A model generated the notes under the pieces. It was given only the letters and a program-made list of their open reading frames with translations. It did no database searches and had not been told where the DNA came from. A program made the translations under genes and the position numbers. A stretch of DNA of 64,000 nt from Setoptus koraiensis (lineage: Eukaryota > Animalia > Arthropoda). The stretch lies in contig CM106585.1 of NCBI GenBank assembly GCA_048013815.1, positions 18,848,001-18,912,000 on the forward strand. The letters are read 5' to 3'. This document shows, one piece after another, positions 1 through 64,000 of the stretch (positions are counted from its first letter, which is position 1; each line of letters begins with the position of its first letter).

Positions 1-247
1 TGCAAATTTCGTTGAGTGCGCTGTCAGCAGCACCCCCAACTCGTGCCACTAAAACCAAACTATAAATAAATATAACTCACTGGCCGCGCGGCACGTGGTG
101 CTGGCGACACGATGCCCGCGGAGAGATGATCTAATTTTGATTAGCTATCGCTGCACAGCCTCTGCCACGAGCTACACTCACCTTTGGCACCTTTGCTATC
201 TATTTTTGCCGCTTGGCGCTTGCCATTTGCCGGCGCCTCCTCTGGGC

Positions 248-292
248 CATATCGCTGGGCCGCATATCGCTGGGCCGCATATCGCTGGGCCG
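248..292. repeat. 15-bp minisatellite x3
   Basis: CATATCGCTGGGCCG, three perfect copies. Confidence 0.9.
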
Positions 293-541
293 CACATCTC
301 CGGCAGGCGCGCCCGCACAGCCGGCCAGAGAGGTATAAATAGCGGACGTGTCTAGCCAATCATGGGCACGGGCGCGGGCGAGCGGCGAGCGCCAGCGTGA
401 AGCGCGCACCGAGATAAATAGAGATGGAGCGGCAAGATTTGCATTTCATTTGCGCATTTATAAGTAGCCAGAGGCGACGCGCACAAAAGGCGACGACACA
501 CAGATTAAACGGCAAAGTGGGGCCAGTTCGCGGGCCCCAAT

Positions 542-632
542 AACGCACGGCAATAACGCGCGGCAACAACGCGCGGCAACAACACGCGGCAACAACGCGC
601 GGCAATGACGCTCGCCAATAACGCGCGGCAAT
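542..632. repeat. 13-bp minisatellite x7
   Basis: Consensus AACGCGCGGCAAY, seven slightly degenerate copies. Confidence 0.9.
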
Positions 633-927
633 AACGGCCCATAGCGGTATGCAAATGAGCCGCCTGGCCTGTTGAACTGGGCCCCTCGCCCTTGGTCTCT
701 GCCTCTCGCTGTGTCTCTGTTCGGCCGCTTCTCGGAAGCGCTTTCTAGCGAGCTAATGGCCGGTTTGTGCAACACCTCCAGATTATTATCTAATTACCTA
801 ATTACCTGGCGATGTGCGTCGCACGCTTTCGTTGCGGAGCCTCGGAGCGGCCCGCGCAAAGCCCGCACGCGAGCTGCACATGATACAACAAGCCATGTAA
901 CGAGGCTCTAAATAGCTACACGACTCA

Positions 928-966
928 TGGCCTCTATACCTCGTGACTTACGAGGTATAGAGGCCA
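928..966. other. Perfect 17-bp inverted repeat with 5-nt loop
   Basis: TGGCCTCTATACCTCGT-gactt-ACGAGGTATAGAGGCCA. Confidence 0.9.
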
Positions 967-1277
967 CACGACGTGCAAAGGTTATACCCTGCACGCTGTG
1001 AAAAGGTGCCTGGAGTGGCGACCGTCCGAGCGGCATCCGGAGCGGCCCGCGCAAACTGTGCCGATCGGCACACGGGCCCCCGGTAATCTAATCAGCGTCT
1101 CTTGTGCGGGGCCACTCGGGCGCGCTACGACCTGTCACTTGTTATTGGGCGCGCCGTGCACCCCACGGGCCTCGCGGACACAGAATCCCGGAAAATCCGG
1201 GGAGACTCCACGCATTCGCTACAAGATATAAATGGAGTGTTCACTGTAGCGAGTCTATCCGTCGCCCCTCTGCCGTT

Positions 1278-1380
1278 GTTGTCGGCGCTGCTGCTGTTGT
1301 TGTTGTTGTCGCTGTTGTTGTTGTTGTTGTTGGCGTTGTTGTTGTTGCTGTTGTTGGCGTTGTTGTTGTCGCTGTCGCTG
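1278..1380. repeat. (GTT/GCT)n trinucleotide microsatellite
   Basis: A run of GTT/GCT/GTC triplets that generates spurious poly-L/V/N/T ORFs in several frames. Confidence 0.85.
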
Positions 1381-4300
1381 CATATTGTCGAGTCAAGTCG
1401 GCCCGCTCGCGCACTGTCAACAATGGCGACTCGACTCGGGCGCACAATCAATGGCTTCCGATCAATCAATGGCTGCTCGTTGTTGTCGTCAATTGATTGT
1501 TGATCGATGGCCTCAATTTAAGTGTCAAATGTTTGCGCGAGTAGCAAGGGGCCCCAAGAAGCCGTAAGAAGCGGCGCGACTTTACGACGGTCCGAAAGTT
1601 TGGCCGCGTTTCGCGCACGCACAAACACACACGCGGAACAGTCGGCTGGCCACTGGCGTTGTGCCGCTGTGCTCGCCGCCAATGTGCAATGTGGGGCCCC
1701 GTCCGGGCGACACCAGGCACAGTCCGAGCGACACAGTGCCAGTGGCGAACAGCGGCACAGAATGTCCGGCCGGCGCACGGGATGCGGAACGCATTTGCAC
1801 AGTGTATTTATTTGATCTTTTTATGGTGATTTGGGGCCGCCCGGCACAGATGATACGTATCGCACACCGAGATTAGGTGCGACACGATACCCGCGCGCCA
1901 CAGCGCCGCCGATACCCGGTGGCGCGGGCATTAACTTAATGAGCGCCATCAACGGGCAACGGGTGCAGCCGGCGGGCCGCGAGCAAGCGACCGGGCAATT
2001 CTCCGGTTCACCAGTCAGCGGCCGGCCAGCAGCGGATCCGTCCGTCGCTTATCAGCCTGTGGGTGTCGCGCAAAGAACAATGGCCAGCCTGCCGGGCCCA
2101 TTATCATTATGATTACCGGCCAAAGCGGGCGGCGGCGCGGCAGCGGCGGCGGCACGGGCGATAATCATAATGATAATGGGTAGACTTGTGAGTCATGGGC
2201 CCATTAAAATTGATAGGTGCCCCGGTATCCCGGGCGCGTCACCAGCCGATTTGATGGCCCAGTGACTGACTGACCGATGGGCGCACACTTTTTCGACAGA
2301 TTTGCCCAATTGCCGTCAGATTGCGCAAACAGCGGCCACCACGAAAGCAACCAACAACCCACGATATTGACGGGTTGCGCAGCTCGGCGGCCGCGCGCGG
2401 GGGGCGTGCTGGCCGAGCAACGCCGGGCCGGGGCGCGATTAACATAATGATACCGCCATCGGCCGACATGACCGAAATATATATCCAATGGCCATATCCA
2501 ATCTATTATTATGATTATCATTGGCGGCAGTGTATTATGGCGGGCCGAGTTAATGGCGGGCCGCGCGCCGGCCCGGCACGGGCAACCGCGGCCAGCCAAC
2601 AACTGCAACAACAACAAATCATCGTGATCCATATCCGTCCATCTCGGGTTTTTCGCGCGCCACGATGATAAACTTGATGATGATGAGCGGGCGCGCTGTG
2701 GCGCCCCTCTAATGCTGCTCGCTCACTTGGCCCGGCGCACAGGCCCGACAGCTCAGCGCACAGACCCGACAGCGCACCGCACAGGCCAGCCTGTGAGTCT
2801 GAGAAGTGTGCCCGTCAAATGGGCGCCCATTTCCGGTCACTCTGGCGTCGTTTATTCTTATCTGAAGGCGCGCCGAGGGGCCATAATCGCGGGCACGCTG
2901 GCCCGTTCGTTGGTCGGGCCCGGCTTCTCGGGTTACATCGACCGCCGTTTGTGTTGTTGTGTCGCTGTAAACAATTTTTGTTTGCGGTGGCGCAAGGCAA
3001 ACGAGCGCTTGCAACGTTTCGAAAGGGGGCCCCCAAGAGGCGCAACTTTTCTGGGGTGGGACTTGGCCTCAAAAGTGAAAGCGAACGCACGCAGGCGAGC
3101 ACCGCCGGAGAAGTACGGGCCGGAGGACCACTTGAACCTTTTCCGCCCATCGAAAACAGCAACGGCCCCATGAATGGCGAGAGGGCGCTGCCGCCGGCCA
3201 GCCAGCTCCCATGATTGATTACGTGTCAGTGGGGCCCGACGAGGCGACTCGCAGCAGTCGAAGGCAAACAAATCCATCTCACTTGGCCCCTCGGCTTGCC
3301 ATTGACGGGGTCGCTTTGCCAACTTGGCCCGCTTGTCGCTAGTTGGTAGCTTGCCAAAATCGGTCGCTCGACTGTGCGAGTTGTGTCAATTGTTGTTGTC
3401 GCTACTAATGAGCGTCTAGCCGCTGTCGGGCTCAATTAGCCGCTCGCTAGATCTGTTTATATTCTGCGTTGTTGCGTTTTGTCGAGTCGTCTATGTACTT
3501 ACAATTATCGACTGCCATTGTCGTCTAATGCGACACACTGTTTTTGCGGGGCCCGCCGAGCGCCGTTCACATGGGCGCCGGTGAATATCCGCCAGTGAAT
3601 AGCATATTCAGAATAGAAGAAAGTGGCCGGTCGTGGCTCCGTTTGTGCGATCTGTCGGGTTGGCGGCGAGCCGCCGCCGCGTCGCTTTCTGGCGGCGAGC
3701 CGCCGAGCGAGCTCGCCCGAACCGACAGATCGCACAAACACACAGAGCAGATAGGGCATGCGGGCCCGACGGGGGCCGACACAGGCCAGCGGAGGGGCGA
3801 GAAAAAAGTAAGCGCCAGAGGCTAATTTGCATATTTATTATTTATTGCGTCACTCATGATGATGCATCATCATAATTGTTGTTAGTGCGCGCACCTTGTG
3901 AGCGGTTGCTGCACCGCTTGCACCGGCACCAAGTGGCACCATTATCGGCGGTTGGCGGGTGTCATCGTTTGTGTCTGGCGGAGTTCACTTCATTGAGGGG
4001 CGCGCGTTGAAAATAAGTTATGTAATATTGTGCTGAGCCGACGTTGCCGGCCCGTTGTTGGGTGCTCACGTCGCCTCTTGCCAACGGTGCAGTTTGCGGT
4101 GCTGGCCGGCACTTTTGGGGGGAGAGGGGGAGGGGCGCACTCGGCAGTGGCTGTGAGCAGTTGCGGTCGGCGAGCAGCCAGAATTGTGGTGCCAAATGTA
4201 GCGTGGTGGTGCAAGTTGTTGTTGTTGCTGTCGTTGTTGTGCCTCGCTAACAACTAATACTGCCGCTGCAACAACAACAACACCAGCAACGACAACAGCA

Positions 4301-6317
4301 GCACAACAACAGCAACAACAACATTGTCAAATGTAAATAAGCTCAGTGGCGGCGGCGAGCGCCCGATTGAATAATCGTGCGCGCGCCACGACAACTACAA
4401 GCGATCGGGCATAGATTTGATTGATCGAATCGTATCCACTGACCGATCGCCGGGCCTCTCGGCGTCACTTCTTCGGGGCTCGCCGGCGCCCGGCCCCAAA
4501 TTGCAACGGCGACCGACGAACCAATTTCTGTCATAACTGCATATCTGTCATAACTGTATGCCGCCGCCACAACTGTAACGGAGCCCCCGCTCGCGCGCGC
4601 TCGGCCAGTGGGATCGGCGCGAAACTCGCACGCGTACGATCGCACAACGAGAACGCGATCGAGTGCCAGACACGTCCGAGTGAGCCGTTCGAGGGGCCCG
4701 CTTGTCGGCCGGCGCACTGGTCGCTACCATGAGCGACGACCAACGCAACAAAAAACAACAATATCTGCCAATATTTGCCGCCGGTAGTAACTGGTGGCGG
4801 TCAGTTGATATCGGATGTGTAGCGCGTGTCATGTTGATGTGATCATTCAAACACTGGATTGGCCCCCTGCCAAACCGCCGACAAACAGCCTGGCGGCGGC
4901 CAGTCAATGCGGCAGCAATTACGCAACGATGACGATGATGAGTAGCCGGAGTCTATTGCATGATATGTAAAAATAACAGAGACACGACAAACAAAGAGAG
5001 CACGCGCTAAAAAACAAACGCACTAATCGATTGTCGTTGCCACCACCCATTGATAGGCCCACGGGCTGGTGTACCCATCGACGTACCCATTGTGTGCTGG
5101 CGCAGCGGGCCGGCCGCTGTTGATCGAGCAAAATATCGGCGCATATCAATGGCCCGACAAGCGGCAGTTGTGAGAACCCGGCCAGTGGATACCCCCGCCT
5201 GATCCACATCCACTGGCTTATCCCCGCTGTCAGTTATGCATAATGCGCTCGTGCGCCAATCAATCGCCGGCTGCCAACGGGCGACAACTTCCGACTGCGC
5301 CTTTCAGCTGGGCGCCCCCGCTTGCGCTGGCGCCTCACAGCTTTGCCGGCGCCCCACAAACGGCCCACGCGCCTCAACTTTGCCAGCGCCCCACAAGCGG
5401 CCAGCGCGACATTAAAATGTAATTTCAAACGGGACTGCGGACGCCCAGAGCCGCCGGCCCGCGAACGGGCCCAGTCGAGGGCCGGGGGCGCGGGCTGAGC
5501 GCGCACCGGCCGACAAGTGCTCGGTCGAGTAGCAAGTGAGTGGTCAAGTAGCAGTTTAATTTACTCCGCTCGGGTCCGAATCACTTGAGCATGAACAAGT
5601 TGCGTCGGGTCTGTTTGCCGGGCGCTGCCTTTGGCTGGGGCGCGACGCCCATCGAGCCGGTCGCGCCGGGTATCGGGTGTCGGGCGCTGCCTTTGGCGCT
5701 CAAAAATGCCGCTCCGTTCAAACGCGCTCGTCGGGCCTCCACCAGTGCAGCTCGACCGATCGGCGCACTGGCCGCCAGAGGGCGTCGCCCGCCGCGTCCC
5801 ACAAACGGCCATCGGGGCCAATGATGGGGGGCCCAGGCCCAGAAATGAAACATAAAACAATAATAATAAGAGCGCACACAAGCGCAGTCATTAGAGTGAG
5901 AGAGTTGTGACACTTCTTTGTTTGTCTTCTGCTCCACTTGGCCTCGATGACACCAGCCAGCAGCGCCAAATATCTGTTGCCGTCGCTTTCATGGGTCCGC
6001 TCGCTTGTTACGCTGGCTCTCATGAGGCCGTTGCGCAGTTGGGGCCCCATTCTCGCCTCCGTCGGCTCGCCATTCTGGGCACTTTGGCGAATCTCGAGCG
6101 CTTTGGCAAATATCGGCGACTTTTGAGCCGATATTCGCCAAAACCAGCACACAAACGGAACAGCTAATGGGGCTCCGGTTTCGGGCGACGATCAATTATC
6201 AGCGATCGGGCCGCTGTGATGGTTTTATCGCGGCGACAAATGAACGGTTGCGCCCCTGGCCGTCGGGTGCACAAGGTATCGCGACTCTTGCCCGGGTCCC
6301 GTCGTCCGGTCCGCGCG

Positions 6318-6410
6318 GCGGCTCATCGGATCGCGCCGGCCCGGCGGCTCATCGGATCGCGCCGGCCCGGCGGCTCGTCGGATCGCGCCGGCCCGGCGGC
6401 TTGTCGGATC
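6318..6410. repeat. 26-bp minisatellite x~3.5
   Basis: GCGGCTCRTCGGATCGCGCCGGCCCG tandem copies. Confidence 0.9.
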
Positions 6411-9400
6411 GGCACGCATTCGTACATGCTCTATTGCGTCATATATTGCGTCATATATGCACAAGTGTGTCATTTTGTTGAAATTTGTGCCGAGTGACTG
6501 GCTGCTGGCGTTCGAGCGGGCCGGCCCGAGCGACACCCTAAGTAAACAATCTTCCGCGAATGAGTGTCAACTGATAACTGTTTATTTCTGGGCATAAAGT
6601 GCCCGCTCGCCTGCGCACAGTCGCTGCACAACAAACGAACGATTGGGCCCACTTTATGCTGCCAGCATCCTGTTTGCGCTCCGGCGCCGGGCCGTCACCC
6701 GATGCGTCTCAACGGGCCGGCCGCCGTAGACGCGCTGCTAGCGGGCGGCCGGGCGAGCGGATATTCAATCGGGCGTCGAATTGAATATCCGCCGACCAGC
6801 GGGCGTCTCGCCCGGTCGCCCGACGCAGTGAGCGCGCCCAGTCGACGGTGGGGCCGCGAACGCGAAAGCAATAGCCGTTGAGCGGCCAATAATGGTGGCC
6901 GCGTTCATTTATTGATGCATTTAGCCCCATACAAAGTCGGCTGTTTATTTTAGGGTTAAAAGCTTTTGATTGTAAACACAGCCAAATAGTCGGCTGGCAT
7001 ATTGTCGTCGGTTATTGTCGGCCGGGCCGGCACGTGATTTGGCGCGCCTTTTGAGCGGCCCATGCCCCGTTCGCTGCGGACCCGAGTGCACACTGTCGGC
7101 CGACCCGGTGTGTACACAGCGCTCACGGTTACACGTACGGGCTGGCGGCGTGCGCGCTTGCGGTAACTGGGCCCGTTGCACGTGCCCAGTGGCCACTCGG
7201 CAAATATCCGCCCGGGTGCCCGTTGTGCCAGTGCGTTGCCGGCGCCGGAGTTGCTGTCGTTGCTGTTGCTGTCGTTGCTGTTGTTGTTGTCGCTGGGGCC
7301 CACGCCGATTAACCGTTAGTTAGGGGCGGCTGGCGGCGCACGCAAACAGCGACAGATAAACAGAGAGCAAAAGTAATCAATATGACCATTGTATTACATA
7401 ACGCGCGCCCAATCGGCACACGATTGGCGCTGTGCGCCGCTTGTGCCGACTGCGCGCGTCTCGGGTCATTGGATATCGCTTGCGATCTCGAGTCCATCTC
7501 GCGGCCATCACCACTGCCGGCAGCATACATTGTGCCCACCAGATATATATATATATATGTCCGATATAAATGGACGACAGCAAACCATTTGGTCATTACA
7601 AGTCACCGTCGCCATTAGATTGGACCGTTACACGAGACAGTGGCGCGCACTGTTAGTGTGCGCGCCGCGCACAGTTGGCACACGATGGCCACCAGATAGC
7701 GAGAGATCCAATTAGGAGTGTGCGATGGAAAATTAAATTCAAATCGGACCGCGCGCGCAGTTTTAATCGAGCGACTTAATGGGCGCCCGGTTGATGGCCG
7801 CTCGCGGGCCCCAATCCATCAGTTTGCTCGCTGGCGAGTCGCGGGCACAAGCGCAAGTGGCGGGCTCAATCGCGAGTCGCGGGCACGGCGAGCGGGCGAA
7901 AAGTGATGACTTGTCGTTCTTTGTCGCGGCCGGCCCAACGAGGAGCCGACCGACGTCCGATGCATCGGGCCGCACGAAGCCGAGGGGCTGACCGAAGGCC
8001 GCTGCGCCGGGTTACGGTGTGCGCAGCGCCACTTGCGCACACTGCGGCCCACGGCGGGCCGATTATTCAAAGTGCGGGCCGGCTCACGACACAAATCAAG
8101 CCGCGACAAGATGGTTCAATTAGGCCTGATTGGGGCCGGCTCGGCCGCTGCAACTGCGCGCGCCGGCCCGCTGGCGCCCGTGGCTGTGCCGGCGAGCACG
8201 TGCAACCGCGATGGGCGCCCATTAATCACTTTGGGCCGGTTGGCTCAAGCCGGGAGCCTCGAAGGTCCGGGGGACCGTCAGCCCGGCGGCTGCCAAGATG
8301 GGCGCAGGCTCAAATTGATGGCGTCGCTGGCCGGGCACCCGGTGAAACAATGGCCGCTTGCTGCTCGCTGTCCGCGGTTGACCGTGAACTGGCTCATTGA
8401 GCCCGGCAAACCGGTTGCCGTTTTTTATTTTCACAAGAGTGCGCCCGATTCTCTCGCTTCTGTGCCGGGTTCTGGTCTGTAATGCCGGGTCGCCGGCACC
8501 ACAGACCCCCCCGAGATCCGGTGTCAGTTGCCTGTGAGCCTGGCTAGGCGTGTTGCGTAACTGGCCGAGGGTGGCGCTGCCATAGTCTGGCGTGTTGCGT
8601 AACAAGGGGCGCATGTTGTGCCGCAGTGTTGTTACAAATTGCAATGACCGACGTCGCGTTTGTTTGTTTTTGTTGTTTTTTATGCCTACTTCGGTTCGCT
8701 TGAACCGACTGCCGGCAGGGGCCGTCGGTCGGTTCGAATTGGCACGCCGTTCGGACTGGCTTGCAGCATCCGCAATTGCGACGCCAGCCAACGCTGACAT
8801 CCAATGCAAAGTGACGCGGCGCCCGACCAGCCCCGCAAAACTGGCAAAACCCGCTCACGGCGGCCCGCAAACTGCAATTGCGCCCGCCGATGGCTTATGG
8901 GGGGCTTAGGCGAGGATGTATGATTAGTTGTAGTTGTGCAGCATCAATTGGGCGCAGTTGGTGCTGTTTGTTGGAGCATGAATCAGGCCAACGACGCGGG
9001 CCCAAGACGACCGACGGAGCGAGACTCCGGCACACAATAAATGTCTGCGTGTTTGTGTGTACACGGATTAACATGACACGAATTTAAATTTTATCCGTGG
9101 CACCGCCGTGGCGACCGAGGTACCCATGTGCCCGATAGCCTAATAGGCCATTAGGCTATTAGGCGGCGGGCCGTCGGGCTGTCGGGCGGGCGGGCGGGCG
9201 GAGCAGTGGCGGTTGGGCTGGAATTATTATTACTGCTATTATTATTGCGCTGTGTGCAATTGAATCTTATCCCGGTGCAGATTTTCGACGGGCCGGCCCG
9301 CAGCGAGTCGCATTTCGGACGATTCAGGCGTCGATTCAGCCACCGCAGTTTTGACACTACGCGACCGCCTAATGATGACGCGCCGCGTACGTGGAGAGAG

Positions 9401-11479
9401 CCGGCTCGTGACAAAAACGAAACAATATATCAGCGAACGCTTCGGCAGCGAACGCTTCGGCATAGAACGGATCGCCAGAGAGAACACACTTTATAATCTG
9501 CTTATCGGGCCGAGAAAACGTGTCAGTTTATTGGAACAGTTTTATTTTACACAATTCAATTGTCGCTGCCACTGCTCGTGCGAGCCACTGATAGCCGGCG
9601 AACGGTGCCAGTCGGGCCCCAGCGAGCAAACTGGAAAAAATTGTCTCATTGTCTTGTTTGTCTAATACACAATGTGACTCTTATAGGGCTTATAAATGAC
9701 GGCTTATCAGCGATGGGGCGCTGATTGGGGCCACGGCGATTGGGCTTAAATGGCTGGCATTATGTGTGATATTTAGCAACGGAATGTGCCGCTGTTGTGG
9801 CGCGCAATGTTCTCACAGTCGCACACACTTGGCAAGTGTTAGCGTGATCGATGGGGGTTTTAAAGGCGCACCGGAAGTGGCCACTAATTCCTTTGCATGA
9901 GTTATTGTGCATTGTTGTTGGCGACGAGGCGCGCTTGTTGCCGCCGACGGATAATCATGCCACGAACGTGTGTGTGTGTGCTTTAATTAGTGCATTAGTG
10001 AGCATGAATTAGTGAACATGAATAAAACAGTTAATTATGTGAATTATTTCTGACCAGAGTCAAGCCAGAGTCTCCGCAGCAAGTTGTTTCTTGCGGCGGC
10101 GTTGTTAGTGGGCTGGCAAGTGACGATGGGCACAACAGTTATGTAACGGCCACCGCTGACAGTTATGCACAATTATGCAGTGCGTACGTCAACCGGCCGA
10201 CAAGTTGCCGCCGACAAACTCATTTAACAGTTGAGTTGTGAGTCGTTGTTTGTCGTCGGCTGTCGGCCAACAACGACGACCACCAACACAAGGCAACGCG
10301 ACGCACAACAACAAGCAAAACTCCCCGACAACAATGCAAACGAGGCACGGCTAATTGATTGTTGGCCGTTAAATGATGTTTGCGTCATGTTTGCGCAACA
10401 CTAATGAGCCTAATGAGCATGATCGAGCTTGAATCACGGCGGCGCCACTAGCTTGCCAGCGGCGGCCAGCCAACAGCAGACAGCGGCACAGTTGGCACAC
10501 GAACAATGTTTGTTTGCCATGCGATAATTAACATTTGAATGAGCGACGCCATCGCCGTGCGCTATGGTCCCGGCCGCGGTCTCGCTAGCCCGCCAGCAGC
10601 CAGCGGGTTAGTCAGCCAGCGAGTTAGTCAGCCGACGAGTCAGGCGGCCGGCCGGCGAGTCACAAGACACGGCACAATTAGCGCCCCACGGGTGGCGCAC
10701 GCCCACACCGAGCGTGCCGGCAAGCCAGACACGCTCGGGCCACTAGCGGCGGACAGCGACATCATTAGAGCGACTGTTGCTCGCCGGCCGCCGGTCACTG
10801 GTGGCGGGTTACTGGTGACCGGTCACTGGTTGAGCCCGGCTGCTAGTGAGGCGAGCCGGGCGCGGAGCCGGCCCGCGACCACGCGGGCCGCCGCCGATCG
10901 GAGGCGGACAGCCGATGGAAGGCCCGCGGAGAGCCCGCGGAAGGCTGGCCGAAAACCGCTACGGCGCCCATTATTCATTTGTCAGCGCCACAACTAAACA
11001 TGACAGTTTTACACTGCTAACTACACATTGTGCAAAACTGTTACAACCAAAATGATGATGATTCTTTGTTGGTCACACACACACACGCTCACCAATAAGC
11101 TGCCCACGCCCCCTTGCTGGCGCTCACCGTTTGTCGCCAGTGGGGCGCTTCAATCGGCGACAACTTGCAAAATGCTGGCGAGAAAAAAAAAAGTTGGGCC
11201 CACAAAGAGAATGGGGCCCCCACCGACGGGCACAAAATAATAAATTGGCGCGCGTGCTCCAATGTTGAGCCGGCACAGTGAATACGTACGCAAACAGTGT
11301 TGCGATGGAGCGGGCCAAAAAGAAGAAAAAACAGCCAACAAACACATAGAGACAGCCAAATTGGATCACTGCAAATCAGTGAATCCAGTAAGGGTGCGCG
11401 TGCACGCAGTGGGCGCCCCAAAGAATTATGTATGCGCCGGCCTCTTATCTTGTTCTTCCGTTGCGCGTTGTTGTGCGCG

Positions 11480-11570
11480 TTGTTGCAGTTGTCGTAGTTG
11501 TCGCTGTCGCTGAAGTTGTCGCTGTCGCTGAAGTTGTCGCTGTTGTAGTTGTCGGCGTGGTTGTCGCTGT
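11480..11570. repeat. Degenerate GTTGTCGCT-type triplet-derived repeat
   Basis: GTTGTCGCTGTCGCTGAA is duplicated within a GTT/GTC/GCT tract. Confidence 0.7.
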
Positions 11571-13154
11571 CGAGTTCTTTTTCGACGAGTGGCGTCGAGT
11601 ATTGAGTTGCAGTGGTGTTAGAGAGAGGAGGCAACTTTGCGTAGCCGCTGCAAACGCGCACACAATAAATGCCGATAAACGGTGGCGAATTTGGCAAAAG
11701 TTGAAGAAGAAGAAAACGCAATCACGTCACACATGTAAACTTGGAGAGTGGCCGCCATTAGGGACGGCCCCCAGTTTCAACAAGCGCGCAACATTGCGCG
11801 TTGGGGCGCCTCAGTTTCTCCGTTGGGCCCATAATTGAATCATCACCACCAGTGGCACTACTCATTGACAATTGTGCGATCGAGCGAGCGCTTGCAGGCT
11901 CGCCGTTGCGGCCAAAGCAAACGCTGTGCTGCGGCGCATTTTTATTATGCTCTAAAAACATGAAATAATTGTAAATTTTCAGCGGCACTCGGTCCATTGT
12001 GGTGCACCCAAGTTTGGTCCGATCCGGCGGGCTCTTATGTAAGCGCTCATATTATATATATTATATAAATTGTATATGTTATATGTGTTGGATGTGTTAT
12101 ATGTGCGGGCTGGCGGCCAACTGCAAAAGTTCAACTTGTGCAACATTAATGCAATGGTAATGGGCTACATCCATTGGCGGCCATCGGTGGTTGCATAATA
12201 AACGACTAGTGCTTGTGACAGAGAGCACACAAGCGCGATTAAACGAAGCGCAAAGTGATTTACAAATCCAATTTAGTGCTAATTACCAACGCGGGCCCAC
12301 TAAATTGAATTCGCGACTGCCAGCGCCGCAGCTGGCTCGCTCTTGTGGGAGCCCTCCGCTCGTCCACTTGTAGTTGCAGTTGTAGTGGCCGTTGTAGTGG
12401 CCGTTGTAGCTGCCAGTGTAGTCGCTCTGAAATTGTCATTTCGCACACGCTGCCAGACAGAACGATGCCAGAGAGACTTATGGCGGACAGTTCGGGAGGC
12501 CAATGGCGGCCCGATCAACAATTAGGCCCGGTTCATTGGTGGCGATAAGTTTATTGTTATGGCGCTATCTTGTCCCGGCCAGTTGCTCGTTATCTGAGCC
12601 GCTCGCAGCCGAGTCACACGCACATGTGCTGCGCCCCGAGTGTGCCCATATCCCGGTCATTTGCTGCTGATTTCCCAGTGACATCCCGATCATTTGCCGG
12701 CGTTTTCCAGCGATACTCAGCCTTTTCCAGCGATATCCCGGTGCCCCAATAGCCCAGTGTCACAGTATCATATTATCCCGGTGTCATAGTGTCCCAGTGT
12801 CATAGTATACTACGGGCATCGCGGTGTCATAGTCGCAGCCGTAGCCGGGCCTGGCCTGGCTGGCGCGCTACTTGTCGCAAAGCGCTGATGTAATCCTGAT
12901 GCCTGATTCGCAACAACAGATATCGCCAAAGAGATAAGCACGGGGGCTCGAGCTCGCTCAGTTTAAGCCATTATTATTATCTGCATTCTATGATTATTAT
13001 GCCATTGCTGCATGCCTGACGTGCTTCTCCTTCTCGTCATTGCTCGCCGTTGCTCGCCATACCATGTACACCTAGCGATGATACCCAATCGGGCCGCTGG
13101 CACTGCATGTATTGCGCCCACTACGCGCTAAGTGTCGCAGCAAGTTGGCCCATT

Positions 13155-13250
13155 GTTGTTGTCGTTGTTGTTGTCGTTGTTGGTGCCGCCGTTGCTGGCG
13201 CCGTCGCTGGTGCCGCCGTCGCTGGTGCCGCCGTCGCTGTTGGTGCCGTT
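13155..13250. repeat. GTT microsatellite followed by 15-bp GCCGCCGTCGCTGGT repeat
   Basis: Direct reading of tandem units. Confidence 0.8.
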
Positions 13251-16200
13251 GATGCAAGGAGCAAAACAATTGATTATTACGCAACAATAGTTTCATTGAA
13301 CTTTGTGAGTTTGTCTTTTTCTATTACTATTCTGCTTGTGCGCCCCAACTACTGCCAGCGCCACTACTTCTGGTGCTGGTGCTGTTGCCGCTATTATTAC
13401 TAAACTCCACTACTAAATGACACTTTATATGGGGCATTGGACATGCAACACATTTGGCATTCGGCATTGGGCATTGGGCATTTGTATCAATATTGGGCGC
13501 CACTCTTCTCTATTGGCTGGCTCCATCGTGTCATACTACACGCCGGCTTTGCTGCATGCGCCAGTCAGTTTTGTCTCAAACGTTCCATCTTATTATTACA
13601 ACGACCCGTTTGGGGCCGCCTTCGATAGCTCTCTCGATGGCTGGCGCTGGTGGTGCCACACGTTATAAACATCAAATAATAACACATCAAATGAAGTTGA
13701 GAGAAAACATTACAAAACATTTGCCACGTTATGTGTACGCGCGGCGCGTTGCCGATGTTGCTTGTCGCGATGACTCATCTTGGGGCCCACACTGTTTGCC
13801 TTTGTCACATAGAGCGCAAGCTACAATCTAATGATACAACAACAACAAGCATACAGTCATCATTGTATAATGCTGTTCGGTGCCCACTTTGCTGTGGCCT
13901 CTCTTCGAACAGGGGCACAGGCGCTGATAATGTGCCCTGTCGTCATTAACGTTTATGATGGTCACTCCGCCGAGCAACGGGCCCGCTCGGCACTGTCGCT
14001 CGACAGGTGCGACGGGCCCTCTAGACAATGGGTAACGCTGGCTCAAAGTAAGTTGCTGTCTATGGGCTCAACACGGTGAGCAACGCGCCAGAGTGGAACA
14101 ATTCAATTTGCTATCGGCGCCACCATTGCTGCTGCTGCTGCTCCACTGCTGATCGTTTGCCTGATTAAATCAACGGATTTAATCAGCGAACGGCGACCAA
14201 TTGCATTTGGCCAATCAAATTACAACAACTGTCCAATCTTCTTACCTACTGTGTGTGTGTGTTTGCTCGACCAATTGTCCATTTTAAGCTGCCCATTGTT
14301 GTTTCACATTTTAAACAATTTGTGTGTGCCTACTATAGCGATTTGATTAGATTTTGTTTGTGTCACCAACAATTTGTCCGCTCTGCTTGCTGATTGCAGA
14401 GAGATAACCCCCTCGCGCTGGCCCCACGCTTGGCCCTCCATTGTCCCAGTGTGTGTGTGTGTGTTGGTGTGTTTGTGCCAAATCAAGGTGGCCAACGAAC
14501 AAGCCAGTTGTTGTGTTTGTTTGTCAGCAAAATCATCATCCAATTTCTTAATTTGTCATCCGCTTTTGTGTCCGTCATCTCTGGCCAGCGTCGTCGTCCA
14601 TCAACCGTCAACGATTATCGACGCACAGATCCGTCTATCTATCCGTCTATCTATTTGTCACGTACTATCTCAAACTAGCTGTCTATTATTGACAATTAAG
14701 TTGCTCACTTAAAACTACTTATTGACGGTGCTGAGAAAGAACCCTCACAGGCACCAAACAACTTGGCTGCTGCCGCTGCTGCTTCTTCTTCTTCTTCGTC
14801 GTCGCTCAACGCGCCATGCTAAGTGTGATAGCGATCTACTAGTGACAAACGCCAAAAATTTGTTTCTCGACCATGTTTCTATTTTCATTTTGTCACTTTA
14901 CCTGCTGTTGCAGTTGCTCTTGTAGCTCCAGTGTGGCTCTCTGGGCCTGTCTCAACTTCTAAACCATCTCCGCTCATCTTCTTAAATCGGTCCAATTCAG
15001 TGCACGCGAAAACACTTCTGCTCACTTCGCTGCCGCCAGCGCTGCTGCTGATCTCATCGTCATCCGATCGCACCGAGAGAAAGAGATGATCGCATCAGCC
15101 ATCGCGCCTGTGTACCTGGATAAACCTAAATAACTACACTGGCAGTCAGCAGAGAATTAAGCCGCTCATTCTGCATGAGCAACACATGACACGATGAAAA
15201 TAAATATGATAAAGTTGTGTGTATGTCTTATCTTGATCATCTTGTCAATCGTTGCCTGTCGCTATCCTATTTTCACGTTATTCCTCATGGCCCTTATGCG
15301 TTTTTGTTTGCCTCTCGCTCTCTCGCTCACTTGGTCCAATGTCTCCGATGGCCTCTATTATTCTATCCGCTCCGTACTCTTGGTCGCCGTTGCTGGCTGA
15401 GTATAATAATCTGCTCATCCCATATCTGGCCTATCTGCTGCAACTGTTGACCGGGCTCCCCCCTGCAACATGAAGAATTTATCCATCAAAAAGGAATTTA
15501 TTTATCTCTGCTCTCTATGTGTCTAGATGGCAATCAAAGTGGTTGTCGCACCAATAAATCAATCGATGATACTATTGATATATTTTTGACAGGTATCAAA
15601 CCTAATCTGTATACTGTCAACCATCTCGGGCGGCATCTTGCCTCCGCCACTTACATCTCAATCAAGTATGAGTTTACAAACTTACCGTTGTTGTCGTTAA
15701 CTGATTAATGATGATACATCTGCGCACAGCTCACTTGATCTAGATACATCATCTGCGTCTAGATTCTAGATGGATATCCATGGATGGAGAGGATCGTCAT
15801 CCGGAGGGCCTGCAATTGAAGAGTCTAGAATTTAATGAGCAGCGTCTGTAGGGCGCTTGTTACAGAGATGAATGAATGAATAGATGAGAGATCAATTTAA
15901 CGAAAGGATCAAAGAGCATCCCTGGCCATCTAGTCAGCTGGCCGGCGGGCCGGCCAGCCTGATGAGAGGCAAACTAAGCTAACTAACAGAGAGAAAGAGA
16001 TAGATATATTGATGATGGATATCCATCGTTATTGTGCTCAAAGCTGCACGTGCTAGCAAGAGGTACGTGCCACTTATTATACTGGTGATAGATAGTCCAC
16101 GACAGGCAGGCATCAGTGGCAGTGGCAACTATCTATCCCAACGTAACTAATGGCAATAACAATAGCTGGACAATGGATAGCAAGCTGGCGGTGGCCAGCT

Positions 16201-19200
16201 CAGCCGAGAATTTGCTGCTTGCGCCGATGCTCAAGTATTAGCAGCAGCGGCGGCAACAGCAGTAGCAGCGCCAGATCACTATCATGCCCATTAGATAGAG
16301 ATGTAAAAAGGTGGCCATAGTCAGAGAGATGCAATGGTGACGACTAAGCTCACCTGATACCACGTGAGCTGAGTAGTGGTAATAATGTAATAATACCTGG
16401 CTGGCCCATCAGTGCCAAAAACTCGAGCTCGCGCGCGCGCCTGTATAACCCAATCTAATTGGTTTCAACATCATCAGCTCACAGATCGATCTATCTTGGA
16501 CAGGTGGGGTCCTCCCATGTCTGATGGTGACTGGGCGATATCATGGCCGTCGGCAGTGGCGCCACTGGCTGCTGGCAGCTTGTTGTTGTTGTTGTTGTTG
16601 CTGCTTTTGTGTGTGAGAGGGCGACTAATCGAAGCCAGTGTTAAACAATGTGTTCACTGACGGCTCGCAACGAGTGACCATGATCATCATCATGGTCACT
16701 GGCGCTGTCAAGTTGTTGTATTACATAAGCACAACAACTACTATTTGTTATTAAATGATCCGAATGAGAGCACCATAAGAGTGAGAAAGAGAGCGGACGT
16801 GATTGACGTTGTGATCATGATCATATGAGACAGATTCTCTCTGCCAGCGTCTAGGTGAACCAGTAGCTACATATAGTGTGATCGTTCAAAAGGTTTCTGA
16901 GAGTTTCGCAGTCGCTTAGTTGCTTGCCCGCTCGTAGGCAGCTCATAACTTGGTCATTTAGCTTGCAAACTAGCGCTCGGTGTGTGTAATAGTGGCCATG
17001 TAGATGGATCCATGTTTAGCGGCACGCAAGCACGTCTACGATATGATATATATACTAGCATACGATGTATATATGTAGTAATTTTTACCTGGTCGCGCCG
17101 TTGCTGTTCACCATATCTGCTGATCTACATCAGACTACTGTATTAGAACTTTGTTGCCGCTGCTGCTGCCGTGCGTGCCAATGGTCGTGTGGATTCCTAC
17201 GGGCTCCCTCTGTCCCTGTCCCTGGTCGGGTGAATAATAACAAGTGCGTGCTTCAATTGGCCTACAGTGTGCAGGTAGAGACCGATATTAAGAATGTATA
17301 ATCATAAATAAACACCGAGCACGATAGCGGGCGGACGGGCGGGCGCACAAATAGATGAAAATTTTTCTAAAACAAACAAAAAGCAACACAATGTGCGCCC
17401 GGCAAATCCCTTCAATCCCCACTGGCTGGCATATTGGATTCGGGCGCATCTGGCCTACGACAAGGGCATCAAATATGATGATGATGCCCGATAAAAGACT
17501 GGCTCGAGCCAGCCTCTCGGTTAGATCGTCGGCCGTCGGATGATAGACAGCGAGCTTGTGCGAGCGGTCTAAATTGACATATGGTGTAAAGTTTCTCTCT
17601 TTGACTGGTTCTACTGGCGTGCTGCTGGAGAATTCTCGCTACCAATATATCTTTCGCTACTTGGACGAACAATTGTTTTCACTAACTCTCTCTAACGCGC
17701 GCGGCGGTGATGAATTGCGGCGGCATTGCCTCTCTTGGTTTATCTAACTCTCTATTTAGGCACATCTCACATGATGATTATTGGAGTGACGGCGCTAGAC
17801 GAGATATATCATGATCATCATCTATTTGATCTGTGTGTCCGTGTGATTTTGTGTGTGAGTGTGTGTGAGAAAATCTCTTTCTCTACTTTGATTTAACAGA
17901 AATAGAGAATTCGCAACTTGAAAACTTAGATTGCAATTTGTGTTGGTTTTAGTTGGCGTGACCAACAAATGAAGAAGAATTGAATCTCATCTTTGTGTTG
18001 TTGTTCTTTTTCTTCCTTGGTCAATACATTGCTGCTCATCAGTATCATCACAATCATAATCACCAACTACGAATCGTCAGCGCATAATGATAATGTTATT
18101 GATACTAACGGCGAAGCCGCCGCCGTTTCTGCTGCTGCCGCCGCCACCGCCGACAACAACAACGACCACGACCACTACCAAACATGATACTCTCTGGTTA
18201 TTTGAATACACAAACACACTCACACACACACAAACAACGAACGCTGATAATGTTGATAACGTTCATGATGATGATGGACAGATACACTGACCACTTCATG
18301 GACAAACAACAAATGCTAGCCAACGCTTGCCGTGACGACTCATGTGATGCTACTTGGTGATTTCGATGATTTTAATCATCACGGTGATACTACGCTATAC
18401 TGGCAGTGGTCTTCATCCTGGTGCTAGCGGTGGCATTAAATCTCCTCTTGCCACTACCATGGCTAAATTATCTCTTTTATCTATTCTTCTCTGTCTAATT
18501 TTATCTATTTGCATTCATTACTAGTTTTATCTAATCCTCCTTAATAGAACAATAATATCCTTTGATATTGAAACACGTGAAACACACCGTCTCTGCCTAT
18601 TGTTTAACGGCAGCCGCCGACACACACAAACACAATAACCATAGCATTGATATTGGTGAAATCGGAATCATTCGCACTGATTTCACCACACCGATGGAAC
18701 TGCCAGTTGAAAGCAATCTGAAAATCTAGCGGAACCGAGTGGAACCACACACATTCAGATTCTGCATTTCAGACATGGACAAAAGTTGCTTCCTACTGTC
18801 AGATTTTGAGCTCCTGTCAACTCGATCATGACCATGTCCGATTGTGTCCGATTCGCTTCTACGTCTAGCATAATGATTGTAAGAATTATCACCTATCGTA
18901 TAATCTAATCTTATTTGCTGCACTCGCGTCCACCATACCACCAGTATGTATATTATCAGCGGTAACCGATATAGCGCTTTGTATCTGCGCATACCATCAC
19001 CATATAGTATCATTTCTATTCATATGTGCCATACCCTGTTTGTCCTTACACCTGGTAGTATCTGGTAAATGATATGCAGCCTCCATGGTGGCCTATCACT
19101 GATGCGATACGACTGTTCTGACTATGAAGCCTTCCCATGAGTTACAGATACAATGCATCAAGCCACATTTATTATAGATACTGTGTATGGAATCTAAGAA

Positions 19201-21227
19201 AGCCATACTGATCGCCATCTCACCATCAGCAGCACTTGTTTCTATTGGAAATGTGCCTGTCCGTTCTTAATGCGAATCAAGTCTAGCCAAGGTGTGCTCT
19301 ATGACCATAGTAGCTGGCTTAAATGAATAGGTCGACTCCCATCCGAAGCTTACACAATCAATATATTTGAATCCGCATCATTTGCTGTGGCAGCAAACGC
19401 ATTCTCTCAATTTGGGTCGTCAAAGGCCAAGTAGGGCTAATGTGCAAACATCTGATGCCGTTGTTACGACGACCGTGATACTGTTCTGGCCCCAAAAGCA
19501 CTAGTGCACCCTGCAGTCAATGGTTGCGTTGTAGTATGAGGCTTAGATCAAGGTGAACAAAAGATCCACAACTAGGCTTATGGACAACGAGTGAAGGTGG
19601 TTGCGACGATAATATGCCGCTTGCCTCATTTTATCCTTATTATTTTTGCCTTTGACGGCTGACATATATATAGCACGTCGCACAACGATCCAGATATTGT
19701 GAGTGGCGACCAATGGGTATGTAGTGCGAGAATGGAAGAAGGAAGAGAGAGAGTATTATGTATTTAAGTCAATATTAATCAGCAATATCAAATAGGTGTC
19801 CCAGTGCCTGATGGCAGTGAGAGGTAGTGTGGCCGATAAGGAGAGAGGGACAAACATATGAGTTTGATCAGGGAAAAAACTTTTCCCTTCTCTATCCTTA
19901 TCCTATCCTGCTTATCCACGATGTCCATTCTTTGAAAAACATACACACACAGTTATGTGCCCCCATCCAGCAGAAACTAATTTGTAAAAGCCAGCATTTG
20001 TGTAATGTGCATCTATCTGTCTTCTTATATATTCATATGCTGATGGATTAGTAGATGAATATGATTTCATTTGCTATAGGAATATCAACACGATTTCATC
20101 CCTATGCCAATATACAGATATGCGTGCGCGTCTGTTATATCTACGATTTGTGCGAACCACAGTGTGTTATTAGTGACTAGTATATATCTTTTTTACACCA
20201 TGAATATATATGTATGTTCATATGGATTCTCTTTTGTTAGCCGGGCTTCACTTCCAGTTTCTTAATCCATAATGTGTTCTTTATCTTGGTTTTAGTTGAA
20301 AAGATTTTGTCTCTGACTGTCTCTCTCCCATCTCTACTGATGATGCTAATCTGTTAATCTAGCGCGCACACACACACATGTACAAACAACTGTTGGCTGC
20401 TAATCTAAATGTTTAATGTGACACGATTCAATCGGATTGGATCGAATCAAGTTGAGTATTGGAAAAGAGAATTCTAGGTGAGGCAACTGGACCCGATATG
20501 ATCCGATTTGATCTGATTCTATCTAAACTGATTATATTGAACAGGATGCCATTGGTGGAGCGGGCGCATGACAGATTCATCTGGACACTCAGCCGGTGGG
20601 GTGTGGAATGGGAATTTATCTCTGTCTATGCTGTACAATGTGCATACATGTGATAATGAATATCGAATTGTAAATTGTAAGCATTGTGCCGCGTGTATGT
20701 AAGGTCCAATTTGGTTGATTTAGGCTATTTCGTACAGTACATGTTAGATAATAATGATTAGATTGCCGACGACAGTAATTGAGACAAGAATATTTGTTAC
20801 AATTCGCTCAATATGCAGATATCGCAGACGCGCTGCACGAGCTGATTGTGGCACCGGCTTGAGTGATTCGCCCAGAGGCCGCCATTTGTGGCCCATTCAG
20901 TGGGCAAATTCAACATGAAGTATGCTGACTAATTGTGCCGAGATTGACCGCAAGGTGTCATTGTGAGACACCAAGTTGGACATTATCTAAGATGGCACTG
21001 GCGAGAGAACTGAAATCCAGACAGACACACATACAATGGATGGCCTATTCATTAGTTGGCGTGCTTGCTAGTCTCTGCGCTGCAACTCATGAACCCAATA
21101 TATTCCCAATATGCAGCAGTATTTGTTTCGTGTGTCTCACAATGTTTACTTACTGAACACACGCACAAACTGTACACTGTACAGTGTACAAGCTGTAGCG
21201 AAAAAATATAAACACTGGCAGCAAGTA

Positions 21228-21390
21228 GAGAGAGAGAGAGAGAGACGCATGCGCACCGCCACCGAATGCAGAGGAATTCACATAGTGGTGATGTTTCGTC
21301 TTTTCCTCCCCTCCCCCCGCAACCACCAATGCAGTGCGCGCTTCTGATGGGTGGGAAAGAACACACGCACACACACACACACACACACTC
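21228..21390. repeat. (GA)n and (CA)n microsatellites upstream of the teneurin-like gene
   Basis: GAGAGAGAGAGAGAGAGA near 21228-21245 and (CA)n near 21362-21388, about 550-700 bp before the ATG at 21932. Confidence 0.75.
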
Positions 21391-21931
21391 AGACATGAAA
21401 CAAGAATAGTCGGCATCGGATAAAAGTTCTATCTGTCGCTCTCTGTGTTCGTATCGTTTATTTCTAGTTTAGGTTCCATGCGATACGGACGTGCTGTGTG
21501 TTATTATCAAAGCACCATTATTAGTATTATCACCACAACACAACCACGATTATTATTTATCTGATGATAATAATAATTTTTTATTTGGTCGACAAGAGAA
21601 AAGTTGAGTTATAACAGCAAGAGAGAATAAAATCGTCGTCAAAAAGAAGGGACAAGACACAAGAAACAACGAAAAAAATCATACATGAAGAAGAAACAAA
21701 AAACAACAACCACGTCAAAGAAATAAGAAGCTCCTTTTCCTCATGACAATACGAGAATTATACTATATAACTACAATAATGTGCACATATACACCGATAA
21801 AGCAAGCAACAAATCTTGTATGACACATCGGCAGCTAACAGCTACCACCAAGACACAACAACAAGAAGCCCGATAAATCGACCTAAAATCAATCGCGCAA
21901 CAAGATAAATTACCGGTCTCATTTAGCCAAG

Positions 21932-24900
21932 ATGACGACTAAAAACATCAACTACCAATCCAATGGTAGCAACAACAATAACAAACCTCTGATTAGTGAT
22001 GAATACGATAATGGCCTGCCTATTCAAGGTGGACAATCCATTTTAGCGCCACAGTATGCCTATCATATTTATGATCAAATTGTTCCTTACATGATCAGCA
22101 GCAACACCACCACTTCCAACAATGTCAACAATAGTCAATCGACCAACGATACTAACAATACTGCTACCACCAACAACACCCTTTATGATCATATTTATCA
22201 TCAAATGCCTGGTTACTCACTATCTAGCACATTGAATAATTATGATGCCATCCTACAGCCTAATCTAATGCAACACCAGCATCCATCTATAAGTATGGGA
22301 CCGTCTTCTTTCAAATCGTCGTCGACTTCCTCGTCTTCGGCTGCCTCAGCAAGTACCACCACCACCACAACCTCAGGTACCAGTAACAATGGTGGTCAGT
22401 GCAATCAATCAACAAATCAATTGTTGCAACACCACCATCTTCATCAAACAAATCAGCATCACCCTCAGCAGCATTTGCATCAAATTAATAATCAATCATC
22501 CTATAATTTGGCCCATCATCTAAATGGTGCTTTAACAACTGTACCTTGTCGAGATCGTCATTGCACACTTAATTTAGCAGCAACAAATTTCAATACTAGT
22601 GGTGGTAATAGAAGACATCTTCAACATCAGCATTCATATAATCACAGCTTGCATGCAATGCAACAGCATCAGCTACTAGCTCAAGCCTCAAACAATAATA
22701 GTCATCATCTTCACAATAATGTTATTGTCAATCATCACAATCACCAACAAAATGCGAAAATCAGCCCATCTTCCAAGGTTCTATCTAAGATCTCATCATT
22801 ATTTGCACCCTCCATTAATGGTATGATTGGCTTGCGTAATAATCTTACAAATTTAGCAAGCAATTCTAACACTAATAGTCTTAAGAAAACAACACAGTTG
22901 TCACAACATTTTCAAAGCAATCAAAAAACATCGCCATTACATCTTCAAACTCAACTATCACCTATGCCTCTATTAGGTGGTGTCAATGGTCAACAGACGA
23001 CTACTACAACGTCCACCTCGGCCTCAAGTCATTCAAAATTTCACCAACAAAAATCTCCTAATCATCACCTCTTTCAACACCCAGCTGATATCATGAATGT
23101 GAATCCTGACTCATGTCGTGATGATTCTAGCGATCTGAGTATCAATTATGATTTGATCATAATCAAACAGCAACAACATGAAAGGAAACAGCAACGTAAA
23201 CGAATTCGTAATAATCTTATATTCTGGGCATTAGTGACTACAATTTTAATTAGTGTGATAGGTATTACAATAAGAGCCATCTTCATGGGTGAGTACAGCT
23301 TCCGAATTAAAGTCTCTTCAGTTAGAAAAAAAAACGAAGGGAAAATATCGCCAACTTCTCCAGTTCCATTTTTTATAGGAGCTAAGAGAAGAAATATTTT
23401 ACTAAATAAACGAATTTTTTTCCATACCCTAAATACGCATTCATCAGATAATCAAGCACCCTCATCTCAGAATAGTAACTTTGAACAATTGTATCCAAAT
23501 GGAAATCCTGAACTCACATGGCAAACTCAAGCAGATCCTAGCAATGATCCAAACAATAAAATCCTCAAATCAAGCCCATATTCTCCAAGAGGCAACAGTG
23601 CGCCATCTACCGTTCCAATTTATAGACCTAATTCGATATCCGTGCCATGGGAGCCTACTAGATATCCAGATACAGTAGACCTAACGCAATTAAAAGTTGG
23701 TCCCAATCAGATACCTGATATTTCTAGTCAACAAAATCCTATCTACAGGGGCGACATGGTTCCTCAGTTGAGAGCCCAAGCAGAATGCAGTGGTCATGGA
23801 GTTTCTATTAGAGGCGTTTGCAAGTGTGATGTGGGTTACAAAGGTCTAGATTGTCAGCAAAGTATTTCTGAATGTTCTTCAAGCAATTGTAACAACAATG
23901 GCCAGTGTATCGATGGTCAGTGCCAATGTTATGCTGGTTTCACTGGCGATCAATGCGCGGATCGGGATTGTAATGATAAGAAATGTTCGAATAATGGATT
24001 TTGTTCACCTGTTACAGGACAATGCCAATGTACTCCAGGATACAAGGGAGTTTCATGTGAACTACGTGATGATGAGATTTTGCAACGATTGTTAAACTGC
24101 TCGAATCATGGCCAACTCAATTTGAATGAAAAGAGGTGTATCTGTGATCACGGATTTGTTGGATTTGATTGTTCAGAGGAAAAATGTGATGCAAATGTTG
24201 ATTGCGGGCAAAATGGTATTTATAATTGTCAATCTGGAAAGTGTACTTGCAACGACGGCTATTACGGTGATAGATGTGAGTTACAGCTATGCTCATCACA
24301 ATGTATGCATCATGGACATTGTGTCAATGGAACTTGTGTTTGTCAACAAGGATTTTATGGTAAACACTGCACTATTGATGGATGCCCCAACGACTGCAGC
24401 GGTAGAGGCGAATGCATTAGAAAAAGTCCCCTCTCCCAGGAATGGCACTGTCATTGCCAGCCTGGCTCTACCTCTGACGATTGTAGTCTTTTGTTAGAGC
24501 AGACGTGTGACGATGGTATCGACAATGACGAAGGTGAGTTAGAAACTGAAAATTGATATTCAATCATACTCAATCTTGATTTATATACTAAGATCTAACA
24601 ATCAATACCCTTCACATATTTTTATACATATATATTGACATAATTATTTTATAGATGGATTAATCGATTGTGCTGACAGTGAATGCTGCTCAGAACGTGC
24701 CTGCCAGAATAGCACATTTTGTCTCAAATCAGCAAATCCTATGGATATTCTTATGAGAAAACAACCACCACCACCAACCTCATCATTTTTCCAAAGGATG
24801 CAATTCTTGATAGATAAAGATTCATCACAGAGCTATGCCACTCTCAAGGACTTCACAGACAGGTAAGTGAAAGTAAAAATACTTTTCTATAACATCATTA

Positions 24901-27013
24901 TTTCCTATATTCACTATCTCCTTTCACTTGTAACTTAAGCTATCCTTAACTAACATTACTAGCCTATATCTTACTGATCAACTTATGTGAATAACTTCCT
25001 ACTATCATGGTATCATATTAACGACTCAACTCGCTGAATATAACTTTATTAAACTCGACACTGTTGACTCTAATCTATAAAACTACACATCTATCAACAA
25101 CTACATAAAAATATCAACTTGATAACTATCACTATAGTGCAATATCTAAACATCTTGTCGCCGAGTAAGTCTTGTGTTGCACACTCTACTTCTACCCTTT
25201 TTCTATTCAGACAACCATTTTATCTTTTGTCGACCATGACTAACATATTTTCATCTTCCTTCTTTATTTTAAACTTTAGTCGAGCTTCAGTCATTCGAGG
25301 TAGAGTAGTTCATTCGAAGCAGGGTATCATAGGAGTGAGAGTATCGATCGTGCAGCAAGTCAGTTTAGGAATAACACGTAAGTATTACACTTTTGCGAAT
25401 CTATAATCAAGTTTCAGAGCCGAGAATGTCTGAACTAACTTTACATATATTGTTTCAAAATTTACATGAATTATCAATATTTAAATGCAGTTACTAGAGA
25501 AGGTGGCTGGTTTGACATCATGGTCAACGGTGGAGGCGCTGTCACACTAGAGTTCAGGCGTGAGCCTTTCTTGACAGTCGAAAAGACTATTGCAGCTCCA
25601 TGGAATGAGATTGTTTTAATAGATCCTGTCGAACTGCAGCTGGAATCTGCCAGTAAGGATGTTAAATTCCAAAAGATACCGCCAATAACAGGAAATCCTA
25701 TATGCCCGGAGCACAACAATGAGCTCATGAAACCTGAAGTTTTAACACCACCTAAAGCATCAGCAAAACACATTCAGAAAAGTTCCATTGCAAATCAGAA
25801 ATCGTCAACAAGCGCTATCTTGAGGAACTCAAGGACCGTGCAACAATCAATTGTTCTACCAGGCACATCCGCTCCGGGTTCGAATCAGCAACCAATTCTG
25901 CTTTTGTATAACTCGAAACGAGCCAACGAATTCATGTCTACCATAGATTTACAAGTGACACCGACTGAACAAGAAATGAAGCTTCCCGACAACCTCAAAG
26001 CGGTTCATCTTAAAATAACAATTGAAGGGAATTTATTTGAGCAGGTCTTAGAACCTCAATCAAATCTTACTTTTACCTACGCCTGGAATAGAAGAAATGT
26101 TTACAAACAGAAGTCTTTTGGTCTATCAGTAGCAAGAGTATCTGTAGGTTATGAATATTTCAGCTGTCAGCAAATCATGTGGACTATGAAACAAGTTCAA
26201 CTACCTGGTCATGATATGTTAATATCTGATATTGGATCTCATTGGAATTTGAATATCCATCATCGTTATAACTATCACGATGCCATTTTGCATCGTGGAG
26301 ACGGGCAAAATTTTTATCTGAAACTCGATAAGCCACTATGGTCTGGTCAATCAAATGTACCGGTCATAAACAAGCAGGGAGAGTATGAAATACCGTCGCC
26401 TGATAATAGCGATGAATTGCTTATATTTAATAGAAATGGCTTGCATATAGCTACAAGGGACGTATCCGTGGCTGGTACAACATCAACATTAGCAACGGTT
26501 TTGAACTCGGCTCATCAGCAAGTCGATAGCAATGGTCACAAAAATAAATACACCTTCACCTATGATGTTAATACCTCATTTGGGCGTCTATCCTCTGTAA
26601 TAGACTCAACCGGAAATAAGATCTACATATTGAGAGATGGACATCATAATGTCAAAACAATCGACACCACTTTAGGTGGTAAATGTCAACTCGAGATCAC
26701 CAAGAATGGCTTGCTTCTTTCTATTGTGACCAATAATCTACGCCAGCAATCTTCCATCCAGAATGAGACAAAATTCACTTTCGGCTATTACACTGATGGC
26801 GGTTTGTTAAAACAGAGTTATGATGCAAATAGCGGTGATACTTATGAGTTTAGCTATGACGATTTTGGACGTGCCCAAAGTATAACACACAAGGATAGAA
26901 AGAGTTCAACAGTAACTGAGTGTCCGATCAGTACTAGTATGCACACAAATACCATAAACAGCGCCAACAGCAAACAATTGGATTGCCATGAGTTAGTTTT
27001 GGATGAATTTTAA
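21932..27013 (+). CDS. Teneurin (Ten-m/Ten-a family)-derived type II membrane protein, internally deleted and C-terminally truncated (~1,423 aa spliced)
   Basis: Proposed exons: 21932-23288, 23448-24533, 24655-24862, 25280-25377, 25491-27013. Donors are GTGAGT/GTGAGT/GTAAGT/GTAAGT, acceptors are AG, and phases are compatible. Translation gives a low-complexity intracellular region, basic stretch RKQQRKRIR, TM helix LIFWALVTTILISVIGITIRAIF, 7 EGF-like repeats and the teneurin Cys-rich motif CDDGIDNDE|DGLIDCADSECC. It continues RKQPP..SFFQRMQFLI, RASVIRGRVV, LTREGGWFDIMVNGGGAVTL, FTYAWNRRNVYKQK, WNLNIHHRYN, NTSFGRLSSVIDSTGNK and YDDFGR. Ten-a versus Ten-m not resolved. Confidence 0.92.
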
Positions 27014-28589
27014 ATCAAAACTTGCACTTCGAACAAGCAACTATACTTAAGCCAGCTTGATAAAATCAAACATCGTACATGCTATCTGGATAGCAAATTA
27101 ACGAGAAAGGAATGTGATATACTATTGTTATAAATTATTATTATTATTATTACTATTACAGAGTGGAAGTTTGAAATTACCTTTTGAGAACTTCTTTGCT
27201 AAATAAAACAAATTATACAAATTATTCATCTTGACTCTCCTCATTTAATTGTGCAACATGCTTATTTCACGTGTTGCGTCAGCGTCAACGATTCTGTGAG
27301 ATGCCATATGTGTTTGATAACTAATCTTGCATATTCCATCGTTGAATATTTTTGGGTTCAGGCTCGTGTGCCCGACTTTTGTTGGTCTGTCAATGAGTGT
27401 CATGAGTTGTTGTGTGTGTTCGTACAACGATTCACGTAACTCGAATCAAGTTAACCAAATACTAAATTGGCGCATTCAAAGCTGCCTCTGTTGTTCGGTA
27501 ATCCTACGTGGTTAAGGTAGGAGATCCTCGAGGACATGAAAGTGATAAAGACTGTAAGCAAAAATAATTTGTTGAAAATCGGAGTATCAGCCTCGTTCCT
27601 ATGTTATATTACTCAGCATCGATAGCCCAGTAATTTTAAATTATTTATATTGCATAGTATCATTATTGCAAGTATTTCAAAAAACGTGGGTTTAAGAATA
27701 GCGTATTCTTTGAGCTCTCAATCTGGAGAGTTCAGAAAAGCTATAGTTGGGTCAATCTGAGTGTCACACTAAAGAGGTTTACCTTGTAAGACACTTCATA
27801 ATAACAAGCCAAGCAGCCTTCAAAACAAACAACTGATGACAACAAAACCAAATACAAAAGTTGGGGAGCCCGTTCGATTTTGGAGAATTAATTCCATATC
27901 GTAGCACCTTGCTTCATCTATCAGGGATCTACTTGAGGATTCCATTCGTATTGTCTGTTGTCTTCGTTAACTTACTTACCAGGAGCTAGCAATTAATTTA
28001 AGCCCCATGTTTTCAGATGTGTATCAGATTGATTTTATTCGATCGGCGCTCTGCATGATCCAAGTTCGAATAGTCCAAGTTTTACTGCTAAAAATTTTCG
28101 ATTCGCGCGCCAATTCTCTGAGTCACTCGTGATGTGTTCGTTTCGATGGTGCATCATAAAAAACAACAACAGAAGCACTAACAAGCATAATAAAGCATCA
28201 ATAGAGAAAAAGTCTGCGTAAGTTCGATTCCACTATACTTTCTATTATTGCATACAGCACCAATCTCTGCTCTTCGGATCATCTATAACCTACAAAGTAC
28301 ACACATGGATTCTTTGTAACAAGTCGAGTGATTGTCTTGGAATAGTCGTTTTTATTTACATCGACACCAACGCAGTTTTCTTTTTTCTATATTTTATTCT
28401 TCATGAGAAAACCTATTCCCCCCGCGGAACAAGCCACTCACATTATGATATTTTTCTTCGATCAAGATCTATGAAACGCAAGATTATTAGCATCATCCGG
28501 CCGAGATATCGAAATTGTTCTCTTGTGACTACGCACTTACAGAAATTCATGACACACTTTAAATACTCGAGACCACAAGATATCTAAGA

Positions 28590-31500
28590 ATGAGCTGGTT
28601 CAATTCATTGGTAAGCAATTAATTAATTGGCTAAGCAAGCTTTAGCATAACTATTACTATACCTCTTATGATGTTGTGTCACCATTTATCTATTGATGAT
28701 GATGATCTAAAAGCAACCAAACCAAGCCGCAGAGAATATTTATCTAACCCGGCTAATGGAGCGTTTGAATTGTTTCTGTGACTCAATATTACTACACGCA
28801 AGGCCCTTTCATTCTGTCACAATTAATAATCAAAGCACACGGATACCTCTGCTCTGTTTCACTAGAATACTATCGCTCCAAGCCTCTACGTCTAGTGTCT
28901 TATCATATACTACCACTACTACTCCTACTGCCGCTTCTACTATTACTTCTATTGTTGGATGACAGTAACATCTCAACTATACGGAACGCTCCTTCTCGGC
29001 ACTTAGCGCTCCGTCAAAATAATGAGATTTAACTGAGATATTGTTGAGACAACACACATGTGTACCAATAGCCAAGCGCAAGAATTGAGTTCCAGTTGTA
29101 ACCATTTTTGAAGTTTCAATCATTCAATGCTACTAGAGATAACGAGAGAAATCAAATGATGGACTACTACAATGAACCCATTATCTATAATGTTAGTTCA
29201 TGGCATCAACTTTTGTATTCACTCACCTAACTGACTGTAATATACTCATTACAAGTGCTTTTCACAAATAGCCCATTACCTAAATTCACTCTGTGCATGT
29301 CATCAATCTCTTAACCGAACATAAGTTCATCAACCAATAATATTGCATGATACAGCCACTGACCACAACAATTATGGCATGTTCTTCCCCCGACCTCTCT
29401 ACACAGCGCATGTTTAACAATGATAGAAATGTAGATTTGTCCGGTAGACATCTCCAAGAGCCCCTAGTAATGACAATGATAAACCTAAGTAACTGACACC
29501 GAAATGTTTTGCACATTTTTCAACAACTAAATTACTAATAGACTCCCTCTCTTGCAATCTCACTCGCATCTCTAGCTGGGAGATCCCAAATCTGGAACTA
29601 AGGCCCCAGTAATTCAAGATTATGCCTCTATTAGAAATCATTGCCTTAATAATGGGATATTATTTGAAGATCCCGTATTCTCACCAGAGGCAGCTGGCTC
29701 AACAGCCAAAAGAAGAGACTGTGAATGGCTCAGGCCTGGTGAGATCAGTCAGCGACCAACATTTATATCATCGGGTGTATCAAGATTTGATGTCATCCAG
29801 GGAGAGCTTGGCGACTGTTGGCTTATAGCTGCCACTGCAAATCTCAGCCTTAATCAGAGATTGTTCTCTCGCGTAGTGCCCACAGACCAATCTTTTGAAC
29901 GCGGTCAATATTGTGGTGTATTTCATTTTAGATTTTGGCAATTCGGAAAATGGGTAGACGTGGTGATCGACGACCGTCTTCCAACAATGGATGGTAAACT
30001 ATTGTTCGTTCGAAGTAGCGATGAAAACGAATTTTGGTCATCATTATTGGAAAAAGCATATGCTAAATTACACGGCTCATATGAGGCCCTCCGGGGTGGT
30101 ACCACATGCGAAGCTATGGTCGACTTCACTGGAGGACTGACGGAATACTTCGAAGTACAATCAGCCGAGTGTCCACCAAATTTGTTCAATATTATGTTGA
30201 AGGCATTTGAGAGACAGTCACTCATTGGTTGCTCTATCGAAGCTCAGGACGAGTCTCAACGTGAAAACGAACTACCCAATGGATTAATAAAAGGTCACGC
30301 CTATTCTATAACATCGGTCATAAATTTACCATATGAAGGACGTCACATACCAATGCTCAGGCTCAGAAATCCCTGGAGTGGGACCAGCGAATGGAATGGC
30401 GCTTGGTCTGATGGGTCTTCTGAATGGCACGGAATAAGAGACTATGAGAAATCTCGTTTGGGACTCACTTTCGAAGCTGATGGTGAGTTTTGGATATCCT
30501 TTCATGACTTTAAGCGCAACTTCACCAGAGTCGAAGTATGTAACCTTGGACCAGACGCTTATGATGATGACAAACAAAGGCAATGGCATGTTCAAATGTT
30601 TGAGGGCTCATGGGTGGCAGGTGTCAGTGCTGGTGGTTGTAGAAACAATCTCAACACTTTTCATCTAAATCCTCAATACATATTCTCGCTCGTTGATCAT
30701 GACGAGGGAGATAGTGAATCTTTGTGCACCTGCATCGTAGCTCTTATGCAGAAGCATCGTAGATCAAAATACAAAATGGGTTCGGATCAATTAACGATTG
30801 GATTCGCCATTTATGAATTGAAAGAAGGCAGTTACCAGAAAGAACCCGTAGGATACTCTGCACCTCAATTCAGGCGCCAACTTTTGACTCTAGACTTCTT
30901 CAAGTATAACTGCTCAGTTGCGAGAAGTCCAACATACATCAACTTGAGAGAGATTAGTGCACGTTTCAGATTGAGACCTGGTACTTATTGTATAATACCT
31001 TCAACATTTGATAAAAACGAAGAGGGCAATTTCATATTACGTGTATGGACAGAGACTCCAACTCATAACGCGCATGAAAACGATGTCGATCCCGCTTTGT
31101 ATCCCGCCGTGGATCCTGTCGTGCCTCCGCAACCAGCACCAGCACCTACGCCGACACCGGCCTTACCAGATCAACCATCCTACCCGGCATATCCAACACC
31201 GGCCGATCCCAAACCGAGCTATCCCACCCCACCCGCACCTTCGTATCCCTCGTATCCATCATATCCATCATATCCATCATATCCGTCTCAACCAGGTCTA
31301 CCTGGCTATCCTCAACTACCAACGGATGGAAATGGATTCAGCTATCCAACGTTACCTCAAGAACCTATCATCAAACCAGCTGTCGCACCAGAACCACCCC
31401 CGGGTCCGCGCTACCCTGATATAAATGTTAGTGAGGTTATATCAACCATACAAACAATAATCAATGTTCTAACGATGTGCTGGACGACTTTTCAGAAGAT

Positions 31501-32242
31501 GCAAGCATCGACAAGTCCTAGCGGATACCCTAATAATAGGGGTGGTGTTTTCAACGAAAATATAAGCTATTCCACAGGCTACAGAACTCACGCTGAGAGA
31601 AAAGATCCAGACGAATTTTTCAAGAAAGTTGCCGGCGACGACATGGAAGTTGACGCTCACGATCTTCGAAAAGTATTGAACACTGCCTTAAAGAAAGAGT
31701 TCAATTTTGAAGCTTTTACACTAGAGACTTGTCGCTCGTTAATCGCACTCTTAGACGAGGATCATTCAGGTAATCTAGAACTGGTGGAGTTCAACAAATT
31801 ATGGAAAGATATACGACTGTGGTGCAATATATTTATGAAGCATGACATTAATAAGGATCATTGTATTGATGCATCCGAACTTAAAGAATCGCTGAGGGAA
31901 GCGGGTATTCAAGCTAATCGAGTATTGCTGACTGATCTTGTGCGACGATACGGAAATGTAGAAAAATTCACTCATGGTAAGCTACAAGTGCCACAAGTTG
32001 TTCGATCGCTATCCTTTGATGCTTTCGTCCATTGTTGCGTAAAATTGAAAACAATAATATCGTACTGGGAGATGCAAAGAAAGAAATCACCAGTCAGACA
32101 TGAGATGCATCATGTCAGGTCAGCGGACAAATCTTCGATGAAAGGAAAAATGCGCATGATAGACAGCGAGGACGATTTAGATGGAATAGACGCAGCCTCA
32201 TTCACTCTGGACGAATTTGTCACTCGTGTTATGTACTCATAG
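28590..32242 (+). CDS. Classical calpain (CysPc protease core, domain III, penta-EF hand), Calpain A/B-like
   Basis: The main exon 29576-32242 is one ORF with catalytic Cys (QGELGDCW), His (KGHAYS) and Asn (LRNPW). It has domain III motifs (GGCRNN, NPQY, PGTYCIIPSTF) and C-terminal EF hands (DEDHSGNLELVEF, DINKDHCIDASEL), ending VMYS. Probable first exon 28590-28610 (MSWFNSL) with a GTAAGC donor is phase-compatible with the acceptor at 29575; the first exon is less certain. Confidence 0.93.
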
Positions 32243-32658
32243 TAAATGAACTCTAATAAGTATTAGGATTTTTGCGAATCTCAACTTAAACTCTCTTTAC
32301 ACTCATGTTCCATGCATTGAGAATCACTGGGATGATGCAATCGTTGAGAAACCCAAGCAATATGGCTTCTTTATATACTAACATTTAATCAAAAGGACAA
32401 GAAAGTTTTCTCTTCATTTACCAATATACGTTTGCAATTTCATACCTCAAATTAGTATCCTATAAGAACTCGTTATGTTGATGCTATTTTTATTATCATA
32501 TCAGTTGACAATTACAACTTGGTATCATATAAATTCATCACTGTTACTATGAATAAAGAACCTAATGCGAGAGCTATTAACACTAATTTTTATGCTTAAT
32601 TATTGAATGTGCTACTAATCAATTTATTATACTCCTATCCTAATGGTTCGTCGACAGT

Positions 32659-34164
32659 TTAAAACGACAAGGCCTCCTGATCAATCACCTTACATGTATT
32701 ACTCGATGTGATACATTCTTCATCGGTGTAGAACTGTTTATACCATCTACGAAATTCCTTAATAGTTTTGTCTTCAGCCACGAACAGTGGATTTTTGGTG
32801 TTCTTCTTATGATTCCAAATGTAAAAGTCTCTCTCGATCTATAGCATTTGTGGGGTAACGTTAGTTAGATTATTAGTGTAAATAATTCCATACGACCAAG
32901 TCACTTTGTGGCTTTTAGCTAATCATTTACTCACCATCAAAATTTCACCGTATAGAACCCATTTGCTCATGAAAAATTGAAACCAATTCTTTTTAGTATA
33001 TATGTTCTGGCAATACTTTACGCGGCGGCCACCAAGTGGTATGCCATTCATGGTAAGAACGCCTTTTCCATAGAGATTAGAATCATAGTAGAGATTGACT
33101 TTAGCCGGTCCAATCTGGTGTGCTTCAACACAAATATCAAACACTCTAAAGTTGAATACTCTTATCCAGGAATTCAGTATCATTTTAGCTTTGTGATTTT
33201 CCGTGTCAGATGGCTGCCATTTAGGATCCCAACAATGACGAATGTATTTTTGCAAGAAACCTAAAGCTTGTAGATCAGGTAAATAGCCGCCAAACAAGAA
33301 AAGATCATTGTGTATGCCAGCAAAGTGGTTCATGTCTGCCCCGTTCTCATGCATGTCCCTCATATCTAAATTGCTAAGATGGTTAGATTTACCCGCTAAT
33401 ACCCAAGTTTTGTCAGCTATTTCCTTCACTGGTTGCAACCACCAGTTTGGTGATCTATTTTCACTGTGATGCCAAATATAAATATAATCATCGACCTCAT
33501 GACTGATCCATTTTTTCAATCTAGCATTTGCGGGTATCTTAGATTTGCTCTGATACGGTATACGCACGCACATACCATCCGAGGTCCGGAATGTCCACTT
33601 GTGGAATGGACACTCTATACAGGATTCATTTAGAATGCTGGTCATCTGACCTCCGATTCCGATATGGACTCCCATGTGTGGACAATACGCATCTAACACA
33701 CTAATTGTATTGTTCTCTTTGGACCTGGTAACGATGAGATCGCGACCCATCACCGACACTTCCTTTATTTGACCGGGCTTGATTAGGTTAGATTCGACAA
33801 TTGGTAGCCATCCATTGGGATATGTGAACGGCTTTTTTCTATCTATTTCATCATAGTCGTTGTCCATTTCCGCTAAACGCTTGCAATACTTTTCTGTGGT
33901 CATATCCTAATGATAAATGGTTGATTGTAAACAACAATTGGCTGAATTTCAACAATTTCGATTAAAATATCATCTCGTTCGACGAAATAGAATGAGCATA
34001 CTTACAAGGTAATAGTTTGTAGGCTTCATAATCTTGTAATGGAGGCTAGAGAATAATATGATTAAAACTAAAATCACTATTAATAATGTTGAATTGATAT
34101 CCTGTAGTTTATTCAAGAAACTTTCTGGCATTAAGCCAATCAATTGGTCTTGATTGAAACTCAT
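32659..34164 (-). CDS. nvd: Neverland / DAF-36 Rieske cholesterol 7-desaturase (~436 aa)
   Basis: Exons (minus): 34164-34006 (N-terminal TM), 33906-32935, 32838-32659, all phase 0 with GT-AG. Rieske motif CPH-x17-CPFH (DAYCPHMG...CIECPFHKW), mononuclear iron motif ENGADMNHFAGIH, and C-terminus ERDFYIWNHKK...EDKTIKEFRRWYKQFY typical of neverland. Confidence 0.92.
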
Positions 34165-34435
34165 GATGGTTGTACAATTAGAAACTTGTGTCGATCTTGT
34201 TATTAAACCTATTTAGTTGTTTAACTACAATAGTAGTATCATGTCGATTATTAAAATGATGACAAACTTGAATGAAGTGTTGAAGAAGTCGGTACATCGG
34301 CTACTTTGGACGGCATGTGGTCTTGTTACCTAGACACTACAAATAAAATGACAATAATGTTAAAAGATATCAGCTGACCTCTGATGGATGCTGGTTGATG
34401 ATTTGCAGTGGAAACAACCAAACCAAAATCAAAAC

Positions 34436-34622
34436 TCGAATGTCAACGATAAGATGATAAATCATACAGGGGAAGGATAGCAGGTGCTTTTCCCTGTATG
34501 TGCAGATGCACAAACTCTTCCGAAGGATCTTCGCCGAAGATGCAGATTTCAAATGTTCTGCGCAGGGAAAAGCACTTGATATCTTCCCCGGTATGATTTA
34601 TCATTTTATCGTTGACATTCGA
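34436..34622 (+). other. Long imperfect inverted repeat (~60-bp arms, ~66-nt spacer); possible hairpin RNA or MITE remnant
   Basis: Arm 34436-34496 is the reverse complement of 34563-34622 except for 2 G:U pairs (on the + strand), 2 mismatches and 1 bulge. Confidence 0.85.
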
Positions 34623-36086
34623 TTAGCGATTGTAAATATTTTACTAGATGTGTGCGGTTTTTCCGGACATGTGTCCAACATCGAATCAAGTTGTATCAGC
34701 TAATTATGTAATTAATCTCGAGTTTTTGTAAGCTTCTAGCCACATGCCTTTTACTTTTCTGATGAAAAACTATTACAATATTTCAGCCAGAACTTTTATT
34801 GGCGAAAAAGTGGGAGCCTCAAGTCCAGAAAACCGCGTACACACGTTGATTGAGGAGATGCTCAACTGGAGGTACTGTGAGAACTTTCAGTGGAAACTAA
34901 ATCCTCGACAAACTCTTTACCTTTTGACCATTAAACTGATAACCAAAAACAAAATTGGATGTTATTTGTTGGTTGTTCACAGTATCGACGAATAATAAGA
35001 TGAGGCTGAATATATCAGAAAACTCTTTATCTCTCTGTTACTTTAGATTTGATGCTGCTGGTTAAGAGATAATGATGCCGAATACGATGATCTCTGATAG
35101 TGATAGAGACTTTTGATGCGAACGATAGTTTAAGGCAAGTCAATCAGACAGCCGCAGGTAAATAGCAATTTGTGTAGTGACAAGAGCACAAAGAATAGAG
35201 ATTAAATAGTGACTATGTCGACGTGAACAAGAGAGATGGAAAGATAGATGGAAAGAGCGACATAGATACACACATACATCACCGTAGGGTAATCTCTCTT
35301 TCGGTGATTTTTGTATAGTCGCATCAATAAGAAATTGCTCACATGGTTGGTGTGTCTATCATTAATAGTCGCCTGATTTTATTAATCATGGAAGATGTTC
35401 GCTAGCTGAGACGATATAAGAAAGTTTTAGGCGTTACTCCATTATGAATGTTGAAAAGTGTTCAACTTGCAAAACCAACTCAACTTTTTATGTTTTTTGA
35501 TGAAAGTCTAGACTCTTTCTCTATCTAAAGTATGGTTGTTTCGGATTTCAATTTATACTGTTGCCGCATCAAGCTCTGCGAAGAAGCTCCTATGGTCTCT
35601 AATTCCAAAAGCAGTATATCATGACTGCCGTCATACAAGTACAAGCACCACCTCTACTTCAACGACAGCGACCACTTCTACTAATTCCATCATCAACAAA
35701 ACCGGCAACACCAACGCTACTAGGACTTCTCCTAGAGAAAGTTTGCTTTCCTGTGATGATCATTAAGCATTAAATTATGACGACAAGATGGCTAGCAACT
35801 CAGGATCAGAGCCGTTCTCTCTCTCTCTCTCTCTCTCTCGCTGGGGCATTTCAATCCAGTTGATCAGGGTCGTCAGACCAACAACAAGTTTGTTGTTAAA
35901 GTGAACTTGAAAAGATATGATCAATGATTACGCTTGTGGCATAGCACGACTGCTACCGAGCGAGCTTCCTGGAGCTCGACAGATTTTAAACGTATGTGTA
36001 ACATGTGATAATGTGGACTAAAGAGATAACATTTTAATGTTTTGTTTGTTAACTACGCTACATAAAACTTGCCATAGAAATTGAAA

Positions 36087-37082
36087 TTAATTTCCAGTGG
36101 CTTTAAGGGCTTCATCTCGTTCTTCAATCAGTTCGTTAGTGGTGATTTCAATTTTAGCTTTAGCGAACTGGTCCAATTGGAAGCTCTCGTCAACCTTCCA
36201 CTCGTTCGACACGGGACAGATTTTGCAAGGCATAGAAAAGAAGAGTCCCTTCGGTACCCCATATTGACCTTCAGAACAGACGACCATCGAAACTGGATCA
36301 GAAGTGCCCTTGAACCAGTCGTGCATATGATCAGCTGCGGCCTTGGCAGCCGACATGGCCGATGATAGTTTTCTGGCTTGTATAACGGCGGCGCCTCTCT
36401 TTTGAACGAGCTCAATTAATTGCTCATCGTGCTTTAAGAAGGGCAGCTTTAGTCCGTTGTAGGAAGCCGAGCTAACGTCAGGAAATTGCGTTGACGAATG
36501 GTTGCCCCAGATGATAACATTCTTGACAAGATGGGCGTTGTCAATGTTGTTTTGCTTCGCCACTTGGTATGCCGCTCTGTGTTGATCGAGCCGGGTCAGT
36601 GCGGTAATATTTTTTGCAGGTATCTTTGGTGATGCATAATGAGATGCAATCAAAGCATTTGTGTTGGCTGGGTTGCCCACAACGAGTACCTTGACATTGG
36701 GCTTTGCGTGCTCAGCAAGGGCGAGTCCTTGAGATTTGAAAATCTTGACATTGGCCGCCAGCAAATCCTTTCGTTCCATACCCTCGCGTCTTGGCATGGA
36801 GCCAACCAAAAAGGCCGCTTCAATGTCTTTAAAAGCTGGTGCCTCCTCAACGTAGGCCTCAATTCCTCTGACGAGGTCGAATCCACAGTCTTCGATCTCC
36901 ATAACGACACCATCGAGGGCCGTCTTCATGGGAGGTATATCTAAAAGATGTAAAATGATAGGTTGGTCTTTACCGAATACGTCACCTCGGGCCACGATAG
37001 GTATGAGCGAGTAGGCGATCTGACCTGCGGAGCCCGTGATGAGAACACGAATTGGTGTCTTGTCTGATGTTGGTGAGGCCAT
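36087..37082 (-). CDS. Mdh1: Cytosolic malate dehydrogenase (intronless)
   Basis: 331-aa ORF with RVLITGSAGQIAYSL, LVGSMPRREGMERKDLL, VVGNPANTN, LTRLDQHRA, WGNHSSTQFPD and RKLSSAMSAAKA. Confidence 0.97.
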   Translation of the reverse strand: MASPTSDKTPIRVLITGSAGQIAYSLIPIVARGDVFGKDQPIILHLLDIPPMKTALDGVVMEIEDCGFDLVRGIEAYVEEAPAFKDIEAAFLVGSMPRREGMERKDLLAANVKIFKSQGLALAEHAKPNVKVLVVGNPANTNALIASHYASPKIPAKNITALTRLDQHRAAYQVAKQNNIDNAHLVKNVIIWGNHSSTQFPDVSSASYNGLKLPFLKHDEQLIELVQKRGAAVIQARKLSSAMSAAKAAADHMHDWFKGTSDPVSMVVCSEGQYGVPKGLFFSMPCKICPVSNEWKVDESFQLDQFAKAKIEITTNELIEERDEALKATGN

Positions 37083-37830
37083 TTTGTATTTTTTATTATT
37101 TTTTGGTATATGTTATGTATTGTTGGTGTTTGTATTTTATATTTTATTTAATTTGTGAGACTTGAGTAGGTGAGCATTCGCTGTGGAGTGGTATGGAAAT
37201 GAATGCGAGCTAACACGCCATTTTTATACTATACTAAATGTCAAATGATCATCAAGTACATCGCAAAAGTCAGACTTGTTCAGGCTTCGTGACGTAAAGC
37301 ATGGTGATGGCAATCTATTGCGTTGGGCGCACAATTGTAAAAATGTACTCTTTATTGTGGAGAGCGCACAGAACGTATCTTGCCAGGCACACATAAGAGA
37401 TGTGCCTGGAAAAATTACATATCAGTTGTGATCAATTAGCTCTAATCATCGACATCTGTGCACGATTCTTGTTTGCTCGTGCACATAATAACAAAGATTT
37501 CAACCACCTTGTACGCAGTAACTAAAGGATGTGAGCGTCTATAGGTGCTTCAAGTGCACACATTGTAAAGTGTTAGATGGTTTATTGTGAACAATGATAC
37601 ATTCTCCATTCAACAATGGTCTGCAAAAAAATAATGTGCATCATGCCCATGCTTGTATAGCGCCCTCTACAGTTGACACCAGTATAACTCGAATGCGGCG
37701 CACAAACAAGAGCGCCATCGGATAACAACAAGCGAGATTGATATTCAGGAGACATGACAAGCATTGCGTTGTTGCTAGGCCATTATTATTATTACTATTA
37801 TTCGAACAAACAAAAACTCGAGACAAATTG

Positions 37831-38469
37831 ATGGATCAAATGTTACAAAATCAAGACAACGACAGTGGGCGTATACTGGAGGCGTTCAAAAATAGCATAT
37901 TAGAAGCGGCAAAAAATATCAAGAGCAATGATAGGACGTTCAACACGTCCACATTGCCAGCCAGCAGAGATAAGATACGAGAGCTAATGAACAATTATGT
38001 AACGCTCAGCAATAAGCACACTGCGACCGAGGAGGCTTACAGGTCTCTATTAGATCTCGTCGAAATAGACGATAAAGAAACAGATGAAGACGACATAACT
38101 ACTGCCTTCAACGACCTGATTGAGAAAGCTCTAGAACAATACCAGACAACTGATGTACCAGAGCCCATAACAGCCATCAGTCAATTACTCTCAGTAGAGA
38201 ATGACGACATAGATGAGCTGGAAACCGACCAACCAAAAACGATACCCAAAGATCCTATTTCTAGGAAAGAGATAAATAGGGCTGTCAAAAACAAGAGATG
38301 CGGCCATGTCTACGATAAAGAAGGTATCGAGAGCCTATTCCAACAAAAAGAAACCAACAATAGAAGAGTGAGGTGCCCTCAGATAGGCTGTTCGAACTTG
38401 GATATGAAAAGGGATGAGATAGTGGATGACGAAGAGACTAATCGGCTCATTGAGGCTCTTCGGAATTAA
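37831..38469 (+). CDS. NSMCE2: E3 SUMO ligase Nse2/Mms21 (SMC5/6 subunit), SP-RING
   Basis: Coiled-coil-like N-terminus, then DPISRKEI..VKNKRCGHVYDKEGI...RVRCPQIGC (zf-Nse/SP-RING). The first in-frame ATG after the low-quality upstream extension is at 37831. Confidence 0.85.
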   Translation: MDQMLQNQDNDSGRILEAFKNSILEAAKNIKSNDRTFNTSTLPASRDKIRELMNNYVTLSNKHTATEEAYRSLLDLVEIDDKETDEDDITTAFNDLIEKALEQYQTTDVPEPITAISQLLSVENDDIDELETDQPKTIPKDPISRKEINRAVKNKRCGHVYDKEGIESLFQQKETNNRRVRCPQIGCSNLDMKRDEIVDDEETNRLIEALRN

Positions 38470-38514
38470 GGCTTATTCCATTTTAATGGTATTTAATATT
38501 CTATTAAAAAAAAA

Positions 38515-41500
38515 TTATTTAGCCATCATCTGAGAGAATCTTTTATATTCCATTTTCAATGCCTGCCTATTAGGGGCAAATTGTTCCAATCGTTGTAACG
38601 AATCATCGTCTTCCACACCAAATATACTAGAGTATAACGATTTTAGGAATGGAGCCGATTCAAAGTGGACGGTGGTTGTTGGCAACTTGATCATTGCTTC
38701 AAATTGTCGTTCATCTATTGCTCTTCTGTGGGTAGGTTTGTCGGTAACTTTGGCCGTTTCGTTAGGAGTATAGTCCTCAAATTTTTGCTCTGTGATACAG
38801 TATAAATCGCGAACAACCTTTCTGCAGTGCATCAAAAGTAAACAACGCCTCAATGATGCAACTAAGTCTCGTACTTGAAGTATAGAGACAGGAAATTCAT
38901 TATCATCGTCGTTGTTTGATTGCGCATCCAAGGCCTCTATCAATGAGTGATCTAAGCCTTTCTGCTGTTGCAATTTTCTCTTCTTCATTTCTCTTTTTCT
39001 TTTCTTCAAGCGCTCCTGTTTTGCAAGCAATCTCTGCTGTCTTCTCTCCTCAGCACTTTCATCGTTATTTTCACCATCCGAAATATCTTCGTCGGTTGTT
39101 TCATCGTACAATTCATCTTCATTAACTACTATGTCGGTGTCATCCATATCATCTGCGTCATCTACTTCCTCAACCTCCGCATTAGATAATTGTAAAATAT
39201 CCCTAAACTGAGAGGATGTGTGAGATACAGAGATGGATAGAGTCATATCTATTTGGTGTAAGAGGTAGAATGGCTCATCTAGTAATGTAAAAGGTAAAAA
39301 CATGATGTTGTCACTGATGTATTGAAGAATATCACTTTCGCTGCAGGTGGATAATACATATCGACTTTCGTTGACGTCATTGTGAGAAAGCATATTGGGT
39401 GCTGAAGATAATGTAGTTAGATCGAAGTACCTTAACAATGCATTGATAAAGGCCCGCCTTTGTTGACGTGCTGTGGCGATGACAGAATAGAGAGTGGATA
39501 ATCTGGCATTTACATTGACAGCATCTTTTGATTGAGACGCTTGCTGATTGTTGTTGGAAGACGAAGGCGAATCATTATTGTTACTCTGCGACTTAGTTTC
39601 GTTCGATTCGGAGCGACAAAAACCTCTGTTATGCCTGTTGAGAATGAAAGACTCTAATATTCCTTGTTTGGATTTCATTCCAACGAAATTGTGATATTTG
39701 CGCTCGATCTCTTGAAGGACATGGTCAGCTCGAATTCGTATACTCAGATCATCATCTGTCGAAAGTGCTATAAGACTAGGAACAATTTGTAAGGGGTTTA
39801 TGTGTCCTCCGTTATGTACACTATGTATCAGATTAATAGCGGCCCTCCTTATTCTGATATCTGATGACAATGCACAACTCAGCATGTCTCTAAGATATAG
39901 CTGAATCACGGATGATTGAGTTGAATTAGCGTCTTCCTGCTTGGAAGATGTCATCTCCTTTAGATTTTCTCGGGACCAATCGATCGCTGATGCCGATTTT
40001 ATCTCTTGTGTGACCTCATCTTGTAGATAATTCCTGAGATTGCTTAAAACACAGATGCTGGGTTCAGCGTTGTCTGTTTCTTTGAGATCTACTGCTTGTT
40101 TCATAAAGTGTTTGTATAGCGCTTGGGTCTCAGCTCTTAACATGAGCTGGGGTGATCTCTCAAAAAGGAATCCTAGTCCATTGAGGGATTTGAGCAATAT
40201 GTTCGTATTTGGCTTTACATGATTGGTGGAGTATGGATTATTGCAGGTATTATCTATATTTGATTCAACGTAATAGACTAGAGTACTAAATAGTGCATCT
40301 CGTTCTCTGATATTGAAATGTTTTGCAATCAAACCACAGGTGTAAAGAGATCGAAGAAAATATGCTCTGTTTTGCTCCAACATGCCTGGATTCATTCGAC
40401 AGTTTCGAATAACAGTGAAGAATCTTTTGAATATATCGTTAGAAAGTTGATGATTTTGTGTGTGCTTGTATATCAGCTCTGACAAACATGAAACACTGAC
40501 AGGTATAACTGGCGCTTGGCCTCCGAGTATAAGCTTTGTGAGATCTCCCTCTATCGTTTTGAGCGTACTTGCACTAGGATTAGACATAGTAGGTAAAACT
40601 AATTCAATTATCTGAATAACCTTGATGAGTATCATGAGTTCTAGTTGAGATTTGGCTTCAATTGACAGGTATGATTGCAAAGTTTCGACATGATGCATCA
40701 ATAAGAGCGGTGATACTTTAGCAAATAACCACAGAGTAGTCATAGCAGCTAAACAATTAGCCCTAGTATTTGTGTCTTGTGAGCTCGTCGTTAACATATC
40801 CGATACTAGAACCGCTATTATCTGTGATGAAGATGCTAAAGTTTGTCGGACACTGATGAGTTCCGCTGACACAACTTCCCCGTTATCTCCAGTTTCGGCT
40901 ACATCGGTGCCTCTTCGCCTGGATGTCGCTGATTGATTGTTATCGCCTGATTGATTCGGTTTCACTTTTAAAAGACTAGTCAGAAGTTGGTGCAACCACT
41001 CAGTTCCAATACCTTCAGCCAAAACAGTAGCTACAACGTGGGTGATACACGTAACTTTGTTAACCACAGCTTCCTGGCTTTTCTCATCTTTGAACCACAT
41101 CGTAGTGAATGTTTCGGTGACAAGCCTTCTAATACCCTCGCCTTCATCATTGATTCTTTTGATCATTTTAGAGCAAATTTCCGGTACTCGTGAGTAGGAT
41201 GAATACTGTAAGCAAATCTCACGAAGAATCTTAATAACTCTTTTCCTCACAGATACTCCAGAATCCATTATTCTTTCGGTTATTATATCGTAGTAGCGAT
41301 CCACCAAGTTTTGCGATTGACTGTTCAGTATGAACCGACCAATGAGCTCAACAGTTGATTCTCTCACACTTGCAGACTGATCAAGCAGGGATAGCTTGAT
41401 TGCTTTTTGTAGATCATCACGGGCAAGTAGATTTGTGGCACAGTTTTGGGGAGCGTTATTTAGAACATGGGATAGAGACTTCATGGCACGAGATCTTATG

Positions 41501-44488
41501 TTGGTATTTGAAGTACTTGATAGGGCTGCAACAATATGAGAAAGCGCAGCATCAAGTAATTTTTGTGTTGTTGGTAGATTCATGTCCAGCATCTTGATTA
41601 TTAGTTCAGCCGTTCTTTCATCAATAGTTGTGTCGTCTTCACAAGTAGATTCAGGGGACAGTGGACCATCTAATTGATTCAACAAATCATCAGTCGTACT
41701 AAAATTGAGATCATCAGAATCGTTGCCACCTCTTTGTTTGGAAGAAACAGAAATTATACGAAAAAAGTCCCGAACCATCTGATATTGAATATCTCCACTA
41801 GTTGGTCCAGACGATGCCACAGTTTGTTGCTCTTCACCGTTATTTTGAAGTGAAGATTTTCCATAGCTTCGAACGGCATTACTATTTTGGCTGGCACTGT
41901 TACTTTCATCGTCATCAGATATCGTAGAATTGGCTTGTGTTGCAGGGTTTTGAGCTTCATATAAAGCCTTAGCGCGTCTCTCAAGCTCTTTCAACCACAC
42001 GGCACAAAATATATTACGTGTACATTTTGAAACACCTTTCTCCCTCTGACAGAAATTTAACAGTGCTAGCCAAACTTTTCGTTCGTCTTCGGGAGTGAAT
42101 ATGGTCTGGTCTCCGTTTTCCAAGTTGTCGTCAGTGTCATTAACTGCAGCGGTATCTTCGTCCGTGGCTTCTGAGTCTTCCTCAGTTTCACTATCTTCGA
42201 TAACTCGTTTCAATTTTCTCTTTATCTGCTTCTTTCGCTGTCTTCTTTTATTACTGCTCTTGCATGAGGGTCCCAAGGGTGTAGGCAACGATCCAAGATC
42301 AATAACCTTCAAAGATCTCATAACTTCATCCTTATACTGACTGAGTAGACTGTTTTCCTGGACTAAGCGCGCGCATATTGTTCCTAGATGTTCTAAACTG
42401 GCTAGCTTTAGTGTTTGGTTCGTAGGTAATGCGGCGCTCTTCTTTCCTTGGTGAGGAGTGATGTTTTGAATGAGGAGCTTGACCAAAACTTGAGTTAGCA
42501 ACTGCGAAGTACTCCACGTCGGTTTATGCAGAGTAGCCATAAGATCCTCGACGAAGTTGTCGAATAGAACCCTGTAGTCGCATTCATCTTTTTTATCTAC
42601 ACCACAACATCGTCGCAAGAATGATGATAGAAATGCAAATGACACGCGAATGGCGACATCATATTGAGATCTCAACATTTTATCATAACTCTGTATATCT
42701 TTGAGGTCTTCATTTTGTTGCGTTTGTGTGAGATTTAAACCAACTTTAGTCCTATCAGTAGCAGCTGATTTTTTGATGGTAAAAAGGGACTGAATAAGTT
42801 GCATGATTAATGCAGAAAATATAGAAATTGATTCTGTCGAGGACGAATGACTATTAGTTCCTATCTTATATTGTACTCTATTGCGTTTTGTTGTTGGTAG
42901 TCGGGCGATTGAATGGAGCAATTCCTCAAGTATAACAGTCTGGTGGGTCTTATATGAAGCAAATATAGCCGTGATCACATGTAGGGCATTGAGCTGTAAC
43001 TCGTTAGAAGATGATGAGTCCATCAAGAAGAAAGCCGTCAATGCTGCCCGTGATGTCGACAACACTAGGGTATCTGTCAATGTAGCTTCGCTTCTACAGG
43101 TTAATAATTCATTAACAAGAGCTAAAACTTCTGAACTCTTCGCATTGAGCTTCGTAAGAGACTGTTTATTGAAGAGGCATCTCCTCGTAGAATTGCTTTT
43201 ATCCTGATTATTACCCTTACTTATTTTCTTTGGCGATGAGCAGTGACCTCCTGTAGTAGTGTCTGTTATCATCAACAAAGCGGAGTTCACAAATGTAATT
43301 ATGGCTTCAACACATTCTTCTAAGTAGACTCGGCTAGACATGCTCCTGGATGTCATTATATTGAGAGCAATAACAGAGCAATCACAACAAATTTCGAATT
43401 TGAGCATCCGGGTGGCTTGAGCGTTGTTTTGGCCATTGTACTGATTGGAATCATCGTCTGAATCTTGAGAATCATTATTTCCGGTAATATTACCGTTGTC
43501 GTCTTGGATTTGACTGCTTTTCAGTACTGCACTTTGAACATCCAACTGAGATGTGAGAGCACTCAAAAGAGAGGTTAATTTGTTTATATTGACATTTTTC
43601 ATTTGATTGGACCGTTTCAGTTTGGCACTTATGGCAACCAGATGTGATAATTGCTTTGGAGTAAGATTGACGTATTTGATAGATCCATCACCAAAACCGT
43701 TTTTCATATGCTCATCGAATATATCATCAAGGAATCTTTCAAATTTCGGTAGCAATTTATCACTTGATCCGGAGGAATCTATAACCACCTTTGCAGTTGA
43801 TTTTTGGGTATCTTTGTGCACGTGCTTCTCTTTCTTGATTTTAGTTTTGAGCTTTTGTTGATGCTGAAGATGCGTATTATGTTTTTGCTGATGGTGAGTC
43901 TGGTTAGTAGCCTGGTGTTGCGACGAATGCGTAGTCTGTGGCTGCTGATGAGGTGGATAATGCTGGTGCGTTGGTTGCGGTTGAAATTGCTGATAGGGGG
44001 GCTGAATTTGTTGTGCTTGTGCTTGAAGTGGCTGATGAGTTATGTGAGGTGCCTGATTAAGATGAGTTTGGTGTATTTGTTGTTGCTGATGAGCTTGGTG
44101 TGCTGGGTACTGCGGATGCACCTGATGAGCTTGGTGTTGAGGGTGCGCTTGTTGTTGCTGGTGCTGTGAATGGGTTTGCTGAGGGTGACGTTGTGGATGC
44201 GTTTGCTGAGGTTGATGGTGCTGAGATGGATGGTGAACCTGGTTTTTAATGTGTGCTTGAGGGGTCTGGTGAGGATGCTGCTGCTGTGGCGTTGGTCGCA
44301 CTGGCGACTGTGTCTGATGCGCCTGCCTAACTTGATGGGGAATTGTATGCAAGGGTGTCACGGCTGTTTGTATTGGTGGTGTAGACGGCACTGGAGCTAC
44401 AGATGGTGGTACAGATATTAAAGGTGGTATTGATTGTGGTGGCGGTTTTTGCTCTAGATGTTGTTGTTGCTGTTGATGTTGTTGTTGC

Positions 44489-44522
<34 letters not shown>

Positions 44523-45111
44523 GCTGTTGTTGTTGCTGTTGTTGCAATTGTTGTTGTTGTTGTTGTAGGTGCTGTTGTTGTTGTTGCTGTTGCTGCTGTT
44601 GTTGCAAAGCTGCAGAGCTAACAATGTCCTGAAAAATCTGTTGGTGAGTGCCAGGTGTTGGGTGTATTGTGGGTGAAGGTTGTTGTTGTTGGTGTTGTAT
44701 AGGTGGTTGTTGATATGGAATGGGTGCCTGACATGGCACTGAAATTACATCCTGAAAAAGTTGATGATTATTTACAATAATTGACATCAATGGTGACGCT
44801 TGATGATATGGGCGAGCAGATGCTGAAGGGTAATTAGATGAAGTGGCAGCTTGAGTAGCTGGCTCAGCATCCTTGAATGTGAGATTGTCTAAATCATTAT
44901 GTAATCTGGCCAACTGTAATGCGGGTGCAATTACAGAAGCGACCTCGTGCAATTCGGCTGCTGTCTGTATAGGTAGATTGTTATTATCTATGAGGAGACA
45001 ATCATTGTCATTCTTATGTCGGGCTTGGGGCAATGGCAATTCATCCAGCAAGTCCACGAGACTATGTATAGTTGCCAAACCAACTCCATTCATGTTGAAT
45101 AAATGTTCCAT
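38515..45111 (-). CDS. Nipped-B: Nipped-B / NIPBL cohesin loader (single 6.6-kb ORF, 2,198 aa)
   Basis: N-terminal motif LATIHSLVDLLDELPLP (MAU2-binding region). HEAT-repeat region with DQSASVRESTVELIG, RIMDSGVSVRKRVIKIL, RINDEGEGIRRLV, GHINPLQIVPSLIALSTD and KYHNFVGMK, plus a C-terminal Nipped-B_C-like region. No introns are needed. Confidence 0.96.
44445..44600 (-). repeat. CAA/CAG polyglutamine tract within Nipped-B
   Basis: Encodes about 45 residues of near-pure Gln with occasional His/Leu. Confidence 0.9.
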
Positions 45112-46922
45112 AAATGGCTGGATTTGGTAGCAAGTTAATAAAATTTATATAATCAATGTTGTTGTTGTTGTTACTGTTATTGTTCCAATGATTGCTGTTG
45201 TTGTTGCTGCTCTATTTTTGCTGCGGCCGTTGCTGTCCTGCCTTGTCCGTTCATATATAATTTTTAATATAGTTCTCCTAATCTGTATTGACAATAGGAA
45301 TAATTACAATAGTTACAATGGTAATATTATGTTTAGTAATAATAATGGTATAATAATAATAATGATAATAATAATAGTTGCGTAATATTATAATAAAATC
45401 ATAGTAGCAGTATAGTTTTGATAACGGTTCCTTCTCTGCAGACCAAGTTAACACTCACTCCTGTGCATATACAATATCAGCCAAAATATAAATTCTATCA
45501 GATCAGAAGAGAGCGATAGACGAGAACGATGAAGATAGGAGATAGCCTCTGTGTCTGCTGTCGTCGACATTCGCCCGTGTGCGTTCCCCCATGCACAAAC
45601 TCAAAACAGGCTCTAAGTTCTTTATTCTTTTCCCCTATTCGTCTCCACAAGAATTTAAGTCTGCACATAAGGCGACTTGTGTGCGTATGTGTGCATGTGT
45701 GTGTAACCTCTCCCTCTATCGCGCTCCCTCTCTCTCTCTCGCTCTTTCTCGTTCGCTCAATTCAGCTTGCATTCACTCTTGAGCGCAGGGTGAGTTAATC
45801 GCAATGTCTCTTATACACACTGTAATACTACAGTGCAGCACTACAGTGTACTAGTCTCACTTTGTGAGTCCTGCTATGCTGTGGTGCCAGATCAAATTGG
45901 CAAATCCTACACAAGTATTCATTTTGGAACAGTGAAACACCATTAGCTCAGAAGCGCACACAGAAATACTTGTGAAGCAGTCCTGCAGGAAGCATCCATG
46001 GCGCTGGTGACTCATAAAATAGCGGTACGATATCACAATAAGCGCCCCCTTCATGAAGCTTTCGCAAGTGCACAATATGCAACTATCTTTGTTGAGCACA
46101 CGAAAAGCGGGGCTAAAGGTACAAAATGTGCATGGCATGTATAAATAACGCTTACATCATGGCAGGGTATCGTCGTTGTTATTTCAGGCACATAAGTATT
46201 TAAGTGCACACTTTCCACCATTGTGCAGCACAGTGAAATCTCATGACTGTAATTTTGTATGATGCACCCCCTGATTCCTTGGCTCTGTTGACTATGTTAC
46301 AGATCGTTGTCGAGTGAACACATACAGTTTTCAAATGCATTGGGTGCTCACTAAATGTTGTTGCCCTCCTGTTGAACACGCTATCTCTCTATGATTCAAT
46401 AGTTAGATATGCTGCCATAGAGGACTTTTATACTGCATTTGATATTAGCACTTCATGTAAACATTACCAAAATACCCTCGCGCCTACTCATTCGAATACC
46501 CTTGTATATTGTGTAATGCGCTGGCACATCAGATCGTTGCGTAAGTCGCACGACGTTACTGCATGAATTGCGTTGAGGCGTGTCTCGGACCCGCTCAAAG
46601 AGAAACGAACCGCCCCTTCGTAGAAATTCGGAACTTTGCGGGTTGTACCGTCCCATGAATCTGTGCATGTGCTGCTAAACGGTGCGACTGATGTCGGCTA
46701 GGAGCACAAATCTGCAGGCAGACAAGGAAACCTCGTGGTTTTCGCAAGAATCGCTATCCATCAAGATGTACTTTGGATTGTGTCAATAAAATTCACAATT
46801 TTCTAACATATCCGATAGTATTTACCTGGCTAAAATAGGCACCCGTCAATCATTGTCCGAGACATCCAAAGACGAACTACTGTGCCTAAACTTGAACGCT
46901 TACTTATCAAGCCGGATTCACC

Positions 46923-47318
46923 ATGTCAGAGGACCTAGGTCAGAAGATTCAGGATATGTTTCAGAGCATATATGAGGCCGCGGACAGAAAGCACATGAGA
47001 CAACTGAAGAGGGACATGTTCAAGTGTGGTCACGACTGTCTTGATGATAAAAATTCCGTGCGACAAGCCGAAGCATGTATTGAGGACTGTGGTAGACCGA
47101 TGCATAAAGCTATGAACAATATTCAAAACGAGATCAATATATTTCAAGGACGCGTGGATAGGTGTTTGATGGATTGTCAAGATTCCGCTCGATCAATAAA
47201 ACAAGAATCCAAAGCCAAACTTGCCTTTGAAGCATGCGCTGAACAGTGTGTTAAAAAATTTATACCTCTTGTACCAGAAGTCATTAAACAAATCAATGAA
47301 GCCGTGACAAAAAATTGA
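46923..47318 (+). CDS. FAM136A: FAM136A family protein
   Basis: 131-aa ORF with the characteristic Cys pattern MFKCGHDCLDD...IEDCGRP...QGRVDRCLMDCQD...FEACAEQCV. Confidence 0.88.
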   Translation: MSEDLGQKIQDMFQSIYEAADRKHMRQLKRDMFKCGHDCLDDKNSVRQAEACIEDCGRPMHKAMNNIQNEINIFQGRVDRCLMDCQDSARSIKQESKAKLAFEACAEQCVKKFIPLVPEVIKQINEAVTKN

Positions 47319-47706
47319 TTTTTGTCAATTTACAATTTATCATTATGTTCCCTAGATTAGAGCAGTCATTAGAGCTATAAAATAAAGTAATTTATATACT
47401 AGTACAAATAGTATTCTAACCCGTCTCAACTTGTATCGAAGCGCAAGTTCCCATGTTGTCTGCACGTGGTCTTCGTAAACATACGGTTCAATGCTCCAAC
47501 ATGTGTTGAGATGATCCTCATGCGCAAGCTTTTTATCCTCCATTGGCAATTGTGAGCCTCCCTCCTAATATACCACATCACACTCAACGCTCTCTCAAAT
47601 CAGGAATATAGAAATCAACACAGTCCACGGAATTACAATCACAGATTTTCTGAAAATTCTCAACATACAGCTCTTAATTTATTGATAAATATACAGAGCG
47701 TCCGCC

Positions 47707-48411
47707 ATGATGTTGAGTAGATATTACCATATTTTTGGCATAAAGTGGGTTTCCAAATGTCCTTTGGAAATCTCAAGGAGTCGAACCCTGATCAACAAAA
47801 TCACAAAGGCCTCTGCATACAATGAAAGCGGCGCGTATGACGGTGATGGCAAAACGGTAGCCACTATTCTTCAAAACGACTACGGGAATGATATAAACTT
47901 AATAAGAGGATACAGCCCAGTGGGGTTTAGGTTATCGAATAGAGCTTTTGCTTATGGATCGATCATTATGTTTCCTACAAGTTCTTTAGCCTGGAATGTC
48001 GCTCGTTCTACAGATATAAATATGGAGTCTCTCATACTGTTTGATTTGATTCTACCCAAAATTAAAATGTTAATAATCGGGTATGGTGACCTTGGTGATA
48101 AATACGATGCTTCTATACCGATGTTGCTCAAGAAAAAGGGGATTAATTGTGAAATATTACCAACATGTCATGCAGCAACAACTTACAACTACTTGGCTAC
48201 CGACGGAGTACACGTCGCTGGTGCATTTATACCCCCGCAAAAAGTGGAAAGAAGACCCCAGGACGGCTTGCACCACCATATTGATTTTATGGATAATAAG
48301 AAGCGGTTGGACATAGACAAGAAAAAAGAATATCCCACAACTGAACTCAAGAAGTACGTGCTATCGACATGGAAAAAAATGTCGCCCAAAGACGCACCGG
48401 ATAAAATTTAG
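47707..48411 (+). CDS. NDUFAF3: NADH dehydrogenase complex I assembly factor 3 (Mth938-like domain)
   Basis: 234-aa ORF with a presequence-like N-terminus, then IRGYSPVGFRL, GSIIMFP..LAWNV, SLILFDLILPKIKMLIIGYG and EILPT..AATTYNYL..DG..VAGAFIPP. Confidence 0.85.
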   Translation: MMLSRYYHIFGIKWVSKCPLEISRSRTLINKITKASAYNESGAYDGDGKTVATILQNDYGNDINLIRGYSPVGFRLSNRAFAYGSIIMFPTSSLAWNVARSTDINMESLILFDLILPKIKMLIIGYGDLGDKYDASIPMLLKKKGINCEILPTCHAATTYNYLATDGVHVAGAFIPPQKVERRPQDGLHHHIDFMDNKKRLDIDKKKEYPTTELKKYVLSTWKKMSPKDAPDKI

Positions 48412-48548
48412 TATTGAGCATAGCAAATTAGAGAAATATATTTATTACAATACAACACGCCTTTTCTATGTACAGTATTTCATTTTTGATCAAATGAATA
48501 ATCATCATTTTCAGAGCATTCAAGCAATATACATATTTATTATTTGTT

Positions 48549-49511
<963 letters not shown>

Positions 49512-50379
49512 TTAATGTTCAAATGATACACATATAAATAAATAAAGAAGATGTACAATTTTGCCTTTCGAGTGAAATTGGGCTTGTGAGTGAAATGGTG
49601 AGCAAATGTGTGTATACACAATGATGGAAATCTGATGAGCCTGCTGAGGGCTCGTTTGGTCGTGCGCAACTTGCGTATTGTGCAGAGTGTACGTTTACTA
49701 GTGCTGCATATTGTGAATTGTGAATGCCGAATCAGCGTTGCATGTTCCGCATGCGCGCTGTGCTCGTGCACGAATGTGATTTTGTGCGGACAAAGAGAGT
49801 GCACAGTCAGATTACACTAGGAATTTTCAATAATTAATCTCCTGCGGTAGCGGAGCGACATTTCAAGGATGCAAATAGTAATGATGATGGCAGACCGGGA
49901 GGCGCGTCTTCTAGACGATAGTCTCCTCCCGCGCGTGGTATCCTAATTGCGTTCGCAGAGCCTCATTGGTAGCTAGCCACGAGAGATTCCCTCTCTTGCC
50001 ATCAAGTAGTGAGCTCTTACATTGGTAAAAGGAAAGTCTGCTTCGAAATAACTGCAACTGGCCACTTGACTCACCGAGTACGAGTGACGGGGCGTGGACA
50101 GCGGGCGGAAATTACTGACCGGGTTCGGGCATATCACCGACAACTCACGGTACACACTACCCATACCATGCACACAACGAATATTTTTCTTTTTGCTCAA
50201 CAGCACTACGACTTGTTCTCTGGACACATTACTGCCTTCATCCAATATAAATATAAACATTACAGTATCCCTGCTACATCTATTATTATTATTACAATTC
50301 AATTGGTTTATGACTACTACTATTATTACGCTTATTAATTTGGTCGTCATTGTCCTTGATTATTCATTTCAATCACAGA

Positions 50380-51870
50380 ATGATTAAGATGACCTCGGAC
50401 AGTCACAACCTGAAGACTCTTCTATCCGCAGAGCGCGCCGGAGCACTGTTTGCACCGTTTCGATCACGAACATCTAATGTGGACGGTTTCGACTCCAAAA
50501 TGAAACTCTGGATTGCAGCCATCGAGGAATGGCTAGTATCGAAAAATCAGCTCATATTCTGCCTCCATGATATACACCAGTCATTAATTTCCGACAACGG
50601 ACTCAAGCCAGACAAAGAATGTCTGAGACTAGTCATGAGTGAGATGAACCGTAGGTCTCTTATAGAAAACTTGGCCAATATACAAATGTCAGTGAACAGG
50701 GGCTCCAGTTGTGATCCATCGTATCTCGATCAGATTGTCGATCCAAACGGTTGGATCTATTGGGGAGTGAAGAATCTCATATGGAAACCTATCGAACGGG
50801 CATGCTCAATAGTTGCCGAAAATGCAAAAAAGACTCAAGATTTCTCAGATTTAATAGATAGAACTATTAAGGATCGGGATAGATTTATCTGTAAAAAATC
50901 AACAGATATTGTATCGGAAAAATTTCTAACGGAACTCACCAGAATCAGCAAAGCAGAAGAACAGACCTGCTTTGAATGGAAAAATCTATTTGAATTACTA
51001 GAGCCAATATTACCCACCATTGTTGTCATTGATACTTATTCGGAGCTCTCATTTACCTATGATTTTTTGATATTTTACTTGGTATCAAAAGAGAAAGTTA
51101 AAGTCTCGGAAGAGGGCAATTCTAAATTTATCAAAATATCCTGTTGTGATACAAGTCTATATCCAATTAAGGACGGTCTAGAAATAGGCGAGGCCGACAA
51201 AGCAATGGCTTTGCTGAAACGAGACAAAGAATCATTTACATTTGATTCGGATAGGCTAAGGCAAGAGGCCGAAGCTTGCAAGGTGGAGGCGTGTAGCTAT
51301 TATAATACTTACAAACGTAGTCAAAGTGCTTCAGCTAAGGTCAAGGCTCTGAGAAGTTTTAGGAGATATGATAATTTAAATAAGAAGGCTGAATCTAAAG
51401 AAAATCTGCTTATCAAAGTAGAATCGCTTATTCAAACACTAAAAGATACCATTTCAAATGAGTCAACATTTGAAGGCATGAGGGCTTTCAACGCGGCAAT
51501 GAAAAAATATGACGATATGAAGGATGAGGTACGCGAAGTGACCGAAGAAAACGATCAACTAATCAGGCGAACAGACCAGCAAAAAAGCGAAGTCGACACA
51601 ACCTTAGAAGAAGCTAACAACGAAGATGCATTCGATTCAGAGGATGAAGAGCTACTGAAGGAACTAGAAGCTTACAAAGAAGAACAATCTTCCATCCCTG
51701 ACGTAGCCGCCAAAGACCCTAATCCAGCTAAAACCGATCAAACATGGGATACACTTGGCGAGCGTCTCGGAAGTCTCAACATATGTGAAGAAGAATTGAA
51801 GGATTCATCAGTTAGACAATCAAGCCCAATTAAAAGTCGAGTCAAGCAGGCAATGGTGTCTAATAATTGA
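50380..51870 (+). CDS. CHMP7: Charged multivesicular body protein 7 (ESCRT-II/III hybrid)
   Basis: N-terminal LFAPFRSRTSNVDGFDSKMKLWIAAIEEW is typical of CHMP7, and the C-terminal half is Snf7-like coiled coil with an acidic tail (DSEDEELLKELE). ATG at 50380 (or 50389) lies just after a likely 5'UTR-intron acceptor at 50378. Confidence 0.85.
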   Translation: MIKMTSDSHNLKTLLSAERAGALFAPFRSRTSNVDGFDSKMKLWIAAIEEWLVSKNQLIFCLHDIHQSLISDNGLKPDKECLRLVMSEMNRRSLIENLANIQMSVNRGSSCDPSYLDQIVDPNGWIYWGVKNLIWKPIERACSIVAENAKKTQDFSDLIDRTIKDRDRFICKKSTDIVSEKFLTELTRISKAEEQTCFEWKNLFELLEPILPTIVVIDTYSELSFTYDFLIFYLVSKEKVKVSEEGNSKFIKISCCDTSLYPIKDGLEIGEADKAMALLKRDKESFTFDSDRLRQEAEACKVEACSYYNTYKRSQSASAKVKALRSFRRYDNLNKKAESKENLLIKVESLIQTLKDTISNESTFEGMRAFNAAMKKYDDMKDEVREVTEENDQLIRRTDQQKSEVDTTLEEANNEDAFDSEDEELLKELEAYKEEQSSIPDVAAKDPNPAKTDQTWDTLGERLGSLNICEEELKDSSVRQSSPIKSRVKQAMVSNN

Positions 51871-52050
51871 AATGTCGCAAATCTTTATATTATGTCTATC
51901 TGTGAGAAAGTGCCATAATAGACTTATAGTGGCGTTGCGTAATTATTAATGGGTCATGGATGATTCACGTTTTTGTTCCCTTAAAATAAATGATATATAA
52001 TTTCTAATGTTTAAAATAATAAAAGTATGAATTATTACAAATCGTAACAA

Positions 52051-52539
52051 TCACGCTGTTCTCTTTATTATATGTATTCCTGAATCAGTCTCTACAACTT
52101 CACTTAGTTGTCCAACATCCAAATTGAAGCTGGCCTCCTCGAAGGGTTTTTGCATTTGGCCACGAGAAAAGAATCCTAGATCGCCACCTTTTTTAGCCGA
52201 TGAACAATCAGAGTACTTTTGTGCCAAATCTTCAAATAGCTCCTCACCGGAGACAATTTTTTCTCGATATTCCATGACTAATTTTTTAGCCTCGTCCATG
52301 GTTCGAGTAATGTTGTCTTCTCTCCAACTAGAGGGCCTTCTACTGCCCTTGTGTTTGACTAATAAATGAGATGCCCTCACCTTGGATGACATAGTCTGGG
52401 CCTCATCAGCTGAGGGCGGTTCCCATTGAGAACTACCTGTATAGAAATTGAAGTAGTATGTGCGACCGTTTGATCGAGATTGTCTTACTTCCCAGCCTGC
52501 GGGCAAGTCAGTAGCATCAGTATTTTCGTGATCGGCCAT
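52051..52539 (-). CDS. Pin1: Peptidyl-prolyl isomerase Pin1/dodo (WW + parvulin)
   Basis: WW domain [31 protein letters not shown]; parvulin motifs [35 protein letters not shown] and GIHIIKRT. Confidence 0.97.
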
Positions 52540-54210
52540 GCTTGATATGATGCTGTAGCAGTTAATAATCTATGAATTTATCCTGTCTTGATGTGTATGT
52601 CAAAGAGATGAACAATCAGGGAGCAGTATTGATTGTTTCTATGTTTGATCCAATTGCTTTGTCAAATTTTCGTTTGTCTGTTGCAGATCTCTGTCACATG
52701 GAATTATCGACTGATTTGTTTGGCGATTTTTCAGGTGGCGAACGAAGATATCAACACTAGCAACAGTAGCAAAGATGTTTGCAACGTTTATGACGACACT
52801 GGAGACAAGTCAAGGTATCTCAATAACGCCGTAAATTCAATGAGGAGACGAGATAGTTACCTGTGATTGTAAGTGAAAAGTGATTATTATAACATGCCAT
52901 GTGATGCCGACTATACCTATATTATCAAATGTCATATCATATGGTTGCGTCGCTCTTTTGTGTGCCTGTGTGTGCGTGCGTTAGTCTTGAGCATCACAGG
53001 CGAACGAGTGCACTTTCCCCCTTGACAAACGATTCTCGTTTGAGAATCTCTTGTGATTTAAAATTGTCAGCGCCGTCAAATTGTCAGTCGACACTCTGAC
53101 AAACACTCTTGTGAGCTAGCAAACTTGTTGAAAGTGTCAACCCCGATGATTCGATCTCACAGTGTTGCCTTCAATTACGCATCAATTCGATTTCGTCCGG
53201 ACAATGATCAAACAACGGCCATCGGGCCTCTTCTTGAGCGCCTCAGTCCGGCACGGTCATTTGTTGGGATACAGGTCACGTTGGTTCGGAAAACAAAAAC
53301 CTAAATGGATTGTGACAAAACAAAACTTGACAACTTGTGCTCACATTGGAACGATTACTTCTCAAGTTCACCACCTACACGAGCACCAGTGTTGGTTCGG
53401 AACCGGCGCGTCTCCCACATCGACAGTTCTATCTCAAATAATGTCTCGAAATAATGTCCAGTCTTGCCACCAACCAATTAGAGGCCTGTCAACATGTCTG
53501 TCAGATATTTGTCGAATGACTGGACAAATGACGGTTGTAATGAATGTGACGCAACACCGGTGTGTTTATACTAACACAAAAGACTTGACATGTGATTTAC
53601 GCGCAACTATTTTCGCGCGCCAATTTCGAACATTTTGACGCATCGGGCGTGAATAGTTGGGCGAACCGAATCCACCGATGACTTGGGGTCCAATTCGGGG
53701 TTACTTTTGGACCGAACAAGTTGGACGGTGTTGCTCCTTGTTGATCATCTGCAGCGATGGGTTCATTAATATCAAAGTGATACCAATGAGTTGCTGCCGG
53801 TTAATCGTTGCAATGTAACAATGTTCAGGCAATTGGGCCAGATAGGATGCTTGGCTGAGCACTTGTCCGGGGCGCGCATCCCTTTTTCTCTTATTAATCA
53901 GAGGCAATTTGCCATAGATGGACAGAGATAAATTGAACTGAGTATGCATCAGTAAATAGACTGATTCGGCGCGATCATTTAGTATTTAGTGCCGGGCGGC
54001 GTTGGTGGCGTTTTTTGTGGGGGCCCGGGCCGGGTTGTTTGGAGCACCAATGATAAACACCATTAAACACCTAATGATGCCGGCCAGACAGCGGGCCCCC
54101 AGAGACGCTGTTGTAACAAAAAGTAAGAGTATTCTTGTTCTCGTTGACCAGATCTCGTCGAGCTGGGCCCACGATACAAGCGGGCGACTACGGCGACTGC
54201 TGAACTGGGG

Positions 54211-54297
54211 CAATTCGCACAATTCGGACAGTTCGCACAATTCGGACAGTTCGGACAATTCCTACAATTCCGACAATGCCGACAGTAGTGACAGTAC
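54211..54297. repeat. 9-bp minisatellite, progressively degenerating
   Basis: Units ACAATTCGG/ACAGTTCGC, about 9-10 copies decaying rightwards. Confidence 0.85.
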
Positions 54298-57200
54298 TGA
54301 AAATAGAGGAGCGAATAACGGAAAGGCAATTGATCATTGCCATAACTAAACGGGCGCGTGCCGGGCGAAAGAGCAGTTAACAGCAAAATGTGAACGGTCA
54401 CATAATATTTGCGGATACACCGACAAGAACAGGATTTTTGCGATATTGCGAGCGCCATTTGCTAAGACTCGTTTACATCATTGGTGGTCGTCTCAATCAA
54501 TCATTCTTCATTTTGTTTGTTTGTGCACTGTCGGTGATACTTTTGGCACAACAGACAGACAGACAGAGCTAATACAACACGTACAAGTAGCGCGTAATAA
54601 TATAATTATCGCTCTCTCCTCCAGTCATCAGTGAACTGTCACGCTGGCGTCTCATCGCGGTCGTCTGATTACGAGAGCTAGGGCTTCTTTCACTGGAGCG
54701 AATGCGTTAAGATGATCGACATAAATGTATCGTGGATGGATAAAAGGGGCGCTGGCGGCCGCGATAATAATGCTAGTTATCATGGTATTATATCGCACGA
54801 TATCGATTAAATTATGGCGACGGGCTGCTGGCTAGGAATCGTTTATTAAAACGCTTGCTCGTGTTGTGGCCCGTGCAAGTGGTTGTGTGAACAGGGCGCC
54901 GTCAAGTCGCTAATCAACATGAGAACGACATTTAGTTTGGGCGACAATTTAGATAAGACGGGTTTAGTTTGGTTGAGCAGTGGTAGGTGCGTGGGGCCCG
55001 GCTAGAAGTGACCCAATTGCAGTGAATAGATCGACTCAAATGAGCGAAAATGTGTCCATGGTGCCATCTAGTATTTCATGTCGCGCTCGCCGGCTGTATT
55101 ATATAATATGAGGAGGACAAGTGCAAGTCGAGTTGAGTCGTTGGTCGCCGGAAGGAAACGCGAGACACTGATCATCTTAACCGGCGCCCGAGTGAGTTTT
55201 GCATGCAGGCGATTAGCTGGCGCTGCTGGTAGCTGCATGGTTGCATAAACAACACGACGATTGATGGGCGCCCCGTTATTTGGGCGACCTCATCATCGTC
55301 GTCGGGCCCAAGTGAGCCGGCAATGTCGTCGCTGGCTGGCCGATATGTCGCCGGTTATTATACTTGCGCCGGCTGTATGCAGTTTGTAAGTGTTGGCTCT
55401 GGCGCATAAGAATGCCACCAAGAAATGCTATTACCATAATGGTGGTGGCTGGCGATCACTTTGTTATTGTCCGAACAGTTTGAACGGTTATTGTGTGTAT
55501 TCGGGCCAGCAAGTGTAATCGCCATACGATAGACGACACACACACACACACTCGTGACGCAACGATCGTCGTGATGAATCATTTCAGTTGACTGCGCCCC
55601 CTATATCTATCTATATATACATGGTTGTATATATATTTTTATAAATATAGATATAAACTCAATCTTTGCTCGCATCTCATTACTGGCGCCTCGCGTCTTG
55701 CCAGCAACATGCTGGCCAATGTAGCCAGCGTGTCGCTGGGATGATGATCCGATTGTCATCGCACATGCCAGAGCGTTCAGTGGCGATGGGCACGCCAGAG
55801 ATCATGAATGAATTAATCGCCATGAATAGGGCAATAAATCACTGTTACTAGTTGGCGAGATGTGTGCACCTTCAATTTCTCTGACCAGACAACTGCAGCA
55901 CCAACAACAACAGCGGCAACAACAACAACAGCAACAGCTACGACAACAAAGAGAATTGCCGTTTGTTCTTTTGGTGGTGTTGTGGTTGGTGTTGTTGTTG
56001 CTGATGCTGATGTGCTCACATGAGTGTCTAATACTCACACTTTTTGATGCTCATGATGCTAATTCACAAACACACTCGCTATTATGTAATACTGTCTGTG
56101 TCTCTGGCAGTATGTTTATGTGAGCGATACATGTCTATAGCTGGGCGAACGAGAACGAGAATGGGGGGCCGCGCGCGAATTGTTTACGAAGTACTTTCAC
56201 TTCGAGAATGAGATTATCCGGCGGAATCTCTTTTTGTTGTTGCTGGTAACCACTCACAAGGGCGCTGTCTACCACCATACAAGCACACTAGAATGCACTG
56301 GAATGGAATAGAGTGAGCTCCATTCTCTACATCACACCGAGACATTTCATATTATCATGTGAATGATAGGATTATCAGAGTGACACACACACACACACAC
56401 ACACGCGACACAAAATAACTGTCATCGTGTTTGTTGTTGATGATTCTTGGAATTCAAGTCACACACGCAAATTCTCGAATATTGTGTGCTCCGCTTACAA
56501 TGTGTGACAAACAAGCAGCTCGACAACGATCTCAGGCTCGGCAAAGAGTGGCGACTTGTGTAACCCTTCTGAGAACAATCATCTTTGATTCGCAGCAACA
56601 ACAGCGCCAGCAACACCACCAACAACAACGACATCAACAACAACAACAACAACAGCAACAGCGACAACGTCGACGGCAGGGCAAAACGGTCGCCGCGTGT
56701 GTCAGAGCCGGGCCAGTCATTTGCTAACAAGTAAGTCGAATACGACACAGTTAACACCGACACCGACGCCGACAACGATCAACGGGCAAACAAGTTACGT
56801 GAGGCGTAGAGCAAACGTGTGCCCAATCACTCACTAATGAGTCTGGCGCTAGTTGCCCGGCGAAGTTTCAAGTAACAAGTGCACAAGTAACGAGCCCAAC
56901 GGGTGACACAATAATTGAATTGCTCTCAATAAGATGCACTATACGCATTTGCCATTGATATGGTGAGTTTTACGCAACAGTATTGTGACGCAACAGTATC
57001 GCACCCAACATGCACTAGAGGGCACCCGATTCAGGGCTAAATAAACTGAATAAACTGACTGTATCAAGACGATGAGAGAGTGAGAGACGAGATTGTGGCG
57101 TGCTGCAGACTGCGCAAGCGAGATGGGGGCCTCCAGTCGCAAAATAATTGCAAAACCCGCGCTGGCCCTCGCTGGCACAGTATGGCTGACGACGCTAGGG

Positions 57201-58536
57201 GGACTGGATAAACACAACGACAATTCTATTGAGCTTCGAATGCGCTCACTTACGCAACACTGTATTCAGTGTTGTTGCTCTAAATTGTGTGTCGCTGAAA
57301 ATTACAACACAACGACTACTCAACTATTCATACTGTTATAGGCCCGGCGCTGTTGGCCTCTTTTTTTTTGTACGACCACCATCAACGAGCATTGAATTGT
57401 GGCCATCGGATCGATGGTGATCAAACTCGATTTTCATTGCATCGATGGGCCAACAATGTGTGGGCCCATCGGACAAAATGACGATTTTTGCCGTAAGCCT
57501 CATTGGGCACAAACACACACACACACACACACACACGCACCGTTATAAGTTATGTAATAATAGATATTTGCTCTCTATCCGGCGGCGATCGTCGTCGTGT
57601 GTCGTGTCCATTGTATGTTCAAATCTAGTTGATTGTATGACCAACTGGCCCTGAATGAAATGTGCTGCCGGCAAGTTAAGCCGGCCAAGCTGCAATAATC
57701 GGCTGACACGTTTCACAGTCATTGTGTTGCTGTCCGACACAAATCCACACGTAAAACGAGGTTTGTTCTTGGGGCCGTACGCACACAATTGATGAAATGG
57801 CACAATAGCCACCACTTACAACAGTGTCGGTCTAGCAAGATGGCAGAGGATAATTCTAAATTTAGCCACTAGAAAGCTATCAATAGCTAGATATCAATAG
57901 CTCTCTAGATGACAGTCGTAACCGCACAGTCGTTTTTGGTTTGATGACATTCAATATTGGACACTCCAAATGGCCACCAATCTCGGCGAGTTGCAGTAAT
58001 CAAGTTAGATATTGCAAGCACAAAAATCTGTTAGTCATGTTTGATTTCCAGTGATAACGTTGGGATAATATCGCAATATCGCCGTGCCTATTCAATGGTG
58101 GCCAGGGGGTGACCTTTTCACCATCGGTTAGCCATCGAGGTTTTTGGCAGCGATGCCAGCACCTACTGAACCATTGAAAATTATACCCGACATACACCTG
58201 TCATGTGAACAATGCTGTGGATACGATTATCGGCTGCCATAATTCATCTATAGGCTCTGACGAATTTCCTCACTAATTGACAAACAGAGAAAAAATGAAA
58301 CGGCTCGGCCCGAATTGTGGCAAGTTACAAACTCAAATTGAGTTCCCAACCAACGCGAAAACATGGCCGCTCGTGCTGATGCGAGGAGAGATGCATTGGC
58401 CGGCCCGGTCGGATTTGCAATTTATATGGTTTCGTCGCTTAAAGCCCAAGAATAAATCACATAGAGAAAAATTCAAATATTGCTCGTTTTCACTTTGTCG
58501 TCAGAGAATGGCATTTCACTTAAACCTCCCCTAACC

Positions 58537-58595
58537 TTTCGTCCCATCGAAACTATTTCCGTCCTATCGAAACTGTTTTCGTCCTGTTCGAACTC
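58537..58595. repeat. ~20-bp repeat x3
   Basis: TTTCGTCCYATCGAAACTR-like units. Confidence 0.7.
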
Positions 58596-60430
58596 ATCCG
58601 TTCGAGTTTCGCCAAACTTCCTCCGGGCCTCGGAGAAAAAATCGCAAAACTAATTTCGGTAAACATCGGTGCTGGGAAATTTCGGGTGAAACCAATCTGA
58701 AAGTTCATCGCCGACCTTGCTCCACAGACAACGAATGCACTGCAGTTCAGCGGGCGCATTCGCGGATGCCATTCAACAACGATTCTGACCAACAGGAACC
58801 GGCTCCCAGAATAGCGATTAGTTGAATAGTTGATATAGCTGGCCTCTGCTGGAATGCCACGAATAATCCACATACAAAAATAGGTGAACAACGGGCTGGC
58901 CAGCTTGGCACAACCATTTAGTTACATGACATTATGATATTGCCAATGGAAATTTTAGATTTTTTTCCCGAAATTTTTTTAAAGTTTTTTTTTTCCGAAA
59001 AAAATCTAAAATTTTCATCGGCAAAGGGCGAAGGTGAGGGGCGATTGCTGCAACGTGGTAATAGTTGGCGAATTGCCCGTGCTGACAATCAGGTTGCTGG
59101 CTGGCTGGCTGGCTGGCTCGATGGCCCGAAATGGCGCTCGGTCGGTTTGGTCGGGGCCCACTAAATACTCACTCAATAACATCTGAGCGCCTTGTCCAGG
59201 TGGCTAAGCAAATCTCAAACGATGTGGTTTTGTTGGGCCGTTAGTGACGATTATTATCAGCGAACGACGTAATGTGTGATGCGAACTAACAACGACATTT
59301 CTATTTGTCGGACAACTCGATGACAATGCGCAATGTCATGCGAGTTGCGCGTTGTATCGCGCCACGAATATTCTTGCGGATAATTGCGAGCGGCCACTGT
59401 CTGTCAGCATTTCCAATGCCGATCCTTTGAATGCTGCGTTGTCGCCAGGTTTAAATTAGATCCCAGCAAACTGATTAGCCGAGGGCTCGATTACGAGACG
59501 ACGAAAACGCGTGCTTTCGAGAGCAACTCAATTTATTTTGCTCACCCATTCTCACCGAAAAACTTTTTACGTCTGCCCCTCGAATGGCCGGCGACTAACT
59601 AAGGTCCAATTTGGACGTTACTTACATGGGGCCTGTAACGGGATCAGATTTCGGGGGGCCCAATTGTGCAGCCGAGGCACAGTTTTACTTCTAGTGAAAT
59701 GCAATCAGCACTTGCCAGTGATTCGGACATGCTGGCGCTATTTTTGTGTTTGTTAGTTGGTTGTGCGTGCTGAATTTACTTTCACGTGTTTTGCGTGCTT
59801 ATAACGCGTGTTGTGAGAACGTTTTTTCGCTCATAAACTTTTTGCCAGCTTACAATATGTGTCTGCTATAGTAGAATAGTCAGACGACGAAACGACCAAA
59901 AGAAACGACCAAAAAGTAAGACCTCTAGCGGTTGCAGTTGTCGTGTGTGTTCAAATAGAGATTGAGGCCATTAATTTTTCAACTTTTGAACTTTGAACAA
60001 CAGTTGAGCAGGGGAAAATATTTGTCGTTAGTTTTTCTTCAAAAAAAGGGGCCACTCACGACCGGCTAGCCGATAGTCGTCAACAATCGATTCTAACAAG
60101 TTGCCATGTCTAGACGAGAATTTCGTGCGCACAGTGGGCCTCAACTTTCGTGCTACATGCCGCTGATACTGCCAGTAAACGGTTACTAATTAATTCCGCA
60201 TTCGGATGCTGGCTTAGAGGGGCACAGAGTTGCGAAGCAGACAAGCGGCGGGGCCCCACAGAGCCGAGCAGAGGCGAGTGAATGCATTAATGGAGATCTT
60301 GACGGGGGAAACTTGCACGAATTCGCAAACTTGGTCTCGATGTCCGCGGTGAATTTCGTCACTATTTCGCAACGCCGTTGTGGCTCTTGTCGCGTATGCG
60401 ACCGGGCCGGTGCCGGTGATCGCGGCATGC

Positions 60431-60500
60431 ATGAACGGGCGAGATCGGGCAATTGCGGGCGGAATCGGGCGAGATCGGGCAATTGCGGGCGAGATCGGGC
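60431..60500 (+). repeat. 10-bp period GGG-N7 array (7 units)
   Basis: Units GAGATCGGGC / AATTGCGGGC / GGAATCGGGC. Confidence 0.9.
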
Positions 60501-62214
60501 GATCGCGGCAGGTCACAACGTCGCTCAATGGACCAATCAAAAACAATTAGGAGGCAATAATAGCATAATAACAATTACAGCCGCCGCGACGATATTCGCC
60601 CACTCGAATTGGTCAACTTATTGCAGCAGCGCGCAGTGTCCGGCTGGCTCATTGGCCCACTGACCGACGGGCCGGCCAAATGGGGCCCCTAATGACAGCC
60701 GAAATTCCCGGGAACAGCCCGCCGCAGCAGCTACTTGCGGTCTAGTCCAGCCTGACAAGCTTGGGCCCGACAAGCGGTTGTGTGTGTTGGCCCCAGATTT
60801 GGGCGCCATCATACGGTGGTACTGAATTTATTATTTGTCTACTGAACGCTGGCTGGCTGGCTGGCTGGCCTGTTTGTTGTCATGTTTACCGTTGCAGCAG
60901 CGCGGCTAGTTGCGGCGCCACGAGCACACCACAACAGCTGATGCCCAAATAGCAAGTTGGGGCCCCCACTGGCACCCATTGCTGGCTGGCTGGCTGGCTG
61001 GCTGCATGCACGATATCGCGTATCCCGGATGGATGGAAATGGCGCAAAAATAACAAACAAGCTGCATCGGCCAGCAAACAAACAGCGCCACTCTTGTTTT
61101 GAGCGGGGCCCACTCTAAACAAGATGTGACCCCATATTATATATCGCTTGTGTGTGTGTGTATCGGTAACAAAGGCCTCTCCCGAGAGTGTTGGCTGCAA
61201 GTCTGTGCAACTATCAAAGCCCGCAAACAACGGATATCTGCTCCGTCGGTCGGGGCCCGCTCCCTCGCTCCCTTTCTCCCTTTCTGTCTTGCTGAGTGGC
61301 CCGGCATCCACTTGCTGTCTTGCCGCGATCCGATCAGATGGGGCGCCCCTTAGAAAGGGGGGGCCCCTTTCGAAATGGTGGCTTTCTTATCGGCCTCGCA
61401 TCGACTAAATAGCCCGCAGACAGGCCGCCATTGTGTGCGTAATCCCGGCCAGCTTACGCTCTGGCGGCATGAATGGGGCCCGTGGCTGCCGGTCGCCATC
61501 AACTGCCACCATTTACTATTAAGTGGTAATCAATATTTGCCCCTTTCTAATCTAACCGTCTTCGTCTTCTTTTCACTCATCAGCGCGCGCACTTTGCGAA
61601 TGCTCGCCAATCACGAGTCGTGATATCTCGAATAAAAGGTGATGTCTGCGCGATTATGGAAGCCGATTCGTATCGCCAATCATTTGCCATATTATTGCCG
61701 GCCCTCTCATTCTCAATATGGCTGGCCAATAATATGGCCGGGCAATAATATGGCTGGGCAAGAAGCCAGAAAGTTGGTCGGTCGAATGGCCGCGTTCGAC
61801 GGCCGCATCGATTGCGCCCACGAGCGAGAAGTCAATCAGAGCGACAGTAGCGCCCCGAAAGGAACGTTGGGGCGAGTTTGTGGGCCCGAGTCAATAAAAA
61901 TCATTCGTTTGGGCTCTTTTTGGAAATTGTCGCCACCGCTTATGCCCACAGTAAAACTCGAGTCTGTCTGCGCGCAAGTGCATTTTATTGTCTTTTTTCT
62001 CGCGAGCCCGGCTCTCCAATTCATTTGGCGAGGTTGTAAATTATATCGACCGGGACCATTGACCCAAAATGATATCTCTCGGTATCGCGAGAGCGATTTC
62101 ACGCCGGAGAATTCGCGTAAACGATTTGCGGCGCACATGCGGCAGTATGATAATGAGCGAACAGTATATAGCGAATAGATAACGCCGCCACCGTCTCCAG
62201 TCTGTCTGGCGTCT

Positions 62215-62280
62215 CAGCCGGCCATTCGGCCGGCGATTCAGTCGGCAATTCGGTCGGCGATCCGGGCGGCGATTCGGCGG
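62215..62280. repeat. Degenerate 12-bp repeat (CGGCGATTCGGT-like)
   Basis: About five degenerate units. Confidence 0.65.
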
Positions 62281-62427
62281 AAACCGACTGTCGCAGTCGC
62301 AGGAAATGAATTTCATTTTCATTCATTTCGTCCCATACGTCGGGCACAAAATGAATTAAATTCGGGCGGCGGGCGGGTTTTTTCCCATTCTCCAGATTGG
62401 CCCAAATTGGCGCGACATTTCAGTTGG

Positions 62428-62566
62428 TTTCTTCGGGTTTCTCCAGGTTTCTTCGGGTTTCTCCGGGTTTCTTCGGGTTTCTCCGGGTTTCTTCGGGTTT
62501 CTTCGGGTTTCTTCGGGTTTCTCCGGGTTTCTTCGGGTTTCTCCGGGTTTCTTCGGGTTTCTCGGG
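62428..62566 (+). repeat. 10-bp satellite TTTCTYCGGG x~14
   Basis: Mostly alternating TTTCTTCGGG and TTTCTCCGGG units, ending in GGGCCCC. Confidence 0.95.
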
Positions 62567-63350
62567 CCCCTGCGAGTCACAAGTTGTGACCGTTAGCTGC
62601 TCGCAGCGCGGCCCATCAAAAATCGATGATCAAATATGCGATTCGGCCATCGCGGCCGCAACTTGACCCGTGCAATATGGGCCGCGCCATCATGAGTCAG
62701 CCGATAACGATACCTATATCGATTGGGGCCCGACTTGTGGAGAGAGCGAGCGCGGGATAATTGATCGGCCAAGAAGTCATAACTCATGGGTGGTCGGCGG
62801 CCTCGGTCGGGCCCGCTTCATTTAAACTGAGTGAGTGACGGAGCGTGGCTGCCGGACCGTTCGCGGCACCACCTTCCACTCGCGGCCCCCTGAAGTGGCG
62901 ACAGCGAGCCGGGATTTTTCGCGCACTGGCGTCATGAGTGCGCTGAGGGGCCGACTCCAATCAACTAAATCAATCGCTTCGTTAGATTGGATTGACCCGT
63001 CCAACTGGCACACACACACACACTGGATAATGGATGATTGATGCTAGACGCTGGCGAGATGCCGTTGCGATACCGGACACTTTGGCACGGGTCAGTGTCC
63101 AATGTTTGGCCGAGCCGAACATTGGGGGCCCGCGCTGACCCGAAACAGTTGCTGGGCCCACGGACATGTCATTGTATTATTATGTTATCTATCATGCCGT
63201 GGCTGGTCGCGACAACCAGTGTGGCCAGTGCGTGCTTGTTGTGACAAGTCGAGAGGGGAACGTGGTCAGATTAAAATTAAATATTGATTATCACTTTATG
63301 ATTATGACCTATTAGCTGATTGTTATTCGCGTGCGTCGCACAAACACGAC

Positions 63351-63407
63351 ACAATGGCACAAACAGGGCACAATGGCACAAACAGGGCACAATGGCACAA
63401 ACAGGAC
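63351..63407. repeat. 19-bp minisatellite x3
   Basis: ACAATGGCACAAACAGGGC x2 plus one variant copy. Confidence 0.9.
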
Positions 63408-64000
63408 ACAATCGCCCCAACAGGATACAATCGCCGCGCGCAGTGCGCCAATGCGGCACAGGCGCCCCACAAAGCGTTTGTGTGCCGTGCCAGGGAAATG
63501 AACGCCGGCCAGACTCTGGCCGCCAGAGGTGAATTTATGCTAAATTTCCCTATGCCTATCGGGCGCCCGTCTTTGCGTATCGCTATCGAGCTACTTGGCG
63601 CTTTGCTGACTTCCGGTTTCGGATTGTCGCTCGTGTGTGGGCATGATTTCTGTGCGAAAACAAGCGCCATCGTGAGTCGTGTGGCCAGTGGCCAGTGGTT
63701 GTCACAAACTCACAACGGTCAGCTGACGACTTTTGCGACTAGTTGACTTTTGCGACCAGTTGACTTTTGTTCGACAATACAGTTGGCATTTGGCGGACGT
63801 GCCAGAAATGCACCAAAAGTGATTTGTTTTCGCGAGGACAATCGACCCTCCGTGGGCCCCACTCGTCAGCTGTCACTTGAGGCCGGGCCGAAACGTAACG
63901 AATCGAGTCCGCACCGGGCCGAAGGAAGCGGCCGCGGACAATTGATAATTGTTGGTGACCCGGTTGGCCGGTGCACCGCATAACCTTGCCGTTGTGCTCA

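Follow-up and report, generated by a model that had tools for sequence, protein, structure and literature searches.

The window, by which we mean the whole 64-kb stretch of DNA analysed, carries a teneurin gene on its plus strand. Four exons (21932-24533, 24655-24862, 25280-25377 and 25491-27013), separated by introns that are all bordered by GT and AG, form a single continuous reading frame with a predicted product of 1476 amino acids. The downstream neighbour is a calpain gene starting at 29861, and a search of the 64 kb against Rfam returned no match. The parts of the teneurin gene are the following.

21932-24533, plus strand: exon 1, encoding the cytoplasmic N-terminal domain, transmembrane helix, juxtamembrane stretch and teneurin EGF repeats; placed by its ORF and a GT donor
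24655-24862, plus strand: exon 2, encoding the cysteine-rich region that connects the EGF repeats to the TTR domain; placed by AG/GT borders and frame continuity
25280-25377, plus strand: exon 3, the start of the TTR (transthyretin-like) domain; placed by splice borders and a tblastn match to residues 998-1034 of a tick teneurin (P0007, see below)
25491-26323, plus strand: exon 4, first part, the remainder of the TTR domain and the FN-plug
26324-26380, plus strand: junction linker of 19 residues in place of the NHL propeller, delimited by comparing its flanks with P0152, P0151, P0002 and P0007
26381-26923, plus strand: YD-shell stub of about 181 residues, matching Pfam RHS_repeat and closing with a conserved cysteine (26921-26923)
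26924-27013, plus strand: 29-residue C-terminal tail, which contains another cysteine and a short predicted helix and ends in C-x-x-L-V/I-x-x-E; stop codon 27011-27013
27202-27207, plus strand: AATAAA, putative polyadenylation signal, 189 nt past the stop

The cytoplasmic domain in exon 1 is of low complexity and about 428 residues long. It is followed, as read from the sequence, by a hydrophobic stretch of 23 residues with basic residues before it (residues 429-451, about 23216-23284), the predicted transmembrane helix. An N-terminal cytoplasmic domain and a single helix would give the product the layout of a type II membrane protein. Pfam placed EGF_TEN at 23738-24415 (E = 2.9e-54), with six EGF_Teneurin stretches; a word-index search with this EGF-coding portion yielded no named orthologue. 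As arthropod reference we used the Ten-m of the tick Dermacentor albipictus (P0007, XP_065289524.1, 2754 amino acids), to whose residues 932-1000 exon 2 is 64% identical in tblastn. Exon 4 lies inside a plus-strand ORF (25466-27013) with neither a stop nor a frame change, and contains TTR_TEN1-4 (PF25020, E = 7e-18) and FN-plug_TEN1-4 (PF24329, E = 2.7e-18), both above the family cut-offs, as well as one RHS repeat. The FN-plug ends in the conserved strand pair H-H-R-Y-N ... G-D-G ... Y-L-K, which precedes the NHL domain in canonical teneurins. By architecture, the protein has the teneurin EGF repeats and Cys-rich region, the TTR domain and the FN-plug, and is missing the six-bladed NHL propeller, the 78-strand YD shell with its Rhs core and internal linker, and the ABD and Tox-GHH/TCAP.

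A preliminary description of this DNA had proposed that the whole NHL propeller was removed cleanly and in frame, leaving the FN-plug joined to the YD region by about 19 residues within an uninterrupted ORF. The peptides that it quoted were all found in the ORF 25466-27013. Numbered within exon 4, the last residue of the FN-plug is K278 (26321-26323), the linker runs from L279 to G297, and the YD part begins at E298 (26381); the join thus lies in the middle of the exon. Exon 4 aligned to residues 1035-1286 of the tick protein (47% identity) and then only to residues 1625-1783 (37% identity), with no NHL match in the linker. Pfam places TEN_NHL of the tick protein at residues 1286-1641, that is, 356 residues. 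As the alignment gap coincides with these limits, the missing part is the NHL domain and nothing else, bearing out the proposed borders. In the same line, Pfam found no NHL or TEN_NHL in exon 4 at E ≤ 0.1, and tblastn with three full-length teneurins (E ≤ 10) located NHL-coding DNA nowhere in the 64-kb window. Among 43 homologues covering both flanks, 36 carry 308-441 additional residues at the junction, and only six further proteins are collinear with that of the window.

Comparison with the closest NHL-containing relatives narrowed the deletion point to 26336-26356: the first four residues of the linker correspond to the N-side flank of these relatives and its last 8-11 to their NHL-to-YD linker, leaving seven residues ambiguous. 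The strand pair before the NHL domain and the strand pair of its last blade are alike in sequence, and both align to residues 264-282 of exon 4.

We then considered whether the junction or the early end of the protein could be an artefact of assembly, arising by collapse, by a mis-join or from a chimeric scaffold at a repeat near 27.7 kb. One contig of 6375 nt, assembled from a run of another sample with another organism label (X2), covers 24000-27742, including junction and stop, with 0 differences. Of the 31-mers sampled from the exon, X2 and six other runs contain a fraction of 0.89-1.00. A related species (L002), whose protein is about 91% identical, has the same junction position and stop on a single contig of 25.9 kb, with the linker differing by one amino acid and the genes in the order found in the window (teneurin, calpain, Rieske, MDH). 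Junction and end point recur in three further loci (L001, L003 and L004). What speaks for an artefact is that the X2 contigs break at the multicopy repeat (27664-27787), which the window assembly runs through. Since an independent assembly shows it too, as does the related species, the junction is far beyond chance and not an assembly error, and we regard an artefactual origin of either feature as vanishingly improbable.

The propeller is not the only part missing. The loss of NHL stood as described, with the qualification that this is more than a canonical teneurin lacking NHL alone, as about 970 C-terminal residues are gone as well: of 78 YD-shell strands, the window protein has some 14, followed by the cysteine, the tail and the stop, and it lacks the other 64 strands together with Rhs core, internal linker, ABD and Tox-GHH/TCAP. 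Residues 1784-2754 of the tick protein, comprising the shell up to residue 2460 and the ABD/Tox-GHH at 2542-2735, had no tblastn match in the 64-kb window. This early end is common to all six collinear relatives and to NHL-containing relatives. All proteins of the two clades introduced below (A and B) stop just past a cysteine at one alignment position, and the tail motif ending in C-x-x-L-I/V-x-x-E is common to the eriophyoid-type relatives with NHL (P0002, P0003, P0151 and P0152) or without it. Because NHL-containing relatives share the early end and the tail motif, the truncation predates the NHL loss. Judged by these sequences, the truncation is both older and wider than the loss of NHL, and NHL was removed from a teneurin already without its shell.

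No shell-coding DNA was found downstream of the related genes in L001 (1.5 kb), L003 (7 kb), L004, L006 and L010 (10 kb), the last being the spider mite Panonychus citri, whose RefSeq model has 1376 amino acids. In L004, an ARPC2 gene lies 0.8 kb past the teneurin stop, and in L006 a gene for a 601-residue protein lies 0.3 kb past it on the minus strand. These findings bear on the idea that the missing NHL and shell are supplied through a cassette exon, by trans-splicing or from a separate locus, rebuilding a canonical teneurin. The truncated proteins end at the point where some gene models of the nematode Steinernema are split into two adjacent genes, suggesting an old exon boundary and lending this idea some substance. 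Against it stand the position of the junction in mid-exon, the absence of NHL, shell, ABD and Tox-GHH coding DNA from the 64 kb and likewise from the 1.5-10 kb that follow the gene at six related loci, the unrelated genes so close to the L004 and L006 stops, and the conserved tail past the last cysteine with a stop codon in all members. We therefore consider such a reconstitution very improbable.

To place the gene by descent, we used a maximum-likelihood tree of 410 columns from which the NHL columns were excluded. Clade A (support 100/100) has the NHL-containing Ten-m of Fragariocoptes at its base, followed by two sister groups: the NHL-less pair of the window protein and P0001, and the NHL-containing P0151, P0152, P0002 and P0003, to which the pair is 52-68% identical. 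This clade falls inside a group with tick, insect and copepod Ten-m, which makes the window gene a Ten-m-type teneurin by descent. Clade B (100/100) comprises five NHL-less proteins (P0011, P0153, P0157, P0160 and P0163; loci L001, L003 and L004) and six NHL-containing ones, from environmental and run assemblies. Treating A and B as one clade was not rejected (p = 0.17). Uniting the seven NHL-less proteins in a single clade cost 192 log-likelihood units (AU p = 2e-43), rejecting a single ancient NHL-less paralogue.

The second NHL-less lineage resembles the window protein in both losses, in a junction at the equal structural point, in collinearity over 91-95% of exon 4 and in the terminal cysteine. 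It differs in being only 35-40% identical, in having a tail of 1-4 rather than 29 residues and in nesting with the NHL-containing proteins of clade B, which indicates an independent NHL loss. The tree thus rejects a single loss and suggests that NHL was lost twice within truncated teneurins, although it is one tree of 410 columns and a similar pattern could arise from gene conversion between paralogues. Read most simply, the truncation occurred early, once or a few times, and NHL was excised later on two independent occasions.

The close relationship to four NHL-containing proteins also raises the possibility of a young duplicate: the genome may hold, elsewhere, an NHL-containing truncated Ten-m resembling P0152 or P0002 that takes care of NHL-dependent functions, the window gene being its subfunctionalised paralogue. 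However, the NHL-containing proteins of clade A come from other samples and have other neighbours, namely an MFS gene in L005 and the 601-residue minus-strand gene in L006, compared with calpain here; the branching order within clade A is compatible with a species tree; and the eriophyoid Fragariocoptes setiger has one protein named Ten-m (P0004, KAG9508581.1) and one named Ten-a (P0063). We rate duplication as unlikely. The neighbouring MDH gene has its best named match in the eriophyid Aceria tosichella (78%), other named mites reaching 70% or less.

Next, we assessed selection by comparison with L002. Across 505 codons of exon 4, dN/dS was 0.046 at a dS of 0.82; it fell to 0.013 for the 79 codons spanning the junction ±30 amino acids, and was 0.042 for the YD stub and 0.175 for the C-terminal tail (27 codons). 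The cytoplasmic domain (residues 1-430) and residues 431-867 gave 0.078 and 0.20, respectively. The only indels in exon 4 measure 9 and 21 nt, whereas those in introns are no multiples of 3. Splice sites are kept in L002, as is an AATAAA 182 nt past its stop, and the conserved blastn block between the two species stops at 27222. In contigs of a third taxon, five of six differences are synonymous. Low dN/dS, in-frame exon indels and conserved splice sites and AATAAA indicate a gene maintained by selection: it is held by strong purifying selection and is no pseudogene, and the excision was viable, as proposed.

Eriophyoid genomes are noted for the loss of genes and domains (PMC7738191), and the canonical ectodomain has here been cut by over half, so one might see in the lost propeller and the premature end two steps of teneurin loss in a streamlined genome, with the ORF intact by chance. 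The RNA runs could be taken in the same sense. Two of them (X15 and X18, with the species label of the DNA run X6) had no reads on 24000-29900, which makes them no test of transcription; an RNA-type run (X11) yielded three low-depth contigs of about 200 nt, one in an intergenic block and none over the junction, that could be DNA. A decaying relic is nevertheless hard to reconcile with the dN/dS of exon 4 at this divergence, with indels being in frame in exons only, with splice sites and AATAAA conserved in L002, with clade B proteins of 35-40% identity keeping the equal architecture, or with a tail motif conserved throughout clade A. We give this explanation very little credence and retain that of a functional, reduced teneurin.

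Complementarily, we ran AlphaFold2 on an alignment of 61 rows. The resulting model (pLDDT 86.9, pTM 0.84) mostly exceeds a pLDDT of 90 in the TTR/FN-plug part and drops to about 60 in the linker, between values of 78-93 on either side. The YD stub is modelled as 14 beta-strands (residues 298-478 of exon 4) and the tail helix at exon-4 residues 495-501. The best structural match was the fly teneurin 8FIA (Z 27.5, 413 residues, 3.1 Å), in an alignment that bridges the missing propeller; mouse, human and chicken teneurin structures were matched as well. As the structural alignments bridge the propeller, the predicted arrangement of the plug and the first strands of the shell is that of canonical teneurins, although AlphaFold2 may echo related training structures. 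With the shell gone, the plug surface that faces it would be exposed or otherwise covered.

Measured against canonical arthropod Ten-m (tick P0007; fly 8FIA), the window protein shares the type II layout and the order of EGF repeats, Cys-rich region, TTR domain, FN-plug and first YD repeats, but is without NHL and everything past about tick residue 1796, and has a new Cys-containing tail. Also close to it are the truncated, NHL-containing Ten-m-like proteins of acariform type (Panonychus citri XP_053203898.1, 1376 amino acids; Fragariocoptes KAG9508581.1; environmental P0002, P0151 and P0152), which share the equal early YD end; in Panonychus, the YD-shell match covers Pfam positions 6-147 of 909. 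Unlike the window protein, they keep a full TEN_NHL, those of clade A having 405-441 additional residues at the junction. In vertebrate teneurins, the parts of the literature that we consulted describe splice variants in which an insert of seven residues in an NHL loop switches homophilic recognition on or off (PMC5851990; PMC11058771). There, alternative splicing alters one loop, whereas here the entire domain of some 350 residues is deleted from the genome. A review that calls the domain content of teneurins invariant describes the TRIPs of hemichordates and cephalochordates as the only derived offshoot (PMC6428715). TRIPs are an expansion, keeping about 2600 teneurin-like residues and adding more than 4000, whereas the mite protein is a reduction.

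The preliminary description also knew of no animal teneurin without NHL. This held for the literature: searches combining teneurin with eriophyoid, Acariformes or Tetranychus turned up no relevant work and no paper on NHL-less or truncated mite teneurins, and the Aculops genome paper leaves teneurin unmentioned. It did not hold for public assemblies, which contain six other NHL-less proteins. These NHL-less forms are present only as unannotated ORFs, and truncated NHL-containing mite models only as database annotations.

Together, these findings point to a functional, doubly reduced Ten-m-type teneurin of an eriophyoid-like acariform mite, shaped by an older truncation and a later NHL excision, with a parallel loss in a second lineage and strong purifying selection on the product, a reading to which we assign a probability of roughly 80%. 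The protein retains its cytoplasmic domain and single transmembrane helix, the EGF repeats with the Cys-rich region, TTR domain, FN-plug, 14-strand stub and Cys-containing tail. An older event, common to NHL-containing eriophyoid, spider-mite and other relatives, ended the protein near tick Ten-m residue 1796-1816, at the cost of Rhs core, internal linker, ABD, Tox-GHH/TCAP and the greater part of the shell. Later, in the lineage to which the window species and L002 belong, about 1.0-1.3 kb were deleted in frame within the exon, which took out exactly the NHL propeller. By the tree, a second lineage of truncated teneurins lost NHL independently, and the product is retained under strong purifying selection.

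As to the mechanism of the deletion, exon loss is unlikely, since L005, L006, L007, L008 and L010 encode FN-plug, NHL and the start of YD within a single ORF, without an intron at the NHL borders. A cDNA-mediated event in an ancestor is a possible route. The excision may have been tolerated because the chain enters and leaves the propeller at adjoining strands, the pre-NHL and last-blade strand pairs being alike. NHL may also have become dispensable because the shell, against which it packs, was already gone.

We picture the product as a type II surface receptor, in which an EGF stalk would carry a compact head of TTR domain, FN-plug and YD stub and signalling would run via the conserved cytoplasmic domain. 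The new C-terminal cysteines may cap the stub or form disulfide links within it or between chains. NHL and the C-terminal domains have been implicated in latrophilin binding and homophilic trans-adhesion of canonical teneurins (PMC5851990). With NHL absent, NHL-mediated homophilic recognition should be impossible for the window protein, as the preliminary description had concluded, and canonical latrophilin binding was probably lost with the shell and C-terminal domains.

The gene represents a natural teneurin, kept by selection, without the NHL domain held to set homophilic specificity and without most of the shell, the ABD and Tox-GHH. It suggests that an "invariant" teneurin may work in much reduced form. 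That the shell went first and NHL second, twice, suggests that NHL works only jointly with the shell, and also that the N-terminal half has a conserved function separable from both. It also shows concretely how a gene of the nervous system has been streamlined at the level of domains in some of the smallest animals known (PMC7738191). More tentatively, and with rather more doubt than confidence, one may extend this to eriophyoid, perhaps wider acariform, mites being without any teneurin with an intact super-fold, the essential function residing in the EGF stalk with its TTR/FN-plug head and in the cytoplasmic domain, and NHL having been excised at least twice after shell loss. If so, these mites would be the first bilaterians without a canonical teneurin and a natural dissection of the dependence among its domains. 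For annotation, mite models of the 1.4-kb class named "teneurin-m-like" may be complete genes rather than fragments.

Several nematode teneurin models (P0028, P0029 and P0375) stopped where the mite proteins stop: among them are Trichinella 'Teneurin-m' models of about 1650-1700 aa and a Steinernema teneurin divided at this position between two adjacent gene models. Since nematode models and mite proteins share their end point, the comparison suggests an ancient exon boundary near residue 1796 of the tick (Dermacentor albipictus) Ten-m, a possible site for truncation. Searching the 1858-aa 'Teneurin-a' of the eriophyoid mite Fragariocoptes setiger (P0063) returned a weak, partial TEN_NHL match and no match to YD-shell, ABD or Tox-GHH, indicating that the second, Ten-a-type teneurin of eriophyoid mites may likewise be reduced. 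In L002, the contig from the 91%-identical relative, the counterpart of teneurin exon 1 (L002 positions 3329-5958) was predicted not as one ORF but as a pair, 3329-4711 and 4837-5958. This split may reflect an additional intron, a shift of frame or faulty assembly.

Comparison with L002 also revealed a stretch without counterpart there, and the following features of the window are considered below.

27222-28062: stretch of about 840 nt absent from L002, bounded by the 3' end of teneurin and the block upstream of calpain
27664-27787: repeat core of a short multicopy element inside that stretch, located by contig breaks and word depth
29861-32242, plus strand: calpain gene (Peptidase_C2, Calpain_III, EF-hands)
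38515-45111, minus strand: single ORF of 2198 aa, with very long poly-Q/His-rich tracts N-terminally

We consider the element within the L002-absent stretch multicopy because contigs of the independent run were interrupted there and word depth climbed from about 115 to 370-700. Further downstream, an RNA-type library of a related taxon supplied a contig of 252 nt that was placed at 28337-28585, within the L002-conserved block 5' of calpain; it could represent a 5' exon or UTR of the calpain gene, or else DNA carry-over. The initial coding exon or exons of calpain must lie 5' of 29861. In the calpain itself, domain III and the EF-hand domain were separated by a long insert rich in Pro and Tyr and carrying P-S-Y-P repeats.

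G+C content reached 54-60% at 1-12000 and 60001-64000, versus 37-44% in the gene-dense middle. Positions 1-12000, 5' of the teneurin gene, contained numerous short tandem repeats; the only ORFs there were Arg/Pro/Ala-rich and did not look gene-like, and these positions may constitute a long gene-poor region. The 2198-aa ORF, which exemplifies the near-intronless gene structure of this genome, is guessed, going by sequence alone, to be NIPBL/Scc2-like.

What the first reader, a model, noticed from the sequence alone, without database searches (positions are those of the whole stretch)
26560..27230. Teneurin ends early in the YD shell, with no Tox-GHH/TCAP
Seen in sequence: after about 110 aa of early YD-shell sequence (to FSYDDFGRAQSIT) the frame runs into a short non-homologous tail and stops at 27013. 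AT-rich 3'UTR-like sequence follows, with AATAAA near 27202. The ~1.6 kb before the probable calpain first exon (about 2.5 kb before its main exon) has no YD-repeat ORF. Established: full teneurins (~2,700 aa) have a YD barrel of roughly a thousand residues that binds latrophilin and encloses a linker leading to the toxin-like C-terminal domain. Inference: this ~1,420-aa protein is an EGF + Ig/FN-plug 'mini-teneurin' without the barrel or toxin domain. The stop-free, spliceable 4.3-kb CDS argues for function rather than pseudogene decay.
Basis: partly seen in the sequence, partly recalled or inferred. Interest (0 to 1): 0.8.

Follow-up and report, generated by a model that had tools for sequence, protein, structure and literature searches.

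The report
Mite teneurin without its barrel half
This tiny plant mite keeps, expresses and conserves a teneurin (nerve-wiring adhesion protein) gene that stops just after the start of its barrel; the barrel and toxin-like end were found nowhere in the assembly, so the front half seems to work without them.

Summary

- **Gene end.** The last teneurin exon (25491-27013) ends at TAA 27011-27013, about 180 aa into the YD shell. A 3'UTR conserved to about 27228 follows, with AATAAA at 27202-27207.
- **Expression.** Spliced contigs from two public runs read unspliced through the putative donor near 26885 and through the stop.
- **Assembly.** Independent DNA assemblies are contiguous across the site.
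- **Conservation.** A related species (about 83% nucleotide identity) has the same stop and the same downstream genes. dN/dS is 0.045 for the last exon and 0.03 for the YD stub.
- **Missing half.** Three back-half queries (tick, Sarcoptes, a 10-protein profile) found no barrel, ABD or Tox-GHH in the 48.8-Mb assembly. Matched front-half controls found both teneurin loci.
- **Paralog.** The second teneurin, on the other chromosome, keeps its NHL propeller but stops at the equivalent point.

The truncation is not private to this species. Ten-m-like genes of other eriophyoid and trombidiform mites end at the same place; Sarcoptes, ticks, spiders and insects are full length. I found no paper describing this.

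An earlier follow-up on this window (s1-321310) reached a similar view. A first-reader note (s1-318797) flagged a teneurin on another piece of this genome, probably the paralog.

Verdict: a real, selected mini-teneurin; a new variant of a known kind.

The parts
21932..23288 (+). Coding exon 1a: ATG, about 420-aa N/Q/H-rich cytoplasmic domain and the transmembrane helix (LIFWALVTTILISVIGITIRAIF)
   Evidence: ORF. No Pfam hit. dN/dS against L009 is 0.08-0.10. The donor G|GTGAGT at 23288/23289 is read from the alignment.
23289..23447 (+). Inferred intron of 159 nt that happens to be open and in frame in this species
   Evidence: GT..AG ends. Identity drops here, and there are 2+1+1-nt deletions in L009, where the interval is 158 nt and so must be spliced out. 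Not covered by the laid reads.
23448..24531 (+). Exon 1b: juxtamembrane region and the teneurin EGF array
   Evidence: PF25024 EGF_TEN E 2.9e-54. The 3' end is fixed by the spliced joint 24531/24653 in run X8. dN/dS 0.16-0.18.
24653..24860 (+). Exon 2: cysteine-rich region
   Evidence: Spliced joints 24531/24653 and 24860/25278 (GT..AG) in X7/X8. 64% identical to tick teneurin residues 932-1000. dN/dS 0.04.
25278..25377 (+). Exon 3: first part of the TTR domain
   Evidence: Joints 24860/25278 and 25377/25491. No amino-acid change against L009.
25491..26335 (+). Last exon, first part: rest of TTR, linker, FN-plug, up to the point where the NHL propeller is missing
   Evidence: PF25020 and PF24329. 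Aligns to fly Ten-m chain 117-368 and tick residues 1035-1286. dN/dS of the FN-plug part is 0.01.
26336..26884 (+). YD-shell stub of about 180 aa, ending with the repeat FSYDDFGRAQSIT
   Evidence: Aligns to fly Ten-m chain 723-870 and tick residues 1625-1783. RHS_repeat hit. The AlphaFold model shows about 13 strands, mostly at pLDDT 80-90. dN/dS 0.028, bootstrap range 0.01-0.05.
26885..27013 (+). 42-aa C-terminal tail with two cysteines (TECP..., ...DCHELVLDEF) and stop codon TAA 27011-27013
   Evidence: Same stop and same last 16 residues (one change) in L009. dN/dS 0.18; neutrality rejected at p=0.004. The two-cysteine pattern recurs in relatives P0002 and P0003. Predicted disordered.
27014..27228 (+). 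3'UTR with an ATT microsatellite (27123-27164) and AATAAA at 27202-27207
   Evidence: RNA-type contigs reach 27092 (X7) and 27122 (X8). A further 39 nt of the X8 contig presumably lie in the skipped repeat. Depth is zero at 27205-27578. 86% identical to L009 up to about 27228, after which conservation collapses.

Best explanation
This is a real, expressed and selectively maintained teneurin gene whose coding sequence ends early in the YD shell.

The product is about 1,423 aa. It is a type II membrane protein made of:
- a long cytoplasmic domain and one transmembrane helix;
- the EGF array, the Cys-rich region, TTR and FN-plug;
- a beta-sheet stub of about 180 aa from the start of the shell;
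- a short cysteine-bearing tail.

It has no NHL propeller, no closed YD barrel, no ABD and no Tox-GHH/TCAP.

Shown: the 3' part that encodes the barrel was lost from the Ten-m-like gene at the same place in other eriophyoid and trombidiform mites. In this species no barrel-coding sequence was detected anywhere in the assembly.

Inferred:
- The loss was a single event in an ancestor shared with those mites.
- The protein works as a barrel-independent cell-surface organiser, through its conserved cytoplasmic domain and its EGF, TTR and FN-plug surfaces.
- It cannot use the barrel-borne functions reported for full-length teneurins, namely barrel-mediated latrophilin binding and a C-terminal TCAP peptide.
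- It also cannot supply the propeller side of the TTR/propeller self-association seen in fly Ten-m.
For: Expression and gene end:
- Contigs of runs X7 and X8 skip the three introns with GT..AG ends. They cover 25543-27092 (X7) and 26347-27122 (X8) without a joint, passing the putative donor near 26885 and the stop. Depth is zero in the intergenic stretch.
- The 3'UTR, including AATAAA, is conserved to about 27228 and not beyond.

Assembly:
- DNA contigs of two other studies are contiguous over 24400-27742 with 0 and 5 differences.

Selection and synteny:
- The relative L009 has the order teneurin, calpain, Rieske, MDH, Nse2 and the same stop.
- dN/dS is 0.045 for the last exon (bootstrap 0.028-0.069), 0.028 for the stub and 0.18 for the tail, with dS of 0.6-0.8 for the last exon.

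No missing half:
- Nothing in the window matches tick residues 1784-2754.
- Nothing in the 48.76-Mb assembly matches the tick back half, a profile of 10 back halves or the Sarcoptes back half.
- The matching front halves find both teneurin loci at E 2e-71 to 5e-78 for this gene and 1e-20 to 2e-38 for the paralog.

Shared truncation:
- Proteins ending at tick position about 1785-1823 come from Fragariocoptes, three unnamed eriophyoid contigs, Panonychus citri (RefSeq, 1367 aa), Brevipalpus, Halotydeus, Leptotrombidium and Dinothrombium.
- In Halotydeus the 10 kb downstream hold no back half, and the next gene is an alcohol dehydrogenase.

Fold:
- The stub is predicted as confident beta hairpins. 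The best structural match is fly Ten-m 8fia.
Against: - The RNA evidence is assembled contigs of runs whose library type is not on record. Contigs drop rare isoforms and cannot fix the poly(A) site.
- The whole-genome negatives depend on a word-based first look. Its Pfam mode missed even the known stub, and a very diverged back half could escape. The Sarcoptes back half is only 28% identical to insects.
- If this is the published Setoptus koraiensis assembly, its BUSCO completeness is only 89% (PMC11920263).
- Function is entirely inferred. No binding partner or phenotype is known.
- The single-loss scenario is not proven. The second paralog stops at the same position but sits on a branch too long to place.
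Confidence: 0.85

Rival explanations
1. The gene is full length, but the rest lies elsewhere. Either a long isoform splices from the AAA|GTATAA site near 26885 to distant YD exons, or the back half is now a separate gene (fission).
For: - A plausible GT donor lies right after FGRAQ.
- In nematodes, gene models that end at this point are probably split models. Steinernema has a neighbouring gene annotated as a YD-shell protein.
- Contigs can miss rare isoforms.
Against: - No joint leaves 26000-27200 in either RNA-type run.
- No back-half match in the window or in the assembly with three different queries, while matched controls worked.
- The tail beyond the putative donor and the stop codon are conserved and under constraint.
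- The downstream neighbours are unrelated genes, conserved in order in a relative.
Confidence: 0.05
2. It is a decaying relic: a pseudogene, or a gene on its way out in a streamlined genome, which only happens to be open.
For: - Eriophyoid genomes are strongly reduced (PMC7738191, abstract as listed).
- The protein has lost most known interaction domains.
- One intron (23289-23447) is open in frame, which shows that open frames can arise by chance.
Against: - dN/dS is 0.03-0.18 in every exon at dS 0.3-0.8.
- All coding indels between the two species are multiples of three. The only frame-breaking indels lie in the inferred intron.
- Introns are spliced correctly in RNA-type contigs.
- The same architecture persists across mites that are only about 40-55% identical.
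Confidence: 0.03
3. It is an assembly artefact: a misjoin or collapse near 27 kb removed the rest of the gene.
For: Short-read contigs break at a high-copy repeat at 27680-27790, about 0.7 kb downstream of the stop.
Against: - Two independent assemblies cover 24400-27742 without a break, and their next contigs overlap it and run on to calpain.
- A different species has the same junction and gene order on one 26-kb contig.
- The stop lies inside uniquely covered sequence.
Confidence: 0.02

Closest known systems
Drosophila Teneurin-m (PDB 8fia) and other full-length teneurins (about 2,500-3,400 aa)
   Same: - Best sequence and fold match.
- Same order of EGF array, Cys-rich region, TTR, FN-plug and first shell strands.
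- Type II membrane topology.
   Different: - Lacks the NHL propeller (fly chain about 369-722).
- Lacks everything after fly chain about 870: most of the YD barrel, the linker, ABD and Tox-GHH/TCAP.
- The fly self-association interface is TTR against propeller (PMC10240212). Only the TTR side is left here.
Predicted 'teneurin-m-like' proteins of trombidiform and eriophyoid mites: Panonychus citri XP_053203899.1 (1367 aa), Brevipalpus obovatus, Halotydeus destructor, Leptotrombidium deliense RWS31258.1, Dinothrombium tinctorium, Fragariocoptes setiger KAG9508581.1
   Same: They end within a few dozen residues after the same YD repeat (tick position about 1785-1823) and have no Tox-GHH. They are probably orthologues; the tree places the eriophyoid sequences in one clade.
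   Different: - Those proteins keep the NHL propeller. This one and its closest relative have lost it.
- Their tails differ in length and sequence.
- They are database predictions. I found no paper that discusses the truncation.
Second teneurin of the same genome (G000:C2:17284153-17287190)
   Same: It has TTR and FN-plug and stops after a YD repeat at the equivalent profile position. The next gene is unrelated, an M1 aminopeptidase.
   Different: It keeps an NHL propeller (PF25021). It is extremely diverged (branch length 4.8), so its origin is unresolved.
Bacterial Rhs/YD-repeat and Tc toxin shells
   Same: The stub is made of the same YD/RHS hairpin repeat.
   Different: Those proteins form a closed shell around a toxin domain. 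About 13 strands cannot close a shell, and there is no cargo.

Membership tests
Teneurin (by descent: orthologue of arthropod Ten-m) | Best matches are teneurins, collinear over all retained domains, and the locus is conserved in relatives | tested here: met
   phmmer: 1802 hits, the top named ones all teneurins. PDB best match is fly Ten-m at E 1.8e-89. Syntenic orthologue in L009. Nested in the eriophyoid clade.
Teneurin (architecture) | Type II membrane protein with an N-terminal cytoplasmic domain and one transmembrane helix | tested here: inconclusive
   A hydrophobic stretch, LIFWALVTTILISVIGITIRAIF, precedes the EGF array. No topology predictor was run. No Pfam hit in the cytoplasmic part.
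Teneurin (architecture) | EGF array, TTR domain and FN-plug | tested here: met
   PF25024 E 2.9e-54, PF25020 E 6.7e-19, PF24329 E 2.8e-18.
Teneurin (architecture) | NHL beta-propeller | tested here: not met
   No PF25021 hit. The alignment jumps from fly chain 368 to 723 and from tick residue 1286 to 1625.
Teneurin (architecture) | Complete YD-shell barrel (PF25023, 909 positions) | tested here: not met
   Only about 180 aa of the start of the shell remain. There is one RHS_repeat hit and no PF25023 hit in this Pfam copy. The protein ends at tick residue about 1783 of 2754.
Teneurin (architecture) | ABD and Tox-GHH domain with the TCAP region at the C-terminus | tested here: not met
   Absent from the ORF and the window. 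Not found in the assembly, with positive controls.
Teneurin-latrophilin pair | A latrophilin/Cirl-type adhesion GPCR is present in the genome | tested here: met
   SUEL lectin + GPS + 7tm_2 on one strand at G000:C1:973.6-977.4 kb. Orthology to Cirl rests on domain order only.
Teneurin-latrophilin pair | The teneurin barrel, which is part of the solved teneurin-latrophilin complexes | tested here: not met
   The barrel is absent. The complexes are PDB 6vhh and 6ske, cited by their titles. That the lectin domain contacts the barrel is from my knowledge of those papers, not read here.

The most novel reading that the evidence does not exclude
In eriophyoid mites, and for the Ten-m-like gene in trombidiform mites too, the essential job of teneurin sits in the cytoplasmic domain plus the EGF/TTR/FN-plug front half. 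The bacterial-derived barrel and toxin module, usually taken as the defining core of the family, is dispensable. This species may then be an animal with a nervous system and a latrophilin-like receptor but no teneurin barrel at all. The identical truncation point may also be a rare genomic change that links Eriophyoidea with Trombidiformes.
Probability: 0.35. Interest if true: 0.8.

Novelty: new variant of a known kind. Interest (0 to 1): 0.62.

Why it matters
Teneurins are usually described as a large 'superfold' built around a YD barrel inherited from bacterial toxins. The barrel, propeller and toxin-like end take part in the known extracellular interactions.

Here nature has run the deletion experiment. 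The barrel, the toxin end and the propeller are gone from this gene, yet what remains evolves under strong constraint (dN/dS about 0.05). This points to a barrel-independent function of the front half that could be studied directly.

It also raises the question of what the retained latrophilin-like receptor binds in these mites.

The shared truncation point is a candidate character for the disputed placement of four-legged mites.

The truncated proteins are already in public protein sets under ordinary names, so people using them as 'teneurins' in comparative work should know that they are half-length.

Tried and rejected
- **Pfam-family scans of the own genome** (RHS_repeat, Tox-GHH, TEN_YD-shell) gave nothing. 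They also missed the known stub, so I do not count them as evidence of absence. I relied on protein and profile queries with matched positive controls instead.
- **Third homologue search** with the Sarcoptes back half returned only 25 hits, mostly unnamed. It could not show whether trombidiform mites keep a separate back half.
- **Look-ups of the Panonychus and Brevipalpus RefSeq proteins** found no contig on record.
- **The Oppiella contig** ends 1.5 kb after the truncation point, so it is uninformative.
- **The tree** could not place the second paralog (branch length 4.8). Only the quick search finished.
- **Rfam** found nothing in the window.
- **A claim that all Acariformes lack the barrel** was considered and rejected. 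Sarcoptes has a complete barrel and Tox-GHH. Leptotrombidium has a third teneurin model that runs past the truncation point to the end of its contig.
- **Nematode and spider gene models** that end near the same point were considered as further truncations. They are more likely split models.
- **No complex prediction** was run. The obvious test is the TTR of this protein against the propeller of the paralog, but that needs a TTR chain joined from two exons.
Full report
**What is in the sequence**

The window belongs to a compact, intron-poor animal genome of 48.76 Mb in two contigs. One contig is 24,533,333 bp. A paper on the eriophyoid mite Setoptus koraiensis reports a 47-Mb assembly on two chromosomes with N50 24.53 Mb (PMC11920263). 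The closest named relative of the protein is from another phytoptid, Fragariocoptes setiger. I therefore take the organism to be that mite or a very close relative. This is an inference.

The teneurin gene lies on the + strand.
- Spliced contigs of two public runs (X7, X8) give the joints 24531/24653, 24860/25278 and 25377/25491, all with GT..AG ends.
- The last exon is therefore 25491-27013.
- Its frame reads through TTR, FN-plug and a run of YD repeats ending FSYDDFGRAQSIT. A further 42 residues follow, then TAA at 27011-27013.
- AATAAA is at 27202-27207.
- Comparison with a relative shows one more intron at 23289-23447. It is open in frame here but is 158 nt in the relative.
- By exon arithmetic the CDS is then 4,272 nt, giving 1,423 aa.

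**How much of the teneurin is there**

Against the solved fly Ten-m (8fia), ORF residues 9-289 match chain 117-368 and residues 293-473 match chain 723-870, out of 1962. Against a full-length tick teneurin (P0007, 2754 aa), the window matches residues 692-1286 and 1625-1783, and nothing after that.

Two things are therefore missing:
- the NHL propeller, which is the subject of another note of this scan;
- the whole back half, meaning most of the YD barrel, the ABD and Tox-GHH.

The retained shell part is about 180 aa. An AlphaFold model built on a 19-sequence alignment predicts it as about 13 beta strands, mostly at pLDDT 80-90. The tail is predicted disordered. Foldseek gives fly Ten-m as the best match.

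**Is the short end real?**

- *Assembly.* DNA contigs from two studies other than the probable source are contiguous over 24400-27742, with 0 and 5 differences. They break only at a high-copy repeat at 27680-27790, and the next contigs overlap and continue to calpain.
- *Transcripts.* X7 and X8 behave as RNA. Introns are skipped, and intron and intergenic depth is zero. Their contigs cover 26523-27092 and 26347-27122 without any joint. A further 39 nt of the X8 contig presumably lie in the skipped ATT repeat. So the message carries the putative donor near 26885, the stop and the 3'UTR. These are contigs, so a rare isoform cannot be excluded.
- *Conservation.* A 26-kb contig of a related species (L009, about 83% nucleotide identity) has the same gene order: teneurin, calpain, Rieske, MDH, Nse2. 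It also has the same stop after ...CHELVLDEF. The 3'UTR is 86% identical up to about 27228, AATAAA included, and alignment collapses beyond that. Introns are 72-80% identical.
- *Selection.* dN/dS values are as follows:

| Part | dN/dS |
|---|---|
| Cytoplasmic exon (1a) | 0.08-0.10 |
| EGF exon (1b) | 0.16-0.18 |
| Cys-rich exon (2) | 0.04 |
| Exon 3 | 0 |
| Last exon | 0.045 (bootstrap 0.028-0.069) |
| YD stub | 0.028 |
| 42-aa tail (41 aligned codons) | 0.18 (7 synonymous, 6 non-synonymous differences; neutrality p=0.004) |

dS for the last exon is 0.64-0.83.

The tail is therefore coding. Its start aligns with the next shell strand of other teneurins. A two-cysteine pattern (EC... C-x-x-L-V/I) recurs in two other eriophyoid sequences.

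**Is the missing half elsewhere?**

Nothing in the window on either strand matches it. The neighbours are calpain, a Rieske/neverland-type oxygenase, malate dehydrogenase, Nse2 and Nipped-B.

In the whole assembly, three back-half queries found nothing at E up to 10:
- tick residues 1780-2754;
- a profile of the back halves of ten full-length teneurins;
- the back half of the acariform Sarcoptes protein.

The front halves of the same proteins, used as matched controls, found this gene at E 2e-71 to 5e-78. They found a second locus on the other contig at E 1e-20 to 2e-38. Pfam-family scans of the genome were too insensitive to count.

The second locus (C2:17284153-17287190, a 1012-aa ORF) has TTR, FN-plug and an NHL propeller. 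It stops about 26 residues after a YD repeat at the equivalent profile position. An M1 aminopeptidase gene follows. A first-reader note of this scan on another piece of this genome (s1-318797) says the same of a teneurin there, which I take to be this paralog.

To the sensitivity of these searches, the assembly holds no teneurin barrel, no ABD and no Tox-GHH.

**How old is it?**

An exhaustive phmmer search found many proteins that end at the same place. The named ones are listed below.

| Species | Group | Length (aa) |
|---|---|---|
| Fragariocoptes setiger | Eriophyoidea | 1027 |
| Panonychus citri | Trombidiformes | 1367 (RefSeq; two isoforms, 1367 and 1376 aa) |
| Brevipalpus obovatus | Trombidiformes | 1665 |
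| Halotydeus destructor | Trombidiformes | 1580 |
| Leptotrombidium deliense | Trombidiformes | 1569 |
| Dinothrombium tinctorium | Trombidiformes | 1935 |

All of these stop 2-53 residues after their last match to the tick protein, which ends at tick position about 1785-1823, and none has Tox-GHH.
- In an unnamed eriophyoid contig, a convergent gene follows 300 nt after the stop.
- In Fragariocoptes the frame ends with a genomic stop.
- In Halotydeus one exon covers tick residues 1001-1796. The next 10 kb hold no back half, and an alcohol dehydrogenase gene comes next.

By contrast, ticks, mesostigmatid mites, spiders, scorpions, horseshoe crabs, a sea spider and insects have the full back half. 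So does the acariform Sarcoptes scabiei, in a single exon.

Two limits apply to the wider claim. Leptotrombidium has a further teneurin model that runs past the truncation point to the end of its contig. Genome-wide absence of the barrel is therefore shown only for the present genome. The Oppiella contig is too short to tell.

In a quick tree the eriophyoid sequences form one clade (98% SH-aLRT). The window protein is nested among relatives that keep the propeller, so the propeller loss is the later event. The second paralog cannot be placed.

**What it most likely does**

This part is inference. The protein keeps a constrained cytoplasmic domain, the membrane anchor and the EGF, Cys-rich, TTR and FN-plug modules. 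It has lost the parts that take part in the described extracellular interactions.
- The barrel is part of the solved complexes with latrophilin (PDB 6vhh and 6ske; titles).
- In fly Ten-m the propeller binds the TTR domain of a neighbouring molecule (PMC10240212).
- The C-terminal TCAP region is also gone.

A latrophilin/Cirl-like gene (SUEL lectin, GPS, 7tm_2) is nevertheless retained.

The simplest reading is a barrel-independent role as a membrane-anchored organiser acting through the cytoplasmic domain and the front-half ectodomain. One testable idea is that its TTR binds the propeller still present in the paralog. I did not test this, because the TTR chain would have to be joined from two exons.

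**Novelty**

The truncated proteins are already in public protein sets under ordinary teneurin names. Three full-text searches found no paper that mentions truncated teneurins in mites. An earlier follow-up agent of this scan reached a similar conclusion on the same window (s1-321310). I checked its claims independently and agree with them.

I class the finding as a new variant of a known kind. It is an orthologue of Ten-m by descent that fails the architectural definition of a teneurin on three counts.

Noticed in passing
window 1-13000: About 12-13 kb at 55-60% G+C with no convincing ORF or Pfam-type gene. The rest of the window is 37-44% G+C. It lies upstream of the teneurin start, and its nature (regulatory desert, repeat or foreign DNA) is unknown.
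   Followed up: no
window 27680-27790: A high-copy element of about 110 bp. Summed contig depth is up to about 30 times the flanks in two DNA runs, many diverged copies exist, and short-read assemblies break here. There is no Rfam family in the window.
   Followed up: partly
window 23289-23447: A 159-nt intron with GT..AG ends that is open and in frame, so the 874-aa 'single ORF' overstates exon 1. In the related species the interval is 158 nt and must be spliced. Not verified by RNA.
   Followed up: partly
G000:C2:17284153-17287190 (L008 2153-5191): The second teneurin paralog has TTR, FN-plug and an NHL propeller but also stops just after an early YD repeat. An M1 aminopeptidase gene follows. 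It is extremely diverged (tree branch 4.8).
   Followed up: partly
G000:C1:973600-977400, minus strand (L013): A latrophilin/Cirl-like adhesion GPCR is retained: SUEL lectin, two GPS hits and 7tm_2 in consecutive ORFs. This is despite no teneurin barrel being detected in the assembly.
   Followed up: partly
protein P0011 (491 aa, Logan contig, unnamed): A second truncated teneurin without a propeller. It groups with Halotydeus (99% support), not with the eriophyoids, so the propeller may have been lost twice, or this is a short paralog or isoform.
   Followed up: no
L018 (Leptotrombidium deliense NCKV01000305.1): A third teneurin gene model, annotated as an N-acetylglucosaminidase-like protein. 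It continues past the shared truncation point and is cut off by the contig end, so trombidiform mites probably still have a barrel-bearing paralog.
   Followed up: partly
proteins P0026, P0029, P0065, P0099, P0149 (nematodes) and P0304/P0305 (spider): Many nematode teneurin models stop at about the same residue. In Steinernema the neighbouring gene is annotated as a YD-shell protein, so these look like split gene models. The recurring break point may mark a long or conserved intron.
   Followed up: no
window 38515-45111, minus strand: A Nipped-B cohesin-loader homologue is encoded as a single uninterrupted 2198-aa ORF, which illustrates how few introns this genome has.
   Followed up: no
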